Assembly: GCA_026710795.1 (NCBI GenBank)
Contig: JAPOQK010000007.1
Coordinates: 14,546 to 78,545 of the forward strand
DNA from: Candidatus Poribacteria bacterium
Lineage (GTDB): Bacteria > Poribacteria > WGA-4E > WGA-3G
Reading direction: 5' to 3'
Length of the DNA: 64,000 bases
The notes below the pieces were generated by a model. The model saw only the letters and a program-made list of their open reading frames with translations, had not been told where the DNA came from and did not search any database. Each line of letters opens with the position of its first letter. Position 1 is the stretch's first letter. The translations under genes were made by a program, and so were the position numbers. Below are positions 1-64,000 of the stretch, piece after piece.

Positions 1-20
1 GAATTTCTGGAGGAAACGGA

Positions 21-608
21 ATGAGGTATTTTACAAGTATCTGTATACTTTTTATCTGTCTAAGTATCGGTGGCTGTAGGTTGGCTCAGGTATTATCAAC
101 GCAGTATAGCGAGAATATTGCAAGTGTCAATTACGGTACAGAAGCAAACCATCCTGGTTTGAACGATGGTAACCTTGAGACTATAGCAACTCTTCCTGCA
201 ACAAATGAACGTCACTTTATCATTAGATTTTCTGATGTCCAACCGGTACGCAAAATCATCGTACACAACGGTAACTTATTTCGATTTAAGATGGATTATC
301 TAAATCCTGAAACCGATGTATGGGAGACCTTCGACTCCGTAATTCAGCGGCGTGAACTTGATGGCAAACGTGCGCAATCTATGTTCGTCTTTGACAGATT
401 GAACTTTCACACACAGATGATCCGGATAACTGTGACGAGGACTGTAGACGATATTGTTGTGAATAAACTTAAAAAAGAACCGGGAGACAAAGTAGTTGAC
501 CAACGCACATCTTTTGGGGACCAATACCTTCCACATTATAGGGTGATACGACCTTCAATTGCTCAAATTCGAGAAATTGAGGTATATCATCTGACTAAAA
601 ATAAGTAA
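21..608 (+). CDS. Predicted lipoprotein with discoidin / galactose-binding-like domain
   Basis: 195-aa ORF with a signal peptide and lipobox (LSIGGC). The body resembles an F5/8 type C jelly-roll (LNDGNLET, IIRFSDVQPVRKIIVHNG). Motif recall only. Confidence 0.5.
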   Translation: MRYFTSICILFICLSIGGCRLAQVLSTQYSENIASVNYGTEANHPGLNDGNLETIATLPATNERHFIIRFSDVQPVRKIIVHNGNLFRFKMDYLNPETDVWETFDSVIQRRELDGKRAQSMFVFDRLNFHTQMIRITVTRTVDDIVVNKLKKEPGDKVVDQRTSFGDQYLPHYRVIRPSIAQIREIEVYHLTKNK

Positions 609-641
609 TATAATTCCAGTTCTTCAAGTTCCCTTTTTATT

Positions 642-3600
642 ATGACTTTCAATATGAAACACATTACTTTATTAACAGTCTTTTTGCTCTTTGTACTAAT
701 ATTGTCATTCTCTGCTGTTATTTCATCAGAAGCAATGCCTATCAGTGAAATAACACCCAGCAGTGGTAAAATTGAGTTGATAAGTGCTACCCAACAAGGG
801 ATCCTGTTACAACTCACTATTCCGAAATCAGTTTTTGAGATCAATACACTTGAACGTAATGGAAAACATTTCCAGACTCTTTCGTTCCGCGGTTGCCGTT
901 TCACGAGTGGATCAGACTTTCCCCGCTTACCAATACAAACTGCTTTGTTAGGGGTTCCACCCGACGTAAGTTTTACGGTGCGCATCGTTGAGAGCAGCGA
1001 CTTTAGCACGTATAAACTACAACACACCCTTGGAGATAAAAGGGTGATTTTAGGGCAACACTATCCTGATGGAACGGTGTTGACATCAGAATCAAGGACT
1101 AATTCAGTTTATACAACCAATCGCTTTTTTCCACAGAATCTTGCTAAGATAGGAGAAACGGGATGGATTAGAGAGAACCGTGTGCTTCCTATTCAACTGT
1201 ATCCTGTTCAATATAACCCTGTGAGCGGTGTTGTCAAACTCTACCATCAGCTTGTAGTTGAGGTGCAATTCAGCGGGTTACGTAACGCACCATCTGCTGT
1301 TCCGGGATTTTCTCAATCAGAATCTTCTGTATATGAAGAGATGTTTGGAAACCTACTAATCAATCCACAAACCGCTAAACAGTGGCGTGCTTCCAGTCTT
1401 AACGCTATTCCAAGAGGAGATTCTTCCAGAGATGGAACAGTCGGAGAAATCTCACCTTTCTCTGTGCCGAGTGCCCCTGCCATCACTACTCCACGATACA
1501 GAATCTATATCCTTAATTCAGGGATGTACCGCATAACTGCAAGTGATTTAGCAGCAGCTGGTGTTGATATAACAACCATCAGACCGTCTACACTGGCACT
1601 ATCAAATAAAGAAAAGCAGATACCGATTTATGTCCGGAACGCGGGTAACGGACAGACAATAGATGACACTTCTGGATTTGATGTAGATGGGGAAATTATC
1701 TTTTATGCACAACGTCATAGTGGTGAAAAAACATATTTTGACCCGTATACCGATCAGAATGTGTATTGGCTATCATGGAATGCTGGACCTGGACTCAGAA
1801 TGGAAACGACATTAATTTCAACAGAAATACCTGAACCAACTTTTGATACATCAGGTTTTCCAACAGATGGGTCAACTCTTTATCAACCAAGGAATTTTCT
1901 AACCCGTGTTCATGTTGAAAGGGATAATCAGTTTCGTCGATTTAAAAACTTTGGTTTGGAAACAGGGAGTGAGTTTGATGTGTTTGGGGACGGCATCCTT
2001 GAACGTGATTTCGGTATCAGTGCCTTACCTGATTTACCAGATGACAGTTGGTTTTGGGTACAGACAAGTGCAACAGAAATAAGCGACTTTTCGTTTACGA
2101 TCACTGGTGTGGCTGGAACTGGTCAAAAAGCCACAATGCGCGTCGCATTACACGGCAGATCAGAAGGTTCACATTTTACAGAAATGTGGTTGAATAAGGA
2201 CATCGTCCTTGGAAGACCTCGGTGGACTGGAGATACGGAATATCAGTTTGTGAACCAAGAAATTTCACAATCAGCACTCAAAAATGGTAGAAATATATTG
2301 AGTGCTGTTAGTCCTGAAGACCATGTGTTGGATCTGGTCCTGATGAACTGGTTTGAAATTGATTATTGGCGAACATTCGAGGCTAACTCAAATATATTAC
2401 CTTTTTCAATTACCTTACTGCCTGATGATGTGACCGGTGAAATAAATCCAAATTTTAGGGTTACCCTCAAAAACTTTACCGATCCTAATATAGAAATATA
2501 TGGCGTTGATGGCACACGTTATGTCGGCTTAGCTCCAAAAGAAGATGGGGATAATCCGGGGATTTACGAAGTCGTTTTTCAATCCACACGGATTGGAGGC
2601 GTGCCACAGTACCATCTTGGTGAATCGCTTAACCTTGACACATCTATCCAGTATATTGCACTGACTCGCGGCAAATACCGAAAGCCTCAAAAAATCATCA
2701 AGGATACACCCTCTGATTTACGCGGTCAACACAACGGCGCGGATTATATCATCATTACAGATTCAGAATTCATGCGAGATGTGGAGTTACTTGCTAACTT
2801 CCGTAGTAGACAAGGGTTGCGGACAATTGTGGTGGATGTCCAAAATATATATGATGAATTCAACTACGGAATTATCAATCCCTATGCGATCCGAGATTTT
2901 CTTAAGTATGCTTACGAAAACTGGCAACCACCTGCTCCTACTTACGTGTTGTTAGTCGGGGACGCAAGTCCAATAGATAAGACCAGTTTCGTACCTACGA
3001 TTCAGGTGCAAATCCCTGGGTACGGTTCTTCTTCAAGTGACCACCAGTTTGTCACCTTTCGTGGTGACGACTCTTTCCCAGACATGCTTATTGGAAGGGT
3101 GCCTGTTACAAATAGTGTTGATGCGCGAATATTCGTTGAACGTGCTATAAACTATGAAAGTATAGATAAAGTAGGTCCTTGGCATAAGCGTATATTAATG
3201 CTTGCAGGTTCAACAGAGGATTTTCATGCACAAACTGATATACTTGTTGAAGAGAGTAGACTTACTGAAAAATACGAAACTAAATTAATCTACGCACCTA
3301 CTACAGTTGATGATGAATTGCCCTTAGGTGAAGGTACAACTCCCGTCGGACGTCAAGTGATTGATGGGTTCAACGATGGTGCGAGTATTGTTAATTACGT
3401 TGGTCATGGTGCTGGTGGTAGATGGGCATCCAGCCGTATGATGGACTTAGAGGATCCACACAAGAACTTAATCAACATCTCACAACTACCTTTTGTAATT
3501 AGTATGACCTGTTTTACCGGTGAATTTGACAGCAAAACAGGTTGTCTTGCAGAAGAATTTCTCCGTTCTGAAAGTGGTGGTGCAATCGGAGTTATCGGTG

Positions 3601-5900
3601 GTACAAGTGTAGGGTTATTATGGGAAGATCATGTTCTCAATAAAGAGATATTCAAGGTGATTTTTAGTGATAAAACACCGCATCTTGGTGCTATACTTGC
3701 AGAGGCAAAGATGCAGTTTTTATTCAATCTGCCAGGGTACCTTGATCTGGCAGAAGTGTTTACCCTTTTCGGTGATCCTGCGACACGATTAAGATTACCA
3801 CATACACAGATGCAGCTGCAGGTGGAAACAGATAAAGTTTTACATAGGGATGTTTTCGATGCAGGCACTTTATTATCTGTTTCTGGCACAATACCCAACC
3901 CAAATTTTAGTGGAGATGTAGAGATAACAGTTCTGCCAAATCCAACAGATAGAGAAGGTAAGAGGAATCGGGCAACTTTTGATTCGTCCTTGACAGATCC
4001 TCGTAGAATGGATGTTACGCCACGCGTGGAAACTGTGCCAGTAATGAACGGACAGTTCAAAGCACAATTTCAAATTCCATATAACAGTGCTTTCGAATCT
4101 TGGAATCTTAGGACTTATGCTTGGAATGCTGAAGAAGATGCAATAGGATACACGGCTTATACGACGTTAAATCAGTATATAAATAATGTCCGACTTGAAC
4201 CATTTCCTGTTCTCCCCGATCAACCTGTCCATGTTTATGTTGATGTAGTCAATGTAAGTTCGATTGAAGACATAACGTTATATTGGAGTCCGTATCTAAT
4301 AGAATCTCGGCGCGATGAGGCTGACCCATTACCGTTGGTGCTACACGAAGGAACAACCTATAGAACTGAACAACCTATTCCCGCACATTCATCTGGCGAA
4401 TTGATCGATTATTACTTACTCGTCAAGACTAAGGAGGGACGTATACTTCAAACAGAGGTTGTTACCTATACAGTGGGAGAAGCAGCAGACCTCACTGTTA
4501 TAGAAAACACTATAAGTTGGGAAACGGATGCCCCTTACCACCTTTCTGCGCATATCAAAAATCTTGGTGCCATCAATGCTAAAAATATACCTGTTCGCTT
4601 TTTCCAAATGCCAGCAACTGATGACTCGGAAACACAAGAGGTAACGCTGGAGATGCTTCAGAATGCAACACCTATCGGAGAAGTCCGAATACTTCCAGAG
4701 ATTCCACCACAAGGGTATGTTGTAGCCAGTGTGCCGTGGCAACCTGAACCCGGTACATATCTTGTCACGGTATTTGCGGATATGCCTACAGAACGACAAC
4801 CGGAAGGAATTATTCCTGAACGGAGAGAGAGTAATAACAGCGCATCACGGGTCTTTGTAAATAACCGTGTTTTCATCTCAACCGAAAATATTGACAAGCC
4901 GATAGAGAGTTTGGATGGTATGTTTCGTATTACGATTCCACCGAGAAGTCTCAATACACAAAATGCGATGACATTTGAAACGGAACCGTTGACGATAAAT
5001 AATCAACCTGATATTGATCATGTTCCTATAGGTGACGAAGATGGCTATCCTACCGCCTACCGTCTCGAATTCAGCAAACCAACGGAATTGATTGGAACAG
5101 CGACGTTTGTGAAAAGCGTAAGTGATGACCTATATATCTATATGTTGGATGATGAAACAGGAAACTGGATTCGGATTGGGAAGCAGATAGATGACGGTGA
5201 GACTATCTCAGCCGAGGTTAAACTGCCGGGGACATTCGCTTTACTGTCTCATACTGATTCTCAACCGCCCTCCGTGGAAGTAAATGTTGAAGATCAAGGG
5301 TTCATTGATGGTGATTATATTTCCGAAACACCTATTATCACAGGAAAAATAGAGGATGCAAACGGTATTGACCCCCGCCCAGAAAGCATCATTCTTACTA
5401 AGAATGGCAATCATGTTCCACAAGATGAGTATACAATATCCGCTTCTCCAGCCAGTAGCAACATTATTCTTATAACTTATTCTCCTACAGATGCATTGGA
5501 AGCCGGTGAATACAGAATTAGATTACAGGCACAAGATGCTAACGGAAATGTGGAGGATTCGACGTTAACAGCAAAAGTCGCTGGTGGATTTGAGATAAAA
5601 AACATTGCTAACTTTCCTAATCCATTCCGTCCTGGACAAGGTGCTGGAAAGGGGACGGACTTTGCCTACTATCTCACGGGAGGGGCAGATAAAGTGAGTC
5701 TCAAGATTTATACCCTCACCGGTAAGCTTATTACGACTATTGATACGCTTGATGCGTCAATTTCTTACAACGAATACCACTTTGATGGTTTAGATGCCGA
5801 CGGTGATCCTCTTGCTAATGGTGTTTATATCTATAAATTTACTGCCACTAAAGGTGATGATCGTGCACAAAAAGTGGGTAAGATAGTTGTACTGAAGTAG
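642..5900 (+). CDS. Giant peptidase C25 (gingipain-family) cysteine peptidase-like protein with FlgD-Ig / T9SS-type C-terminal domain
   Basis: 1752-aa ORF with an N-terminal signal anchor. C25 catalytic-type motifs are present: NYVGHGAGGRW (His) and ISMTCFTGEFD (Cys), preceded by ADYIIITD...LLVGDAS. The C-terminus (NFPNPFRPG...VSLKIYTLTGKLI...NGVYIYKFTA) is typical of FlgD-Ig-like sorting domains. Confidence 0.85.
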   Translation: MTFNMKHITLLTVFLLFVLILSFSAVISSEAMPISEITPSSGKIELISATQQGILLQLTIPKSVFEINTLERNGKHFQTLSFRGCRFTSGSDFPRLPIQTALLGVPPDVSFTVRIVESSDFSTYKLQHTLGDKRVILGQHYPDGTVLTSESRTNSVYTTNRFFPQNLAKIGETGWIRENRVLPIQLYPVQYNPVSGVVKLYHQLVVEVQFSGLRNAPSAVPGFSQSESSVYEEMFGNLLINPQTAKQWRASSLNAIPRGDSSRDGTVGEISPFSVPSAPAITTPRYRIYILNSGMYRITASDLAAAGVDITTIRPSTLALSNKEKQIPIYVRNAGNGQTIDDTSGFDVDGEIIFYAQRHSGEKTYFDPYTDQNVYWLSWNAGPGLRMETTLISTEIPEPTFDTSGFPTDGSTLYQPRNFLTRVHVERDNQFRRFKNFGLETGSEFDVFGDGILERDFGISALPDLPDDSWFWVQTSATEISDFSFTITGVAGTGQKATMRVALHGRSEGSHFTEMWLNKDIVLGRPRWTGDTEYQFVNQEISQSALKNGRNILSAVSPEDHVLDLVLMNWFEIDYWRTFEANSNILPFSITLLPDDVTGEINPNFRVTLKNFTDPNIEIYGVDGTRYVGLAPKEDGDNPGIYEVVFQSTRIGGVPQYHLGESLNLDTSIQYIALTRGKYRKPQKIIKDTPSDLRGQHNGADYIIITDSEFMRDVELLANFRSRQGLRTIVVDVQNIYDEFNYGIINPYAIRDFLKYAYENWQPPAPTYVLLVGDASPIDKTSFVPTIQVQIPGYGSSSSDHQFVTFRGDDSFPDMLIGRVPVTNSVDARIFVERAINYESIDKVGPWHKRILMLAGSTEDFHAQTDILVEESRLTEKYETKLIYAPTTVDDELPLGEGTTPVGRQVIDGFNDGASIVNYVGHGAGGRWASSRMMDLEDPHKNLINISQLPFVISMTCFTGEFDSKTGCLAEEFLRSESGGAIGVIGGTSVGLLWEDHVLNKEIFKVIFSDKTPHLGAILAEAKMQFLFNLPGYLDLAEVFTLFGDPATRLRLPHTQMQLQVETDKVLHRDVFDAGTLLSVSGTIPNPNFSGDVEITVLPNPTDREGKRNRATFDSSLTDPRRMDVTPRVETVPVMNGQFKAQFQIPYNSAFESWNLRTYAWNAEEDAIGYTAYTTLNQYINNVRLEPFPVLPDQPVHVYVDVVNVSSIEDITLYWSPYLIESRRDEADPLPLVLHEGTTYRTEQPIPAHSSGELIDYYLLVKTKEGRILQTEVVTYTVGEAADLTVIENTISWETDAPYHLSAHIKNLGAINAKNIPVRFFQMPATDDSETQEVTLEMLQNATPIGEVRILPEIPPQGYVVASVPWQPEPGTYLVTVFADMPTERQPEGIIPERRESNNSASRVFVNNRVFISTENIDKPIESLDGMFRITIPPRSLNTQNAMTFETEPLTINNQPDIDHVPIGDEDGYPTAYRLEFSKPTELIGTATFVKSVSDDLYIYMLDDETGNWIRIGKQIDDGETISAEVKLPGTFALLSHTDSQPPSVEVNVEDQGFIDGDYISETPIITGKIEDANGIDPRPESIILTKNGNHVPQDEYTISASPASSNIILITYSPTDALEAGEYRIRLQAQDANGNVEDSTLTAKVAGGFEIKNIANFPNPFRPGQGAGKGTDFAYYLTGGADKVSLKIYTLTGKLITTIDTLDASISYNEYHFDGLDADGDPLANGVYIYKFTATKGDDRAQKVGKIVVLK

Positions 5901-5902
5901 GG

Positions 5903-6883
5903 TTATGTCTCCCGTCCAAACACTAACACATCATAATGCTGTCCAAGATGCGAAAAATGATTTTTAAACCTCCCTTCACAGGCAAATCCTGCCGTTTCTA
6001 ATATCCGCCCTTTCTGCTCTGCGCTGCTATCAACGTAACACTGAACTTTCAACTCAGGAAACTTCAAGGATTCAAGTAACTCGGGAACAGAATCTATAAA
6101 GTTAGGATGAAAAAAGAGATCAAGGAGTGCTATATTATCTCGCCACCGACTATCTCTACATACCGTTGCCCAACCCACAATTGTACTGTCCTCGGTAACC
6201 AACAGTTTGGCATCATCAAAAACATCGTCCGTTTCCAAAGAGTGTTTAAAAGTCAGAAACCCTCCTTCAAAATTCGTGGGTCCATATACATTCCATATCA
6301 GGCTGCGTAACGTGTCTGATCCAACGATGCCAGATAACGCTGTCAACTTTGGCCAATCGTGCCATTCTACAGGTTTTGTGTATGCGGTGGTGGGTGCGAA
6401 GTAGGTTTCCTCAAAATCGTTATTTTCATAATACTTCATAAACCCCGATTCTGGTATAACACTTTCAAATCCGAAATTGTGGTAGATATGATATGGGTGC
6501 CCGTCGTAGCCTGTTCCAAGGTAAAGTGCGCGTCCGTTTCTTTGTCTAAAATCATCCATCTGATATTCCATTGTCCCTTTACACGCACCTTTTCTACGCT
6601 GATCCGGCAATGTAAAGACATGTCCTAAAATACCGATACCTTCATGTTCAACCGTCATGATGTTTGTGATTATCTGTCCCTCAATTTTTCCAACATAGAA
6701 ACGGGTTTCCAATTCATCTAATGTTTCTGTAACGCACCGTTCAATATGCCACTTGAAGTTACCTGGTTTATGTCCGAGAAATTTCTTTATCTCTTCCGCA
6801 TACGATTCATCAGGCACACTAAGCATACCAACTTCCATGCTTTCCCCGGTTTTCAGTTTTATTTCATCCAGTTTTACGTACAT
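5903..6883 (-). CDS. GNAT-family N-acetyltransferase domain protein
   Basis: 326-aa ORF with an acetyl-CoA-binding-type motif (LPDQRRKGACKGTM...YHNFGFES). It is convergent with the C25 gene, with a 2-nt gap. Confidence 0.65.
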   Translation of the reverse strand: MYVKLDEIKLKTGESMEVGMLSVPDESYAEEIKKFLGHKPGNFKWHIERCVTETLDELETRFYVGKIEGQIITNIMTVEHEGIGILGHVFTLPDQRRKGACKGTMEYQMDDFRQRNGRALYLGTGYDGHPYHIYHNFGFESVIPESGFMKYYENNDFEETYFAPTTAYTKPVEWHDWPKLTALSGIVGSDTLRSLIWNVYGPTNFEGGFLTFKHSLETDDVFDDAKLLVTEDSTIVGWATVCRDSRWRDNIALLDLFFHPNFIDSVPELLESLKFPELKVQCYVDSSAEQKGRILETAGFACEGRFKNHFSHLGQHYDVLVFGRET

Positions 6884-7049
6884 TTTTACCTCAATACCCT
6901 ACCTTAGAACAATTCAATTCTCCAGTAGTTGTTATTTTCTGATTATATCTCTCCGCTGTTGGAGCGATTTCACTGTTACGACTGTTCAACAATGCGTGGT
7001 ATCCTTTTTTCTGAAAATAGGGTGTCACGGTAAACACGGATGTACACGT

Positions 7050-7340
7050 TTACCATCTTTTCTATGTGTATAAAATGTGACCTTTTGCACGTCACTGTGA
7101 CGTTTTGAATCCAGTCAGGACAAGGAAAGTGACGCGAATTTAGCGTTTTTTTTTTGCCCCTTTTTTGTTTGTTTTGATCATTCTAATTTATGCAAATTGT
7201 TACACATGCAGCAAGAAACGTAGAAGGCGATATGTATCTATATTCTAAACATGTGTTAATTATATAGTATTCTTTTGTGTGTGTCAAATTAAAAAGTGGA
7301 ATTTTGTATTGGATATATATTGTTTTTAGGTTTATATCTG
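7050..7340. repeat. Promoter-plus-leader repeat, copy A (homologous to 50950-51365)
   Basis: Blocks alignable with copy B: atgtg.tataaa.tgtgac.ttttgcacgtcac..tgtgac, cagtcaggacaaggaa.gtgacgcgaattt..cgttttttt, ttgtta.acatg, and ttctaaaca.tgttaattata.agtat.ttttgtgtgtgtcaaattaaaaagtg.aa. Confidence 0.8.
7259..7287 (-). promoter_or_regulatory. Consensus sigma70-type promoter TTGACA-N17-TATAAT, reading toward the GNAT gene
   Basis: The plus strand has attata (7259-7264) and tgtcaa (7282-7287) separated by exactly 17 nt. On the minus strand this reads TTGACA-17-TATAAT, with an A/T-rich upstream tract. Confidence 0.6.
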
Positions 7341-7488
7341 ATATGATATTCTACACAGTTCCCATAAATCAACGCTGTGAATGCCCTATTGGCATTCAGT
7401 GGGTGTCAATTTAAGGGAATCAATCTTGTCTAAACCAGGATTTTCAGGATTAGTTTCTTCATAGATAAATGTTTATTTATAGTGAACT

Positions 7489-7800
7489 TTAGAATTAACG
7501 GGACATTTTGAGATGTCCGAGGGAACTCCTATTCCCGATTATCAGTGAGTTTCATCGCGATTCGGAGATCGCTCCTACAGAATGTAAGATGTCATAGGTC
7601 GCTGTGTTCACTCCGACCTACGAAGACTAATCTCTACCATAGTTTGCGTATAATGGGGCACAATCTAACAGATTGTGCTACAAAAACCATACTAAAACCT
7701 CTCACATTCTGTAGAGCGATCTCCGAATCGCGACAGAACTTAGGAACAGCGGGGAATCGGAGTTCCCTCCTACAGTTCAGGAATGTAGCGTTAATTCTAA
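7489..7800. repeat. Long nested imperfect palindrome built from REP-like units
   Basis: Three nested arm pairs: tagaattaacg (7489) with cgttaattcta (7789); gggaactcctattcccg (7522) with ggggaatcggagttccc (7751); tcgcgattcggagatcgctcctacagaatgt (7555) with acattctgtagagcgatctccgaatcgcga (7705). The centre carries the hairpin gcacaatctaacagattgtgc (7668-7690). Confidence 0.8.
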
Positions 7801-8066
7801 TCTCTACCATAGAATTACCCTGTGCATATCAATCATAAAAACTTATGCAATGACATAATATATAGCCTAAGCAATCTTGTAAATCTTGGTTCTGACAGAC
7901 AGAAAACCCTACAAATCATACATCAAATCGTGTAAAAACCGATTCATTCTCTTATGTTGACACCTATGGGTTTGCAAAGTAATACCCAACCTACAACACA
8001 TAAACGTTTGTGTTAAATTCATCAGAAAACCAAAAACTAAATATGCCTATTCTTACCTTAAAAAAG

Positions 8067-8095
8067 TTGACAAATATTTTGTTATATCATATACT
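8067..8095 (+). promoter_or_regulatory. Sigma70-type promoter TTGACA-N17-TATACT upstream of ndk
   Basis: ttgaca at 8067-8072, a 17-nt spacer, and tatact at 8090-8095, about 77 nt before the ndk ATG. Confidence 0.55.
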
Positions 8096-8171
8096 TAAAA
8101 AAATTGGGTGTCAATAACAGACATCAATTTGAAAACATAGGAATCTGCTTTTTTATTTAAACGGAGTTGAA

Positions 8172-8591
8172 ATGGAAATAGAACAGACACTGATTCTGGT
8201 GAAACCAGATGGTATTCAACGCGGACTTATCGGAGAGATCATTTCCCGCTATGAACGAAAAGGACTTAAACTTATTGGACTGAAATTGTTGCAATTCTCA
8301 CGCGTTAAAGCGGAGGAACTTTACGCTATACATAAAGGGCAACCATTTTATGATAGGCTCATTGAATTCATGATCTCAGCACCTATAGTTGCATTTGTTG
8401 TTGAAGGTGCGAACGCTATTCAATTAGCACGAATCATCAACGGCGCGACGGATCCTGTTGAATCCGAACCGGGGAGTATTCGTGGAGATTATTCAACTAA
8501 TATTACACGTAATCTTGTACACGCCTCGGATTGTCCTGAAAACGCCAAATATGAAATACCCATTCTGTTTTCACCAGAAGAACTCTGTTAA
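8172..8591 (+). CDS. ndk: Nucleoside diphosphate kinase
   Basis: 139 aa. Motifs TLILVKPDG, GATDP and GSIRGDY are present, with the active-site region NLVHASD. Confidence 0.95.
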   Translation: MEIEQTLILVKPDGIQRGLIGEIISRYERKGLKLIGLKLLQFSRVKAEELYAIHKGQPFYDRLIEFMISAPIVAFVVEGANAIQLARIINGATDPVESEPGSIRGDYSTNITRNLVHASDCPENAKYEIPILFSPEELC

Positions 8592-8808
8592 TACTGATGA
8601 ATTTTACATAATAACAATTAGTATTTGTTAACATTTTAAGTATCAAACATCATTATATATCCATCTCAATGAGATGAATATAAGGAAGTTGATTATAACC
8701 TTAAACTATAGCACATGTTGACAAAACTTGGCTCCCGTAAAGCGTTAATCAGGGAACTTGTATTCGTCAAACTTTGATTTACAGATCAGTTAATATAGGA
8801 GGTTAATA

Positions 8809-9618
8809 ATGAAAAGAGTTAATATGTTGAGAACATCTAATGGAGGCATTAGGAATTTTATCTTCATTATGATGATACTGTTTGTTGGTATCGCGTTCAG
8901 TGTGTATGCTGCAAAAGAGGACTGCACAAATCTTGACGGTGATGGTGCTAAACCTCTTAAAGAAGTTGCAGAAGAAGACGCTGGTGTTCAAAATGATTAC
9001 GATGAAGTTGTTGAAGAAGATGATCGTAAAGGAGTTGTCTACCTTGCTTTGATTGGTGGCAGCCAACCAAAGGCAAATGCATGTGGACTTACTCCGAGTA
9101 ATGACGCAGGTGCGTGGACAGGTTGGGGTGGACCTTTAAACTTTGACAATGCTACCATCGGTGAAGGAGCTGCAACCCGAAACCATATTGTGATCGGTGG
9201 CACTTATTTCGAACGTGGTTTAGGAGCGCATGCAATTGGTACTTTTGTATATGATTTATCCGGAGATAAATACCTCAAATTTGAGGCGTATGTCGGCATG
9301 TCCGATGAAAAAGACCCAGGTGATTGTGGTCATGGTGGTAGTAGTGATTTCACATTTACTATTGACGGAAATCAAGCCTTCAAATCCGAGACGCTTAAAG
9401 GTACGGATGGTGGAGAAAATGTTGAAGCTGTCAAAGTTGAATTTGATATCCCCTCAAACGCCAAAGAACTCACAATTGTGATGGGTGATGGTGGTGATGG
9501 AAATGGCTGCGACCATTCTGCAATTGGAGATGCTAAACTTCTTACCGCACAAGCACTTGCGGTTGAACCTGCTAACAAACTCCCAACAATTTGGGGAAGC
9601 TTGAAAGCAAGGTATTAA
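8809..9618 (+). CDS. Secreted NPCBM-like (carbohydrate-binding module) domain protein
   Basis: 269 aa with RBS aggagg 6 nt upstream and a signal/TM segment. The C-terminal part (GLGAHAIGTFVYDLSG..YLKFEAYVGMSD..FTFTIDG...LTIVMGDGGDGNGCDHSAIGDAKL) matches the NPCBM pattern as I recall it. Confidence 0.65.
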   Translation: MKRVNMLRTSNGGIRNFIFIMMILFVGIAFSVYAAKEDCTNLDGDGAKPLKEVAEEDAGVQNDYDEVVEEDDRKGVVYLALIGGSQPKANACGLTPSNDAGAWTGWGGPLNFDNATIGEGAATRNHIVIGGTYFERGLGAHAIGTFVYDLSGDKYLKFEAYVGMSDEKDPGDCGHGGSSDFTFTIDGNQAFKSETLKGTDGGENVEAVKVEFDIPSNAKELTIVMGDGGDGNGCDHSAIGDAKLLTAQALAVEPANKLPTIWGSLKARY

Positions 9619-9683
9619 GATTATAGACAGTTATTCATAACAGTTTGTGTTTTTTTACCTAAACCTATACATTAGTCTTATCT

Positions 9684-9736
9684 AATCCTGCTTCAGTCAA
9701 ATCGCAATGTGTCCTGGCTGAAGCAGGATTTTTTAT
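9684..9736 (+). terminator. Rho-independent terminator after the NPCBM gene
   Basis: Stem aatcctgcttcag / ctgaagcaggatt (13 bp) followed by tttttt. Confidence 0.75.
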
Positions 9737-9782
9737 TGCTATATGTTCTATCCTCCGAATTCTAAACAATACTTGAAAACGA

Positions 9783-9811
9783 TTGAAATCCAACACCTGT
9801 TATGGTAAAAT
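9783..9811 (+). promoter_or_regulatory. Candidate acnA promoter TTGAAA-N17-TAAAAT
   Basis: ttgaaa at 9783-9788, a 17-nt spacer, and taaaat at 9806-9811. The -10 element lies in the sequence duplicated by the adjacent MITE insertion. Confidence 0.4.
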
Positions 9812-9812
9812 A

Positions 9813-9966
9813 ACCTAAGTTGCCACCTATGTAGCACAATCTGTTAGATTGTGCTTGTAAGTGCGCAAACTAACAGTTTGCGCTACGAAATATCTGTGAA
9901 TAATGAACTATTCTTGATTAAAAACAGTATCTACTTGTCTAAAATCTTGTCCGTAGCAACTTAGGT
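9813..9966 (-). mobile_element. MITE-like element (154 bp) with 11-bp TIRs and a 7-9-bp target-site duplication
   Basis: TIRs are acctaagttgc (9813-9823) and gcaacttaggt (9956-9966). It is flanked by the direct repeat taaaata(ac) at 9806-9814 and 9967-9975. Internal hairpins are gcacaatctgttagattgtgc and gcgcaaactaacagtttgcgc. It is homologous in reverse orientation to 51410-51560. Confidence 0.8.
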
Positions 9967-10009
9967 TAAAATAACTGAAAAACACCAATTTATTTTAAGG
10001 AGTTCTCAA

Positions 10010-12679
10010 ATGCCCCAACCCGCTCACAATCTGTTTAACACGCGCCAATCCCTTGAAAGCAAAGGGGTTGAGTGCAGTTACTATTCTCTTCCCGCTTTAG
10101 ATGAAGTAGGTGAGGGTTCAATTAGAGCCTTGCCTGTTAGTATTCGCATTCTACTTGAATCGTTATTACGAAATTATGATGGACATCAAATTACTGAACA
10201 GGATGTTGTCAACTTAGCGAATTGGGATGCACATTCCCCGAAAGCGGCTGAAATTCCGTTCAAACCTGCCCGTGTGGTTGCGCAAGATTTTACCGGTGTA
10301 CCACTTGTTGTTGATATTGCTGCGATGCGCACTGCCGTTGCAGAACTCGGTGGGGATGCTGAAATGATTGAACCACTCGTACCTGTTGACTTGGTAATTG
10401 ACCATTCCATTCAAGTTGATGCTTACGGGACAGAGAACGCTTTTCAGTTTAACACCCGCAGAGAGTTTGAACGCAACAAGGAACGTTACGAATTTTTGAA
10501 ATGGGGACAACAGGCGTTTGATAAGTTCAATATTATTCCCCCATCAATTGGTATTGTGCACCAAGTGAATTTGGAATACCTTGCACAAGTTGTGATGACA
10601 GAAGAGGGGGTTGCTTATCCTGATACAGTGGTCGGTACAGATTCGCATACGACCATGATTAATGGACTCGGTATTGTTGGTTGGGGTGTTGGTGGCATTG
10701 AAGCGGAAGCTGCGATGTTGGGGCAACCAGTATATATCCTAACTCCGGAAGTACTTGGCGTTTATATGAAAGGCGAACTCCGTGAAGGTGTCACTGCAAC
10801 AGACCTTGTCCTGACTGTTACACAACGGCTCAGGGAGGCAGCGGTTGTTGGTAAATTCGTTGAATTTTTCGGTGAGGGTGTAGAAGCACTGTCGTTACCT
10901 GACAGAGCAACCCTCTCTAACATGTGTCCTGAATATGGGGCAACGATCGGATTTTTCCCGCCTGATACTGAAACGATGAATTATCTCCGTCTTACTGGAC
11001 GCGATGAAGTGCATGTTAACTTGGTAGAAGCGTATCTAAAAGCACAAGGGTTGTTCGGCATTCCGAGACTTGGAGATGTTGAATACTCTGATGTGTTGGA
11101 AATTGATCTAAACGATATTGAGCCAAGTATCGCAGGACCGAAACGTCCTCAAGACCGGATTGCTTTATCGGATGTCAAAGAGACTTTCAATGAACTCCTT
11201 ACGCGTCCTGTGGCAGAAGATGGTTTTGGTGTAACGGTAGACGAAAACGGTGGTGATATTACCCACGGGTCTGTCGTCATTTCAGCGATTACAAGTTGCA
11301 CAAATACAAGTAATCCATCTGTGATGATTGGTGCGGGACTACTTGCTAAGAAGGCAGTTGAGAAAGGCTTGCGAGTACCCGACTATGTTAAAACAAGTTT
11401 AGCACCAGGGTCACGAGTTGTAACAGAATATCTGCGGAACACAGGTCTATTGCCTTATTTGGAAAAGTTGGGATATAACGTGGTGGGTTATGGATGCACG
11501 ACCTGCATTGGTAACAGCGGTCCCCTCAATAAGGTCGTTCAGGAGGCAATTGATGCAAAAAATCTTGTGACTGCAAGTGTCCTAAGTGGAAATAGGAATT
11601 TTGAAGCCCGTGTACATCCAGAAATAAAAGCCAATTTTCTCATGTCGCCGCCACTTGTGGTTGCCTACGGACTTGCTGGACGGATTGATATCGATCTTGC
11701 TACAGAACCTATCGGACATAATGATGTTGGTGAAGCAGTCTACCTACGGGATATATGGCCCACACGCAAAGAAATTGCTGATATGATCAGTGCTTCTGTT
11801 GACCGTAGAACATTTAAGGAGATGTACGAAGCTATTGGGAATCAAGCACCCGAATGGGAAGAACTTGCTGGTGCGACAGGAGTGCTTTATCCGTGGAATG
11901 TAAGGAGTACTTATATTCAGCACCCGCCTTTCTTTGAGGAATTTTCACGTGAACCCGCGCCGATTTCTGATATTACGGATGCACGAGTTCTTGGTATCTT
12001 TGGCGATTCTGTTACTACAGACCATATCTCTCCAGCAGGTGCAATAGCAGCAGCGAGTCCCGCGGGCAGCTATCTACAGGAACGTGGTGTTGAAACGCGA
12101 GATTTCAATACCTACGGTGCAAGGCGCGGTAACGACCGTGTAATGAGCCGTGGTACATTTGCTAACCGACGCGTCCGAAACTTGATGACACCTGATGTTG
12201 AAGGAGGATGGACGCTTCAGTATCCAGAAGGTACGCAGACGTCTATCTACGAAGCAGCACTTACCTACAGTGAAAATGGTATACCCACCGTTATTTTCGC
12301 AGGACAAGATTATGGTATGGGAAGTTCACGGGATTGGGCAGCGAAGGGACCGAAACTGCTGGGAGTCAAAGCCGTTGTCGTAGAAAGTTATGAGCGGATA
12401 CACCGTAGCAATCTTATCGGCATGGGTATACTTCCGCTACAGTTTATGGATGGAGAAAATGCACAGACGCTCAACCTTGATGGTAGTGAGATTATTAGCA
12501 TTACAGGTTTTGCTGATGACCTTCAACCGGGACAGACAGCAACGATGAAGATTTCCCGAACAAACGGTGAGACACTGACAACTAAATTGCTAATCAGAAT
12601 TGATTCTCCTGTAGAGGTAGAATACTACAAAAATGGTGGTATTCTGGATTATGTGATACGGAATTTTTTGTCTGTATAA
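10010..12679 (+). CDS. acnA: Aconitate hydratase A
   Basis: 889 aa with full-length aconitase/IRP-type sequence ([37 protein letters not shown]). Confidence 0.95.
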
Positions 12680-12809
12680 CTAAAATTACCATCGCAAACT
12701 TGTGGCATATTCTTGACATCTGCCTGTAGGATATGTTACTATTTGCTTAAATGCAGTTCACTTTTAGCAATATAACAAGATTTCATATAATAAAAGGCGG
12801 TGAGTTTAA

Positions 12810-12941
12810 ATGGCACGTAAAAGAACCACAACTGTTAAGGTCGGACGCGATGCGAAAACAGGTAAATTTATGACTGTTTCAGAAGCTAAACGACGCAAAA
12901 AGACAGCAGTAGTTGAAACAATTAAGCGAAAGACTAAATAA
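12810..12941 (+). CDS. Small highly basic protein (43 aa), unknown function
   Basis: Not in the supplied track because it is under 60 aa. ATG at 12810 is preceded by aaaggcggtgag. Translation: MARKRTTTVKVGRDAKTGKFMTVSEAKRRKKTAVVETIKRKTK. Confidence 0.45.
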   Translation: MARKRTTTVKVGRDAKTGKFMTVSEAKRRKKTAVVETIKRKTK

Positions 12942-13029
12942 GCAAATTGTCATTAAGAATTATATTTTTTCTAAACATAGATAAAATCATTAAGAAAAGA
13001 CCTTTCTGTAGCGTGAAAAACCAATAAAC

Positions 13030-14331
13030 ATGACCAAATGTTACCAGACATCAAACGAACAATTATGTGACATAAGAAATCTAATTTGTAAGATAGAAGA
13101 AAAATCTGTAACCGGCGACTATATCTACCGTGGTGAACCAGAACATCATGAAGAGCCACCATACTACGGGAAAATCTGTTCAAGTCTTTTTCGTCAATAC
13201 GCCCGAATTGAAGCAGACGAATTTAACATAGAAGAAGTCCAGAAAGAAATACTTGCAGAAGCTGAAGTATATAGTCATGAAACGGACGATCATATTGAGA
13301 TTTTAACACAACTCCAACATTTCGGCGGTAAAACGAATCTGATTGACTTTACCACTGACTACCTCATTGCTCTTTTCTTTACATGTGATAGCTCAAATTC
13401 TCTATCTAAAGATGGTAGACTGATTCTTTTGCGAAAAACTGATGAGCGGGAAAAGCAGATTTTGTCACCTCGTAATCCACGAAATCGTGTTATTGCTCAG
13501 AAAAGCGTGTTTCTTCGGCATCCCCGTGGTTTTCTTAGTTCCGATGACGTAGAGATAATCACAATTCCCGCTTCTCTCAAACAACCATTGTTAGTCCACT
13601 TAGAAAAGTACCACGGCATCACGACAGAAACTGTATATAACGATCTCCATGGTTTTATCACAAACCAGAGTTTCCATGAAGAAGCCTACGCTGAATTTCA
13701 TAGAGGTCTCAGTTATTATATTAAAGGGGATGAAGCGGAGAATCCAGAAGAAAAACAAGATGCTTATGAAAAAGCAGTATTCCATTATACTGAAGCTTTG
13801 AAGTTGAAACCAGATATTTCAGAAGGATACAACAACAGGGGTAATGCTTACCGAGATAAAGGTGAAATTGACAAAGCAATTCAAGACTATGACAAAGCAA
13901 TAGAATCTGATCCTCAGGATGCTGTACCATATAATAATCGCGGTGTTGCTTATCTAAATAAAGGTGAAATTGACAATGCTATAGGTGATTTTAGCAAAGC
14001 ACTTGAATATGACTCTGAGGATGTTAATGCTCTCAACAATCTTGGTGTTGCATACTTTGAAAAGGACGAGATTGACAATGCTATCAAAGAATATTCCGCC
14101 GCAATAGAACTATCCCCTGAGTATGCTGATGCCTATCGTAATCGTGGTATTGCATGGTTGTACCAAAAAGAATGGGAAAAAGCGAAAGAGGACCTTACTA
14201 TTGCGATGGAATTGGATGTGGATATTGTATCCTTATTTTATCGCACTTACGATAGCATTGCTGATTTTGAGCAGAAAAACGAAATTGACTTACCCAAAGA
14301 AATTGAAGCAATACTGACATCAAAAGAATAG
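13030..14331 (+). CDS. FRG-domain / TPR-repeat fusion protein
   Basis: 433 aa. The N-terminal half has an FRG-type signature (YIYRGEP..., LQHFGGKTNLIDFTTDYLIALFFTC). The C-terminal half has about five canonical TPRs (YNNRGNAYRDKGEIDKAIQDYDKAIE and similar). Confidence 0.75.
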   Translation: MTKCYQTSNEQLCDIRNLICKIEEKSVTGDYIYRGEPEHHEEPPYYGKICSSLFRQYARIEADEFNIEEVQKEILAEAEVYSHETDDHIEILTQLQHFGGKTNLIDFTTDYLIALFFTCDSSNSLSKDGRLILLRKTDEREKQILSPRNPRNRVIAQKSVFLRHPRGFLSSDDVEIITIPASLKQPLLVHLEKYHGITTETVYNDLHGFITNQSFHEEAYAEFHRGLSYYIKGDEAENPEEKQDAYEKAVFHYTEALKLKPDISEGYNNRGNAYRDKGEIDKAIQDYDKAIESDPQDAVPYNNRGVAYLNKGEIDNAIGDFSKALEYDSEDVNALNNLGVAYFEKDEIDNAIKEYSAAIELSPEYADAYRNRGIAWLYQKEWEKAKEDLTIAMELDVDIVSLFYRTYDSIADFEQKNEIDLPKEIEAILTSKE

Positions 14332-14422
14332 CATTATTATTATGGCAGAACGTGAGAAATAAAACACAAGGATTACCATCCATAAAATAAACCAAAACAT
14401 AAGAAATTATGAAGAAGATCAA

Positions 14423-14845
14423 ATGCAATCTTTAAAGCAACTAATACTACCAATTACATTAATCCTTTTCTCTCTCACTGTTGGATGTGATCCGGAGTTC
14501 AAGAATCCATGCACTGGGTCTTGGATTTCAAGGTGTGCCGCGAATACAGAGATACTTATTATAGGACCTTATAGAACAGAGTGTCCAAGTTTTTCTGGGG
14601 CAGATTGCTATCTTGAATTCAATGAGGAAAATCAGCGATGGTTTTTTTTCTATGATGGCATAAAAGGATTTGACTTTGAACCGGGATATATCTATAGGTT
14701 GAAAGTCAGTCTTCATGAGTATGCAGTAGAATACGCAGATGCGGGAAAGTATGAGTATCGACTCATAGAGGTATTAAACAAGGAGGAGGTATCGGTTGAT
14801 GAGAAGCCTCCGAGAAACCCACCGTCAGAATGGATAAATCCTTAG
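14423..14845 (+). CDS. Small lipoprotein, possibly DUF4377-like
   Basis: 140 aa with lipobox LTVGC. The pattern CYLEF...W..FYDGIKGFDFEPGYIYRLKV...YRLIEVL resembles DUF4377. Confidence 0.45.
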   Translation: MQSLKQLILPITLILFSLTVGCDPEFKNPCTGSWISRCAANTEILIIGPYRTECPSFSGADCYLEFNEENQRWFFFYDGIKGFDFEPGYIYRLKVSLHEYAVEYADAGKYEYRLIEVLNKEEVSVDEKPPRNPPSEWINP

Positions 14846-14854
14846 AAGTATCAT

Positions 14855-15676
14855 TTATCTTCCATGAATCGCTCGCAAATCTAATCGCGCATCTACATCA
14901 TCCGACACAGCGTTTGTCCAATCCACATCGTCAGTGCTTTGCAGACTCATCAATGCGACATTTACCATCGGGTTTGATAAAGAGTAGTTCAATAGAAAAC
15001 TATCAACGTCAACTTCTGCCATCTCATTAGGAAAGCAATGTTTCATAAGATTTTGAAAGACGTTGCTTGTTGTGGAACGCATCAGCACTATTCCAATGTC
15101 TTGTGCCACAGCATCAGGGATAACTCCTTTCCTACCGAAAGTGTCACAGGTGCTTTGATACATTAGGTTGTAATGGATTTGCATCATATCAAGCTGCCCT
15201 GTTGCAATGAGTTGTTCTGCCCCACCAGAGGGTCCATCTGCTGAAAAACCAATATATCGAACCTTACCTTCTTCCTTCAGTTTGAGATATGTCTCTAACC
15301 CGCCACCGTTCAATATCTGTTCCGTTTCTTTTTCATAAAACCAGCCACCATGGAATTGTAGCACATCAATATAGTCAGTGCCGAGTCGTTGTAGGCTCCC
15401 TTCCAAATCTGTTGCGATGCCATCTGGGTCAAATGCTTCTGTCTTTGTCGCAACGATGCATCCGTCTCGTCGACCTGCTATTGCTTTTCCTATAATTGTT
15501 TCGCTATAACCGCCTCCGTAGTTAGGGGCAGTGTCAATGAAGTTCACACCGCAATCTATAGCGTAATGGATCATATTGACAAGTGCTTTTTCATCATGTT
15601 CAGGTCGAACCCTACCACCGCCGTAACCGATTTCAGAAACACGGAGTCCGGTTTTACCAAGTGTGCGATACTGCAT
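14855..15676 (-). CDS. Aldo/keto reductase family oxidoreductase
   Basis: 273 aa with MQYRTLGKTGLRVSEIGYGG and GVNFIDTAPNYGGGYSE. Confidence 0.85.
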   Translation of the reverse strand: MQYRTLGKTGLRVSEIGYGGGRVRPEHDEKALVNMIHYAIDCGVNFIDTAPNYGGGYSETIIGKAIAGRRDGCIVATKTEAFDPDGIATDLEGSLQRLGTDYIDVLQFHGGWFYEKETEQILNGGGLETYLKLKEEGKVRYIGFSADGPSGGAEQLIATGQLDMMQIHYNLMYQSTCDTFGRKGVIPDAVAQDIGIVLMRSTTSNVFQNLMKHCFPNEMAEVDVDSFLLNYSLSNPMVNVALMSLQSTDDVDWTNAVSDDVDARLDLRAIHGR

Positions 15677-15860
15677 AATACTTTAATCTCCTTTGTAACA
15701 GAGGTTTTCCGATGCCTATATTAACACAGGTCTCTGATAAAATGCAAGAAATTCTACACATAAAAGCCTATGAAGCAGCCGTTAACAGTGGTTTCATTCT
15801 CAACCCAACTTACAAGGCACTGTATAACATAACTTTACACAATTATGTTGGTAAATTCAC

Positions 15861-15889
15861 TTGACAAACGGGTTATTATGTGTTAGAAT
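15861..15889 (+). promoter_or_regulatory. Sigma70-type promoter TTGACA-N17-TAGAAT upstream of the tRNA cluster
   Basis: ttgaca at 15861-15866, a 17-nt spacer, and tagaat at 15884-15889, 25 nt before the first tRNA. Confidence 0.6.
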
Positions 15890-15913
15890 TGAATTGGTCA
15901 ATTATCTAAGAAT

Positions 15914-16001
15914 GGTGGGATGGCTGAGTGGACGAAGGCGGCGGTCTTGAAAACCGTTGTGGCGCAAGTCACCGTGGGTTCGAATCCTACTCCCACCGCC
16001 A
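15914..16001 (+). tRNA. tRNA-Ser (anticodon TGA)
   Basis: Acceptor ggtggga / tcccacc, anticodon loop cttgaaa, long variable arm, T-loop ggttcgaatcc, CCA encoded. Confidence 0.9.
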
Positions 16002-16006
16002 TATAT

Positions 16007-16091
16007 GGAGAGGTGCAGGAGTGGTTGAACTGGACTGCCTGCTAAGCAGTTATGGCGTAAGCCATCGTGGGTTCGAATCCCACCCTCTCCG
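16007..16091 (+). tRNA. tRNA-Ser (anticodon GCT)
   Basis: Acceptor ggagagg / cctctcc, anticodon stem actgc / gcagt with loop ctgctaa, long variable arm. Confidence 0.9.
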
Positions 16092-16205
16092 TTTTTGAAC
16101 TTATAACGACTAATATGATTGTAGTGAGTTGCGTTTATAAGTTGGTTTGGATGGAGTGAAACTCAACAATATCATACTTTCCTTCCCAAGATTTTGACAA
16201 AATAT

Positions 16206-16279
16206 GCGCCTGTAGCTCAGTGGATTAGAGCATCTGACTACGGATCAGAAGGCCGGGGGTTCGAATCCTCTCAGGCGCT
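16206..16279 (+). tRNA. tRNA-Arg (anticodon ACG)
   Basis: Acceptor gcgcctg / caggcgc, anticodon stem tctga / tcaga with loop ctacgga, followed by a T-run. Confidence 0.9.
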
Positions 16280-16325
16280 TTTTTGACTCTTAAGGCATAC
16301 GTTATAGGCGTTCAAGAGTCGTTAA

Positions 16326-16814
16326 ATGAAAGCAGCATCAAAGACTGTTCCTGTTATGCAAATATTTGATAGTGATATCTTGTGGATGGAGCAGGCACTT
16401 GATTTGGCAAGGCAGGCGAGTGATAAAGGTGAAGTTCCTGTCGGTGCGATAATTGTTAAAGACAATGCTTGTATAGCGGCTGCCCATAACCATCGTGAAC
16501 TTTCAGGAAACCCAATCGCACACGCTGAAATGCTTGCGATACAGGAAGCAGCGGAAAAAGTAGGCAATTGGCGGCTGATTGATACCACATTATATGTAAC
16601 TTTGGAACCGTGTCCGATGTGTGCTGGGGCAATAGTCTTGTCGCGTATTCCAAAGGTTGTTTATGCTGCCACAGATCCGAGAGCAGGGGCAGCTGGAACG
16701 CTTTACAATATCATCCAAGATGAACGATTGAATCACCAAGTTGAGTTGGTAAGTGGTATTTGTGCTGAAGAGAGCAGTACGTTGTTGAAATCGTTTTTTA
16801 AGAACTGCCGTTAA
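16326..16814 (+). CDS. tadA: tRNA-specific adenosine-34 deaminase
   Basis: 162 aa with the CDA-fold zinc motifs HAEMLAI and PCPMCAGAI. Confidence 0.9.
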   Translation: MKAASKTVPVMQIFDSDILWMEQALDLARQASDKGEVPVGAIIVKDNACIAAAHNHRELSGNPIAHAEMLAIQEAAEKVGNWRLIDTTLYVTLEPCPMCAGAIVLSRIPKVVYAATDPRAGAAGTLYNIIQDERLNHQVELVSGICAEESSTLLKSFFKNCR

Positions 16815-16847
16815 AAAAATTAGGTAGATTCTTCGAAAGACTATAGG

Positions 16848-16934
16848 GAGAGATGCAGGAGCGGTTGAACTGGACAGTCTCGAAAACTGTTGTGGCGCAA
16901 GTCACCGTGGGTTCGAATCCCACTCTCTCCGCCA
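16848..16934 (+). tRNA. tRNA-Ser (anticodon CGA)
   Basis: Acceptor ggagaga / tctctcc, anticodon loop ctcgaaa, long variable arm, CCA encoded. Confidence 0.9.
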
Positions 16935-16998
16935 TAATATGATTGCTATCTGAAGGTATGTGTATCTATAAGACTTAATATTATGTTTCTGTTACATC

Positions 16999-17071
16999 GG
17001 GGCAGTAGCTCAGTTGGGAGAGCGCATCCCTCGCACGGATGAGGTCACGGGTTCAAATCCCGTCTGCTCCA
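16999..17071 (+). tRNA. tRNA-Ala (anticodon CGC)
   Basis: Acceptor ggggcag / ctgctcc with the G3:U70 identity pair; anticodon stem catcc / ggatg with loop ctcgcac. Confidence 0.9.
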
Positions 17072-17089
17072 TTTTTATTATACTTTCCG

Positions 17090-17180
17090 GAGAGATGCAG
17101 GAGTTGGTTGAACTGGCATGACTGGAAATCATGTGTGCTGTTTTGCAGTACCGTGGGTTCGAATCCCACTCTCTCCGCCA
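17090..17180 (+). tRNA. tRNA-Ser (anticodon GGA)
   Basis: Acceptor ggagaga / tctctcc, anticodon stem catga / tcatg with loop ctggaaa, long variable arm, CCA encoded. Confidence 0.9.
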
Positions 17181-17264
17181 TATTTTGGAGCAATGCTGGC
17201 TATTGGATACTAACAGTGTGTTCTAAGGTCAGCATGTTCGCATCCGATAAGAATATAACGCCTT

Positions 17265-17534
17265 GGCTATGCTAGGTGGGGAGGTAGCGGTGCCCTGTAT
17301 CTGCAATCCGCTATAGCAGAACTGAATTCCCAGTATGAGGTCTGTTTTTGTGGGGACTGTCCCAAGTACGAAGCGTTGATAGTCGGGTCTTGAGCAACGG
17401 GAACTTGTTGAACCCCGTCAGGTCTGGAAGGAAGCAGCGGCAGATAAGGTTTCTCGTGTGACGCAAGGTAGCCTGGTTTGAGCTAACGACTTGGGCAACG
17501 CCCGGAAAGGCTTGTCGAGTTTGGGTGCATAGCC
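17265..17534 (+). ncRNA. ffs: Signal recognition particle RNA, large (Alu-domain-containing) type
   Basis: The domain IV signature gtcaggtctggaaggaagcagcggcagat is present. Terminal helix is ggctatgc (17265-17272) with gcatagcc (17527-17534). Length is about 270 nt, and it sits immediately upstream of dnaX as in Bacillus-type synteny. Confidence 0.85.
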
Positions 17535-17612
17535 ATTTATCATATTATAACCGTTATTTACTACACGCAGTTATGAACAAGGTTGTATATTCACCTATCT
17601 AAGGTTTCAAAC

Positions 17613-19376
17613 ATGTCTTATGAAGTTTTTGCCCAGAAATGGCGACCTCAATTCTTCCGAGATGTTGTTGGACAGACGCATGTGACCGCTACATTACAGA
17701 ATCAAATCCGGTCCGAGCGTCTTGGTCATGCATACCTGTTTTGGGGACCAAGAGGCACTGGAAAAACGACAGTAGCACGTCTTTTTGCTAAAGCGGTCAA
17801 CTGTTTGAATTCCACACAAGAAACCGACTTAGGTATAGTCAAGACTGGAGAACCTTGTAATGAATGTGATGCTTGCCGCGAAATTACGCAAGGTTCATCT
17901 TTTGATGTCATAGAAATGGATGCCGCTTCCAACCGTGGTATTGACACGATCCGTGATCTTCGCGAGAATGTAAAGCTTTCCCCCGCAGCCTATAAATACA
18001 AAATCTATATCATTGATGAAGTTCACATGCTCACGTCGGAAGGGTTCAACGCCTTACTCAAAACCTTAGAAGAACCGCCAGCACATGTCATTTTTATCAT
18101 GGCAACGACAGAACATTCCCAAATCCCAAAAACTATCGTTTCTCGTTGTCAAGATTTCGATTTTCGATATCTCATTTCTGAACAGATTACTTCCCGACTA
18201 CAACTTATTGCAGATGATGAAGGGATTTCGACGGATAGTGAAGTGCTTTCGCTCATTGCCCGACAATCCGAAGGGTGCCTTCGTGATGCGGAAAATCTAC
18301 TTGAGCGTTTGGTTTCATCTGCTGGTAAAGAATTGACGCTGGATAACGTTGAGGAAACACTCGGTCTCAGTTCAAGCAATCTTCTTCACGAACTTACAGA
18401 GGCAATAGCAGGACAGAATCTTGGTGGTGGACTTGCCGCATTAAACCAGTTATCCATACAAGGGATGGATTTAGCACAATGTCTTCACCAGATGATCGCT
18501 TATTTTCGTGACTTGCGGTTACTTGCCATTGATAATAACCTTGAAGAACTCATTCAGAGTCCAAAATCTGAACTGACGGAACTAAAGGAGAAAGCAGAAC
18601 AATTTTCAGTAGAGAGGTTGTCTCGGATTATCAAGATACTGATGCATACCAATCGCGAAATAAAAGAATATGGTTATGCACAATTACATCTTGAGAGTGC
18701 ATTAATGCAAATTAACTCAATCAAAGAGACAATACAGCTTGACGAAATTGTCAACAAACTGATTGCAATAGAACAGAAGATTGGTAGTTCTGATATGGAT
18801 TCAGGAACTACACTTCCTATTATCCCTAACACTAAACCGAATGAATTGATTTCTGAGGTAGAGAGTTCCGTGCGTTCAAAGCAAGAATCGGAATCTTCAT
18901 CTCAAATGTTTCTTCAATCTGACACTGATAGAAGTGCCTCGGATGCAGAAACAGATAAGACTCAGCAAACAACCCCTCGGAGTTTAGATGAGTTACCCAA
19001 TATATGGGCAGAAGTGATGGAACAACTTAAGGAAACATCGCCTCAGTTAGCCTATGGTACATTAAAAGGGGCGAATCCTGTTCAAGAAGGTGAAGATCGT
19101 ATTAAAATTGTATGTGCACATGATGCGAGTCAATCATTTGTTGATGATGATGCGAAGCAGAAGATTATCGATAGATTATCTGAGGTAATCGGAAAACCTG
19201 TTCAGATTGAACTTGTTAGAGCAGAAGCAGATGTACAAACAGATGAAACCACTGGAGAGACTGAGAAAGAAGTCAAAACGACACCTATGATGCGTAAACT
19301 TCAAGCCGAAGAAGACGACCAAATTCAACCCGTGCTTGACTTATTTGACGCGAGAATTTTAGACATACAAATTTAG
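17613..19376 (+). CDS. dnaX: DNA polymerase III subunit gamma/tau
   Basis: MSYEVFAQKWRPQFF, Walker A GPRGTGKTT, zinc module CNECDACREI, and IYIIDEVHML. The track ORF begins at a TTG at 17583; the ATG at 17613 fits the family N-terminus. Confidence 0.9.
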   Translation: MSYEVFAQKWRPQFFRDVVGQTHVTATLQNQIRSERLGHAYLFWGPRGTGKTTVARLFAKAVNCLNSTQETDLGIVKTGEPCNECDACREITQGSSFDVIEMDAASNRGIDTIRDLRENVKLSPAAYKYKIYIIDEVHMLTSEGFNALLKTLEEPPAHVIFIMATTEHSQIPKTIVSRCQDFDFRYLISEQITSRLQLIADDEGISTDSEVLSLIARQSEGCLRDAENLLERLVSSAGKELTLDNVEETLGLSSSNLLHELTEAIAGQNLGGGLAALNQLSIQGMDLAQCLHQMIAYFRDLRLLAIDNNLEELIQSPKSELTELKEKAEQFSVERLSRIIKILMHTNREIKEYGYAQLHLESALMQINSIKETIQLDEIVNKLIAIEQKIGSSDMDSGTTLPIIPNTKPNELISEVESSVRSKQESESSSQMFLQSDTDRSASDAETDKTQQTTPRSLDELPNIWAEVMEQLKETSPQLAYGTLKGANPVQEGEDRIKIVCAHDASQSFVDDDAKQKIIDRLSEVIGKPVQIELVRAEADVQTDETTGETEKEVKTTPMMRKLQAEEDDQIQPVLDLFDARILDIQI

Positions 19377-19455
19377 CCTGTATGCCGCTAAATACCTATT
19401 TATATTTAAGGAGATACTTCCAATTCTCTTTTGAGAGTTGGCACTTTTTACTATT

Positions 19456-19764
19456 ATGAAGATGAATGATTTGATGAAACAGGCACAGCAGATGCAAAAA
19501 CGCATGCTCGAAATTCGAGAGGAACTTGCTAACCAGACGATAGAGGCGACCGTTGGTGGCGGGATGGTTACAGCAGTTGTCAATGGACAACAAGAGCTTG
19601 TCTCACTCCGTATTACACCAGAAGTCGTTGATCCAGATGATACCGAGATGCTTGAAGATTTAGTCGTTGCTGCTGTGAATGAAGCATTGCAACAATCCCA
19701 AGAATTGATGTCTGATGAGATGAGCAAACTCACTGGCGGTCTCAAGATTCCAGGGCTTCCGTAA
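19456..19764 (+). CDS. ybaB: YbaB/EbfC nucleoid-associated protein
   Basis: MKMNDLMKQAQQMQKRM...GGGMVTAVVNGQ...DPDD.EMLEDLV.AAVNEA. The start may be the upstream TTG at 19438. Confidence 0.85.
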   Translation: MKMNDLMKQAQQMQKRMLEIREELANQTIEATVGGGMVTAVVNGQQELVSLRITPEVVDPDDTEMLEDLVVAAVNEALQQSQELMSDEMSKLTGGLKIPGLP

Positions 19765-19831
19765 TAGCGCAAATAGACACTGATTTGCTCTTATTTCTTT
19801 CCGATTATTCAACCTAAACAGTAGGCAAAAC

Positions 19832-20431
19832 ATGCAGGGCTATCCACTACCGTTGGAGCGGCTAATATTGCAACTCCAAAAACTCCCAACGGTCGGTCCC
19901 AAAACAGCACAACGTTTAGCGTTTTTTATGCTAACATTACCGGACCTGGAGACCAACCAAATAGCGGAAGCAATTTTAGAAGTTAAAAAAAACTTGTCAG
20001 ATTGCAAGATATGTGGTACTATCACTGACATAAATCCGTGTCAGATATGTTCAAATCCAAGACGTGACCAGCAGATAATTTGTGTTGTAGAACAACCCGA
20101 TGATCTATGGGCGATTGAACGTACTGAAAGTCATAAAGGACTGTATCATGTTCTCGGAGGTGTTTTGTCACCATTAGATGGGGTCGGTCCGGATTCACTG
20201 CGAATTGATACTCTTTTTAACCGAGTCCATGATAATGTTGTCAAAGAGGTAATCCTCGCCACCAACTGGGATACAGAAGGACAGGCTACTGCACTTTACC
20301 TCACACAGCAACTTGAACAGTTTCAGGTAACTGTATCGCGAATTGCCTACGGTATTCCTGTTGGAGGAGATTTAGAATACATTGATGAAGTAACCCTCGC
20401 CAAAGCTTTGGAAGGCAGACGGGCAGTGTAA
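19832..20431 (+). CDS. recR: Recombination protein RecR
   Basis: 199 aa with LPTVGPKTAQRLAF, a C4 zinc finger (CKICG...CQIC) and a Toprim region. Confidence 0.95.
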   Translation: MQGYPLPLERLILQLQKLPTVGPKTAQRLAFFMLTLPDLETNQIAEAILEVKKNLSDCKICGTITDINPCQICSNPRRDQQIICVVEQPDDLWAIERTESHKGLYHVLGGVLSPLDGVGPDSLRIDTLFNRVHDNVVKEVILATNWDTEGQATALYLTQQLEQFQVTVSRIAYGIPVGGDLEYIDEVTLAKALEGRRAV

Positions 20432-20529
20432 GCATATCTTATAGAAAACTTAACATAATCGGAAGTCAGATGAGATAGATTGAAAGAATTCATTTATTTT
20501 CATAGCTGATTTCCATATTTACTTTTATA

Positions 20530-21489
20530 ATGATTAATCAGTTGACGATGAAAATCATACAATTTAGTGCTCTCGTAATAATTTTGTGTTGCGGTGTATT
20601 CACCTTGACGTGTGCGGAACCAGCGAATCCACCTGCACAGAATGCCCCTTTGACATTTGACAGTAACCGAGCCTTCGATATTTTAAAGAAGCAGTGCGAG
20701 TTCGGTCCGCGTCCACCCGGTTCAGAAGCCCATAAGAAAACACGTGATTATCTTTTCTCGGAACTCAAGAAATATACAGACGTTGTTACCCTTCAACCTT
20801 ACACATCTGAAGTAGATACGATTGACGATCCACCCCAACGTAAAACGCTCCACATGAACAATATTATCGCAGAATTCGGAAGTGGACATAGTGAAACACT
20901 CCTCCTTGCGGCACATTGGGATACTCGTCCGTGTGCTGATCAAGACCCGGATATTGATAGTCAACGTGAGCCAATTCTCGGTGCGAATGACGGAGCATCA
21001 GGTGTAGCAGTATTACTTGAAATTGCACGCATATTAAAACAGACACCGCCGCCAAGGCGGCTTATCATTATTTTATTTGATGGTGAAGATTACGGGAAAA
21101 CAACCGATCAAATGTTCCTCGGATCTCGATACTTTGCCAAGAATATGGGAAAGTGGAGACCTGACTACGGCATTCTATTGGATATGATCGGTGATAAGAA
21201 TTTGGAAATACCGAAAGAACAATTCTCCTTGGCAGCAAACCCGGTATTTATGGAAAGAATTTGGAAACGTGCAGAGAAACTCGGTTTGGTCCCATTTCAA
21301 GATAGAGTTGGTCCTGCAGTGATGGATGACCATGTGCCGTTAATCAGAGCAGGTGTTCCAATGGTCAATTTAATTGATTTTGACTATCCGCACTGGCACA
21401 CGCTTGAAGATACGGTGGACAAATGTAGTCCAAAGAGTTTAGAGATTGTCGGAAGACTGGTCGTGAGTATTATTTATGAAGGATTGTAG
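20530..21489 (+). CDS. M28-family peptidase / glutaminyl-peptide cyclotransferase-like protein
   Basis: 319 aa with a signal peptide, plus AAHWDTRP, GANDGASGVAVLLEIAR and LFDGEDYG. Confidence 0.75.
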   Translation: MINQLTMKIIQFSALVIILCCGVFTLTCAEPANPPAQNAPLTFDSNRAFDILKKQCEFGPRPPGSEAHKKTRDYLFSELKKYTDVVTLQPYTSEVDTIDDPPQRKTLHMNNIIAEFGSGHSETLLLAAHWDTRPCADQDPDIDSQREPILGANDGASGVAVLLEIARILKQTPPPRRLIIILFDGEDYGKTTDQMFLGSRYFAKNMGKWRPDYGILLDMIGDKNLEIPKEQFSLAANPVFMERIWKRAEKLGLVPFQDRVGPAVMDDHVPLIRAGVPMVNLIDFDYPHWHTLEDTVDKCSPKSLEIVGRLVVSIIYEGL

Positions 21490-21552
21490 CATTTGAAAAT
21501 GGACATAACTTTTCAGGAGTGTGTCCGAGGTGGAAGAAATTCAGGATATAAT

Positions 21553-23427
21553 ATGAATACCTATCACAAACATTACGATGTCATTGTAGTTGGAGCAGGT
21601 CATGCAGGATGTGAAGCAGCACTCGCTGCTGCACGTATGGGATGCGAAACACTCATCGTAACGATCAATTTGGATACTATTGCGAAAATGTCTTGCAATC
21701 CTGCCATAGGTGGACTTGCCAAAGGACATCTGGTCAAAGAGATAGATGCGCTTGGTGGTGAGATGGCAAAGAACATTGACAAAACCGGTATCCAATTTCG
21801 CCGCTTGAATACAAAAAAAGGACCGGCAGTTAGATCCAGTCGCGCGCAGGCGGATAAGAAAGCATACCAAGATGAGATGAAACGGGTACTGGAAAGGCAA
21901 GAACACCTTGATATCAAACAAGTATTGGTGGAAGAATTACTCGTTGAAAATGGACAGTGTGTTGGGATCAAGAGCCAAACACAGACCGCATACTATGGGG
22001 AAACTGTTATTCTGACTACTGGCACATTCTTGAGGGGTTTAATTCATATCGGGGATGTGTCGTATAGTGCTGGTAGGGCAGGCGAATCTTCTGCTGAGAA
22101 ACTCTCTGAGAGTTTTTTGAACCTCGGTTTTGAAATAGGAAGGCTCAAAACAGGCACACCACCCAGAGTCAATGCACACACCATCGACGTTGACCAGATG
22201 GAGATTCAACCTGGGGATGAAGATCCGCTACCGTTTTCCTTCTCTACCGAACGAATTACCCAACCACAAGTACCGTGCTACCTTACTTACACAAATGAAA
22301 AAACACATGATGTAATCCGAGAGAATCTTCACCGTTCTGCGATGTACAGTGGTCGCATTGTGGGCATTGGTCCTCGCTATTGTCCGTCAATTGAGGATAA
22401 AGTCGTTCGTTTTGCAGAAAAAACGGAACACCAAGTATTTGTTGAACCTGAAGGATTAGATACTGATGAAATTTATCTCAATGGCATCTCAGCAAGTTTA
22501 CCTGAAGATGTTCAGGTGAATATGGTGCATAGTATAAAAGGGTTAGAAGATGCTGAGATTATGCGTTTTGGATACGCTGTTGAATACGATTTTGCGCCTG
22601 CCACCCAACTCGAACCAACGCTTGAAACCAAAAAGGTTCCTGGACTCTATTTTGCTGGACAACTCAACGGCACTACTGGTTATGAGGAAGCCGCCGCACA
22701 AGGACTCATGGCAGGAATCAATGCGGCATTGAAGGTAAAATGTGAAGAACCGCTCATCCTTGATAGATCACAAGCATACATAGCAGTTCTTATTGACGAT
22801 TTAGTAACATTGGATATTCGAGAACCTTACCGTATGTTCACATCACGTGCAGAATATCGGTTGGCGTTACGAGAGGATAACGCTGACCTACGGCTCACAG
22901 AAATCGGACGGAAGATAGGACTCATCGATGATGATATATATACCCGATTCCAAGAGAAGGCATCTTCTATACAGACAGAACTAAAGAGATTGGATGAAAC
23001 GCGTTTGACACCAAACACAGCAACCCTTAAACGGTTAGCCGACATCGCACAAACTGGTGAATTGAAACAACCTACATTATTAGCAGACCTGCTCAAACGT
23101 CCTGAACTCTGTTATGAACACATAGCAAATCTGGCACCACCTGACACGGAATTGCCTGAGACAGTTAAAGAACAGGTCGAAATACAGATTAAATACGACG
23201 GTTATATCCAGAGACAGCAACGACAAATACAACAGTTCAAAAGATTGGAGAATCTCCGTATCCCTGATACGTTCAACTATGTAGATGTGCATGGACTGAA
23301 GACAGAAGCGCGTGAGAAACTTGAAAAAATACGTCCAGCGTCTGTAGGACAAGCATCAAGACTCCCTGGCGTTTCACCCGCAGACATCTCAATATTGATG
23401 GTCATGCTGCATCAACAGAACCAATAG
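21553..23427 (+). CDS. mnmG: tRNA uridine-5-carboxymethylaminomethyl modification enzyme MnmG
   Basis: YDVIVVGAGHAGCEAALAAARMG with full-length GidA similarity. The track ORF starts at TTG 21493; ATG 21553 fits the family N-terminus. Confidence 0.9.
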   Translation: MNTYHKHYDVIVVGAGHAGCEAALAAARMGCETLIVTINLDTIAKMSCNPAIGGLAKGHLVKEIDALGGEMAKNIDKTGIQFRRLNTKKGPAVRSSRAQADKKAYQDEMKRVLERQEHLDIKQVLVEELLVENGQCVGIKSQTQTAYYGETVILTTGTFLRGLIHIGDVSYSAGRAGESSAEKLSESFLNLGFEIGRLKTGTPPRVNAHTIDVDQMEIQPGDEDPLPFSFSTERITQPQVPCYLTYTNEKTHDVIRENLHRSAMYSGRIVGIGPRYCPSIEDKVVRFAEKTEHQVFVEPEGLDTDEIYLNGISASLPEDVQVNMVHSIKGLEDAEIMRFGYAVEYDFAPATQLEPTLETKKVPGLYFAGQLNGTTGYEEAAAQGLMAGINAALKVKCEEPLILDRSQAYIAVLIDDLVTLDIREPYRMFTSRAEYRLALREDNADLRLTEIGRKIGLIDDDIYTRFQEKASSIQTELKRLDETRLTPNTATLKRLADIAQTGELKQPTLLADLLKRPELCYEHIANLAPPDTELPETVKEQVEIQIKYDGYIQRQQRQIQQFKRLENLRIPDTFNYVDVHGLKTEAREKLEKIRPASVGQASRLPGVSPADISILMVMLHQQNQ

Positions 23428-23484
23428 TTTGGCATAGGGAAGTACTTGAGACACTGATTAGAATGGTCATTACCAACATTTAGC

Positions 23485-24159
23485 ATGGAAATGCAATTTC
23501 GTCATCAACTTGAAGAGGTGTTTAACCGTTACGGGTTTCCACTAACAACTGAGCAGATTGAACAATTAACCAGGTATCGTACAGAATTGAAGAGGTGGAA
23601 TGCACGTGTTAATCTAACAGCTGTTCATGATGATAATGAGGTTATTTACAAACATTTTCTCGATTCTGTGAGTGTACTCGAACATTTTGCTATTGCAGAA
23701 GGTCAAACAGTTATTGACGTTGGAACAGGTGCTGGTTTTCCGGGTGTCGTATTAAAAATATATGTTCCCAATATTTGCCTAACACTTGTTGAGGCATCAC
23801 ATAAAAAGGTAGCGTTTCTTAAATTTTTAATTTCGCAGTTGAGGTTGGATTTATCAATTCAGGTTTTTGCGGAACGTGCTGAACATTTTGCTAAAACCGA
23901 TGAATTTGTAAATGCTTATGATTGGGTATTGACGCGGTACGTTGCTTCACTGGAGAAGTCTGCAACATATTGTTTGCCTTTGTTAAATAGTACAGGCAGA
24001 TGGTTAGCTTATAAATCCGGTGAAACAGATGCTGAGATTAGCCAAAGCAAGGAAGTAATGTATAAACTTGGGGCAGTGATTGAAGGCGTGTGCACAAGTC
24101 GTATAGCACAACTTAATCGTTCCTATGTTGTTGTGAGACGTGTTAATGGACAGAATTAA
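23485..24159 (+). CDS. rsmG: 16S rRNA (guanine527-N7)-methyltransferase
   Basis: 224 aa with WN.RVNLTA....KHFLDS and DVGTGAGFPG. Confidence 0.9.
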   Translation: MEMQFRHQLEEVFNRYGFPLTTEQIEQLTRYRTELKRWNARVNLTAVHDDNEVIYKHFLDSVSVLEHFAIAEGQTVIDVGTGAGFPGVVLKIYVPNICLTLVEASHKKVAFLKFLISQLRLDLSIQVFAERAEHFAKTDEFVNAYDWVLTRYVASLEKSATYCLPLLNSTGRWLAYKSGETDAEISQSKEVMYKLGAVIEGVCTSRIAQLNRSYVVVRRVNGQN

Positions 24160-24342
24160 ACCCTTATAATTTGATTGTTGTGAGTAGATGTGCTTCTGTG
24201 ATGACTTATATCAAATTAAGCCGATTTGTAGCGCGAGGTGTATGTGCATCGGAATGCTAACTTTATCAAAGAAATACTTATCAAGTTAATTCGGTCCTAT
24301 TTTGTTATGCAATAGCAATTCAATGGGAAGGAGTTTTATGGA

Positions 24343-24678
24343 ATGTTTGATATTACAACGGACGCTCAAAATACTGCAGTTGTCCATGTTCAAGGGAAGA
24401 TTATCGGCAGTACAGTTGCGCAGTTGCAGGAAGAAATAGAACGGCAACTGCAAAATGGAAATAACAAATTGATTATTGATCTAAAGAATGTACCGCTCCT
24501 TGACAGTACTGCCCTCGGTGTCATAATTTTGGCATTCCAAGTATTGCAAAGATCGGGTGGAAAATTGGTACTACTAAGTCCGCAGAAAGCAGTTAGTAGT
24601 GTATTGGAAGTGACGCGTCTGACGTCAATTTTAGAGGTGTACGAGACTGAAGAAGCCGCTCGAAACGCATTTTTATAG
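24343..24678 (+). CDS. STAS-domain anti-sigma-factor antagonist (RsbV/SpoIIAA-like)
   Basis: 111 aa with LIIDLKNVPLLDSTALGVII, the conserved phospho-Ser context. Confidence 0.85.
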   Translation: MFDITTDAQNTAVVHVQGKIIGSTVAQLQEEIERQLQNGNNKLIIDLKNVPLLDSTALGVIILAFQVLQRSGGKLVLLSPQKAVSSVLEVTRLTSILEVYETEEAARNAFL

Positions 24679-24736
24679 TAGATTTGGATAAAGCTGCTGA
24701 GCATAGTGGATAATTTATCCCTATAGGAGAACAGGG

Positions 24737-27280
24737 ATGAAAGACAGACAACCCGCTTTACATTCTTGGTTCAAAATGGGGCTGCGTAGTCAACAAGTTG
24801 TTCTGTTTTTGCTTGTTTCGCTTACGCCGTTATTAGTTGTCTCACTCACTATCAAGGTATTGGGGGGAAACGCTTTGAGAAGCAGTGTTGGTGAGGGGTT
24901 GGCTTTACTGGCACGGGAGAAACTCTCACGAGCAGATCGTGCTATATCACATAGGATTGCAAACATCAGAAAGGAACTACCAAATCTTACCACTGAGGTT
25001 ATTAGGTCAAACGGTGCTATTGGTGACTCGGATGTCCTTATGGATGTTCAAGCAAACTTAGAGGATAGTATTCGATTGATAGAGACCTATGCTGGCGGTG
25101 TTAGGAGAGGAAGATTTAGACATAGACAGCAAAATATACATGAGGTAACTATTACAAATGCCGAAGGATTTGTCCTCCGATCAACCAATCCAGCACTTGA
25201 CTACAATGAAGACAAAATATCTCCTTCACAAGTTAAGGGTGAAATATGGCATACACAAGCTTTCAATAATGGGTATGGTTCTTATTTTGTTGAAGATGTC
25301 CAGTATGATGCAACACGGAATCTACATTTTCTATCAGTAGCATTGCCAATCCGTAAGTCAATCTCAAATTCGTTTTCAGACGCAAACCGTTCAGTGCCAA
25401 CACAAGAAATAAGACGAAACCGCAGGGGAACGCCAAGATCCTCTTCAAACTCTGTCCAGAATGTTGTTGGTGTACTCAGGATTGTTATCCTATTACCTGA
25501 ACTAAACAATGTTGTTGAATCACTACAAGATATGGAGAAAGCACACACTATATTGACTTCGCAGGCTGGAAAGATTATTGCTGTTACAGAGGGAAGCGGA
25601 TATCAAATAGGTGATAGACTTCTGTCAGAACATGCCACCGCAGAGGCGATTATCCAATCGAAGCGTGAGGATGGGGACACCTATGGGTATGAGGCAGAAG
25701 GTGAGACGGATCGTTTCCATGAATCTCGTGTTTATGGATGGGCAAGGACTAAACTGTCAAGAGGACAACCGTGGAAAAAAGACCAAAATTTCAGCCACTG
25801 GTTTATATTCGTTTCATATCCAAGTTCCGAAGCGTTTGCGGGGGTTACTAAGTTGAATCAGTATGTTTTTTGGGTCACTATCATATCTTGTATTATTGTT
25901 GTACCGATTGCTTATGCTGTGGCACAGCAGATTTCCCAACCAGTGATGCAGTTAGCACAAGCCGCAAAACGTATTGGGCAAGAAGCGAGTGAAGTTATCC
26001 AAGAAGATTCCGATCAAGTTCGCAAACAAATTACCAATATGCAGTGGTACCAAAGCGATGAAGCAGAACTAATCTCTGTTACCAGTAAGAATGAAGTCGG
26101 CATACTCGCACAAGAATTCAATGACATGCACCGCAATCTGAAAATAGCGGTTGAGAAACTTATCAGTGCCGAAGAGCAGATGACAACTATTGTTGATTGC
26201 CTCAGTGAAGGTCTTATTGTTGTTGATATACACGACCATATATTATACTTTAACCCTGCAGCCAAGCATTTGCTCAACTTTAGTGACACAACAGAGTTTC
26301 CAGACCGATTCAGTGAATTGTTGGAAGTCACTAATCTCAGTATTTTGGCAAATACACAAGGTATGGATGCGCGGGCAACGGTGGAAATCAATTTAGATAA
26401 AGATAAAGACAATCGTATTCTTCGTGTTGTAGCAAGTCATTTTTTCTCAATTAGTACACCAACCAATGGTGATACAGTGTCTGATGAAAATACGGATTTG
26501 GCAGGAACGGTCTATGTTTTTGACGATATTACGCGTGAACATGAAATTGACAAGATGAAATCAGATTTCGTTGCCCTTGTTTCGCATGAATTGCGAACCC
26601 CGTTGACTTCAATCAAGGGGTTTGTATCACTGGTACTTGACGGGAAGACGGGACCACTTAACCAAGATCAACAACAGAGTTTGACTCGCGCACATCGTCA
26701 GTCGAAGAGACTTGAAGCGATGATAAATGATTTGCTTGATATATCCCGTATTGAAGCCGGACGCATTGTGATGAAACTTGAACCTGTCAAGCTTGCTGAA
26801 ATTGTTCAACAACGTCTTGAGGAAATCAAACCGCAGGCAGACGAAAAAGCACTCAAATTAGGTTTGAGTGTTGAACCTAATTTACCCGATCTAACCGGGG
26901 ATGAAGAACATCTCGGACAGATTCTCACTAATCTGATAGGAAATGCTGTAAAATTCACACCATCAAACGGCGAAGTCACCGTAAAATTGTCTCGCAAGGA
27001 ATGTCCGCTTGAAGATACTAATATTGAGGTAGAAGAAAACGACGGTATTCATGTTGAAGTTATAGACACGGGACCAGGAATTCCTGTGCAAGAGCGTGAA
27101 AACGTCTTTGACAAGTTCCAGCAACTTAGTAATATTCAAACAAGGGAACAAGGCGGGACAGGTTTAGGACTTTCAATCGCACGAGGTTTCGTTGAAGCAC
27201 ACAAAGGGAAAATATGGGTTGGTGCAGGTGAAAATGATAAAGGTTGCAACTTTCAATTCTGGATTCCGTTTTTATCTTAA
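24737..27280 (+). CDS. Sensor histidine kinase (periplasmic sensor, HAMP, PAS, HisKA, HATPase_c)
   Basis: 847 aa with two TM segments flanking a roughly 330-aa extracytoplasmic region. HAMP (EVGILAQEFNDMHRNL), H-box FVALVSHELRTPLTSI, and G-boxes DTGPGI and GGTGLGLSI. Confidence 0.9.
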   Translation: MKDRQPALHSWFKMGLRSQQVVLFLLVSLTPLLVVSLTIKVLGGNALRSSVGEGLALLAREKLSRADRAISHRIANIRKELPNLTTEVIRSNGAIGDSDVLMDVQANLEDSIRLIETYAGGVRRGRFRHRQQNIHEVTITNAEGFVLRSTNPALDYNEDKISPSQVKGEIWHTQAFNNGYGSYFVEDVQYDATRNLHFLSVALPIRKSISNSFSDANRSVPTQEIRRNRRGTPRSSSNSVQNVVGVLRIVILLPELNNVVESLQDMEKAHTILTSQAGKIIAVTEGSGYQIGDRLLSEHATAEAIIQSKREDGDTYGYEAEGETDRFHESRVYGWARTKLSRGQPWKKDQNFSHWFIFVSYPSSEAFAGVTKLNQYVFWVTIISCIIVVPIAYAVAQQISQPVMQLAQAAKRIGQEASEVIQEDSDQVRKQITNMQWYQSDEAELISVTSKNEVGILAQEFNDMHRNLKIAVEKLISAEEQMTTIVDCLSEGLIVVDIHDHILYFNPAAKHLLNFSDTTEFPDRFSELLEVTNLSILANTQGMDARATVEINLDKDKDNRILRVVASHFFSISTPTNGDTVSDENTDLAGTVYVFDDITREHEIDKMKSDFVALVSHELRTPLTSIKGFVSLVLDGKTGPLNQDQQQSLTRAHRQSKRLEAMINDLLDISRIEAGRIVMKLEPVKLAEIVQQRLEEIKPQADEKALKLGLSVEPNLPDLTGDEEHLGQILTNLIGNAVKFTPSNGEVTVKLSRKECPLEDTNIEVEENDGIHVEVIDTGPGIPVQERENVFDKFQQLSNIQTREQGGTGLGLSIARGFVEAHKGKIWVGAGENDKGCNFQFWIPFLS

Positions 27281-27351
27281 AGGAATTTCTGTATTTAGAA
27301 AGAATAGGTCTCAGTATGACCTAATTAAATAAACTGAATTAAGGCTAAATT

Positions 27352-28608
27352 ATGTCCGAAACTATTTATGTGTCTGAACCTATATCATCAACAGAAACAA
27401 TTTTAGTCATTGATGACGACACAGATATCCTTGCACTGCTTGAAATGAGTTTGGTTTCAGATGGGTTCAAGGTAATTACTGCAAGTAATGGTGTAATTGG
27501 ACTTGAAAATGCCAAAGCAGCACAACCGGACCTTATTTTACTTGATGTCATGATGCCACAGATGGATGGTTTAGAAGTTATAAAACGGTTGAAAGATGAT
27601 GATGAAACGCGTGCTATTCCGGTCCTATGGTTAACTGCGAAGACACAGACTGAAGACAAGTTACGCGGTTTGGAAACTGGTGGAGACGATTATATAACAA
27701 AACCTTTTGATTTAAGAGAGGTAACTGCACGGATTAACGCAGTTTTGGGACGAACTCGTCCCGTAAAATACATCAATCCGTTAATCAATGCAATGGGAGA
27801 CAGTTTCACTGAGGAAGGTGTGGCTGAACTCGGATCACATCTCCAAGCGGCTGCTGAAATACAACTCAAATTACTGCCAGAAAAGCCACCGAATTTTCCT
27901 GAATTTGACTTTGCAACCATGTTCCGTAGTTCTACCTCTGTGTCGGGTGATTTTTATGATTTTATACCACTTACCGATACACGCATCGCTATTGTGTTGG
28001 GGGATGTGAAAGGACATGGAATTCCCGCTGCACTTTTGATGGTCATGATACAAACAGCTTCACGACTGCTAAGTAATGAGTCAGATTGTCCAGGCACAGT
28101 TCTAAAACGCATTAATACATTACTTTTTCACAACACAGACCTTGAACAATTTGCTACGATGGTATACGGCATATTGGAATTAGACACTGGTAGGTTTACC
28201 TATGCTAACGGTGGACACTGTCCACCAATTCATTTCATCACAGGCACAGGAGATGGTGAACAACACAAAAATAGTGATCTTCGGGTTGAGTTACTCGAGA
28301 CTGGTGGTATGTTGATAGGTGCGTTTGATATAGCTACTTTTTCTTATGATACCTGTCAATTATCTAAAGGGGATGTGCTTTTACTTTATACAGATGGTGT
28401 GACCGAAACTGAGGGGCGAGAACAAAATGATTTCTACGGTGAAGAACGTTTGATCGAATGCTTCTCAAAAAATCTAACGCTGACCGCTCAATCACTTTGT
28501 GATGTCCTGAAAAACGACTTGTTGGAATATAGTGGCACCACACAACTTAAGGATGACCGCGCTGTAGTTGTAATAAAGCACACTAATGCGAATACAACTC
28601 CAACATAA
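27352..28608 (+). CDS. Response-regulator receiver fused to a PP2C/SpoIIE phosphatase (RsbU-like)
   Basis: 418 aa. Receiver motifs are VIDDD, DLILLDVMMPQMDG and LTAKT. PP2C motifs are SGDFYDF, GDVKGHGIPAA and LLLYTDGVTE. Confidence 0.9.
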   Translation: MSETIYVSEPISSTETILVIDDDTDILALLEMSLVSDGFKVITASNGVIGLENAKAAQPDLILLDVMMPQMDGLEVIKRLKDDDETRAIPVLWLTAKTQTEDKLRGLETGGDDYITKPFDLREVTARINAVLGRTRPVKYINPLINAMGDSFTEEGVAELGSHLQAAAEIQLKLLPEKPPNFPEFDFATMFRSSTSVSGDFYDFIPLTDTRIAIVLGDVKGHGIPAALLMVMIQTASRLLSNESDCPGTVLKRINTLLFHNTDLEQFATMVYGILELDTGRFTYANGGHCPPIHFITGTGDGEQHKNSDLRVELLETGGMLIGAFDIATFSYDTCQLSKGDVLLLYTDGVTETEGREQNDFYGEERLIECFSKNLTLTAQSLCDVLKNDLLEYSGTTQLKDDRAVVVIKHTNANTTPT

Positions 28609-28723
28609 TAGTCAATTATATCGAATGCCGAACGAGTTCTCAACGACGATTGCTTGATTTGGTAGAATCCATATAACAGGTTTAGCACGAAAGTTTTGCA
28701 TTCGCAAGGAAGGAGCCAAACAC

Positions 28724-29137
28724 GTGGCAGAAAATAAGCAATTGCGAATTTTCCTTTCTCTCCCAAGCACAATGCAGTTGATTTATCTACTTGATACTGT
28801 TATCAGTGATCTTTTGAGAGAGATGAAATTTAATGAAGAAGCACAAGAACATGTTAACTTGGCTGTCATTGAAGCAGGGACAAACGCAATCAAGCACGGC
28901 AATAAAGAAGACACAGATAAGACTGCAACATTTGAGTTTCTTATTGACGATGATAGACTGACGATTACTATTACAGATGAAGGACCTGGATTTGAACGCG
29001 AAGAGGTTGCAAATCCGCTTGAACCGGAAAATCTGCTGAAAAGTAGTGGACGAGGTCTTTTTCTGATGGAAGCCTGCATGGATGAGGTAGTATACGAGGC
29101 TGGAGGCACCATCGTTAAGATGGTTAAATATAAATAA
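28724..29137 (+). CDS. Anti-sigma regulatory factor, Ser/Thr kinase of the RsbW/SpoIIAB type
   Basis: 137 aa with a GTG start 8 nt after aaggag. GHKL motifs are EAGTNAIKHGN, DEGPGFE and GRGLFLM. Confidence 0.8.
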   Translation: MAENKQLRIFLSLPSTMQLIYLLDTVISDLLREMKFNEEAQEHVNLAVIEAGTNAIKHGNKEDTDKTATFEFLIDDDRLTITITDEGPGFEREEVANPLEPENLLKSSGRGLFLMEACMDEVVYEAGGTIVKMVKYK

Positions 29138-29289
29138 AGGATGTATTTGGAGACCTCCAAAAGTCAAATTGCTGCTGTAATTCTAAACATAGAATCCAGT
29201 ACAAGTGGGTAATCTAACTGAGTCCGACGTGTACTCGGCTTTGTTGTGTCGTGCTGCGAAAAGTGAACATCTAAGAGGAAGGAGTTTTT

Positions 29290-29634
29290 ATGCAAATTAA
29301 CCTAAGGCATAAAGGGAGTGTGATTATTTTAGATATTGAAGGTAACCTCGTCGGTCCTAATACAATTGAATTGAAAAAAATCATTGACGACCAAATCCGA
29401 ACATCAGGAGATGAACCAGTGTTCATGATTTTAAATTTGGAACGTGTCCAAATGATGGATAGTTCAGGGTTAGGTGTAATTGTGGCTGCTTATGCCTCTA
29501 TCAGACGGAATAATGGTAGAGTAGTGCTACTCAATATCGGTGGGAACATCAGAAGTCTTATTGTTATGGCAAAACTCGTGACAATATTTGACCGATACGA
29601 TACAGAAGCAGAAGCGATAGCAAGTTTTCTATAA
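29290..29634 (+). CDS. Second STAS-domain anti-sigma-factor antagonist
   Basis: 114 aa with MILNLERVQMMDSSGLGVIV; RBS ggaaggag upstream. Confidence 0.85.
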   Translation: MQINLRHKGSVIILDIEGNLVGPNTIELKKIIDDQIRTSGDEPVFMILNLERVQMMDSSGLGVIVAAYASIRRNNGRVVLLNIGGNIRSLIVMAKLVTIFDRYDTEAEAIASFL

Positions 29635-29674
29635 CGTCTGTAGGCATTAAACGATTCAGTTAGGTTGATGCATA

Positions 29675-30451
29675 ATGGAATTAAAAACCGAAACAGCACG
29701 AAATGCTGAAATCACTGAAGATAACATCAGTTTGTGGCATAAATGCTCACACTGTGGTGAAGTGTCTTTCCGAGGAGAATTAGAACGGAATGGATTTATC
29801 TGTCCGAAATGTAAGGAATTATTTGCTTTGTCAATTGAGAATCGGATTAAACTTCTTATCGGTGACGATTCACATTCTGATATTACAGAACCGCTTCCAG
29901 ATGAAACAAATAGTGAAAATGCGATTACAATTGATGTGATTGGTGTTGAGGAAAACATTGATGAGTTTCCTGTAAGTCTGTTTATCCTGCATCCTGATGC
30001 CGCATTGCAACCAAGACATTTGACGGAGTTTGCTGAAGCAATCACATGTGCATTGGAGAGAACTATTCCACTAATATCTGTATTTACTGCGAGTCCGATT
30101 GAAACGCAATGCTCCTATTCTGAAATCTTACCGTTGTATTTACAGTTGGAGCAGTTAGCACAAGTTCCTCTTCCACACCTAACTATCCTAACGGAAACCG
30201 ATGTTGATCAACTAACGTCACATCTACCACTTGGCGAAATCGTAATCGCAGAGAGTGCATCGCACATGGATAGTATGTCCCGTCCAAATCCGCAACCAGC
30301 CTTACATGCCCCTGAAGAACAACTCCTACCTGAGGACAATCGTGAACTAACTCCGGACATTAGTGTGGACTGCTATATCCCACGTGCGGAGTTGCACACT
30401 GTGTTGGTGCGGTTAATCAAGTTTTTTGCTACTTCCCCGAAAGATGATTGA
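29675..30451 (+). CDS. Degenerate AccD-like protein (zinc ribbon retained, carboxyltransferase motifs lost)
   Basis: 258 aa. LWHKCSHCGEVSFRGELERNGFICPKCKELF...ENRIKLL aligns with the AccD N-terminal C4 zinc ribbon. The GGSMG, SGGARMQE and MGGV glycine motifs are replaced here by HPDAALQ, ASPIETQ and ETDVDQL. Confidence 0.6.
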   Translation: MELKTETARNAEITEDNISLWHKCSHCGEVSFRGELERNGFICPKCKELFALSIENRIKLLIGDDSHSDITEPLPDETNSENAITIDVIGVEENIDEFPVSLFILHPDAALQPRHLTEFAEAITCALERTIPLISVFTASPIETQCSYSEILPLYLQLEQLAQVPLPHLTILTETDVDQLTSHLPLGEIVIAESASHMDSMSRPNPQPALHAPEEQLLPEDNRELTPDISVDCYIPRAELHTVLVRLIKFFATSPKDD

Positions 30452-30526
30452 ACATAACTACTAATAACAGCAATAAGTTCAACCTCCTACAAAAAACTAA
30501 GACAATTAAGTCTGCGGAAATATCTG

Positions 30527-31777
30527 ATGATGCAAACAGAACCTATTTTCAACGACAATTTGAAAAATGAATTTACCACTCGTTTTGGTTCTTCACCAGA
30601 ATTCATAGTATCTGCCCCAGGAAGGGTCAACCTTATTGGTGAACATACAGACTACAATGACGGTTTTGTGTTTCCTGTTGCGATTGATAAATACCTTCAT
30701 ATCGCCGCCAGTCCTCGTTCTGGTCGTCAAGTCCACTTGTATGCCTTAGATATGAATGAAGAAGCAATCTTCAGTTTAGATGCACCTGATGAGTCGGATA
30801 CACCTGCTTGGTGTAAATATCTAAAGGGTGTTGCGCACCTGCTACAAGAAATGGTATTAAGCAATATCGGACAGACTCTACAAGGAATGTCTGCTGTCAT
30901 TACTGGAAATGTTCCTATCGGAGCAGGACTAAGTTCCTCTGCTGCGCTTGAAGTCGCCTCCGCACTTGCTTTTTTGGGAGTGTGTGGACTTGAGATATCT
31001 AACACAGGGGTAGAAACAAAAGCCGATATTACTCTGATTGAATTGCCTCCAACAGAATTAGCAGCGTTATGCCAGCGTGCAGAAAACGAATTTGTAGGTG
31101 TAAACTGTGGTATAATGGATCCAACAATATCATTATTGGGTAAAACAGACCACGCATTATTTTTAGATTGTCGTACGCTCGGTTACGAACAGGTCCCGCT
31201 TAATTTAACAGATATTCTGCTCGTGATTTGTAATACTAATGTCAAACGCGAACTTGCTTCCTCCGAATATAATAAGCGTAGGACGGAATGTGAAAGAGGT
31301 GTTGAAATCATGCAGCAATGGATGCCTTCTATTACCTCGCTACGAGATGTGTCCTTGGAAGATTTCAAAAAATATGAAGCAGAATTGCCTCAGATAACAC
31401 AAAAAAGGTGTAGGTATGTTATTGAGGAGAACACACGTGTACAAAGTGCAGTATCTGCTCTTATAGCGAAGGACATTAGTACTTTTGGCACACTCATGAA
31501 TGAATCACATACAGGTTTACGCGATGCTTATGAAGTGAGTTGTGATGAGTTAAATGTGCTAACAGATATCGCACAGAATATTGATGGTGTCATCGGTGCA
31601 AGGATGACGGGAGCAGGTTTTGGAGGATGTACGGTCAATTTAGTCTATAGTGACGTTGTTGAGACCTTTCAGAACCGAATAATGAAAGAGTATACGCAAC
31701 GCACAGGTATTGAACCCGATATCTATGTATGTAACGTCGGTGACGGTGCACGAATTAATTGGCATACCGAAAGTTAG
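30527..31777 (+). CDS. galK: Galactokinase
   Basis: 416 aa with GRVNLIGEHTDYNDGFVFP and the GHMP motif PIGAGLSSSAALEVA. Confidence 0.9.
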   Translation: MMQTEPIFNDNLKNEFTTRFGSSPEFIVSAPGRVNLIGEHTDYNDGFVFPVAIDKYLHIAASPRSGRQVHLYALDMNEEAIFSLDAPDESDTPAWCKYLKGVAHLLQEMVLSNIGQTLQGMSAVITGNVPIGAGLSSSAALEVASALAFLGVCGLEISNTGVETKADITLIELPPTELAALCQRAENEFVGVNCGIMDPTISLLGKTDHALFLDCRTLGYEQVPLNLTDILLVICNTNVKRELASSEYNKRRTECERGVEIMQQWMPSITSLRDVSLEDFKKYEAELPQITQKRCRYVIEENTRVQSAVSALIAKDISTFGTLMNESHTGLRDAYEVSCDELNVLTDIAQNIDGVIGARMTGAGFGGCTVNLVYSDVVETFQNRIMKEYTQRTGIEPDIYVCNVGDGARINWHTES

Positions 31778-31847
31778 GAGGCTATTGGCAGTCAGTGATT
31801 TGGGTTTAGCATTGTGTTCCAAAAACAGAATACCGACAGCCACTAAT

Positions 31848-32810
31848 ATGAAATACAGTATCGGAATTGATCTTGGTGGAACAAATATTAAAGGTGGATT
31901 GTTGACGACAGATGGTAAACTTTCGTGTCGTACAGTCGTTTCTACTCATGTTAATGATGGAGCAAAAGCAATAGCTGCACGTATTGCGCAGACGATTCAA
32001 CAGGTTATTACGGAAGTAGATAAAGTAACACATCAAAACGGGGACTCCAAAAAGGAAATTATTGGCATCGGCTTAGGATCACCCGGTCTCATAGTAGCTG
32101 GTAGCGGTATTATCCACTTTTCACCGAACTTCCCAGGTTGGACCGATATTCCGCTTCTGGATTATGTATCCTACGAACTTGGTGATTTAGGCATACCTCT
32201 CTATATTGACAACGATGTGAATGTAATGGTGTTGGGAGAACTACACCACGGTGCTGGCATCGGATATGAAAATATAGTTGGACTCACCATCGGTACAGGT
32301 GTTGGTGGTGGTGTCGTCATCAACAGAAAGGTTTACCACGGGAGTTGGAATACAGCAGGTGAATTGGGACACACAGTTGTTCAACCCAATGGTCGTAAAT
32401 GTGGGTGTGGTAATCAAGGTTGTCTTGAGGCTTATGCTGGTGCAAGGCATATCGTCGAACGAACACAGCAGCAAATTATAGAAGGACGGAAAACCTGTTT
32501 GAATCCTGAAGGGTTGACTCCGAAGCAAATTGCTGAAGCAGCTGCTGTGGGAGATGAACTTGCACAAGATATTTTTGCCGAGACTGGAAAATATATTGGT
32601 ATAGCGTTGACATCAATAGCACATATTCTAAACCCTCAAATAGCGATCATCGGCGGTGGGATTGCCGCAGCAGGAGAAGACCTACTCTTTCAACATATTC
32701 GTGAAGAATTCAAGAGACGAACTATGGATATTCCTGGAGAAATGGAAATTGTTCCAGCAAAATTAGGGAACGAAGCGGGGCTCGTTGGCGCAGCTATGTT
32801 ACCGTATTAG
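31848..32810 (+). CDS. ROK-family glucokinase
   Basis: MKYSIGIDLGGTNIKGG and the ROK zinc motif GHTVV...GRKCGCGNQGCLEAY. The start was moved from the track position 31710, which overlaps galK, to ATG 31848. Confidence 0.85.
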   Translation: MKYSIGIDLGGTNIKGGLLTTDGKLSCRTVVSTHVNDGAKAIAARIAQTIQQVITEVDKVTHQNGDSKKEIIGIGLGSPGLIVAGSGIIHFSPNFPGWTDIPLLDYVSYELGDLGIPLYIDNDVNVMVLGELHHGAGIGYENIVGLTIGTGVGGGVVINRKVYHGSWNTAGELGHTVVQPNGRKCGCGNQGCLEAYAGARHIVERTQQQIIEGRKTCLNPEGLTPKQIAEAAAVGDELAQDIFAETGKYIGIALTSIAHILNPQIAIIGGGIAAAGEDLLFQHIREEFKRRTMDIPGEMEIVPAKLGNEAGLVGAAMLPY

Positions 32811-32842
32811 TTGATGGTTAAAGAAGGAGGACATACGTTTAA

Positions 32843-33520
32843 ATGATGCATTTCTGTGAGACTACTGATATAAGATATAATACATATTTGTTTTGGAGGC
32901 GTACATTTCAACTATCTGTTATGGTCGTTCTGTCCGTATCCTTGTTTGGATGTGCAAAGATGGGGAATTTTGCTGCTGACATCTTCCGACCTGAAAGGAT
33001 TGTTCCTGTTTTCGACCCGGATGCAACAATTACACTACAGACAGGCACCGTTATTTATGTAGAGAATGGGATAGTAGCAATGGCAGTTCCACTACATGAT
33101 GTAAAAAACGTTGTTGGATTTGGAATCCTTATTTACAACAAAACAGATCACTGGATCACTCTAAATAGACAAGATTGTCAAATGCTTGATCAATCGAAGA
33201 ATATGATAAAACAGATAGACAAATCGCAGCATTCGTTTTATTTTAAAAGGAATTTTAGACCGAAATTACCACCTGAATTCGCAGCAGATGTTTTCCGATA
33301 TGACAAGACTATACGAGTACAAGGAGACCATGCTATTCTACCAACAGAAGATTTGTTGAAAACGAACATTATGCCAAAAAACAGTTCGAAATTCTTTATC
33401 TATTTTCCAAAAAGCAGCGCAAAATCTACGAATTTGCGGGTTATTGTCCCCAAAGTTACGAGCGAATTCAATGGTCAGCAAACAACGTTTGTTTTCAAAT
33501 TTAGAGTGCAGCGGGATTAA
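32843..33520 (+). CDS. Hypothetical lipoprotein
   Basis: 225 aa with RBS ggagga upstream and lipobox SLFGC. No recognisable domain. Confidence 0.5.
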   Translation: MMHFCETTDIRYNTYLFWRRTFQLSVMVVLSVSLFGCAKMGNFAADIFRPERIVPVFDPDATITLQTGTVIYVENGIVAMAVPLHDVKNVVGFGILIYNKTDHWITLNRQDCQMLDQSKNMIKQIDKSQHSFYFKRNFRPKLPPEFAADVFRYDKTIRVQGDHAILPTEDLLKTNIMPKNSSKFFIYFPKSSAKSTNLRVIVPKVTSEFNGQQTTFVFKFRVQRD

Positions 33521-34634
33521 TAACAAATTAATCCGAAATAGAAAAGGTTCAGCTTTAAGAACCTCAATCCTTTTGTTTATTTCTATCAAAACCGAATCAA
33601 AAAAGTTACTTTACTGCGGAACTATATTCTTATGTGTCGCCCTCCTCGGTTTTATGAGTTGTACTGTTCCGGTACCGGATGGTGTAGGTAATCCACGACC
33701 TACGATAACTCCTAATGTAGATATTGTCCCTTCAATAAGAGCGCGCGAAATTCCTCCAATATTAGGTGTCCGTTATATTAAAACTCTCGGTAGAACTGGA
33801 CAAGGTGCAGGTGAATTTCTTATGCCTATGGGTTTGGTTATTGATGCTTATGGACAGTTGTACGTGGCAGATGCTGGGAACAACCGAGTCCAAGTGATTG
33901 ACACAAACGGGAATTTCGTCTCGGAATTTGGAAGTTACGGGTGGCGTGAGGGTGAATTTGACTATCCTAATGATGTGGCACTCAGCTTAGACACCATCTA
34001 TGTTGCAGACACAGGGAACAACCGAGTTCAGTACTGTAATCTGATAAATCGGATATTTTATCCAATCACACCTATTTCCGAAGATTTACAATTTGAAAGT
34101 CCTGAAGGTGTATCGATAGGCAGGAACGGGGAAGTGTATGTGGTTGATACCTTCAATCACCGTTGGGTTCAATTTAGTAGGAACCTTGTGCCGGGACTCG
34201 CAATGGGACGGTTCGGTAGTGGTCGAGAGCAGTTTTGGAATCCCACTGATCTTGTTGTTAACCCGCATGGAAATGTTTACGTAGTGGATACGGGTAATCA
34301 TCGTATTGTGAGTTACGATTTCAGTGGAAATCCCACCCGTTCGTGGGGTGAAGAGGGTAGGGAACTTGGACAATTCCGAGAACCGAAAAGGCTTGCCATA
34401 GACACATGGAGCTATCTATATGTCACAGATAGCGGTAATAGAAGAATTCAGGTTTTCACCTCAGAAGGACGTGCTGTAATTGAATTCACTGTGAAGACAT
34501 TATTGAATCCTTGTGGTATCGCTGTTTCACAGAAAGGACAGGTCTTTGTCAGTGACACGAATGCTGGGGACATTAAAGTTTTTCAGGTGATATTCAAGAA
34601 GAATTCTACATCAGATACAAAAGAAGCAGAATAA
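33444..34634 (+). CDS. NHL-repeat six-bladed beta-propeller lipoprotein
   Basis: Six NHL units (YVADAGNNRVQVID, YVADTGNNRVQY, YVVDTFNHRWVQF, YVVDTGNHRIVSYD, YVTDSGNRRIQVF, FVSDTNAGDIKVF) and lipobox LLGFMSC. The true start is probably downstream of the previous stop, for example TTG 33573. Confidence 0.8.
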   Translation: MSPKLRANSMVSKQRLFSNLECSGINNKLIRNRKGSALRTSILLFISIKTESKKLLYCGTIFLCVALLGFMSCTVPVPDGVGNPRPTITPNVDIVPSIRAREIPPILGVRYIKTLGRTGQGAGEFLMPMGLVIDAYGQLYVADAGNNRVQVIDTNGNFVSEFGSYGWREGEFDYPNDVALSLDTIYVADTGNNRVQYCNLINRIFYPITPISEDLQFESPEGVSIGRNGEVYVVDTFNHRWVQFSRNLVPGLAMGRFGSGREQFWNPTDLVVNPHGNVYVVDTGNHRIVSYDFSGNPTRSWGEEGRELGQFREPKRLAIDTWSYLYVTDSGNRRIQVFTSEGRAVIEFTVKTLLNPCGIAVSQKGQVFVSDTNAGDIKVFQVIFKKNSTSDTKEAE

Positions 34635-34676
34635 GAAAAACAGAATTGAAGGGACAAAGAGCGGAAAGTTAGAAGA

Positions 34677-37600
34677 ATGGTACGACATACAAAAATCCTG
34701 CTTTCCATGCTTCTGTTTCTTTTTTGTTTTCATTTGGTATGTTGTTTGAACCGGTCAGACGCGCAAACGGAACCACAAAAACAGAACCCTCCCCTAAATT
34801 TATCCATTTTTTCCGTTATTGATAAGACAGAGAGTTTTCAATTGAAGGCAAACGAATCGGAATGGGTGGCTAAATACACACCTATTTTCGCTAATAGCGA
34901 ACAGATAATGGACAATAGAGGACAGAAACTCGTCAGTGGTAAAGATTACCAGATTGATTACGCAACGGGGAAAATTATCTTTAATAAATCTGTTTTGCCA
35001 GAAAAAGACGTAAAATGGACAATAACTTATCGCGTAATCCCTTTCAATATCCTAAAGATATATAAGCGAGACCTATTCGGATCATCCGTTGATGATCAGA
35101 CAGATGCAATGTCAAAAAATGGTGTCCCTCCTGATGTAGAAAGACCTCAGACATCTGTTTCAAGAATTCCTGATTCAACTTCACCTTCACAGTTAGAATA
35201 TTCGGGTAGCCGTACGTTTGGTATTTCGGTTGGCAGTGGTCGCTCATTATCGCAAAACCAGGAATTCCGTATCAATGTCAGAGGAAACGTCTCAGAAAAC
35301 ATAGAAGTGTTGGCAATGCTCTCAGACCAAGATTTGCCTATTCAACCGGAGGGAATGACCGAGGATATTCAGGACATCAATCAGAAACTCATCCGTATCA
35401 TGCATCCGAACGTCACAGGCACTTTAGGTGACTTCAATGCGACCTTAGGTCCATCTGAATTTATCTTTTTTCCACGTGCATTAGAAGGTGTCAAGGTTGA
35501 TGGTGATTTTGAGTGGGGTAGATTCCATATCATTCCGAGTGCGCTCCCAAAGGGACAGTCCACCAGCAAGGTGATTCGTGGACAGGAGGGACGTAGTGAA
35601 TATCGGCTTGATGTGAATAATCAGTTTGTTATTGTCAAGGCAGGTAGTGAGCTCGTTTGGTTGAACGGTGAGAAGATGCGGCGCGGTGAAAACAACGATT
35701 ATATTATCCGTGAATACGGTGATCCAATTATTGAGTTTAACAGCAAGCATCTGATAACAAGCAACGATGTAATCCGCGTTGATTTTGAATATATTCCGGA
35801 AGACCGATCCTATCAACAGAATCTTTATGGGATAAACTCGGTTTTGAAGTTACCTGGGGACTGGTTGTCACTCGGTGCTTCCTACGCTGTAGAATCGGAT
35901 TTAGATGACCCCGAACAAGCTTTAGTCCTGCTTGATGACGAGGACCTGGATGCTCTCCGATTAAATATGCTGGATCCAGATGGAGATGGAAGAATTCTTG
36001 TTCCTCCGCAAAAACACACGGTGTGGGGTCTGGAAAGTCGTCTGAATCTTACTGAACAGACGTGGGTTGATGGGGAACTTGCTTTTAGCGCGATTGATAA
36101 GAATACCTATTCTACCGTAGACAGAAAAGAGGTTAGTCAAGCTTGGAAACTTATCGGTAACACAGGATTGGACATTCCAACATGGAATAACAAGCTGCGT
36201 CCTAAACTGATAGGAAATTTTGATGTGCGTGCGATGGACGCGAATTTTCTACCTGTTGGTGCTTCACGGGGTAATCGAAATCGTGGTAGGTATGACACAC
36301 AGTATGCGACAGAAGGATTTGAGGATGCGCTTCTGTTTGATACGACCTCTTTTTCACAAGCATCCGATGAACAAACTGTAAATCTTGATTTCAAGTTATT
36401 GCCATATCAGTGGTTACAATTTGGTGTGGGTGGCGGTAGAACGATTGAGGTTGCGGTGGACGGACCAACAACACATCGCAATAATTACAATTGGGGGGCA
36501 AATTTCACACCGCGGATAAACAGAGGCAGAGGTGTCCAACTTACCTCTCCACAAGCACAAGATCTGTTTCGACCTTCCTCACAGTACCAAGTTGGAGATA
36601 TACGCAGAAAGAATCCTGCAGAAAGTGATCTTTCACAAAATACGATGGCAGGTAAAACGTCATTTCTACAAAGGTTGCCGAATCTCCGTTGGAATGACTA
36701 TCGGAGTACGTCTCTTATAGAACCAGACGAGGACACATCAGAAAGCAAAGAAAACTTTCGAAAGTCGCGCCAAGAGGGGAGTATTTCTTACTTGTTGTCT
36801 CCATTTGAATTTGTCGGTACTCTTAATCGTTTCTCTTCGATTGATAATTTCACGGCTTCTCGCAACCGCAGACGGGATCGGACTTCTGGACGTGTTAATT
36901 TGGTTGATTTCAAGTGGGTTTCCGTCAACACAAGCTACGAATTGGAACAGTCTTTTGCAAAAGAACCATTGTTGGCACTGGATGGTGAGGCATTAGGGAT
37001 TTCTGACTGGATGCGTGCTACTACAGCGCGGACGTGGAAAGTAGGTCTCTTTTCACAGCAGGGGACCTGGGTAAATATAAGGAGCAACCTTGCACGTCGA
37101 ATGGTAAAAGCGCATTCAGAACTCGGTGCCGATACAACAACGCAGTTAGCAGATACTACCCTTAATTTCTCTCCCCTCAACCGGGCAATTAACGTTGAAG
37201 TTACCTACGAATTGGATAAAAAACTGACAACACAACGTAGAGAGATTTATACTGATATTCACCCACTTACAGGACATAGAATCCAACCCGGTGAAGGATT
37301 TTACGTGAGGTTAGATGACTTGCGTTATGTGGAAGATGCCACGGAAGGCACGTATATAAAAATATACCAGAATGTTGGAGACAAACCGACAACAGCGGTT
37401 GATGCTTCCTTCCGTCTCCGACTTCAACCTCGTCAGTTTTTTGCCCGTCGTTCCCGAAGCCAACGAAATTTGGGTAGAACAGGATTTTCCAATCGATTAT
37501 CCGGTACCACAACTCCTCCTACTGAAAGTCAAAAACCTGAAAATGAAAGTAGAAAGCCATTTACATGGTTTTTAAATGCAATCAGTTCCGAATCGCGCTT

Positions 37601-38384
37601 GTGGCTGACAGAGGAACAGGAAGCGGAAGATACCATTTCTCTATATCTACTCCAAAGTATTCAAGGTTCAGATACGTTATTTGGACGAGTGAAGCACATT
37701 CATCGGGTTGCATTCTCTCCATCACCGCTGTTCAGTTTTGAAGTCAATCTGGAGACGGGACGGTCGCTCAATCGTCGGATTAATACGCAGGAACGACATC
37801 GAAATCATAGGGCGTGGGAGACATCTTTTTCAGTAAATCCCACCCAACGTTTTTCTTTCGGTGCCAACTGGGAGCAACGTAGAGAAACTGAGAAATATAG
37901 TCAATTGAATATCTTTGATGATGTAGATGGGGTTTCCAACCCCGATTTGCATCCACCTACGCCGATTTCTGACCTTCGCCAATTTGAGCAGGTAACAGAA
38001 TTGAAACTGCGGTATGAAATCAGTCGCGCGCTACGATGGGACGGTACAAGTGGATATAAACGCACCACCGACATAGAACATCTTGATGATGAAGACGATG
38101 CAAAGACCCGTACCTTCTCCTTTAAAAATCGTATCACATATGGTATATTTGACAAAGGAGGAATGGAAGTTTACCATACCCTCAGATATGGTAAAAGCGA
38201 TGGTGGTATCCCTTATGCACAGTACTATTTTTATGAAGGGATTAGTCATGAGATTTTTGCCGAAGCAGATTATAAGTTACGCAAATTTACCGATCTCATA
38301 TTTCGACTGAATTACCGTTTGCTTTCAACAAAGCAGCGCAAACCTGAACACCGTTTAGAAATGACTGTTAGCGCGGAGTTATAA
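34677..38384 (+). CDS. Very large secreted protein of unknown function
   Basis: 1235-aa uninterrupted ORF with a signal peptide (LLFLFCFHLVCC...SDAQ). No motif recognised. Confidence 0.6.
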   Translation: MVRHTKILLSMLLFLFCFHLVCCLNRSDAQTEPQKQNPPLNLSIFSVIDKTESFQLKANESEWVAKYTPIFANSEQIMDNRGQKLVSGKDYQIDYATGKIIFNKSVLPEKDVKWTITYRVIPFNILKIYKRDLFGSSVDDQTDAMSKNGVPPDVERPQTSVSRIPDSTSPSQLEYSGSRTFGISVGSGRSLSQNQEFRINVRGNVSENIEVLAMLSDQDLPIQPEGMTEDIQDINQKLIRIMHPNVTGTLGDFNATLGPSEFIFFPRALEGVKVDGDFEWGRFHIIPSALPKGQSTSKVIRGQEGRSEYRLDVNNQFVIVKAGSELVWLNGEKMRRGENNDYIIREYGDPIIEFNSKHLITSNDVIRVDFEYIPEDRSYQQNLYGINSVLKLPGDWLSLGASYAVESDLDDPEQALVLLDDEDLDALRLNMLDPDGDGRILVPPQKHTVWGLESRLNLTEQTWVDGELAFSAIDKNTYSTVDRKEVSQAWKLIGNTGLDIPTWNNKLRPKLIGNFDVRAMDANFLPVGASRGNRNRGRYDTQYATEGFEDALLFDTTSFSQASDEQTVNLDFKLLPYQWLQFGVGGGRTIEVAVDGPTTHRNNYNWGANFTPRINRGRGVQLTSPQAQDLFRPSSQYQVGDIRRKNPAESDLSQNTMAGKTSFLQRLPNLRWNDYRSTSLIEPDEDTSESKENFRKSRQEGSISYLLSPFEFVGTLNRFSSIDNFTASRNRRRDRTSGRVNLVDFKWVSVNTSYELEQSFAKEPLLALDGEALGISDWMRATTARTWKVGLFSQQGTWVNIRSNLARRMVKAHSELGADTTTQLADTTLNFSPLNRAINVEVTYELDKKLTTQRREIYTDIHPLTGHRIQPGEGFYVRLDDLRYVEDATEGTYIKIYQNVGDKPTTAVDASFRLRLQPRQFFARRSRSQRNLGRTGFSNRLSGTTTPPTESQKPENESRKPFTWFLNAISSESRLWLTEEQEAEDTISLYLLQSIQGSDTLFGRVKHIHRVAFSPSPLFSFEVNLETGRSLNRRINTQERHRNHRAWETSFSVNPTQRFSFGANWEQRRETEKYSQLNIFDDVDGVSNPDLHPPTPISDLRQFEQVTELKLRYEISRALRWDGTSGYKRTTDIEHLDDEDDAKTRTFSFKNRITYGIFDKGGMEVYHTLRYGKSDGGIPYAQYYFYEGISHEIFAEADYKLRKFTDLIFRLNYRLLSTKQRKPEHRLEMTVSAEL

Positions 38385-38397
38385 GTAAGCAGATACA

Positions 38398-41300
38398 TTA
38401 GTTATCAAGATTGTAATGAAAAACCTTATTGTTTTTTGTACCAACGAATAATGTGTTTCTATCAACAGCAAGAGAAGTTACACTATCAGGTATGTCTGAC
38501 ACAAACTGTTCCCAAGTGCCACTTTCTATGCGATGGATTCCAGTATCTTTGGTAACACCATAAAGGGTAGTGCCATCAACAGCTAAATGCTCCATGATGA
38601 GATTATTTCCATTTGCATCAGTAATAGTCCGCCAACTTCTTCCGTCATCGGTTGTAATGATACCTCTGTCTGTTGATACAAAAACAGTGGTTTCAGCAAC
38701 GATGATATTGTTGAAAGTTTTTACTTGAAACGGCAGACCTTGTGTTAAATCAGTCCAACTGTTTCCTCTATCATACGATACGACAAGATGTCCGTCCCGT
38801 TTTCCGACGTATACGGTGTTCCCTGAGACTGCAAGTTTTAGGTTTTTCCTTGCGATGTCCTTAGTCAACTCAACAGTTTCTTCGAGTCCTGTATCGTGCC
38901 ATTTTATATCTCTCTGTTTCCATCTAAAGAGTTTGAAGTTATACTCCATATAGAATGTCTCACCACTTACCGCAAACGGTCCACTAAATCCCAAATCGAA
39001 AAGGTGGCTTGTCGTTGAACGAAAGAAGTTTTTGTTCTCATGCTGAACTTCCAATTGTTCCAACTGTTTGAAGAACTGCGCTGCACCAAAAGTGTTTTCT
39101 TCCACACTTTTTTTATACTCAATAGGCACAGGTTCTTGTCTTGGATACAAATAGTGCATTTTCAAGATACTACTATCAGGAATAGGTGCATCTTGAACCT
39201 GCACGAGTTTATTACTATCTGTAGATATGTTGTATAGGTTAATTTTATAACCACCAGATTCTACGCCTTTTGCATAGATTACATTTTCAGATTTTACTAT
39301 CTGAGAGATGCTCGGTTGTCCTTTTTCATGACGTTCAGTTTCTGGTATTTCCATCTGAATAATTTTCCATGATCTCCCTTTGTCTGTTGTTTTCGCAATC
39401 TCTCCTCTCCCATATCCCAATGCACCATTAAGTCTGGCGTAGATAACCGTATCCGTGTTTTGTCTTTTATCATTTCCATTGAAAGTAATAATGGTTTCTA
39501 TTGGACTTGATTCCTTCGCTTGAGGGATTTTTACTAAGTCCCAAGATTGACCTTTATCAATTGAACGATGGAGCCCGTCCTCACTATTGATATAAAGATC
39601 CTTTTCATTTAATGCCACAGCACGACACTGAGAAATTTCAGAAGTAGAAGTTCCAAGTTCCTGTGGTGACATCCATGTTTCACCTCTATCCGTAGAGCGA
39701 AGCGTAACATCTGCAATGACCAGAAGGGTTTCCTCAATAGCAATCAAAGCGATGTTGGGTGCAAAATCATCTCTGTTCCAAGCGTTTGTCGGTGTAATAT
39801 CTTTCCATGATTCTCCGATGTCAGTTGATCGGAATATCCACCAACCAGGTTCTTGTCCTGCGAAAACGTGATGAGCTCTCTCCAAATTAAATTCAGCTGC
39901 AAAATATAGATACTTATTAGTAGCGGTAACTGAAAAAATTCTGTCAATATTTTCTTCAGGTAATGCTATCTGTTCCCAGTTGTTGTCATTTAACTTAAAG
40001 AGACCTTTATCCGCTCCTGCAATCAACGTGTTTTGGTTTTTTACAAAAAAATGGATATTTCCCATTGATTCGGTATTCATTTTTTCCCATGTTTTACCTT
40101 TATCCTCAGATCGAAAAACCCCTGTTACAAAAGCAATATGAAATGCATCATCCATTAATATTAATCCTCTCGGTCCATATTCTTCCTGCCATGAATGGAC
40201 TAAATCCCAAGTCTTGCCATCATCTTTTGACGCAAATAACTGGTTAGATGATAGGATATAGAGCGTATTATTCCACTTTGTAATGGGTGGATTCGGTACC
40301 CACCGAGTATCAAGTGAAGATAGGTCAATGAGATGTTGCCACTCTTTTTTATCGGCAGGTAATTTGTGTAGACCAAAATCAAAATCAAGAGCGTAGAGTT
40401 CTCCCTCGGTTGTAACATGTATACTCTCCACTGGACTCCCTTTTATGGGTTCTGATTGAATCCACTGTTGTTTGGGAATAGAAAGGTCTTCTCCTTCGAC
40501 CTCTGCAGCCGCTAATAAGATTTCATCCACTTGCTGACCATTGTTATCGGACTTACCAAATACATTTTCATTTCCAAACTGATTTCGCACATCCGATTTT
40601 GGCTCTATATTCAAGACAATAGGGGTATCTACAAGTTCAACGGTTGTTTCAGCCTGTGCATCTAAACTATATGATTTCTGGAAATGCAACAAGTGTTGAC
40701 TGCCTAATCCAAGTAGCAATAGAATAAAAACGGCACTTGTAGCAGCGATAACCCACGGTACTAAAGGTTTGCCTCCTGTAGGTGTATTCGGTTTCAGTCG
40801 TGCGATTTCACGCATGATGTCGTCAGTAAGGTTCGGTGTAATTTGAAAGTGTTCAAGAGCTTCTCTAATCATCGTTTCCTCCTTCTTTAATCGTTGTTGT
40901 GCTCTACGGAGACGACTCCGAATTGTATTTGCCGATACACCTAAAAACGCACCGATCTCTGCGCTGGACATTTCACTAAAATAATGTAACGTGATGACCG
41001 TGCGTTCGCTCTCTGGTAGTTTTTCGAGCAATTTTTTAACGGCATCGCGCTGCGCTTCTGCTGCTGTTTGTTCTTTTTCTGTGATTACATATTGTGAATA
41101 TGTTGATTTCGTGAAAGGTGAGGTGCTTATGTCTTCCAGTGGTAGCGTCCAAACGCGTTTTTTACGCAACCATGTGCTACAATTGTTTGCTGCAATCACA
41201 TAAAGCCAGCTTGCGAAACTTTGCGGTTTCTTTAGTTTTGCTAATCCTCGGTATACTTGTAGGAATGTATCCTGTGTAATTTCCTCGGCAATGTGGAAGT

Positions 41301-41421
41301 CTCCGATTTTACGCCACACAAGCGCATGAACCGGTTTTTGATACTTTTCTACGAGTTCAGTGAAAGCAGTATCATCTCCGTTGAGAGTGCGGTTAATGAG
41401 TTCAATATCAGCGGTTTTCAT
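38398..41421 (-). CDS. ECF sigma-70 factor fused via one TM helix to a BNR/Asp-box beta-propeller domain (paralog 1)
   Basis: 1007 aa. Sigma region 2 is HIAEEITQDTFLQVY and region 4 is LPESERTVITLHYFSEMSSAEIGAFLGVSANTIRSRLRRAQ. TM segment is PLVPWVIAATSAVFILLLLGLG. About eight SxDxGxxW Asp-boxes follow. Confidence 0.85.
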   Translation of the reverse strand: MKTADIELINRTLNGDDTAFTELVEKYQKPVHALVWRKIGDFHIAEEITQDTFLQVYRGLAKLKKPQSFASWLYVIAANNCSTWLRKKRVWTLPLEDISTSPFTKSTYSQYVITEKEQTAAEAQRDAVKKLLEKLPESERTVITLHYFSEMSSAEIGAFLGVSANTIRSRLRRAQQRLKKEETMIREALEHFQITPNLTDDIMREIARLKPNTPTGGKPLVPWVIAATSAVFILLLLGLGSQHLLHFQKSYSLDAQAETTVELVDTPIVLNIEPKSDVRNQFGNENVFGKSDNNGQQVDEILLAAAEVEGEDLSIPKQQWIQSEPIKGSPVESIHVTTEGELYALDFDFGLHKLPADKKEWQHLIDLSSLDTRWVPNPPITKWNNTLYILSSNQLFASKDDGKTWDLVHSWQEEYGPRGLILMDDAFHIAFVTGVFRSEDKGKTWEKMNTESMGNIHFFVKNQNTLIAGADKGLFKLNDNNWEQIALPEENIDRIFSVTATNKYLYFAAEFNLERAHHVFAGQEPGWWIFRSTDIGESWKDITPTNAWNRDDFAPNIALIAIEETLLVIADVTLRSTDRGETWMSPQELGTSTSEISQCRAVALNEKDLYINSEDGLHRSIDKGQSWDLVKIPQAKESSPIETIITFNGNDKRQNTDTVIYARLNGALGYGRGEIAKTTDKGRSWKIIQMEIPETERHEKGQPSISQIVKSENVIYAKGVESGGYKINLYNISTDSNKLVQVQDAPIPDSSILKMHYLYPRQEPVPIEYKKSVEENTFGAAQFFKQLEQLEVQHENKNFFRSTTSHLFDLGFSGPFAVSGETFYMEYNFKLFRWKQRDIKWHDTGLEETVELTKDIARKNLKLAVSGNTVYVGKRDGHLVVSYDRGNSWTDLTQGLPFQVKTFNNIIVAETTVFVSTDRGIITTDDGRSWRTITDANGNNLIMEHLAVDGTTLYGVTKDTGIHRIESGTWEQFVSDIPDSVTSLAVDRNTLFVGTKNNKVFHYNLDN

Positions 41422-41603
41422 GAATTGCCTCCGATCAATGACCTATAGTGACGCATGTTAGGAGGAAAACTGGTGCATAATTCTGAAAAAAGAAATAGTT
41501 ATCAGGGATATATAGTTTTAGTTTAGGAATTATCAGTTATTGTATATTACTAAGAGTTTACGTCATAGATCGGATAGGACGAAGTAAAATCCAAAATGAT
41601 TGT

Positions 41604-41827
41604 CTGAATCACAGAAGGCACAGAGGACACTGAATACACAGAAGGGACTTTGGTATATTCAGGTTGTTCCACGGGATTCGCGTTTCTATCTGAATCACAA
41701 AGGCACAGCGCACACAGAAACCCACTAATTAAGAGGTGCAATGAATTGTGATTAAAGGCTCTGTTAACATATCTGATTCTCGGATTAATTGTATAATTAA
41801 CTGTGAAATACACCGAGGACACGGAAC
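41604..41827. repeat. Three degenerate copies of a CACAGA(A)GGCACAGAGGACAC-type motif
   Basis: Copies are ctgaatcacagaaggcacagaggacactgaa (41604), ctgaatcacaaaggcacagcgcacacagaa (41689) and aaatacaccgaggacacggaac (41805). They lie in the presumed leader of ECF paralog 1. Confidence 0.6.
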
Positions 41828-41911
41828 TTTTACTACGAATACTGTCAATAGGATATAGTGTTTTGTATACATAATTGTCTCATCTGTTTATAAAAACTCA
41901 ATGTGATACTA

Positions 41912-41940
41912 ATTATAACACAATAAATAACATGTGTCAA
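41912..41940 (-). promoter_or_regulatory. Consensus promoter TTGACA-N17-TATAAT reading toward ECF paralog 1
   Basis: The plus strand has attata at 41912-41917 and tgtcaa at 41935-41940 with a 17-nt spacer, about 490 nt upstream of the start codon at 41421. Confidence 0.55.
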
Positions 41941-42049
41941 GTTAAATTTTACTTTAGTAATGTAGAATTATTTCTAAACTTTACCATAAACGAAAAAGCA
42001 GGGATAGAGATAGGCAGGGAAGAATTAATTGCTGGTATGACGAAAGCAT

Positions 42050-42100
42050 ATAAATATCAAACATTTTCAGGATTAGTGGGATGTATTAACCCTGAAATGT
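42050..42100 (-). terminator. Possible terminator after the WD40 fragment
   Basis: Arms acattttcagg (42061-42071) and cctgaaatgt (42091-42100) with one bulge, followed on the minus strand by a T-rich run. Confidence 0.35.
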
Positions 42101-42122
42101 TGTTCAGAAATAATAATTCGGC

Positions 42123-42722
42123 TTATTTTGGTTGAGTTACTATAGGTTTAATTTCCCATAATAGCAACGTTCCATCTCTGCTTCCACTCGCGAGGGTTCT
42201 ACCGTCCGGACTGAATGACACGCTTGTAACCCAACTGGTATGCACCTCTGAAATTTGTTGAACTATATCTATTTGTGTATCCCATAGGTGGACGGTACTA
42301 TCTTTACTCCCACTTGCGATTGTTTTTCCATCGGGATTAAATGCAACGCTCATAATCCAATCTGTATGTTCTACAGTGTTGAGGAGTTCTCCTGTCTGTG
42401 TATCCCACAGATTGATGAGACCGTCATGACTGCCACTTACGATTGTATTACCATCTGGATTGAATGCCACACTAGAGACAACATTTGTGTGTCTTGAGAA
42501 AGTTCTAAGGAGTTCTCCTGTCAGCACATCCCACAGACGGACAGTACTATCCTTACTGCCACTTGCGATTGTATTACCATCTGGACTGAACGCAACGCTC
42601 ATAACCCAGTCCGTATGTCCTGAGAAAGTATTGAGAAGTTCACCAGTTTGTACATCATACAGATGGATAGTCTTATCCCAACTGGTACTTGCCAGCATAG
42701 TACCGTCTGGACTATATGCCAC
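42123..42722 (-). CDS. WD40-repeat fragment; 3' part of the frameshifted ECF-WD40 gene (blades 10-14)
   Basis: 199-aa ORF of five WD40 units. It has no plausible RBS, and its reading frame continues upstream into the 42776-46036 gene if 1 nt is added at 42824-42827. Confidence 0.8.
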   Translation of the reverse strand: MAYSPDGTMLASTSWDKTIHLYDVQTGELLNTFSGHTDWVMSVAFSPDGNTIASGSKDSTVRLWDVLTGELLRTFSRHTNVVSSVAFNPDGNTIVSGSHDGLINLWDTQTGELLNTVEHTDWIMSVAFNPDGKTIASGSKDSTVHLWDTQIDIVQQISEVHTSWVTSVSFSPDGRTLASGSRDGTLLLWEIKPIVTQPK

Positions 42723-42775
42723 GCCCGTGACAATATTCTTATGATCACCAAACGTTTTCTGTAACGTCCCTGCCT

Positions 42776-45700
42776 TTATGTCCCACAGACGAATTGCATG
42801 AGATTCGTCTCCGCTTGCGAGCGTTTTCCATCCGGACTAAATGCCACTCCAGTGATTGAAGCCATATCTTGGGTATTGAGAATATGACGAAGTTTTCCTG
42901 TCTGTGCATCCCATAAACGGATGGTGTTATCTTCTATCGCATTTACCAGTGTTTTTCCATCCGGACTAAATGCCACATACGTGATATCGACCACATGTCC
43001 TGTGAGCGTTTTTTGATGTTTTCCTGTCTGAACATCCCAAAAACGGATAGTAGAATCGAAACTTCCACTTACGAGTGTTTTGCTATCTGGACTGAACGCT
43101 ACGTCCAATGCCCAGTGCGTATGCCCTATGAGGATTCGGTGTCGTTCACCTGTTTGTACATTCCAAAGATGGATGAGTCCGTTATTCATAGCACTTGCGA
43201 GCATTTTTCCATCTTGACTAAAGGCAAATTCATTAACATAGTCCATTTGTTCTAATGGTAAGGTGTGAAGGAGTGTCGTCGTCTTCACATCCCATAAGCG
43301 AATGGGACCTTCAAAAACCCAACTTGCCAATGTTTTTCCATCCGCACTGAACGCCATTTTATAAATATCCTGCGGATGGTCAAGGTTGCGGGTTTTTCGG
43401 ATTTCACCTGACTGAGTATCCCAGAGACGGATGGTGTTATCCTTACTCGCGCTTGCGATCGTTTTTCCATCTGGACTAAATGTCACGCTCATAACCTTGT
43501 CTGTATGTCCTATAAGCGTTTTTTGGGGTGTGTCCGTCTGGATATTCCAGAGACGGATGGTGTTATCCTTACTCCCGCTTACCAATGTTTTTCCATCCGC
43601 ACTGAACACTAAACCCGTGGTGCTATTCATGCCTTGTGTTATTGTCCGAAGATGTGTGCCAGTGCGCGCATCCCACAGACGGATAGAACTCTTACTCTCA
43701 CTTGCAAGTGTTCTTCCGTCTTGACTGAACGTCACGTTCAAAACCCTATTTGTATGTCCTGTTAGCAGGTTAAGTGCTTTTCCAGTGTGTGCGTCATAGA
43801 TCCATATCCCAATTGAACTTGCTACAGCCAGACGCGTGCCATCTGAGGAATACGCGATGTCATTTGCCCTGCCTTTACCGATGCGAGTTTTTGCACCTTT
43901 GGGTAGGTGCTTTTGCAGCAAATCTTGAGAAACGTGATCAGAGACTTGTTCTACAGTCTGATCGTTTTTACTCGGTATAAAGGTGCTGCCAAGTTGTATC
44001 TGGAAATTCGGTTTGGTTTCAAGTTCACCTACCGTATGCAAGCGGTTGACACCAAAATCATCTATAGATGTATCAGGGGATATATCTAAACGCAGCAACT
44101 TACTCACATCAGTATTTAGCTGACACTGTTTCGTGAGAAGAACGTTTTTGAATAGGACATTTCCTCCATCCTGTTTTTTCAAAGATACTTTTGGAACAAT
44201 AGATCTCTCAATCCTCTTAGGGAACCAGACATCTGGTAGGTATTCGTGATACTCAATTTTTCGAGTTCTGATATAGGTTACACCTGCTTTGAAGGGATTC
44301 CATTCTCTGGTATCCTTTTCAACATATTCTTCTTCCGATTTAACAAGGCGGAAACCTTTGTCATGTGAAATCCAGAGTTTCAGGTGACGTGGTGGAATTT
44401 TGCGATCTCCAATGTTCCAAGCAGCTTTTGTTAAACGAATAACAGTTGTTTTTTCACCGCCTTCCAATACATCTATTCCCAGGATTTCAGTTTCACATTT
44501 TTCAAGCAAGTGCCAAAGGGGTTCCGATAGATAAGTATTGTCTGATCCGTCGCGTGGAAAGGTCAACCACCATCTCGGATCCGCGTCATGCATGCTAATT
44601 GCCCAATATGATCGAACAGCATATCCAACATTGTGTTTATATACCTCCGCCACTGTTTCTCCCACGAACAAGACAAAGTAGGTTTTATCTTTTTCTATGA
44701 TCCTGAAACTATTAGGTAGCTCACCATTGACGATGCGGACGTCGTCAGCAAGTTCTATGCCTACCTGCTTTAATGCATGTTTTATTCTCTCGTGAATTGC
44801 CATCTCTTTGTTCGGTGCAATCTCAACCTTGAAGAGAAGATTATGTGGTCCTGGTGAAGTTACCTCCCAATGCTGTTTTCCATCCCAAAACTCAATAGGA
44901 CGAAAACCTTCCGAATCCACTCGGACTTTCTCGCCATCAAATGTCAATTTATATTCATCTATCTTAATCTTCGGTTCTATATTGCGTTCGATGCTCAAAT
45001 TACCGAATGGAGGTGGTTTTCCACTAATCTCATAATTTCTATGGCGTTCAATGATAAAATCACCAGTTATGGAGGTTACAACATTATCGTATTGCTTCAT
45101 CTTTGCGATGATTGTATCTAAGTCAAGCGATGCGGTGTCTTCGGTTTGTTGACCTGCGCCATTGTTTTTGTCTGAAGCATTGGGACTTCCGATTTGTGAT
45201 CGTACATCCGGTTTTGCATTAATATTCTGTGCAATCGGTGTATCTACAAGTTCAACGGTTGTCTCAGCTTGTGCATCTAAACTATATGATTTCTGGAAAT
45301 GCACTAATTGTTGACTGCCTAATCCAAGCAGCAATCCAATCAAAATTGCACTTGATGCAGTAACTGCCCACGGCACCAAAGGTTTGCCTCCTGTAGGTGC
45401 AGTTGGTTTGAGTCGTTTAACTTCCCTCATGATGTTCTCAGTAAGTTGTGGTGTGATTTGGTAATTCTGTAATGCTTCTCTTATCATGGGTTCCTCCTTC
45501 TTTAAAAGTTGGCGCGCACGGTATAAACGACTCTTAATTGCACTTACCGATACACCTAAAAATCTGCTGATCTCCTCATAAGTCATTCCTCCGAGGTAAT
45601 AGAGCGTGATGACAGTGCGGTCACTCTCTTGTAACTTCGCAAGCAACTTTTTGACGATTTCGCGCTTTGCTTCTGCCGTTGACCGTTCGTTTTTTGAACT

Positions 45701-46036
45701 AACATAGGTGGAATAGGTAGCTTTCTCCAATTCTGCGCTATTGAAGTTATCCAACGATTGTGTCCGTAATTGTTTCTTACTAAGCCACGTCTTGCAGTGG
45801 TTCGTTGCTATCACATAGAGCCAACTTGCAAAGGACTGTGATTCCTTCAATTTTGGCAGATTCTGATATGCCCTCAGGAATGTTTCTTGTGTGATATCCT
45901 CAGCGATGTGGAAATCTTGTGTTTTCCGCCATGCGAGTGCGTGCACAGACTTCTGATATTTTCGGACGAGTTCGGAAAACGCAGTATCATCGCCATCAAG
46001 GACACGTTGAATGAGTTCAACATCAACATTTTTCAT
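42776..46036 (-). CDS. ECF sigma-70 factor fused via one TM helix to an unknown middle domain and WD40 propellers (paralog 2, 5' part)
   Basis: 1086 aa. The sigma-to-TM region is about 80-90% identical to paralogs 1 and 3. Nine WD40 units follow. The last 17 residues (RSQAETNLMQFVCGT) are out-of-frame read-through after the frameshift. Confidence 0.85.
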   Translation of the reverse strand: MKNVDVELIQRVLDGDDTAFSELVRKYQKSVHALAWRKTQDFHIAEDITQETFLRAYQNLPKLKESQSFASWLYVIATNHCKTWLSKKQLRTQSLDNFNSAELEKATYSTYVSSKNERSTAEAKREIVKKLLAKLQESDRTVITLYYLGGMTYEEISRFLGVSVSAIKSRLYRARQLLKKEEPMIREALQNYQITPQLTENIMREVKRLKPTAPTGGKPLVPWAVTASSAILIGLLLGLGSQQLVHFQKSYSLDAQAETTVELVDTPIAQNINAKPDVRSQIGSPNASDKNNGAGQQTEDTASLDLDTIIAKMKQYDNVVTSITGDFIIERHRNYEISGKPPPFGNLSIERNIEPKIKIDEYKLTFDGEKVRVDSEGFRPIEFWDGKQHWEVTSPGPHNLLFKVEIAPNKEMAIHERIKHALKQVGIELADDVRIVNGELPNSFRIIEKDKTYFVLFVGETVAEVYKHNVGYAVRSYWAISMHDADPRWWLTFPRDGSDNTYLSEPLWHLLEKCETEILGIDVLEGGEKTTVIRLTKAAWNIGDRKIPPRHLKLWISHDKGFRLVKSEEEYVEKDTREWNPFKAGVTYIRTRKIEYHEYLPDVWFPKRIERSIVPKVSLKKQDGGNVLFKNVLLTKQCQLNTDVSKLLRLDISPDTSIDDFGVNRLHTVGELETKPNFQIQLGSTFIPSKNDQTVEQVSDHVSQDLLQKHLPKGAKTRIGKGRANDIAYSSDGTRLAVASSIGIWIYDAHTGKALNLLTGHTNRVLNVTFSQDGRTLASESKSSIRLWDARTGTHLRTITQGMNSTTGLVFSADGKTLVSGSKDNTIRLWNIQTDTPQKTLIGHTDKVMSVTFSPDGKTIASASKDNTIRLWDTQSGEIRKTRNLDHPQDIYKMAFSADGKTLASWVFEGPIRLWDVKTTTLLHTLPLEQMDYVNEFAFSQDGKMLASAMNNGLIHLWNVQTGERHRILIGHTHWALDVAFSPDSKTLVSGSFDSTIRFWDVQTGKHQKTLTGHVVDITYVAFSPDGKTLVNAIEDNTIRLWDAQTGKLRHILNTQDMASITGVAFSPDGKRSQAETNLMQFVCGT

Positions 46037-46117
46037 CGGATACCTCTGCCAAAGGAAGTTATTTATTTCAGATTGACATATAGTGACTCGACTTGATGTA
46101 AAAAAGTTGCATGTTTT

Positions 46118-46180
46118 TCAAAAGAAAAAGGGGAAGAGAGGATAATGTTCAAGTATTATATCATTATCCTCTCTCTTTTT
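46118..46180 (-). terminator. Bidirectional-looking hairpin terminator between ECF paralogs 3 and 2
   Basis: A 13-bp stem, agagaggataatg (46135-46147) with cattatcctctct (46162-46174), has T-runs on both strands. Confidence 0.55.
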
Positions 46181-46279
46181 ACATACATATAAGTTTTAAG
46201 TTGTCAGAGATTACAACATTTAGTGTGGAGTATAAAAGGAGGGAGTGGGATGCATACGGTGTCACCAACATAAGGTATT

Positions 46280-49240
46280 TTATTCTTCAAGATTATAGTG
46301 AAGCATGCCGCGGTTTTCTGTTCCTACGTATAGGGTGTTTCCGTCAACAGCAAGTGAGGTAACGTGTTCAGGTATATCTGAAATGATCTGTTTGAAAGTA
46401 GCATTTTCCAAACGATATATGCCAGTATCTTTTGTAATACCGTAAAGCGTTGTGTCATCATCAGCCAAGTGTTCCATGATAAGGTTGGTTCCATTTGCAT
46501 CGGTGACGGTACTCCAATTTTTCCCATCGTCTGATGTAATGATACCTGCGTCAGTTGCTACGCATACGGTGGATCCCGCAACGACTATATCTTTGTAAGT
46601 TTTTACTTGAAACGGCAGACCCGGTGTGAGATCAACCCAGTTATTTCCCTTATTGAAGGATACGACAAGGCGTCCATCCCGTTTTCCGACGTAGACGGTG
46701 TCTCCTGATATGGCAAGTTTGAGATCTTTCCATGCTATTTCCCAAGACAACTCAGCAGTTTCTTCTTGTCCGATGGCTTGCCATTCTTTATCACCCGGTT
46801 CCCGTCGAAAGAGCTTAAAGTTGCACTCCATGTAGAATGTATCACCACTGACTGAAAATGGACCTTGTAATCCTCGCTCCATAAACGAATTTACACCCGG
46901 TTGGGGTTCTGCTACCAATTTCTTAAAGAACTGTGCTGCACCAGCATATTTTTCTTGTAACTTTTCTGCAAGTGGATTATTTCGCAATTCAAATTGGAGA
47001 TATGATGCACCTGATTTAAAAAATGGTCTGTCATGTATTGGTAGAAGCGTGATACTATTGGCTGATACACGATATAGCCGTAAGTCTTGATGTTGGTAGA
47101 AATCTCCACTTTTTGCGTAGATAACACCTCCAGATTTGACAATATGGGTGATTTTTGGGTACTCTATTCTATCAGACTCAGTCATAGGTACTTCAATTTG
47201 AACATTTGTCCAGGACTTTCCACCATCGGTAGTTTTTACTATCTCGTTTCCGCTTCTTCCATAAAGTGTATGAAGTGTGTTTGTCTTATTATCGGTTTTT
47301 TCCAATGCTATTATTTGATGGATTCCACCTACATTTTGAGTAATATTTACTTTATTCCAGGACGTACCACCATCAGTGGTACGTTGGAGACCGTCCATGC
47401 TCTGAATATAAAAGATATCCTTGTTACCTGCAGCAGCGGTTTTCCAAGTATTCATTTGAGGTGTGGTTTTCGCTAATTGTGGAGGCATCCATGTATTTCC
47501 ACTATCGGTAGAACGGACCATACCTCGTTCCATAACTAAGAGTGTATCACCTGCAGCAATAAGTTTGATATATGGACAGAGACCATTCACGGGCCAAGCG
47601 TTTGTTGGCGTTATATCTTCCCATGAATTTCCGAGGTCATTCGAGCGTAATATCCACCAACCACGCGCGAGTCCATTAGCGACTTTATTAGGATGTACCA
47701 CGTCGAAACTAACCATTACCGCAACATATAATATTTCTTGTGTTGCAGCAATTGATCGAACCTCTCCAATTATTGGGTCTGGGAACTTTATAGGTTCCCA
47801 ACTGTCAGCATTAAGACGGTGAAATCCGGTGTCCGTTACTGCAAACAAGGTGTTTTGTATATTGGTAACAGAAAAAACATGTGCCTGATCATATATTGAT
47901 TCCCATGTCTTACCTGCGTCCTCAGAACGAAAAATACCCTGTTCAAATGCAGCATAAAACACTTGATCTGTTAAGAACAAGCCACTTGGATCATATCTGT
48001 TTTGCCAAGAGTAGACCAAATCCCACGTCTTACCATCATCTTTTATAGCAAAAAGTTTGCCGGAAGTTAAAATGTAAAGGGTATTATTCCACTTCACGAG
48101 CGGTGAACTCGGATGATACGCAACCCCTAATGAATCAACATTAAAAATGTTTTTCCAAGAATTTCCATCTGCTTCCAATTTGTATATTTGTCTATTAGCA
48201 GCAAAAGTGTATATTTCTTCTGACGGTGTTGCATGTAAACTATATATATGACTGCCTTTGATAGGTTCAGCCTGAATCCACTGCTGTTTTGGCACAGAAA
48301 TGTTCTCTCCTTCGGCTTGTGCAGAAGCCAATAATATCTCATCGGGTTTCTGACCATTATTATCACTCTTACCAAGTGGATTTGTATTGCCAAGTTGATT
48401 TTGGACATCTACTTTTACTTCAAGATTTAGCACGTTAGGTGCATCAACGAGTTCAACCGTTGTCTCAGCTTGTGCATCTAAAGAATAAGGTTTCTGGAAA
48501 TGCACTAATTGTTGACTTCCTAATCCGAGTAGTAATACAATCAACAGAGCACTTGAAGTGGCGATAGCCCACGGCACCAAAGGTTTGCCTCCTGTAGGTG
48601 CAGCCGGTTTTAGTCGTGCGATTTCACGCATAATGTTTTCAGTGAGATGTGGTGTGATTTGGTAATACTCTAATGCTTCTCTTATCATGGGTTCCTCCTT
48701 TTGTAGGTGCTTGCGTGCGCGGTAGAGTCGGTTCTTAATTGCACTTACTGATACACCTAAAAACCTACTTATCTCTTCATACGTCATTCCCCCGAGGTAG
48801 TATAGCGTGACGACAGTGCGGTCACTCTCCTGTAACTTCGCAAGCAGTTTTTTGACCACTTCGCGTTTCGCCTCTACTGATGTCCGTTCGTTTTCCTCAA
48901 CTACATAACTGGAATAGGTTGCTTTTTCCAATTCTGCACTATCTGTAACTTCCAACGACTGTGTTAGCATACGCTTTTTCTTACGAAGCCACGTATTGCA
49001 TCGATTCACCACTATCACATAGAGCCAACTGGCAAAAGACTGTGGTTCCTTCAGTGTTGTTAGTTCCTGATATGCCTTTAGAAATGTTTCCTGTGTGATA
49101 TCCTCAGCGATGTGGAAATCTTGAATCTTACGCCATGCAAGTGCGTGCACAGACTTCCGGTATTTTCGGACGAGTTCTGAGAATGCAGTATCATCGCCAT
49201 CACGGACACGTTGGATGAGTTCTACATCGGCATTTTTCAT
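46280..49240 (-). CDS. ECF sigma-70 factor fused via one TM helix to a BNR/Asp-box beta-propeller domain (paralog 3)
   Basis: The start was set at MKNADVELIQRV (49240) by alignment with paralogs 1 and 2; it shares the RBS context cagaggtatccgATG with paralog 2. About eight Asp-boxes. The track ORF extends to 49270. Confidence 0.85.
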   Translation of the reverse strand: MKNADVELIQRVRDGDDTAFSELVRKYRKSVHALAWRKIQDFHIAEDITQETFLKAYQELTTLKEPQSFASWLYVIVVNRCNTWLRKKKRMLTQSLEVTDSAELEKATYSSYVVEENERTSVEAKREVVKKLLAKLQESDRTVVTLYYLGGMTYEEISRFLGVSVSAIKNRLYRARKHLQKEEPMIREALEYYQITPHLTENIMREIARLKPAAPTGGKPLVPWAIATSSALLIVLLLGLGSQQLVHFQKPYSLDAQAETTVELVDAPNVLNLEVKVDVQNQLGNTNPLGKSDNNGQKPDEILLASAQAEGENISVPKQQWIQAEPIKGSHIYSLHATPSEEIYTFAANRQIYKLEADGNSWKNIFNVDSLGVAYHPSSPLVKWNNTLYILTSGKLFAIKDDGKTWDLVYSWQNRYDPSGLFLTDQVFYAAFEQGIFRSEDAGKTWESIYDQAHVFSVTNIQNTLFAVTDTGFHRLNADSWEPIKFPDPIIGEVRSIAATQEILYVAVMVSFDVVHPNKVANGLARGWWILRSNDLGNSWEDITPTNAWPVNGLCPYIKLIAAGDTLLVMERGMVRSTDSGNTWMPPQLAKTTPQMNTWKTAAAGNKDIFYIQSMDGLQRTTDGGTSWNKVNITQNVGGIHQIIALEKTDNKTNTLHTLYGRSGNEIVKTTDGGKSWTNVQIEVPMTESDRIEYPKITHIVKSGGVIYAKSGDFYQHQDLRLYRVSANSITLLPIHDRPFFKSGASYLQFELRNNPLAEKLQEKYAGAAQFFKKLVAEPQPGVNSFMERGLQGPFSVSGDTFYMECNFKLFRREPGDKEWQAIGQEETAELSWEIAWKDLKLAISGDTVYVGKRDGRLVVSFNKGNNWVDLTPGLPFQVKTYKDIVVAGSTVCVATDAGIITSDDGKNWSTVTDANGTNLIMEHLADDDTTLYGITKDTGIYRLENATFKQIISDIPEHVTSLAVDGNTLYVGTENRGMLHYNLEE

Positions 49241-49416
49241 CGGATACCTCTGACATGGGGAGTTCATCATTTCATATCTATATGTAATGACGCATTTGGG
49301 AGAGAAAAAGTCTCATAATTCTGAATGTTTTGGAGTAAACTTAGATGGAGAAGGTTGGTTCATGAAATACAAGGATATGTTCAGTTTAAAATCGGGTATT
49401 GTTTTGTAGAAGGGCA

Positions 49417-50667
49417 TCATTTTTGCGATCCTTCGGGTGCGGATATCACATAAGCAAAGTTTTTACCGATTGCAATACTTATCGGATGACTTGCCTGAAG
49501 TGGTGTGGTAGATAACCAATTATCTCTTTGCCCTTCTATAGAAAGGCTGAAAATAGAGAAGAATCCTTTAGCGTTAACTATGTAAAGCATATTCTCCAGA
49601 ATTTGAAAATCCGTGACAGATCCCATCAATCGTTTGGTGTTAACCTTTATTTTTTTGTCTGATGAATCTTGGTCGATTTGCAGCATTTTTCCAGAATTGA
49701 CAGTATACCTATTCGTTGGTTTTCCGCGAGCGAGTGTCTTTTGTCCTGTCGCGTTGAGATGGTTGAGATAGCTGTAATCCGCTTTAAAGTAACCCAAACT
49801 TTGACTATGACTAAGATTATTCATTTTTTTTGCCGCAGAAATCAATAAATCACATGTTGGATCTTTCAAGCTTTCCATGACAAGAAAATTTGACGATGCG
49901 CGGACTTTCTCTCCTCTGCTGCTGTGGAGTTGTAATAAACCACGTTTAGATAAGAGCGTTTCCGAAAGAACATCAGGGATAGTGGGTGTAGTCGGGAGCT
50001 TAATCTGTTTTACTTTAGGAACTTCGACATCCGGACTAAGCAACCACCAACGGTTCATTAGTTTCTCGGATATGACTGGGAGAGCATATCCGGTATGTAG
50101 CGAATAAATGTGTAGGGAGTCATTTTCTCCTACAGCATACAAATGCTCGTCACGAATATCAATGTCTATGATTGCTTTTCGATCAGATAGGTAATTGGTA
50201 GATTGAAGTGTTGGCTGGGATGGTTTTGAAACATTAACGATATGAAACTTTTTAGGACTTGCTACAACGAGAAGATTTCCAGATGAAAGCACTTTTCCGA
50301 TTTTATCTTTAAAAGTAAGGGTTGTCAGATAAGATGGAAACTGTGGTATGGAAATATCAATGACGTGAAGATGCTTTTCGGTTGTGACATACGCGTGCTT
50401 TCCTGCGAAAACAACGGTATTGTTTGGATTGACGCGATACGGTAATCGGATAGAAGCAGCGAGTGTTGGGTATTCTAAATCCTCTATCTCTATTACAGTG
50501 AAGATACTACCATCTGTTTTGGCAGGAGTCGGTTTAGGTTTTTGAGGTGGCTCAAGTGCGTTTTTTGGGTTCTGTTCAATTGTGCTTAGACCACACCCAA
50601 TGTAAAAAAACGCAGGGAGTATCAACGTTAGAAATATAATAATCAGTTTTGTAAATTGTTTTGTCAT
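49417..50667 (-). CDS. Lipoprotein with LVIVD-like beta-propeller repeats
   Basis: 416 aa with lipobox FYIGC. Repeated pattern: AGKHAYVTTEKHLHVIDISIPQFP, GNLLVVASPKKFHIVNVSKPSQP and DEHLYAVGENDSLHIYSL. Confidence 0.55.
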   Translation of the reverse strand: MTKQFTKLIIIFLTLILPAFFYIGCGLSTIEQNPKNALEPPQKPKPTPAKTDGSIFTVIEIEDLEYPTLAASIRLPYRVNPNNTVVFAGKHAYVTTEKHLHVIDISIPQFPSYLTTLTFKDKIGKVLSSGNLLVVASPKKFHIVNVSKPSQPTLQSTNYLSDRKAIIDIDIRDEHLYAVGENDSLHIYSLHTGYALPVISEKLMNRWWLLSPDVEVPKVKQIKLPTTPTIPDVLSETLLSKRGLLQLHSSRGEKVRASSNFLVMESLKDPTCDLLISAAKKMNNLSHSQSLGYFKADYSYLNHLNATGQKTLARGKPTNRYTVNSGKMLQIDQDSSDKKIKVNTKRLMGSVTDFQILENMLYIVNAKGFFSIFSLSIEGQRDNWLSTTPLQASHPISIAIGKNFAYVISAPEGSQK

Positions 50668-50752
50668 TGCTGTCTCCTATTTTGTTATAATTTCAACCTT
50701 GTAAAGATTAGCGGGTGTGTATAGGTCGAGCGGAGCGAAATGAAACCCATAT

Positions 50753-50911
50753 GTGTCAATTTAAGAAAATTTGCTGGACTCTTTCTTGTAGGAGCGACCT
50801 CCTGGTCGCGATAAAGGTGCATATATCGCGACCGGGAGGTCGCTCCTACAGAATGTGAGATGTCGGAGGTCGCTTTGCTCGCTCCGACCTACGAAGAACT
50901 TAAATTGACAC
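50753..50911. mobile_element. MITE-like element (159 bp) with perfect 13-bp TIRs carrying REP-like units
   Basis: TIRs are gtgtcaatttaag (50753-50765) and cttaaattgacac (50899-50911). An internal 26-bp palindrome is gtaggagcgacctcctggtcgcgat / atcgcgaccgggaggtcgctcctac. The left TIR motif recurs at 7403-7415. Confidence 0.75.
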
Positions 50912-50949
50912 CTGTGGGTAGAGAGAAGCGAACCTATACCTGTTATTTT

Positions 50950-51365
50950 GCCGTTACATTGTTCATCTGTATGTGCTATAAATTGTGACGTTTTGCACGT
51001 CACCTGTGACTTAAAGAATTCAGTCAGGACAAGGAATGTGACGCGAATTTCACGTTTTTTTATTGCTGCTTTTTCGGTTGTGTACTGCTCAATCCTATCT
51101 TCATAATTTGTTATACATGGCAACAATAGCTACAGATTATATGGTATGCGATGCCAATAAAAGACTTTTGTGTCACAGCAACCACACACTACAAACCATG
51201 TTTATTTTAGATTATTCCTCCTTTTTGTATATCTAACTTGTGTCGTTGGTACACACTTACATTCTAAACACTTGTTAATTATAGAGTATCTTTTTGTGTG
51301 TGTCAAATTAAAAAGTGAAATGTTTTATTGGATATATGTTGGTATTTTATAGGTATTATATTGTG
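50950..51365. repeat. Promoter-plus-leader repeat, copy B (homologous to 7050-7340, with an insertion of about 110 bp)
   Basis: It has the same conserved blocks as copy A, in the same order and orientation. Confidence 0.8.
51278..51306 (-). promoter_or_regulatory. Consensus promoter TTGACA-N17-TATAAT reading toward the LVIVD lipoprotein gene
   Basis: The plus strand has attata at 51278-51283 and tgtcaa at 51301-51306 with a 17-nt spacer. Confidence 0.6.
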
Positions 51366-51409
51366 TTTGTCTGAATCATGTTTACCAAATCAAGAATCAG
51401 AAATATTTT

Positions 51410-51560
51410 CTTAAGTTGCTACCTACAAAATCTTAGACATGCGGATACTGTTTTAATCAAAAAGGGGTATTATTCTCGAAAATATTGTAGCACAAACTGT
51501 TCGTTTGCGTCTATTCGGACACAATCTAACAGATTGTGCTACATTATGTAGCAAATTGAG
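51410..51560 (+). mobile_element. Second copy of the 150-bp MITE (degenerate TIRs)
   Basis: It aligns over its full length with the reverse complement of 9813-9966 and carries the same two internal hairpins. TIRs match at 9/11, and no clear TSD is visible. Confidence 0.75.
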
Positions 51561-51741
51561 TTAATATACAAAAACTGATAATTCTTAACACTAAATCTGC
51601 CTATACATATTTGCAAAACAACATATCCTTAAGTAAAATTATTGTATCTCAATTTTGTATGTTTTGCTATAATACCCGAAATTGCAGGAAGTACTTGCAA
51701 ATAATGGCTTATACTGATCCATAATAGCAAGGAGGCTTGTT

Positions 51742-52197
51742 ATGTTTGGAAAGAAAAAGAAAACAGCACTGATCCCAACGATTAGTTCTGCGGTTTCAGG
51801 TCCTCTGGGTGTATTACATCTACCCAGATTCTGGTCTAAGGTATTGATGGATGCAAAGGGTGTCCTTCACGCAGATTATCCGGCATGTGGAGCTGGGTAT
51901 GATCAGATGGTGTTGGACGGTCTTGGACTTGATAAGGATACAACGCTTGCATATATCCGAGATAACTCCCCTACCTATCCTCAATTTGAGGCATGGGTTT
52001 TGGAACAGAAAGGTGGTAGTCTTGATGCTGATGCCGTCGCTGAATTGAATGCTGCTATTGAGGGGTATCATCACGATGATGATACACGCACAAGTATTCT
52101 TGGTGCAAGTGGTATTGATGACGATGGCTCGATTTTAAATGCTGTCAACCTTAACAATCTTGATGATTGGTATGAATTTCATGCAAGTTTAGACTAA
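51742..52197 (+). CDS. DUF5069-like protein
   Basis: 151 aa with RBS aaggagg. GVLHLPRFWSKVLMDAKG.LHADYPACGAGYDQMVLDGLGL matches my recollection of DUF5069. Confidence 0.55.
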   Translation: MFGKKKKTALIPTISSAVSGPLGVLHLPRFWSKVLMDAKGVLHADYPACGAGYDQMVLDGLGLDKDTTLAYIRDNSPTYPQFEAWVLEQKGGSLDADAVAELNAAIEGYHHDDDTRTSILGASGIDDDGSILNAVNLNNLDDWYEFHASLD

Positions 52198-52212
52198 TGT
52201 TATAAATGTAAT

Positions 52213-52262
52213 GGCATTTTCATGTAAGTACGGATGTTGATTACATGAAAATGCCTTTTTTG
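52213..52262. terminator. Bidirectional rho-independent terminator between convergent genes
   Basis: Stem ggcattttcatgtaa / ttacatgaaaatgcc (15 bp) followed by ttttttt. Confidence 0.8.
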
Positions 52263-52266
52263 TTGT

Positions 52267-53325
52267 CTACTTATCTGCTACTGACGTTAGTTCGACTGCG
52301 CTGCCCTTTTCGGATGATTCAAGTCCAGCGAGTAAAATTTCAGTAACATGCCGTGCTGTATAGACATTGGAGAGTGGTGGTTGTGTTCCTGCACGGATAT
52401 GTTCTGCGAAATGTGCATGCATCCCGCTTGGTGCAGCGTCGCTACAGTCAATCGCTTGGGTTTCAACAGGGGCATGTTCACGTGTGTAGGAGGTGGGTGT
52501 GTACTGTGTGAGTGCTGCGCCATCTTTTCCGGGCATTGTGAACTTACCAGCAGTACCGTGTATGCTCGATTCACCTGTTCGTGCGGGGTCACACCAGCTT
52601 GTTTCTGCTGTCACAATTCCTCCCGATTCCATCTCAAGCACAAGTGTTGCGACATCTTCTAACTCTGTCGGTTTGTCAAAGGTGGATACGAAACCTGTCA
52701 CACGTTTGAAAGTTCCGAGCATTGCAACGAGCCCTGAGACAGCATAGACTCCCATATCAAAGAGTGCGCCGACACTTGCTTGTTTTGCGTCAAAGAACCA
52801 CAAGTCGTCATCAGTTTCACCAAATATGTCTTTGATTTCGGCATAGTATATCTCTGGGCCGCCGTGACTACTTCGCATTCTCGCACCTGATACGCGTCCA
52901 ATGGCATTCTCAGCGATGAGTTGACGGACTTTGTATATACCTGAATGGAAATGTGGTAGGCACATGACTGTTTTGCCACTTGCTTCTGCAGCATCAACGA
53001 ATTGATTTGCTTCATCCATTTCACCGCAAAGCGGTTTTTGCATCAATACATGTTTGCCTGCTTCCAATGCTTTTACTCCCCATGGCACATGTAGCGGATG
53101 TGGTGTTCCGGCAAGGATAGCATCAAGTGTATCGTCTGCAATGATGGCATCGTAGTCTTGAGTCCAGCGTGGAATTTCAAATTCTTGGCATTGATGTTTT
53201 AGTCGGTGTTCACGTCTGCCACCGATAACACTGATTTCAAAATCTTCGCCTTTTTTTATATCAGGGAGATGCATTCGGCAGACAATACCGCCAGCACCAA
53301 TAACTCCGAGTTTTAGTTTATCCAT
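52267..53325 (-). CDS. Gfo/Idh/MocA-family NAD(P)-dependent oxidoreductase
   Basis: 352 aa with N-terminal Rossmann motif KLGVIGAGGI and the motif EKP-like QKPL. Confidence 0.85.
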   Translation of the reverse strand: MDKLKLGVIGAGGIVCRMHLPDIKKGEDFEISVIGGRREHRLKHQCQEFEIPRWTQDYDAIIADDTLDAILAGTPHPLHVPWGVKALEAGKHVLMQKPLCGEMDEANQFVDAAEASGKTVMCLPHFHSGIYKVRQLIAENAIGRVSGARMRSSHGGPEIYYAEIKDIFGETDDDLWFFDAKQASVGALFDMGVYAVSGLVAMLGTFKRVTGFVSTFDKPTELEDVATLVLEMESGGIVTAETSWCDPARTGESSIHGTAGKFTMPGKDGAALTQYTPTSYTREHAPVETQAIDCSDAAPSGMHAHFAEHIRAGTQPPLSNVYTARHVTEILLAGLESSEKGSAVELTSVADK

Positions 53326-53342
53326 AGTTTTCCTAATTCCTT

Positions 53343-54002
53343 TTAGTTGTTGATCGGTGTCAATACGACGTTGCGATATGCAACCGGACCGTGATCACCT
53401 TGTAGCAGCAAAGGTCCTGTTTTTCCTTCGTCTTCTAACATTGCCCCACGAGTGACTCCTGCGACTTCAACGTTTTCGTGAACTATTTGTCCATTCCAGA
53501 CGACTTTGACGAAGGTGGCATTTGCAGTTTTGTTGTTGTTTGCATCAAATTTTGGGGCGCGGAAGGTAATATCATAGGTTTGCCATTCACCCGGCGGTTT
53601 GCTGGCATTGACACGGGGAGGCACACCATCAACAGGTTTGTTGTCAATCCAACGACAATAGACCCCTCCACATGTGCCATAGTTAAGTTCTGTTGCACCC
53701 CAACTGTCCAATATCTGTATCTCATATCTACCCATCACATATACACCAGAGTTTGAACCTTGTGGAACCATAAATTCCACGTGTAGTTCACAATCACCGT
53801 GCTCATATTCTGTGTAGAGGTCGGCTGTTCGTCCTGTGGGACCGTTGTAGAATATTCCTTCACCAGGGGTTGCTGTTAGTAGCTTATTATCTTCTGAATT
53901 GAGTGCGATTCCCCCGATAGCAGACCATGCATGTTCGGATGCACCGCCTCTGGCGTGCCAATCATCAAGGTTTTTACCATTAAATAGGGCAACTTGTGCC
54001 AT
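53343..54002 (-). CDS. DUF1080 (3-keto-disaccharide hydrolase-like) protein
   Basis: 219 aa with LFNGKNLDDWH, D.ELHVEF..P.GSNSGVY, YEIQILDS, PGEWQTYDI and LQGDHGPVAYRNV. Confidence 0.8.
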   Translation of the reverse strand: MAQVALFNGKNLDDWHARGGASEHAWSAIGGIALNSEDNKLLTATPGEGIFYNGPTGRTADLYTEYEHGDCELHVEFMVPQGSNSGVYVMGRYEIQILDSWGATELNYGTCGGVYCRWIDNKPVDGVPPRVNASKPPGEWQTYDITFRAPKFDANNNKTANATFVKVVWNGQIVHENVEVAGVTRGAMLEDEGKTGPLLLQGDHGPVAYRNVVLTPINN

Positions 54003-54090
54003 AAGTATCCTCCATACGTATATTATAGGTTACTTCAAGTCATTTATTCAGAGTCATTCAGTTTCGTTAATTCGTAGGTATTGTTGTAAA

Positions 54091-54154
54091 TTCGCGACCA
54101 GGAAATCAACGGTATGAATACCATTTAGGCATTCCCCGGGTCGCTCCTACAGAA
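54091..54154. repeat. REP-like unit with an expanded loop
   Basis: ttcgcgacc ... gggtcgctcctacagaa, preceded by ttcgtaggt, the reverse complement of the acctacgaa block seen in the other copies. Confidence 0.6.
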
Positions 54155-54326
54155 AAGTGAAAGATTTTGAAAATCATATTTTTTGGATATCTGAATGGTT
54201 CTGATTTACACAAACTTTTCATTGACAAATTTTGAAAAATGATATACTCTTAAACGAAAATCAACATTATATCTGTTAAAGAAAATATCAGTATGCAGAA
54301 AATAATTCAAGGACATTGTTAGATTT

Positions 54327-55265
54327 ATGAAACAAGCATTCTTATTATTTGTTTTGTCCTTATTGATGGGTGTACTCGTCGTTTTGGGAATTGCGGCACT
54401 TCAAGCGGATACTACAAAGGCTGAGAACAGTACACCGCAGGCTGAGAACAGTACACCGCAGAATGGGAAGACACCCTTTGCTGAAGGATGCGACAAGTGT
54501 CACGGAGACAAAACCGCCTATAAAGAATGGACGCAGGCTGGACATTCACATGCGCTTGTGAATCTTCTTGAGGGTAAGTATGAAGTGCGGACATCCTGTC
54601 TGAGTTGTCACTCATCGGGATATGAAATTTTCGCTGAATACGGCATACCTGATCACCCGTATAACGAGAAAACGGCAGTAAATGCGGTTGCTTGTTCTTC
54701 TTGTCATTCCCATTCCAGCAAAGAGGAACATTTATTAGTACTTCCAGCTAAAAAACTATGTGTTACCTGCCATAAAATGGACTGCGGGTGTGCGGGTGCA
54801 GGAGTTATTCACCAATCACAAACGGAGATGTTTTTGGGTCGCGAAGGTGCGGGTGTAAAACGTATGCCATCGCCGCATGTGCGTGCTATGAAAAAGCGGT
54901 GTGTTCACTGTCACATGGCAAAGGTCGAGAAAAAAGACGAGAAGGAAGTTGAGACAAAACATGGTGGTCACACTTTCAAGGCAGATTTCTCGGGTTGCAG
55001 CAGTGCTGGGTGCCATGATAGTGCTGACAACGATATGACGAAGAAACTCCCTATGTATCGTGCTGAAATTGATGCAATGATGAAGGAAGTCAAAAGCATT
55101 CTTGACAATACTGCAGACAAGACTTCACAAGCCTATATTGACGCGAAGTTAAACTACGACATGGTGAAAGGAGATAGCGGTTACGGGCTGCACAATATAC
55201 CTTATGCGCGTGCTTTGTTAGAACACAGCCTTTCTCTAAAACCGCAGTTAATCAGTACGGAATAG
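54327..55265 (+). CDS. Membrane-anchored or secreted multihaem c-type cytochrome (about six haems)
   Basis: 312 aa with an N-terminal hydrophobic anchor. Five CxxCH motifs (CDKCH, CLSCH, CSSCH, CVTCH, CVHCH) plus one CX4CH (CSSAGCH). Confidence 0.85.
   Translation: MKQAFLLFVLSLLMGVLVVLGIAALQADTTKAENSTPQAENSTPQNGKTPFAEGCDKCHGDKTAYKEWTQAGHSHALVNLLEGKYEVRTSCLSCHSSGYEIFAEYGIPDHPYNEKTAVNAVACSSCHSHSSKEEHLLVLPAKKLCVTCHKMDCGCAGAGVIHQSQTEMFLGREGAGVKRMPSPHVRAMKKRCVHCHMAKVEKKDEKEVETKHGGHTFKADFSGCSSAGCHDSADNDMTKKLPMYRAEIDAMMKEVKSILDNTADKTSQAYIDAKLNYDMVKGDSGYGLHNIPYARALLEHSLSLKPQLISTE
54420..54461 (+). repeat. Perfect 2 x 21-bp in-frame tandem duplication (AENSTPQ x2)
   Basis: gctgagaacagtacaccgcag occurs twice consecutively, in the linker after the cytochrome anchor. 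Confidence 0.95.
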
Positions 55266-55273
55266 TGTTAACT

Positions 55274-56110
55274 TTATTTACTGCCATTTAGTGCTGATTT
55301 CAACGGGACATCTTGATCTTTCGGAATATAATAACTCAATGGATCGTCAACAATCCCGATTAATTGCTTCTGAATTGGATTACATTTATCGACTAATTCA
55401 TCAGGCATCATGATATAGTCCATCGGTTTGACCCACCGGTATGCATAACCCATAAAGATAGTTTTACGCGGCATACCGGACCAGTTATGTCCGATTCCGT
55501 GATATGTTCGTTGTTCAAAGAGAAATGCGTCTCCAGCATTGACGTTCATAGAAATAGCCCCACGTGCCCAACCAGTTTCTGGATCTCGTGCGGGCATGCC
55601 GGTTAATCGGTTGCTACCAGGTACTAAGACTGTTGCCCCGGATGCAGGATCAGATTGGTCGCTGATGGCATAGGCGATTTTCAGCAAAATCCGCGGATGT
55701 GGTTCTTGCATTTCGCGATATGACGTTCCACCATCACGATGAAGTCCAATCTTGGTCTTAACATCATCGGGTGGTTCCTCTTTTGAAGGAAGCACAATCA
55801 AATGTGAGGTAATCATTTGGATGTTCCAATTCAACACACCACATGCGAGTGGGAAAGTTTTGTGCCAATCCAGAAGTTGTAGAAATGCCTCATGATGCGT
55901 TATGCAATTACGCAGATTGAGTTTGCCGCCACCTTCCAGATTTCCTGCTTCTTTTTCCTTGTCATATACCTCATCAACAGCAGCGTCAATTTCAGCCACG
56001 ACATCTGGAGGTAAAGCGTTATTAATTAAGAGATAACCGTTGTTTTCAACAAACTGTTTGTCATCAGGTGCAAGTACAGCTGCGTTAGATAAATCATTCA
56101 TCGTTTCCAT
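55274..56110 (-). CDS. Phytanoyl-CoA dioxygenase (PhyH)-family Fe(II)/2-oxoglutarate oxygenase
   Basis: 278 aa with GLHRDGG (HxD) and a distal YHGIGHN. Confidence 0.7.
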   Translation of the reverse strand: METMNDLSNAAVLAPDDKQFVENNGYLLINNALPPDVVAEIDAAVDEVYDKEKEAGNLEGGGKLNLRNCITHHEAFLQLLDWHKTFPLACGVLNWNIQMITSHLIVLPSKEEPPDDVKTKIGLHRDGGTSYREMQEPHPRILLKIAYAISDQSDPASGATVLVPGSNRLTGMPARDPETGWARGAISMNVNAGDAFLFEQRTYHGIGHNWSGMPRKTIFMGYAYRWVKPMDYIMMPDELVDKCNPIQKQLIGIVDDPLSYYIPKDQDVPLKSALNGSK

Positions 56111-56260
56111 TTGTTCACCTTTTCAAGTAAATTTATCGCTCCTACTTTAAGACATTTTGATAGATTGTAAAGTTAAGTATACATAGAATAATGGAAAATC
56201 ACAAGGGAAATTAGACCACGCAATCTGGAACAATACATTACACGGAAGTCGGATTCAGAA

Positions 56261-58225
56261 TTGAGACCTACTACCTCACATCAAGTTTTACAACCATCAG
56301 GGAGTAGTCAAGAGACTGCTCATTATGAACCAACAGGACAGAAGACACACCGCTTTGGTGTTACATGGCGTGCTATTCTCATTGGAACAGCACTGACTAT
56401 ACCCAACGTCTATTGGATATTGGATTCAGCGGGACAAGGGTATCCGACTACGATTTCGCTCTATTTCAATGTCATTTTCTGCATCTTTATCTTTACGGGT
56501 GCGAATTTGGTATTGACGAGGTTTGTGCCGCGAGTCGCGTTCCAGCAAGGTGAATTGCTGACTATATACGTCATGCTTGCCATTGCTTCCTCTTTAGCGG
56601 GGCATGATGTTCTTCGGGTTTTAATCCCGATGATTCCGTATGCATTCTGGTATGCTACTCCAGAAAACGATTGGGTAGATTTGTTTCATCGCTATGTTCC
56701 AGATTGGATGGCGGTAAAAGATAAGACGTTTCTTACAGAATATTACCGAGGCGAAGCCAGTTTATATCATTGGGAAGTCATTGAAGGATGGCTAACGACC
56801 ACCCTAGCTTGGGGTGGTTTTTTATGTGCACTTGTGTTCGTGATGGTTTTTATCAATACGCTTGTGCGCAAGCAGTGGACAGAACATGAGAAGCTGAGTT
56901 ATCCGATTATTCAACTCCCACTTGAATTGACAAGTGTTGGTAAAACGAACCTACTGACGAATAAGATGATGTGGCTTGGATTTGGGATTGCAGGTGCGAT
57001 AGATATTCTCAATGGACTGCACTATCTTTTTCCGAATGTGCCGAGTCTGGGAGGTCGTCTGTATGATTTGCGACCATTCTTTACACAGAAACCGTGGAGC
57101 GCGGTTGGCTGGACACCCGTTGCTGTGTTTCCGTTTGCTGTTGGAATGGCGTTTTTTATTCCATTGGATCTGTCGTTTTCTTGTTGGTTCTTCTATCTGT
57201 TTTGGAAGGTTGAACGGGTGTTTGGAGATGCGTTGGGAATTAGAGGTATGCCGAATTTTCCGTTCACTGATGAGCAATCGTTTGGTGCATATATAGGTTT
57301 ATTTGTCATTGCTGTGATTGCTACACGAAAACATTTGGCACAAGTGGCACGGAAAATAATAAGACCGGATGAAGGTAACGATTCTGATGAACCGATGTCT
57401 TATCGGTGGATGGTAGTCTGTCTTATAGCGAGTTTGATGTTTATCGGGATTTTTTGTAACCTTGCGGGAATGTCTGTGTGGGCAATTCTGGTTTTCTTTG
57501 GAATTTACTATGCTATTTCTACCGCTGTAACCCGTATGCGTGCGGAACTTGGTTCACCTGTGCATGATCTGCATTTTATCGGTCCAGATGAGATGATGCC
57601 GCGTATCTTTGGCACACGTTTACTTGGACCGCAAAACCTGACGATGCTTGCGTACCTTTTTTCTTTCAATCGTGCTTATCGTGGACATCCGATGCCGCAT
57701 ATTCTGGAAGGTTTTAAACTTGCAGAACGCACCCGTATGTCTAACCGAAGACTCCTCATCGCAATGTGTATTGCTATTGTTGTTGGAACATTTGGTTCGT
57801 TTTGGGCATTTTATCATATCTCATATATTGAAGGTGCGCGCGATTGGTTTGCGGGTAGACCGTTCAACCGACTTCAAGGTTGGCTCACCTCACCGAGAGT
57901 ACCGGATATCCCTGCGATTGTTGCGATGTGTGTAGGATTTCTGATAACGGGTTTTTTAATGATTATGCGGATACGACTGTTTTGGTGGCCCTTCCATCCT
58001 GCTGGTTTTGCTATTTCAAGTAGTTGGTCAATGAATGTGTTTTGGTTCTCTATCTTTGTGAGTTCTGTTATCAAGTGGATTATATTGAAACAAGGTGGTA
58101 TGAACCTACATCGCAAACTTATTCCGTTCTTTCTTGGGTTGATTCTGGGGGAGTTTATTGTTGGTGGTGTATGGAGTCTGATTGGGATAACGTTGAATAT
58201 GCCTATGTATCGGTTTTTGTTTTAG
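56261..58225 (+). CDS. Large polytopic membrane protein of unknown function (possibly DUF6785/DUF6784-like)
   Basis: 654 aa with more than 12 hydrophobic segments. The only in-frame start near the 5' end is TTG 56261. Confidence 0.6.
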   Translation: MRPTTSHQVLQPSGSSQETAHYEPTGQKTHRFGVTWRAILIGTALTIPNVYWILDSAGQGYPTTISLYFNVIFCIFIFTGANLVLTRFVPRVAFQQGELLTIYVMLAIASSLAGHDVLRVLIPMIPYAFWYATPENDWVDLFHRYVPDWMAVKDKTFLTEYYRGEASLYHWEVIEGWLTTTLAWGGFLCALVFVMVFINTLVRKQWTEHEKLSYPIIQLPLELTSVGKTNLLTNKMMWLGFGIAGAIDILNGLHYLFPNVPSLGGRLYDLRPFFTQKPWSAVGWTPVAVFPFAVGMAFFIPLDLSFSCWFFYLFWKVERVFGDALGIRGMPNFPFTDEQSFGAYIGLFVIAVIATRKHLAQVARKIIRPDEGNDSDEPMSYRWMVVCLIASLMFIGIFCNLAGMSVWAILVFFGIYYAISTAVTRMRAELGSPVHDLHFIGPDEMMPRIFGTRLLGPQNLTMLAYLFSFNRAYRGHPMPHILEGFKLAERTRMSNRRLLIAMCIAIVVGTFGSFWAFYHISYIEGARDWFAGRPFNRLQGWLTSPRVPDIPAIVAMCVGFLITGFLMIMRIRLFWWPFHPAGFAISSSWSMNVFWFSIFVSSVIKWIILKQGGMNLHRKLIPFFLGLILGEFIVGGVWSLIGITLNMPMYRFLF

Positions 58226-58310
58226 AGTGTTGTTTGTATATTCACAGGATATATTTGAAACGCTATTTCGGATAAAACTTCGTTACAATTGAATGTTTCT
58301 AAAATGTCAT

Positions 58311-58439
58311 ACTTTAGAGTTTTTAGAGTCAATCGCTATTTTGTCAATTTATGCATAAAGCAAAGAACCTTTTCCACTACTGGGTTATCGGCTTTATTAT
58401 GAGTATAATGGTCGGGATTGACTCTAAAACTTTTAGAGT
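58311..58439. repeat. Inverted repeat upstream of the giant TPR gene
   Basis: actttagagtttttagagtcaatc (58311-58334) pairs with gattgactctaaaacttttagagt (58416-58439). The inner 14 bp are perfect, and the arms are 81 bp apart. Confidence 0.7.
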
Positions 58440-58680
58440 TGTGTTATGGGTTGGTTAGTTACTTTCTTTTGAGAATCACTATAACAAAAATAAGGTTGTG
58501 AATTGGTTTTGGAAACCCTTCAATACATGCGATTCGAGACAAATCTATGGTTCTGAATCGGTTTTCTTCATCTTGACTGGGCAGCCTAAATATGCTATAA
58601 TGATAATAGCAACATATCAAAAGACTATTGGATGAGATTCAACTCACACCCAACAAACACCTAATAGGAGATGAAAATCC

Positions 58681-61600
58681 ATGAAAATTCTCGATTTAGT
58701 CTTCACAGTCTATAACATTGTTGGCACTGGATTTTCTATTGCTGGTGGTATTAACCCCGCCATTAAAAAATACTACAAAACTACTACAGAAGAACTTTTC
58801 AAACAGTCTTTTGAAAGAGTAGTTAAGCAATATGCTTCTAACTTCGCGGATCTTACTGACCCAATAACGGTTAAAGTGTGTCACCATACATTTGACAACG
58901 TTATTGCTTCACTAAAAGATGTTGATGAAGTCCAATTCACACAATTAAATGAAAGTGAAAAAATCACAAGAATCACAACGCTTTTTCGTAAATGTATTAT
59001 CGTTCCCGACCATCAATTGCCCGATATGGATATTGAACGAAGAATTCGTCCTATTATTGAAAGGGTGATTATTGATTTTTATTCACAACTTCCACTCAAT
59101 CAGGGAGCATTCAATAAAATTGTCCTTGAATATATTCAAAACAACATAAAGAATCAAGATGATGCCTACACGATGTTAACTGAATTGTCAAGTAAAATTG
59201 ACTATGTGCGAAATGAAGTGACACAACGTCTTTCTGAGGATATCCAAGCCATCAAGGATGACACTGAAAAAATTAAGGATGATAATAAGGAGCTTAAGCA
59301 AAAAGCGGGAGTGATCTTAGATAGCGTTAATGATCTTAAATCCCAATTCAATGTCAATATCTCGGATTTAATAAAAACTGAAGTGGCAAAAGAACATCAT
59401 ACAAGAATAAACGATGTCCAAAAATTACTTAAGAGTCATCAACCTACAAATGCTTTTGAGTTATTAAAGGATCTGAAAAAACGAACATGGAAAGATGCTT
59501 CGGATGATCTAAAGTTTGGCATTCTAACAAATATGGCCGCGGCTCAATTTTCACTGAATAACGAAGAAGAAGCTGCAGAATTGCTTCATGAAGCATTTAA
59601 ATATGATTCTGAAAACGAAAAAGCACTTTCTAACCGTGCTTTAGCATATCTTATACAAGAAGAAACAGAAAAAGCTGCTGATTACGCAAAACAGACATTG
59701 AAGATGAATCATAAAAATACTGATGCCTACGTAATCCTTGTTGAAATTTCTAAGGGAAAAACACTTGATGAAGTAATTGCTAAAGTCCCTAAAGATTTGC
59801 TCCATTCCCCACAAATTGCTTACACGATCAGCAAATTAGCAAAACAAGGTGGTAATTTTGAAGCAGCGAAAAGATGGGGTGAAATTACTGTGTCACAGGA
59901 CCATGGAAACGCTCCTGACTTCAAAGCTGCTTTCGCAGCAATCTTGATTAAGCAAGTATTAGAAGATAATCTTGCAGTGGGGACCAGTCAACTTTATGAG
60001 TCACAAAAGCAACAATTACAACGTGCAATAGGATTTCTTACAGAGGCATGGAATTGCGTTTCCAAAACAGAATTAAAGGATTATAGAGCAGATTGGATCA
60101 TTAACAGAGGAATAGCACATTTTCACCTTGGCGAGTTGACAAAAGCAAAAGAAGACCTTGATACTGCCTTAGAAATTGAAGACTCAAATCCAAGTTTGAT
60201 AAAAAAACGTGCGATTTTAGCTTTTGAGTGTGGAGATATAGTAGAAGCTATTGGATTTATGGAATCGATCCAATCCACGCAGGAAGTACTTGAAGCACCC
60301 ATTATACTTGCAACTTATCTCTTCGCGGATGAACGATTAGATGAGTCTATTACAATACTTAATGATTTTTTACAGACAGATTTATCTCCAGAACTTCAAG
60401 AAAAAGCGAGACGTTTACTCATTGATGTTTATATTACTGATAAACGTTTTGATGATGCGTTAGAAATTTCGATAGCAATGCGCGAGTCAACTCCAAAGAG
60501 CATACCAAATCTTGTTGATGCTGCTCGCATATTTAGCGCGAAAGAAAAACACGATGACGCAATTGCTCTACTCAAAGAAGCATACAACTATGTTCAGAAT
60601 GGTGCAGAATTTCTTGATATTCTATTATTGGCTCACCAACTCTACATCCATGAACAATTTAAAGAAGCTGCAACACTATATGAAAGGCTTGCCAACACCA
60701 GCCAGAACTCTCCAGTGACACAATGTTTAGTACAAAGTTACTATTATTCTGGTGAAATGGCGAAGGCACTTAAGATATGTCAGAATCTGCGTGAGAAATA
60801 TGGACCTCTTGAAAATATATCCGTGATGGAGGTCGTGATTTATGAAGAAATAGGTGATATGAACCAAGCCGAAACGGTTTGTAAGGAATATTTGAAGAAA
60901 TTTCCAACTGATTACGATATGCAAATCCGTCTCGGAATGGTTCTTCTTCGCTCTAATAAAGAGACTGACGTTGATAATGTATTAGAAGATTTTTCTGAAA
61001 TCAAAGACTTTTCATACTTAAATGAGCTTTCTTTACAAGGATGCTTTGAATTAGCACTATTACATCAAATAAGATTACAACAGGAAGAAGCACTAAAGAT
61101 TATGTACGAAGTACGTAGAACGCATTATGATAATCCCGATGCTCACATTTTATATGTCAAGATTTTTCTTTCAGTTGAAAAGGAAATTCCTGAAGTGCTA
61201 AAACCTACTCAAGTTGAAAAGGATACAGCAGTCAAAATCAACATTTCTGACGATGATTTTTTGTATATCTTTGAAGAACGTGAAGATGCAGATATCAAAT
61301 ACTATGAATTTGATATGAATGATCCATTTGCACGACAACTCATTGGTAAAAACAAGAATGACGCGGTAAGTCTCGGTGAAAAAATGTCCGGTCCAAAAAC
61401 TGGAAAGATCGTTGATATCAAGAGTAAATACGTTCATGCCTATCAAGAAACCTTAAGAGAGTACCCTCATTTGTTTCCTTTAGACCAGGACATGGATAAT
61501 ATAAAAATAGACAATTCAGATGATATTGACGATAAAGAGAGATTTGAACAAATGTTCAAAATGATTGATCAGAGACAAGATAAGATAAATAAAATTGAAG

Positions 61601-63096
61601 AACTATATAAGGAAAAAGACCTTACAATCGGTACTTTTACAAGATTAGTTGGTAGTAATAGTTTAGATACTTGGGGTACTCTCATGGGTAACCGTGACTT
61701 AGGGATTAGGTGTAGTATTGGTGACTTTGACGAAAGAAAAAGGGTCCTTAACCTACTTGATCAATCTAACCCTAAACTTGCTTTAGACATTATATCACTT
61801 ATGACTCTGCACTGTCTGGACGCTGCGGATATCATCGTCAATACATTTGGAAAACTATACATCACCCAATCGACTATCGATGAAATACAGAGTGTTATCA
61901 TCGAAAGAGAGGGAATGTGGTCAAAACGCGAGAGGATGGTAGTTGAAAAAAAAGGAAATCAGCATATAAGACAAATTATCAAACCTGAAGAAATTAAGCA
62001 GGGAATAGAATATTTAAAAGACATTGTTAATTGGATTAGAGAGAACTGTGAAGTTGGTCAAGCCACTGTTGGGATAAAAATGAACCAATTGCGCAGGAGA
62101 GAACTCAATGACATGCTACAACAGCATTTCCTTGACACTGTCCTTCTTGCAAGCCAGCCAGAGCACCTACTTTTCTCGGATGATGGACGACTCAGACATT
62201 ATGCGAAAACAACTTTCAATAACGACGCAGGAACAAACTTTCAAATTGAAGGTGTGTGGACACAAGTTTTATTGGAACATTGTGTAAAGCAAGATCACCT
62301 TGATAAAGTTGACTACGATGAGATGACGATAAAACTTGTTTGTTCACACTACTATCACACGCAATTTGATGCAGATTTGTTAATGGAAGTGGCTAAACGT
62401 TCAAATTGGAAGCTATCTGAGCCTTACAATAGTTTTGTGATTGCCTTAGGCAGAGAACGTATGCCTATAAATTATGCAATAGATGTGAGTGTTGATTTTC
62501 TCTTTACTCTTTGGGAGGAATCAATATCTTTCAGACAAAAAGAATTTTTGACGTTAGGCATATTAGCTGGACTTACTTGTGGACGAAATGAAAGTAATGT
62601 TTTGAATCAATTGGCAAAACAGATTCAAGCAAGATATATAATCTATACACCATCTAAAAATTATATTCTTAGGCGAATTAATGAATTTGAACAGATCTTT
62701 CCGCTTGAAAGTAACTTGGCATTTTTAGAGGAAGATGATATTCGTGTCAAGGGAACACGTGTTGGTATAGAAACCGTCCTATACGAATATATTTACAATA
62801 GTAAACCCCCAGAAATCATTGCTGATAGCTACTATACACTCACATTGGAACAAGTCTATGCCACGATCCTGTATTATCTTCAAAATCAAGAAAAAGTTGG
62901 TGCATATTTGGATGATTATCTAAAATATTGTAAAACGGCCCGTGAGGAATACGAGAAAGACCCACCACCCGGTGTTGTTCGATTGCGTGAACTTATAGCA
63001 GAAACGGAAGCATATTCTGATATACCCGATCCCACCAATCCAAAAAACGACACAGCAAGTACAACCCAATCCCCAACCAATAATGAACGGGGATAA
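58681..63096 (+). CDS. Giant multidomain protein: N-terminal unknown, coiled coil, TPR array, GreA/B-C-like, PIN-like, DUF433-like
   Basis: 1471 aa with RBS aggag. TPR-like helical repeats span about nt 59430-61200. GreA/B-C-like segment is KINISDD...EFDMNDPFARQLIGKNKNDAVSLGE...GKIVDIK (about 61210-61430). PIN-like acidic motifs are LALDIISLMTL, ITQSTIDEI and LLFSDDGRL (about 61770-62220). DUF433-like segment is VKGTRVGIETVLYEY...PEIIADSYYTLTLEQVYATILYY (about 62740-62910). Confidence 0.8.
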   Translation: MKILDLVFTVYNIVGTGFSIAGGINPAIKKYYKTTTEELFKQSFERVVKQYASNFADLTDPITVKVCHHTFDNVIASLKDVDEVQFTQLNESEKITRITTLFRKCIIVPDHQLPDMDIERRIRPIIERVIIDFYSQLPLNQGAFNKIVLEYIQNNIKNQDDAYTMLTELSSKIDYVRNEVTQRLSEDIQAIKDDTEKIKDDNKELKQKAGVILDSVNDLKSQFNVNISDLIKTEVAKEHHTRINDVQKLLKSHQPTNAFELLKDLKKRTWKDASDDLKFGILTNMAAAQFSLNNEEEAAELLHEAFKYDSENEKALSNRALAYLIQEETEKAADYAKQTLKMNHKNTDAYVILVEISKGKTLDEVIAKVPKDLLHSPQIAYTISKLAKQGGNFEAAKRWGEITVSQDHGNAPDFKAAFAAILIKQVLEDNLAVGTSQLYESQKQQLQRAIGFLTEAWNCVSKTELKDYRADWIINRGIAHFHLGELTKAKEDLDTALEIEDSNPSLIKKRAILAFECGDIVEAIGFMESIQSTQEVLEAPIILATYLFADERLDESITILNDFLQTDLSPELQEKARRLLIDVYITDKRFDDALEISIAMRESTPKSIPNLVDAARIFSAKEKHDDAIALLKEAYNYVQNGAEFLDILLLAHQLYIHEQFKEAATLYERLANTSQNSPVTQCLVQSYYYSGEMAKALKICQNLREKYGPLENISVMEVVIYEEIGDMNQAETVCKEYLKKFPTDYDMQIRLGMVLLRSNKETDVDNVLEDFSEIKDFSYLNELSLQGCFELALLHQIRLQQEEALKIMYEVRRTHYDNPDAHILYVKIFLSVEKEIPEVLKPTQVEKDTAVKINISDDDFLYIFEEREDADIKYYEFDMNDPFARQLIGKNKNDAVSLGEKMSGPKTGKIVDIKSKYVHAYQETLREYPHLFPLDQDMDNIKIDNSDDIDDKERFEQMFKMIDQRQDKINKIEELYKEKDLTIGTFTRLVGSNSLDTWGTLMGNRDLGIRCSIGDFDERKRVLNLLDQSNPKLALDIISLMTLHCLDAADIIVNTFGKLYITQSTIDEIQSVIIEREGMWSKRERMVVEKKGNQHIRQIIKPEEIKQGIEYLKDIVNWIRENCEVGQATVGIKMNQLRRRELNDMLQQHFLDTVLLASQPEHLLFSDDGRLRHYAKTTFNNDAGTNFQIEGVWTQVLLEHCVKQDHLDKVDYDEMTIKLVCSHYYHTQFDADLLMEVAKRSNWKLSEPYNSFVIALGRERMPINYAIDVSVDFLFTLWEESISFRQKEFLTLGILAGLTCGRNESNVLNQLAKQIQARYIIYTPSKNYILRRINEFEQIFPLESNLAFLEEDDIRVKGTRVGIETVLYEYIYNSKPPEIIADSYYTLTLEQVYATILYYLQNQEKVGAYLDDYLKYCKTAREEYEKDPPPGVVRLRELIAETEAYSDIPDPTNPKNDTASTTQSPTNNERG

Positions 63097-63098
63097 AG

Positions 63099-63455
63099 AT
63101 GCGTCGGTTTCTCATAGACGAAAATATTACTCCTGAATACCGTACACAATTGCTAAGGCATGAGCCATCACTGACGGTCTTGGTTATAGGTGATGAAGGT
63201 GCCCCAGCGAGAAGCACGTCAGACACAGATATCTTAGAGTGGTGTGAACAGAACCAATTTAACTTGATAACAAACAATCGAGAAAGTATGCCTCAACATC
63301 TCTCTGATCATCAAAAAAAAGGAGGTCATGTTCCTGCTATTTTTACGATTAATCTAGCAGTACCAATGGGAAAGATTATTGAAGAATTGCTTATCATCGC
63401 TGGTGCATCTCACGCCGATGAATATATGGATCAGATTGTGTTCATTCCTATCTAA
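63099..63455 (+). CDS. DUF5615-family PIN-like protein (putative toxin partner of DUF433)
   Basis: 118 aa with MRRFLIDENI, SDTDILEWCEQNQFNLITNN and GGHVPAIFTI. It starts 2 nt after the stop of the giant gene. Confidence 0.75.
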   Translation: MRRFLIDENITPEYRTQLLRHEPSLTVLVIGDEGAPARSTSDTDILEWCEQNQFNLITNNRESMPQHLSDHQKKGGHVPAIFTINLAVPMGKIIEELLIIAGASHADEYMDQIVFIPI

Positions 63456-63545
63456 ATGAGAACTCAAGATCTTGACATACTCCTAATCAGCGTAAATCTA
63501 AGATGAAAATACAAAACTTTACACACCCGTCACTACTCCCAAAAT

Positions 63546-63574
63546 TTGACAATTCGGACGTTTTATGTTATAAT
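63546..63574 (+). promoter_or_regulatory. Consensus promoter TTGACA-N17-TATAAT upstream of rpe
   Basis: ttgaca at 63546-63551, a 17-nt spacer, and tataat at 63569-63574. Confidence 0.6.
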
Positions 63575-63613
63575 TAGTAAAGTGAGAAGTCCAAATTTAA
63601 ATGGAGAAATATC

Positions 63614-64000
63614 TTGCCGACTCCTGAGAGTCAATGTCTTAGCCCCACGGAAAAACAGATCAACATAGCACCATCGGTTATGTGTGCAGACCTTTGTAAT
63701 TTAGAGACAGAAATTCGTGAGTTAGAAGAATCAGGGATAAGTCTACTTCATTTTGACTTGATGGATGCGCACTTCGTGCCAAACATGCCTATTGGATTGG
63801 CACTCATTGAACAATTACGTAATAAAACAGAATGCGCTTTTGACATTCACCTGATGGTGGAGAATAACGATTTTTTTGTGTCGGCAGTTGCGGATATTGG
63901 TGTTGAACAGATTGCTGTTCATGTTGAATCTGCTACGCACCTGGATAGAACTTTATCGGTAATTCAAGGACATGGTATAAAAGCGGGTGTTGCTTTGAAC
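63614..64000 (+). CDS. rpe: Ribulose-phosphate 3-epimerase (5' partial, runs off the window)
   Basis: IAPSVMCADLCNLETEI...GISLLHFDLMDAHFVPNM..G......FDIHLMV. The frame opens at 63581, and TTG 63614 is the first plausible start. Confidence 0.85.
   Translation, partial: MPTPESQCLSPTEKQINIAPSVMCADLCNLETEIRELEESGISLLHFDLMDAHFVPNMPIGLALIEQLRNKTECAFDIHLMVENNDFFVSAVADIGVEQIAVHVESATHLDRTLSVIQGHGIKAGVALN

Follow-up and report, generated by a model that had tools for sequence, protein, structure and literature searches.

IutY of Pseudomonas putida (ECF243, FecI/FecR-type) is a single polypeptide that crosses the membrane once, between a cytosolic ECF sigma factor and a periplasmic domain; this sigma/anti-sigma fusion is cleaved by Prc and then by RseP, which activates it by setting the sigma domain free (PMC5411451, PMC8999054). 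The three Poribacteria proteins described here share this layout, but while IutY includes a FecR-like anti-sigma domain, relies on a TonB-dependent outer-membrane receptor, and is a single, "unique" protein, they lack any anti-sigma Pfam domain, carry very large propeller ectodomains, and belong to a large paralogous family. The actinobacterial groups ECF52, ECF53, and ECF48 (e. g., SCO4117) likewise fuse an ECF sigma factor to a membrane-spanning extension and an extracytoplasmic carbohydrate-binding domain, and proteolytic activation has been proposed for them (PMC8999054). There, however, a zinc-finger (ZAS) anti-sigma domain lies between sigma factor and membrane, whereas the Poribacteria linker contains neither a ZAS nor cysteines; phylum and ectodomains differ as well. 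ECF57 (formerly ECF01-Gob) of Planctomycetes is similar in its many copies per genome, conserved sigma-2/sigma-4, large unrelated extensions (including WD40-like ones), and incongruent trees of core and extension (PMC7671368, PMC8999054, bioRxiv 10.1101/2019.12.11.873521). In Poribacteria, by contrast, the duplicated unit is larger, comprising promoter, leader, sigma core, helix, TM segment, and juxtamembrane block, and is found in same-strand tandem arrays. Moreover, two conserved cysteines link sigma-2 and sigma-4 in ECF57 (PMC8999054), whereas C81 (in sigma-2) is the only invariant cysteine here and sigma-4 of all three proteins is cysteine-free. The accessible literature makes no mention of the BNR/GH74-like sensor, in agreement with an earlier note on this DNA that took the BNR-propeller variant to be undescribed; that C-terminal extensions are exchanged on a conserved sigma core has, as a general pattern, already been published for Planctomycetes (PMC7671368).

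The locus belongs to Candidatus Poribacteria (a sponge symbiont) and lies within a window of 64,000 nt, i. e., the whole stretch of DNA that was analyzed. It consists of three neighboring ORFs on the same (minus) strand, P1, P2, and P3, with 1007, 1086, and 996/986 aa (Table 1); for P3, the start at 49240 (M11), which gene callers choose, is most likely. Each protein comprises, in this order, a complete ECF sigma factor with regions 2 and 4, a conserved helix of ~30 aa, one TM segment, a juxtamembrane block, and an ectodomain of 700–1000 aa. The same-strand trio proposed previously is thus borne out by ORFs, Pfam/NCBIfam scores, and hydropathy, and no separate anti-sigma gene was found within the array, as had also been claimed. 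That the genes might be chimeric assembly artefacts, a concern raised in the earlier note, was ruled out, since the same locus, sigma–ectodomain junctions included, was found again in 14 or more contigs originating from several samples (those listed stem from four samples, in ENA, with k141-type contig names, and JGI). P1–P3 are part of a large, undescribed Poribacteria family that represents a variant of a kind known elsewhere. The sigma–anchor cassette forms at least 253 clusters at 50 % identity, its members mostly occur in same-strand tandem arrays with WD40, BNR, or a dozen other types of ectodomain, and databases annotate them merely as "sigma-70 family RNA polymerase sigma factor".

Table 1. 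Features of the three-gene array, given as positions in the window.
Feature	Position	Strand	Description	Basis
P1	38398..41421	-	1007 aa; ECF sigma, TM helix, BNR/Asp-box double propeller	ORF; Pfam Sigma70_r2, r4_2, Sortilin-Vps10/BNR; AF2 + Foldseek GH74
P1 sigma-2/sigma-4 core	40879..41421	-	aa 1–181	Pfam, NCBIfam
P1 post-sigma-4 helix	40789..40878	-	aa 182–211, conserved	Conservation 0.87 over 129 copies; weak anti-sigma model match
P1 TM segment	40699..40761	-	aa 221–241	Kyte–Doolittle 19-mer mean 2.34; same segment in 128/129 family copies
P1 juxtamembrane block	40624..40698	-	aa 242–266, HFQKSYSLDAQAETTVELVD	Alignments; conservation 0.79
P1 ectodomain	38401..40464	-	aa 320–1007, beta-propeller model, 8 Asp-boxes	pLDDT mostly 75–95 per 10-residue block; Foldseek; motif count
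P1 predicted promoter	41446..41477	-	ECF-type variant TGCACC-N18-CGTCACTA, short leader	Sequence; alignment; same variant 5' of orthologous copies
P2 as encoded	42776..46036	-	1086 aa; ECF sigma, TM helix, unknown ~370-aa domain, WD40 repeats, frameshift-shortened	ORF, Pfam
P2 TM segment	45314..45376	-	aa 221–241	Hydropathy
P2 middle ectodomain	44012..45127	-	aa 304–675; LolA/LprG/RseB-like half-barrel (tentative)	Model; no Pfam/PDB sequence match
P2 A4 run	42824..42827	-	One base short of intact frame	Sequence; A insertion gives 1304-aa ORF; intact ortholog L009_4001
P2 out-of-frame continuation	42123..42722	-	Last ~5 WD40 repeats	Pfam WD40; 74 % identity to aa 1107–1304 of L009_4001
P2 predicted promoter	46079..46119	-	ECF-type, TGCAAC-N17-AGTCACTA	PWM 42.2 bits; alignment
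P3	46280..49240	-	986 aa from M11; ECF sigma, TM helix, BNR double propeller	ORF, Pfam
P3 TM segment	48515..48577	-		Hydropathy
P3 predicted promoter	49283..49323	-	ECF-type, TGAGAC-N17-CGTCATTA	PWM 35.1 bits; alignment

The N-terminal domains indeed score as sigma-70 regions 2 and 4, with Sigma70_r2 and Sigma70_r4_2 well over the Pfam cut-offs in all three paralogs (in P1 and P3, 51–54 bits with a cut-off of 24 and 54–62 bits with a cut-off of 25.7, respectively) and TIGR02937 (sigma70-ECF, NCBIfam) at 102–105 bits in P1, P2, and P3 (cut-off 42.9); matches to r3 or r1 were absent from the Pfam and NCBIfam scans of these proteins. Both domains were furthermore present in all 52 family representatives scanned. 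The nearest NCBIfam models for the cores are of SigW/RpoE type, the closest solved relatives of the P2 core are RpoE, SigW, and SigH-type ECFs, and the Rhodopirellula/Verrucomicrobium model TIGR02989 (NCBIfam) reaches 83–88 bits and stays under its cut-off of 124.55. With r2 and r4 domains and an autoregulatory promoter of AAC-type −35 and CGT-type −10 (see below), P1–P3 are predicted to be ECF (group 4) sigma-70 factors.

Conservation of the helix following sigma-4 equals that of the sigma domains across 129 copies. A single hydrophobic 19-mer per paralog (aa 221–239, Kyte–Doolittle mean 1.9–2.3) agrees with the one TM helix that had been claimed, and a TM-grade segment occupies the same position in 128 of 129 family copies (19-residue hydropathy median 2.21, usual threshold 1.6). 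It is rich in the small, helix-breaking residues A, S, G, and P, and K/R are more frequent before than after it (3–4 vs. 1 around the 19-mer of P1–P3). According to alignments, P1, P2, and P3 also have the proposed juxtamembrane block FQK(S/P)YSLDAQAETTVELVD in common. The stretch from sigma-4 to the membrane is just ~40 aa long, and a class I ASD (~80 aa, four helices, N-terminal to the TM segment) was not found in this space. Neither FecR nor any other anti-sigma Pfam family was detected in P1–P3 or the isolated module at E values up to 10, and the linker (aa 182–220) is devoid of a zinc-binding anti-sigma signature (HxxxCxxC), containing no Cys/His motif and giving no zf-HC2 match. [quoted passage not shown] Judged by these profiles, the tether module is without a recognizable anti-sigma domain and is probably a faint remnant of one. 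A profile search of the module against the PDB returned just the Notch3 TM peptide, as a match that did not reach significance.

Turning to the ectodomains, P1 and P3 contain 8 and 7 strict Asp-box motifs, close to the approximately eight BNR repeats assigned to them before, and the P1 ectodomain models confidently as a beta-propeller (AF2), as anticipated. Its best fold match is GH74 (Foldseek E 7.5e-21, probability 1.0; TM-score 0.41, rmsd ~11 Å), i. e., xyloglucanases with Asp-box repeats (PDB 2cn3, 5fkq, 1sqj), although identity is 12–15 % and the Poribacteria context is that of a sensor, not of a secreted enzyme; the F510_1955 glycosylhydrolase model (NCBIfam) matches weakly and under its cut-off. 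The periplasmic, glycan-sensing domains of the Bacteroides hybrid two-component systems (HTCS) BT4663 and BT4673 (PDB 4a2l, 3ott) are matched with a Foldseek E of about 1e-18 and similarly combine a large tandem beta-propeller ectodomain, a single pass, and a cytoplasmic transcription-control module. Their output module, however, consists of a histidine kinase, a receiver, and an AraC domain rather than a sigma factor, sequence identity amounts to 11–12 %, and a different orientation of the two propellers keeps the TM-score down at 0.31. At the fold level, the BNR ectodomain models as a putative GH74-like double propeller. WD40 repeats are found in P2 and in 29 of 52 family representatives, P1 and P3 carrying BNR instead. 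The middle domain of P2 has no sequence match in Pfam or PDB, and a medium-confidence model (E about 1e-4) tentatively suggests a LolA/LprG/RseB-like half-barrel. Elsewhere, the same cassette is fused to redoxin/AhpC-TSA, trypsin-like plus TPR, transglutaminase, Ig-like, or glycosidase-like domains, partners of kinds usually met with in the periplasm. The proposed architecture of ECF sigma factor, TM helix, and extracytoplasmic sensor, without a separate anti-sigma gene, is therefore supported by family scans, hydropathy, structure prediction, and periplasm-type partner domains.

Conceivably, the hydrophobic segment might not span the membrane at all and the propellers might be cytoplasmic regulatory extensions, like the soluble ones of ECF41/ECF42 or as proposed for the WD40-like extensions of ECF57. 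In the AF2 model, whose sigma, linker, and TM part is of low confidence and therefore silent on any inhibitory contact, the segment is indeed not a helix, one exceptional copy (L059, at 7208) has a BNR propeller attached to its sigma domain with no hydrophobic segment in between, and WD40 domains are mainly cytoplasmic in other organisms. Against this stand the hydropathy of the other 128 copies, the redoxin/AhpC-TSA, trypsin-like, and glycosidase-like partners, the resemblance of the module to the TM region of NF052375, and the fold matches to periplasmic HTCS sensors and secreted GH74 enzymes, so that we regard a cytoplasmic location as very improbable.

The upstream regions, in which a shared autoregulatory promoter had been suspected, provided stronger evidence than expected. 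An ECF-type motif with the family consensus TGxxAC-N17-CGTC (in fuller form TG(A/C/T)(G/A)AC-N17-(C/A)(G/A)TC) occurs 48–49 nt 5' of the ATG in 83 of 128 copies, as compared to 0.58 in shuffles, and 99 of 103 PWM matches in 611 kb of related loci are located directly upstream of family genes; in the 64,000-nt window, the PWM matches only upstream of P2 and P3. Target promoters beyond the family's own were essentially absent from the window and from within 4 kb of 133 copies (PWM scans, 611 kb). The −35 class covaries with residues 165, 169, and 171 of the sigma-4 helix, the top 3 of 283 columns, which differ in 69–82 % of the at least 80 %-identical pairs with different −35 classes and in 10–12 % of same-class pairs, an association that the joint duplication of gene and promoter may exaggerate. 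This covariation argues for paralog-specific autoregulation, each paralog presumably acting on its own predicted promoter, which matches its own sigma-4 helix. Three sigma-4 residues and a −35 hexamer would furthermore constitute a simple, testable specificity code and a source of candidate orthogonal sigma/promoter pairs. In a metagenome scan, the same motif was also seen before unrelated 211-aa ECF genes on high-GC contigs, in whose sigma-4 helix an S takes the place of the N that characterizes the Poribacteria GAGAC class; the residue code is therefore not transferable across ECF groups. For the conserved leader of ~40 nt, an RNA structure was considered and rejected (RNAalifold gave no consensus structure and single-sequence z-scores were positive), and an Rfam scan of the locus found nothing.

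We propose, with a probability of roughly 60 %, that each gene encodes a transmembrane signaling unit on one polypeptide, in which a tethered sigma factor, a sensor, its own promoter, and proteolytic release make up a largely insulated channel. Directly supported by the data is the part in which the N-terminal 181 aa serve as a working cytoplasmic ECF sigma factor, tethered to the inner membrane through the conserved helix and the single pass, with the C-terminal ectodomain as putative sensor (the GH74-like BNR double propeller in P1 and P3, the LolA-like domain plus two WD40 propellers in P2). So is the predicted ECF-type promoter that drives each gene, the −35 element of which fits the sigma-4 recognition helix of that paralog. 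The remaining steps are inferred. As long as it is tethered, the sigma factor would be kept off productive RNA polymerase–promoter complexes; when the ectodomain binds or loses a ligand, it may become open to trimming, whereupon a site-2 (RseP-type) protease would cleave inside the membrane, and the freed sigma domain could switch on its own promoter (positive feedback) and a regulon at other places in the genome. The Poribacteria genome holds numerous such units, arranged in tandem with exchanged sensors and divergent sigma/promoter pairs, which would provide parallel and largely insulated input channels. The inputs of the BNR type are likely glycans of the host matrix, which is the least secure element of this proposal.

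Alternatively, the sigma factor may be active while still tethered, like the membrane-bound activators ToxR and CadC, with the ectodomain setting oligomerization or conformation and RNA polymerase being recruited to membrane-proximal DNA without proteolysis. [quoted passage not shown] However, IutY, the sole experimentally studied fused sigma factor of such a layout, requires cleavage by Prc and RseP (PMC5411451). In addition, ~40 residues would be a short leash for docking of sigma-4 on the beta-flap of a ~400-kDa enzyme, and the A, S, G, and P content of the TM segment is reminiscent of site-2 protease substrates. Activity in the tethered state thus seems unlikely, and release by regulated intramembrane proteolysis, as in IutY, is most likely.

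The minimal fused sigma factor, devoid of an anti-sigma domain, is a clean system to ask if membrane tethering alone silences a sigma factor. Poribacteria, an uncultured and ecologically dominant phylum of sponge symbionts in which a lineage-wide signaling family is hereby defined, are known for a notable load of WD40 "eukaryote-like proteins" (PMC3909097), part of which would represent sensor domains of transcription switches and not host-mimicking effectors. A bolder version is possible, if doubtful: anti-sigma-free "tether-and-release" arrays in which the anchor alone is inhibitory, dozens of insulated, self-amplifying channels with co-evolved sigma-4/−35 pairs read host-matrix glycans and other extracellular cues, and many of the "eukaryote-like" WD40 proteins are bacterial sensor domains.

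As to the history of the array, the DNA identity among the copies had been put at 85–90 %, while the stretches compared for that purpose (40620–40830, 45238–45450, and 48433–48640) give 83–84 %; over the whole N-terminal module it is 82 % for P2–P3 and 70–71 % for P1 against the others. At the protein level, the module of P2 and P3 is 81 % identical, yet their ectodomains are unrelated, whereas P1 and P3 have the same type of ectodomain although their modules are only 67 % identical. Such discordance supports the duplication with domain swapping that had been suggested. Recent gene conversion, named as the other option, was rejected, since the three copies have no near-identical tracts and a fourfold-site identity of 0.44–0.68, which also indicates that the paralogs are old.

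P2 had been described as an unknown ~400-aa domain followed by 14 WD40 blades. The middle domain (~370 aa) stands, but the recorded product is frameshifted and ends at 1086 aa in all of the at least 14 contigs, and exactly 14 repeats appear only once a single A is added to the A4 run, giving a 1304-aa ORF. Programmed frameshifting was discarded and the lesion is treated as a mutation, because a canonical slippery heptamer is absent and transcriptional slippage would require a run longer than A4. Many database relatives are moreover fragmentary and short, or comprise an ectodomain but no sigma domain, and together with the recurrent frameshift this means that some family copies may be decaying. 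To extend this to the arrays as a whole, as duplicates that for the most part are decaying or spread selfishly and now do little, with a cassette conserved through recent duplication and not through selection, is highly improbable. Despite the age of the paralogs, the cassette is still 66–81 % identical in protein among P1–P3, and the covariation of promoter and sigma-4 helix needs selection on function. Furthermore, more than 120 full-length homologs with 52–88 % identity are distributed across many Poribacteria MAGs, and P2 itself has an intact ortholog of 1304 aa (L009_4001) in another Poribacteria MAG.

P1, P2 and P3, three tandem paralogs, had been proposed in the earlier note to encode ECF sigma factors with regions 2 and 4, and all three indeed score over the curated cut-off of NCBIfam TIGR02937 (sigma70-ECF), with P1 and P3 also clearing the Pfam cut-offs of Sigma70_r2 and Sigma70_r4_2 among the matches tabulated. 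No match to sigma regions 1 or 3 was returned by the Pfam and NCBIfam scans of P1-P3, and the closest solved relatives of the P2 core are RpoE-, SigH- and SigW-type ECFs. Beyond residue 181, alignment and hydropathy delineate four elements common to the paralogs, among them the single TM helix and conserved juxtamembrane block that had been described: a helix (EEPMIREALE-QITP-LTENIMREI-RLKP), a Pro/Gly turn (GGKPLVPW), one hydrophobic stretch (Kyte-Doolittle 19-mer mean 1.9-2.3, K/R richer before than after) and the block HFQK(S/P)YSLDAQAETTVELVD. The expected BNR/Asp-box repeats, about eight in P1 and P3, number 8 and 7, respectively, by the strict motif. The 14 WD40 blades ascribed to P2 are recovered only after a one-base repair, as the frame stops 20 codons past SPDGK and the array resumes in another ORF; one A added to the A4 run at 42824-42827 gives a 1304-aa ORF with exactly 14 repeats. 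An intact 1304-aa ortholog is present in the Poribacteria MAG OY763324.1 (69% identity over aa 1-1071, 74% over the tail). The frameshifted 1086-aa product is recorded in at least 14 contigs (those shown come from four samples, ENA and JGI), so an artefact of a single assembly is unlikely. An assembly chimera was rejected for the whole locus, including every sigma-ectodomain junction.

Features of the array and its surroundings
Feature	Position	Strand	Remark
Gingipain-like C25 peptidase	642-5900	+	1752 aa; propeptide and C-terminal FlgD Ig-like domain
Six tRNA genes, then large bacterial SRP RNA	15914-17532	+	cluster interrupted by deaminase ORF 16326-16814
Histidine kinase, then response regulator-SpoIIE/PP2C phosphatase fusion	24737-28608	+	
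ORF convergent on P1	34677-38384	+	1235 aa; signal-peptide-like N-terminus
P1	38398-41421	-	ORF, 1007 aa
ORF with CPRC motif	about 41729-41872	-	47 aa
Sigma-70 consensus promoter	41912-41940	-	TTGACA-17-TATAAT with upstream TG
ORF resuming the P2 WD40 array	42123-42722		
P2	42776-46036	-	ORF, 1086 aa as encoded
P2 leader	46037-46078	-	
P3	46280-49270	-	ORF, 996 aa; gene callers' start 49240 gives 986 aa
P3 leader	49241-49282	-	
LVIVD-repeat protein	49417-50667	-	416 aa; hydrophobic, lipoprotein-like N-terminus
TPR protein	58681-63096	+	1471 aa; PIN domain of TPR-GreAB-C-PIN system (PF20698)

The paralogs belong to a family with more than 120 full-length homologs (52-88% identity, 100% coverage), of which all those with a named source are from Candidatus Poribacteria; several lie on one chromosome-sized contig and are therefore paralogs. 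Scanning a single genome for each species yielded 300 relatives; the 75 loci kept all come from named Poribacteria MAGs or SAGs except three, which lie on contigs of a single MAG whose only label is "uncultured bacterium". These loci hold 133 family copies, each co-oriented with its neighbours and mostly in tandem pairs or triplets per 8.8 kb. An exhaustive search of 1.84 billion representatives with a family-specific profile (post-sigma-4 helix, TM segment and juxtamembrane block) matched 253 clusters at E <= 1e-3, the match almost invariably falling on residues 182-283 of 400-1377-aa proteins; sigma-2 and sigma-4 were present in 52/52 representatives tested and WD40 in 29. By clustering, the ectodomains fall into a WD40 and a BNR group plus 12 or more other types, including transglutaminase-like, Ig-like, redoxin/AhpC-TSA, trypsin-like plus TPR, inactive M16 and GHL15. 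Such partner domains are typically periplasmic, which, together with a TM-grade segment in 128 of 129 copies, supports a predicted N-in, C-out topology. In one copy (locus L059, starting at 7208), the sigma core is joined directly to a BNR propeller, with neither hydrophobic segment nor juxtamembrane block; this copy is perhaps soluble, or else degenerate.

The linker-TM-juxtamembrane module matches no Pfam family, and its sole NCBIfam match is NF052375, "anti-sigma factor". Although weak, scoring 19-20 bits in the members shown where the cut-off is 100 (best E 8.9e-5), the match recurs in 13/27 members and is in register with positions 42-113 of the 217-position profile. The simplest reading is that the cassette would be an old sigma/anti-sigma gene fusion whose N-terminal sigma-binding helices have since been lost. 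The post-sigma-4 helix is conserved at the level of the sigma domains (0.87); conservation is lowest in the TM segment (0.64). Fused ECFs are already recognised as a category of their own (PMC8999054, PMC7826278), and Planctomycetes carry multi-copy ECFs with a conserved core and unrelated C-terminal extensions, some WD40-like (PMC7671368); for ECF57, 5.3 copies per genome are reported (bioRxiv version, 10.1101/2019.12.11.873521). The Poribacteria family differs in lacking a recognisable anti-sigma domain, in a conserved cassette that runs from promoter to juxtamembrane block, in its tandem arrays, in a sensor resembling those of GH74 and of the hybrid two-component systems (HTCS) of Bacteroides, and in having one conserved Cys as compared to two in ECF57. 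In Poribacteria papers, abundant WD40 "eukaryote-like" proteins were noted and sigma factors went unmentioned (PMC3909097).

Within the N-terminal module (N-module), DNA identity is 82% between P2 and P3 and 70-71% between P1 and the other two; the stretches for which 85-90% had been estimated come to 83-84%. P2 and P3 share 81% N-module protein identity and have unrelated ectodomains, while P1 and P3 share 67% and the same ectodomain type (50% identical). Trees of N-module and ectodomain are discordant, and we thus conclude that sensor domains have been swapped. The alternative offered alongside domain swapping, gene conversion, is argued against in its recent form by fourfold-site identities of 0.44-0.68. 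An AF2 model of P1 (85 homologs) is confident for residues 320-1007 (pLDDT mostly 75-95 per 10-residue block) and of low confidence for the sigma, linker and TM part. The top Foldseek match of this ectodomain is to GH74 xyloglucanases (E 7.5e-21), which are tandem Asp-box propellers, followed by the periplasmic sensors of two Bacteroides HTCS, BT4663 and BT4673 (E ~1e-18), at modest TM-scores of 0.31-0.41; glycan sensing by the BNR type is hinted at by this fold resemblance only. The P2 middle domain (aa 304-675) matches no sequence in Pfam or PDB and has just 32 relatives; its medium-confidence model resembles the LprG, LolA and RseB half-barrels (E ~1e-4), to which it is tentatively assigned. 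In two further loci (L015, copy at 4001; L030, copy at 294), this domain is doubled in tandem, the second copy being ~40% identical.

An ECF-type, putatively autoregulatory promoter, as the earlier note had envisaged, was found as a block common to the three upstream regions. Over 128 family copies, its consensus is TTTgcAgAAtt-TGaGACTTTTT-N-GCgTCAcTA, with the -10 element ending 48-49 nt upstream of the ATG, followed by an unstructured leader of ~40 nt, uaUgUUGAUgUGAAAUgAUGAACaUUCCcUUUucAGAGGUaUCCGAUG, whose sequence is kept across paralogs and species; no conserved secondary structure was found in the family leaders. The strict motif [GT]G[ACT][AG]AC-N16-18-C[GA]TC occurs in 83/128 upstream regions, as compared to 0.58 in shuffles and 0 on the opposite strand. 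In a PWM scan of the 64-kb window, the P2 and P3 promoters were the only matches; across 611 kb of related loci there were 103 matches, and 99 of these lay directly upstream of family genes. The P1 promoter is a variant of its subfamily, TGCACC-N18-CGTCACTA; the leader after it is shorter, and the variant recurs 5' of P1 orthologs. The -35 element falls into five classes (GAGAC, GAAAC, GTGAC, GCAAC and GCACC) that covary with sigma-4 recognition-helix residues 165, 169 and 171, the top three mutual-information columns of the 283-aa module in the closely related subfamily. These residues differ in 69-82% of different-class pairs that are at least 80% identical and in only 10-12% of same-class pairs, statistics that are inflated by the common descent of gene and promoter. 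The window genes fit this code (P3 N169/GAGAC; P2 S169/GCAAC; P1 N165/S169/R172 with GCACC), and different classes occur together in 28/37 tandem loci. A signal gathered in the helix that reads the DNA would nevertheless be expected if autoregulation is paralog-specific. A near-identical presumptive autoregulatory promoter, GAGACTTTTT-N11-GCGTCACTA, lies immediately upstream of ~211-aa ECF genes on JGI metagenome contigs of ~60% GC (L080, L081, L084, L085, L088, L090, L092); these ECFs are unrelated (23% identical to the Poribacteria core) and represent an independent ECF lineage.

Beyond the architecture, topology, family and own-promoter motif with its covariation, which the data show or directly support, we infer that tethering to the membrane would keep the sigma factor silent and that activation would come from ectodomain-controlled trimming at site 1 and a subsequent intramembrane cut at site 2. 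Proteolytic activation is suggested because in IutY, a Pseudomonas putida ECF sigma/anti-sigma fusion, the periplasmic part is cut by Prc to ~50 residues before RseP frees the sigma domain (PMC5411451), and because it has been proposed for ECF52 (PMC8999054). Chief among the rival readings is a ToxR-like one, in which the sigma factor stays tethered as it works. PWM scans of the window and related loci revealed no regulon outside the family nearby.

Immediately 5' of the array and co-directional with it is the LVIVD-repeat protein gene, which no family promoter precedes. The ORF convergent on P1 matches no Pfam family at useful significance and is kept beside the array in other assemblies of the locus. 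The histidine kinase and phosphatase fusion look like a partner-switching style module, unrelated to the array. The 700-bp P2-P1 spacer holds the perfect (12/12) sigma-70 consensus promoter and, downstream of it, the CPRC-motif ORF; for this spacer, a 47-residue product is also listed by JGI.

Follow-up and report, generated by a model that had tools for sequence, protein, structure and literature searches.

[quoted passage not shown]

Results

A giant gene and a small DUF5615 gene form a compact cassette

The window analysed here, a stretch of 64,000 nucleotides from a Candidatus Poribacteria genome, contains two closely spaced genes on its forward strand. The first (58681..63096, + strand) is called as a 1471-aa ORF and encodes a TPR-GreA/B-C-PIN (TGP) protein with a DUF433 antitoxin fused at its C-terminus. 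Its stop codon is separated by 2 nt from the start of the second gene (63099..63455, + strand), which encodes a 118-aa DUF5615 protein (COG4634, Mut7-C-like PIN-like), the predicted toxin partner. Both ORFs and the gap lie exactly where an earlier, sequence-only reading of this DNA had placed them.

The giant gene is preceded by a promoter-like site (58573..58601, + strand), which consists of the hexamers TTGACT and TATAAT spaced by 17 nt, with a TG in front of the second hexamer. The site is defined purely by its match to the consensus (11/12 positions). Together with ∼110 nt 3' of it, the site recurs in front of the giant gene in almost every related locus, regardless of the genes on either side. 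A Shine-Dalgarno-like AGGAG (58666..58670, + strand) is located 10 nt 5' of the ATG of the giant ORF, and the region around it, TAGGAGATGAAAATCCATG, is nearly invariant among loci. The ribosome-binding site of the small gene, GGGGA (63089-63093, + strand), lies within the last codons of the giant gene, and the gene junction (...GAACRGGGATAAAGATG) is conserved in related loci.

The G+C content of the cassette is 0.35-0.36, compared with ∼0.41 in the rest of the window. In most related loci, the cassette is placed between hsdM and hsdS/dcm of restriction-modification islands. A search for flanking direct repeats around the cassette in the window yielded none that was convincing. The hsdM-hsdS/dcm islands and the low G+C content of the cassette support the conflict or defence setting that had been proposed for it.

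The giant protein is assigned to the TGP family

The TGP (TPR-GreA/B-C-PIN) architecture was described by Kaur, Iyer, Burroughs and Aravind in 2021 (eLife, PMC8195603). The sequence-only reading had traced it to comparative work on NTP-dependent conflict systems; the source is the 2021 study and not the 2020 paper on those systems. The TGP systems in that study differ from one another at the N-terminus, and most are said to be encoded by lone genes with little conservation of neighbouring genes (PMC8195603). Judged by its sequence, the giant protein belongs to this family, as TPR, GreA/B-C and the PF20698 PIN were all recovered. Indeed, segment-wise Pfam, NCBIfam and profile searches returned every domain that had been assigned beforehand, including DUF433 and DUF5615.

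The TPR array (59413..61185, + strand; aa ∼245-835) drew matches from over ten different TPR families of Pfam, which span aa ∼245-830. It is followed by a GreA/B C-terminal-like domain (61213..61470, + strand; aa ∼845-930). The single sequence of the giant gave no match to Pfam GreA_GreB and a weak match to NCBIfam GreA (E 0.003, aa 849-913). A profile of this segment built from 26 family members retrieved residues 94-152 of E. coli GreA (1GRJ, E 1.3e-4) as the top match, and GreB (2P4V) thereafter. The TGP-type PIN domain, PF20698 (PIN-TPR-GreABC; 61783..62208, + strand; aa 1035-1176), was identified with 103 bits against a cut-off of 27.8 (E 2e-29). Its acidic residues D1036, D1152, D1167 and D1168 are present and are conserved in 85-97% of 150 family representatives. 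A post-PIN helical region (62218..62700, + strand; aa ∼1180-1340) closes the constant TGP core.

Homologues of the giant ORF number 288 at E ≤ 1e-5. The 120 best, which were listed, are 1337-1475 aa long and cover 91-100% of the query at 69-80% identity, with conservation being even along the entire length. A wider set of 2720 TGP relatives was found at E < 1e-3 (representative clusters). Among the matches listed, relatives outside the query's own family stop aligning at about aa 1340 of the giant, and in the 150 best TGP representatives all C-terminal overhangs of at least 50 aa outside that family are unrelated. The overhang of one representative (P0187) resembles, by eye, a Cys/His zinc-binding tail. 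No PADLOC-DB model matches the giant or the small protein, and neither has a match in PHROGs.

The N-terminal domain (58681..59400, + strand; aa 1-240) is a helical bundle with a long helix and occupies the variable effector/adaptor position of TGP proteins. Its AlphaFold2 model (pLDDT 74) is all-alpha, with the long helix at residues 159-249. The domain has no match in Pfam (E up to 10) or PHROGs, Foldseek searches of its model against the PDB and BFVD gave nothing with E < 0.6, and a word-indexed homologue search returned only fragments from the giant's own family. As far as testable, it matches none of the N-terminal effectors or EADs listed for TGP systems (EAD10, TIR, REase, HNH, SIR2, PNPase, peptidase, HetE-N). 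It is common to the giant and its unfused sister P0124. The first 30 residues are hydrophobic, rich in Gly and Asn, and modelled with low confidence; in one related locus (L013) the N-terminus has diverged. A profile of aa 1-34, run against ORFs of at least 20 aa in the window and 26 related loci, found giants only, which disfavours an amyloid partner motif.

A complete antitoxin module is fused in frame to the TGP core

Downstream of the core lies a complete DUF433 (COG2442) antitoxin module, fused in frame (62701..63015, + strand; aa ∼1341-1445). Pfam DUF433 (PF04255) scores 21.5 bits at aa 1355-1399 when the whole giant is scanned, just below its cut-off of 23.6; a scan restricted to the last 138 aa raises the score to 25.1 bits, which passes the cut-off. 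The best PDB match of the tail is the DUF433 protein 2GA1 (E 0.13). Over 92 aa, the tail is 53% identical (E 7e-38) to a standalone DUF433 protein encoded on plasmid pP880102 of Rippkaea orientalis. The giant ends in a low-complexity S/T/P/N-rich tail (63016..63093, + strand; aa 1446-1471), which is its least constrained part. This tail is shortened by an early stop in L014, and a helix of 16-20 aa just upstream of it is missing in L008 and L009.

That DUF433 and DUF5615 normally occur as two small adjacent genes, as had been stated at the outset, agrees with the pairs found on Rippkaea, Thermus and Thiodictyon plasmids and with a metagenome scan that used a three-sequence alignment as query. 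Here, 79 of the 80 closest relatives of the DUF433 module are standalone proteins of 106-173 aa, and at least 57 have a DUF5615 homologue as their next gene, in many cases across an identical 2-nt gap. Standalone antitoxins align in full over aa ∼1341-1445 of the giant. A near-identical standalone pair exists at locus L027, whose 132-aa antitoxin carries a low-complexity tail like that of the giant. The N-terminus of this antitoxin, MQIEDYFNFLAENDIR, lines up with QIYPLEDNF.FLAENDIR of the giants, which places the join at the antitoxin's first codons. On these alignments, a whole DUF433 antitoxin gene is joined cleanly onto the C-terminal end of the TGP core.

The DUF5615 protein has an altered putative active site

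The small ORF matches Pfam DUF5615 (PF18480) with 29.9 bits against a cut-off of 23.8, and NCBI names members of its cluster 'DUF5615 family PIN-like protein'. It is 57% identical (E 4e-48) to the product of the DUF5615 gene located 3' of the standalone DUF433 gene of Rippkaea pP880102. Close relatives number 244, of which the 120 listed are 118-128 aa long. The proposed family assignment is thus sound; the 'LIT.D' motif that had been read as part of the signature is in fact LITNN, with Asn in place of the canonical Asp.

Residues D7, E8 and D42 are invariant. Position 60 is occupied by Asn in every copy from Poribacteria as well as in the Rippkaea protein; canonical DUF5615 toxins have Asp there ([TS]xD), and so do the proteins of Nostoc, Thermus and Thiodictyon. 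This substitution means that nuclease activity of the small protein is not assured. The label 'two-nuclease' for the cassette is uncertain: the PIN domain of the giant keeps its acidic residues, whereas the DUF5615 partner has Asn60. The model of the small protein (pLDDT 71) shows alternating strand-helix units, for which Foldseek recovered generic Rossmann-, receiver- or TOPRIM-like matches only (E ≥ 0.035) and no PIN structure. A PDB profile search with the DUF5615 toxin family gave no meaningful or close relative. Proteins of COG4634 have been predicted to be toxins and placed in the Mut7-C group (Matelska et al. 2017, PMC5499597), in which 3-5 active-site residues vary and which had no solved structure as of 2017.

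Related loci retain the pair and include natural deletions

The DUF433 fusion and its DUF5615 neighbour are present in 16/16 related loci first examined, all from Candidatus Poribacteria. All parts of the cassette are under purifying selection, with dN/dS values of 0.18-0.47; the value is 0.18 for the PIN region (the lowest), 0.22 for DUF433, 0.28 for the small ORF and 0.47 for the S/T/P/N-rich tail (the highest). This recurrence, together with the selection on all parts, argues that the arrangement is not due to chance. In 17/17 full-length or shortened loci examined, again all Candidatus Poribacteria, the pair is kept. The giant's homologues showed the expected pairing with DUF5615 at all related loci in which the toxin persists. 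Among unfused TGP proteins, the closest sister, P0124, is 44% identical over aa 1-1342 and ends at aa 1342; its neighbourhood contains neither DUF433 nor DUF5615.

Three loci (L015, L016 and L022, the last on a contig with 487x coverage) encode shortened giants without TPR, Gre and PIN, in which DUF433 remains in frame and an intact DUF5615 gene comes next. L018 also has a shortened giant with DUF433 in frame, on a contig that ends 36 codons into the toxin gene. In L024, DUF433 is lost and the toxin is truncated as well, and in L017 and L023 the toxin is absent or truncated. Among ∼21 loci, none has an intact toxin without an upstream in-frame DUF433. All deletion variants retain at least aa 1-66 of the giant, and every full-length copy examined retains all domains. 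The argument from these deletions draws on ∼21 two-gene loci, and the assemblies behind some of them (L021, L017) are prone to errors. We left out L021 as evidence, because in its 12x assembly frameshifts interrupt both the giant gene and hsdM.

A putative standalone ancestor (L027), the sister sensor that lacks the fusion (P0124) and the shortened variants, which may be decay products, are all extant. The known range of the fusion cassette is one uncultured phylum, Candidatus Poribacteria.

Discussion

The TGP core and DUF433/DUF5615 pairs are already known; the C-terminal DUF433 fusion and the DUF5615 partner are new for the TGP family. The giant shares with the TGP systems of Kaur et al. 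2021 the core order (TPR, GreA/B-C, special PIN, post-PIN), a domain at the variable N-terminal position and a defence-island context. However, those systems end at the constant core and are usually standalone, whereas the giant has an extra C-terminal ∼130 aa (DUF433 and tail) and the DUF5615 gene as an obligate downstream neighbour. In the supplementary tables of that study, +TM+TM is the only C-terminal addition displayed, and the Poribacteria protein (PCPOR1 genome) is absent. The terms DUF433, DUF5615 and Mut7-C are likewise absent from its main text and 26 supplementary files (PMC8195603), in agreement with the earlier view that the fusion had no prior description.

Makarova et al. (2009, PMC2701414) predicted PIN-COG2442 (DUF433) to be a toxin-antitoxin family and placed DUF433 among the three-helical bundles that bind DNA or RNA. 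Among related pairs that have been tested, the RNase toxin Rv2019 is neutralised by Rv2018, an antitoxin with a DUF433 domain (PMC5175181); a second such pair is VapBC10 of Synechocystis (PMC3834315). The cassette resembles DUF433/DUF5615 VapBC-like type II pairs in gene order, in the gap of 2 nt and in the helix at the C-terminal end of the antitoxin. In contrast to the canonical DUF433 antitoxin, which is a small labile protein, the antitoxin of the cassette is the tail of a 1471-aa multidomain protein.

We tentatively propose, at a likelihood that we place a little short of even, that the cassette is a two-gene defence unit with its own promoter, in which the TGP protein tethers a live toxin through the fused antitoxin. 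We infer the toxicity, its neutralisation by the fused DUF433, the trigger and the release. In this model, the DUF433 module would bind the DUF5615 toxin and silence it, and every toxin molecule would thereby be tethered to the TGP sensor. On infection, the TGP protein may shift its state by engaging hijacked RNA polymerase, by TPR-mediated oligomerisation or by degradation. The toxin would then be freed or activated and cause an RNA-directed growth arrest (abortive infection), on top of the action of the TGP protein's own PIN nuclease. A more specific version, which we consider possible yet doubtful, is that the giant acts as a phage-sensing antitoxin, that is, as an RNA-polymerase-surveilling sensor whose activation state directly gates the tethered toxin.

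The sequence-only reading had assigned ligand sensing to the TPR array; the literature points to the contact between GreA/B-C and RNA polymerase as the sensing element of the TGP family (PMC8195603; bioRxiv 10.1101/2024.11.07.622273). That the family acts against phages by engaging RNA polymerase in this way is predicted, and has been shown in one E. coli case. This case is Agp of E. coli ECOR25, a TGP protein that has Bab, a small effector encoded next to it, under its control and confers protection against phage T5 on E. coli; its activity against T5 requires the GreA/B-C domain, and it signals via an N-terminal amyloid motif shared with Bab (bioRxiv 10.1101/2024.11.07.622273). As in Bab/Agp, the Poribacteria cassette places a TGP protein beside a presumed executioner of ∼110 aa, and the two would be coupled through a short module at one end of the TGP protein. 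The coupling in Bab/Agp relies on the amyloid motif at the N-terminus of Agp and the C-terminus of Bab, whereas in the cassette it would be a C-terminal antitoxin-toxin binding. Furthermore, Bab is a Bell-like membrane-targeting effector encoded upstream, whereas the cassette encodes a PIN-like protein downstream.

Anti-phage systems have also arisen from toxin-antitoxin modules whose antitoxin part also serves as the sensor, as in the fused CapRel. By analogy only, the logic is alike, in that infection acts on the state of an antitoxin element that restrains a toxin. Here, in contrast, the toxin is a separate polypeptide, and sensing would fall to a large scaffold that binds RNA polymerase and has a nuclease of its own.

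Alternatively, the pair may be an ordinary toxin-antitoxin module whose fusion passes no signal and simply makes the defence gene or island hard to lose. Any mutation in the 4.4-kb ORF that shifts its frame or introduces a stop codon, including a deletion out of frame, would remove the antidote while the toxin is still made. In line with this, the cassette sits between hsdM and hsdS/dcm in most loci, and PIN-like toxin-antitoxin pairs, one of them with DUF433, are documented inside type I restriction-modification operons (PMC5499597). Those deletions that survive preserve both the reading frame and DUF433, selection maintains the pair where the TGP core is gone (L015, L016, L022), and a near-identical pair stands alone at L027. 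As the shortened variants keep the antitoxin-toxin part without the sensor core, a plain toxin-antitoxin role fits at least as well as signalling, and pure addiction accounts for the data on this part of the cassette about as well. However, such a lock would be leaky, since loci survive that have lost TPR, Gre and PIN in frame. Adjacency would suffice for linkage and make a fusion unnecessary, and Bab/Agp sets a precedent for a TGP protein that controls an adjacent small effector. The full-length copies examined all keep every domain under purifying selection, which argues that the TGP part is maintained for a function of its own. Overall, we regard a lock without signalling as rather unlikely.

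It is improbable, in our estimate, that the DUF5615 protein is non-toxic, having lost its nuclease activity through the Asp to Asn exchange at the third acidic position. It would then bind DUF433 in a regulatory or structural capacity, such as that of an adaptor or of a co-repressor acting on the cassette promoter. The invariance of Asn60 in the Poribacteria and Rippkaea proteins, where those of Nostoc, Thermus and Thiodictyon have Asp, the lack of a PIN structure in the fold search and the nucleic acid-binding class of DUF433 (PMC2701414) are all consistent with this. On the other hand, D7, E8 and D42 are still invariant, and Matelska et al. (PMC5499597) note variable active-site residues in the Mut7-C group. 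The Rippkaea pair sits amid other toxin-antitoxin pairs on a mobilizable plasmid, and the natural deletion pattern is what a live toxin predicts. Finally, amyloid signalling as in Bab/Agp, with the hydrophobic, Gly-rich aa 1-30 templating an effector with the same motif, would agree with the use of such a motif by Agp, the low model confidence of this segment and the retention of aa 1-66 in all deletion variants, but is very improbable given the lack of a second copy of the aa 1-34 motif in the window and 26 related loci, the diverged N-terminus of L013 and the unrelated C-terminus of the small protein.

Taken together, our data suggest that an immune gene has recruited a toxin-antitoxin pair, which either adds an arm to it or locks it in place. 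TGP proteins form a widespread predicted immune family, of which a single member has been tested experimentally. If true, the proposed tethering of a live toxin by a phage-sensing antitoxin would add a third way of wiring a TGP protein to its executioner, the other two being amyloid templating and fusion to an N-terminal effector. It would also show, caught in the act, a larger immune protein domesticating a toxin-antitoxin pair for use as its effector arm. Because the toxin would be held by a recognisable antitoxin at the tail of the sensor, the release of toxicity could report sensor activation. The immediate reach of the finding is limited by its confinement to one uncultured phylum. The extant intermediates document the merger of a selfish toxin-antitoxin pair with an immune sensor into one cassette, and this merger bears on the long-standing question of what purpose chromosomal toxin-antitoxin pairs serve.

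The two genes and their domains

The giant ORF (58681-63096, + strand, 1471 aa) is followed after two bases by the small ORF (63099-63455, + strand, 118 aa), and profile searches bear out the domains that the sequence-only reading had proposed for both. The PIN-like module of the giant protein corresponds to PF20698, the 'PIN domain associated with the TPR-GreAB-C-PIN system' (aa 1035-1176, E 2e-29, 103 bits), and its TPR stretch to numerous TPR families (aa ~245 to 830). The GreA/B C-terminal-like module is a weak match as a single sequence (NCBIfam GreA, E 0.003); a profile of the same segment from 26 family members matched E. coli GreA in its C-terminal domain (1GRJ, residues 94-152; E 1.3e-4), followed by GreB. 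DUF433 at the C-terminus (aa 1355-1399) scored 21.5 bits in the whole-protein scan, slightly under the Pfam cut-off of 23.6, and 25.1 bits when the isolated last 138 aa were scanned. The small ORF had been read as DUF5615, which it matches at 29.9 bits (cut-off 23.8). The G+C content of both genes is 0.35-0.36, compared with about 0.41 for the window.

By its sequence, the giant protein belongs to the described TPR-GreA/B-C-PIN (TGP) family, in which one of about 13 variable effector/adaptor domains stands N-terminal to the core (Kaur et al., PMC8195603). Its PIN domain has D1036, D1152, D1167 and D1168, the acidic residues conserved family-wide. With aa 840-1471 as the query, an exhaustive HMMER search retrieved 2720 representative clusters at E < 1e-3. 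Among the best 150 of these, the alignment of relatives outside the giant's own family stops near residue 500 of the query segment (giant aa ~1340). Most of these TGPs terminate here, and three carry unrelated C-terminal overhangs of at least 50 aa.

The N-terminal region (aa 1-240) matched no Pfam or PHROGs family. AlphaFold2 predicts a helical bundle and a long helix (pLDDT 74), for which no match was found in the PDB or BFVD. The first 30 residues (58681-58770; MKILDLVFTVYNIVGTGFSIAGGINPAIKK) are hydrophobic and Gly-rich and are kept by all deletion variants. Residues 1-20 are borderline hydrophobic, with a Kyte-Doolittle mean of 1.57 at aa 3-21, a marginal value for a membrane helix, and model confidence falls below 50 at aa 14-19. 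No candidate partner with a motif resembling this N-terminus was found in the window or in 26 related loci, so that amyloid coupling of the kind known from Bab/Agp, an E. coli TGP protein (Agp) and its adjacent small effector (Bab), is unlikely.

The C-terminal tail and its standalone relatives

The tail of the giant protein is, on sequence grounds, a whole DUF433 antitoxin, and the small gene encodes its predicted toxin. PIN-COG2442 (DUF433) has been predicted to be a toxin-antitoxin family (PMC2701414) and COG4634 proteins to be toxins of a reduced Mut7-C-like PIN group (PMC5499597); the related RNase toxin Rv2019 is neutralised by the DUF433-containing Rv2018 (PMC5175181). A tblastn search of plasmids identified a DUF5615 gene on pP880102 of Rippkaea orientalis PCC 8801 that is 57% identical to the small ORF (E 4e-48). 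It is directly preceded by a standalone 116-aa 'DUF433 domain-containing protein', which shares 53% identity over 92 residues with giant aa ~1353-1444 (E 7e-38). This similarity spans the Pfam DUF433 core and continues into the C-terminal helix (PPPGVVRLRELIAE) of the giant's DUF433 module (aa 1341-1445). Plasmid-borne standalone antitoxins of Nostoc, Thermus and Thiodictyon align to the same span.

A metagenome scan seeded with the DUF433 module returned more than 470 relatives. The best 80 show 54-72% identity, and 79 of them are proteins of 106-173 aa; a DUF5615 homologue comes next after at least 57 of the 80, often with the same 2-nt gap, and none of the 80 has TGP sequence attached. The nearest among them, L027, is a standalone pair consisting of a 132-aa antitoxin, 2 nt and a 118-aa toxin, and its antitoxin has a Ser/Thr/Pro-rich tail in common with the giant. 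The N-terminus of the L027 antitoxin (MQIEDYFNFLAENDIR) lines up with QIYPLEDNF.FLAENDIR of the giant proteins, which places the join at the antitoxin's first codons. This is precisely the point at which canonical TGP proteins stop.

Co-occurrence of the fusion and the toxin gene

A neighbourhood survey of homologues, proposed as a check with the sequence-only reading, found the DUF433-type C-terminus with the 118-aa gene immediately downstream in 16/16 loci, comprising 14 from a scan that took one genome for each species, every one in Candidatus Poribacteria MAGs, and two metagenomic loci. Of the 14 full-length copies, 12 have a gap of 2 nt between the genes and the other two have 8 nt, and the ribosome-binding site falls within the final codons of the giant gene (junction ...GAACRGGGATAAAGATG). 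A promoter-like site (TTGACT, 17 nt, TATAAT; 58573-58601) lies upstream of the giant gene. This site and the leader are conserved irrespective of the flanking genes, indicating that the two genes form a self-contained cassette.

The best 120 relatives listed for the giant protein (1337-1475 aa) are 69-80% identical to it, with conservation over the whole length. All parts are under purifying selection, with dN/dS values of 0.28 for the toxin, 0.22 for DUF433 and, lowest of all, 0.18 for the PIN domain. The nearest unfused relative, P0124 (1345 aa, 44% identical over aa 1-1342), has the N-terminal domain in common with the giant but stops at the core, and neither DUF433 nor DUF5615 was found inside its 11-kb contig.

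A natural deletion series

Several Poribacteria have shortened in-frame derivatives of the giant. 'Mini' proteins of 404-477 aa consist of giant aa 1-~210, ~990-1017 and 1229-1470; they keep the N-terminus and DUF433 and are devoid of TPR, GreA/B-C and PIN. An intact toxin gene follows the mini gene in L015 (4001-5793, chromosome-level assembly), L016 (4001-5796) and L022 (6001-7574, 487x coverage). In L018 (2575-4110) the contig stops 36 codons into the toxin gene, and in L017 (4642-6083) the toxin is absent. L023 (4001-4698) encodes a 200-aa 'micro' protein (aa 1-66 and 1341-1471), with only the last 26 toxin codons left, and in L024 (4001-5212) a deletion from giant aa ~370 to toxin aa ~85 has removed DUF433 together with the first part of the toxin. 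An intact toxin lacking an in-frame DUF433 upstream occurs in none of about 21 loci. In this small sample of adjacent elements, the pattern is the one that would be expected of a live toxin needing the fused DUF433.

In L021 (6001-10787), from an assembly of 12x coverage, the giant gene is broken into several ORFs and hsdM is also split. The breaks probably reflect sequencing indels rather than pseudogenes, and the locus was therefore left out as evidence.

Genomic setting

In most loci the cassette is located in a restriction-modification island, with hsdM on one side and hsdS/dcm genes on the other. A membrane-protein gene precedes it in the window, L003 and L005, and a ribulose-phosphate-epimerase-like gene follows it in the window (read from the sequence after 63616), L003 and L007. 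Judged by these differing flanks, the cassette moves between sites. Right behind the DUF5615 gene of L005, the 3' end of the membrane-protein gene recurs as a 60-aa duplicate (8797-8976), 97% identical to aa 595-654 of the window's membrane protein, which resembles a scar left by insertion of the cassette. In the window, a stretch of about 320 nt (58226-58545), located between the membrane-protein gene's stop codon and the promoter of the cassette, is missing in syntenic L003 and L005. It includes an inverted repeat of 24 nt (58311-58334 and 58416-58439; 83% complementary, arms 81 nt apart) and may be a small mobile insertion.

The same islands hold very large ORFs downstream of the module in L002 (14396-16419), L023 (5056-8603) and L024 (5355-9212). 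Their products (1444-1480 aa) have no recorded Pfam match and no relation to the giant protein by tblastn, and may represent further uncharacterised defence genes. In L001, an XPB-like helicase gene and then a DUF790 gene (13375-16149) lie ~3 kb downstream of the cassette, beside an hsdS fragment.

Possible mechanism and significance

A precedent is provided by Agp: this TGP protein exerts control over Bab, the small effector encoded beside it, and requires its own GreA/B-C domain for protection from phage T5 (bioRxiv 10.1101/2024.11.07.622273). Here, too, a TGP protein has the gene of a small putative effector next to it. As the best reading we tentatively suggest, at somewhat below even chances, that the giant is an anti-phage protein that would tether the toxin via its fused DUF433 antitoxin. 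Infection would change the TGP protein and release the toxin, which would serve as a second arm, of the abortive-infection type. Alternatively, and as the main rival, the DUF433/DUF5615 pair could be a mere addiction lock on the gene or island. We consider this rather doubtful overall, but the mini variants, in which the pair persists without the sensor, suit it at least as well as toxin release.

The small DUF5615 protein retains D7, E8 and D42, but has Asn at position 60; the corresponding residue in the proteins of Nostoc, Thermus and Thiodictyon is the Asp of a [TS]xD motif. Asn60 also occurs in the standalone Rippkaea homologue. That the Asn-bearing protein is a non-toxic regulatory subunit seems improbable. 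Its AlphaFold2 model (pLDDT 71) shows alternating strand-helix units and matches only generic Rossmann/receiver-like structures in a fold search. No close PDB relative was found with the toxin-family profile, and the Mut7-C group had no solved structure as of 2017 (PMC5499597).

The TGP core and the DUF433/DUF5615 components are both of already known kinds. What is new is a complete type II antitoxin joined in frame to a TGP sensor, with an obligate toxin neighbour. TGP genes have been described as 'mostly standalone ... with few conserved gene neighbors', and this union is not mentioned in that study or its tables (Kaur et al., PMC8195603); in our analysis it was found only in Poribacteria. 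Taken together, the fusion offers a testable link from a poorly understood sensor family to a simple toxic read-out, and its interest is increased by the evolutionary intermediates that remain visible today.
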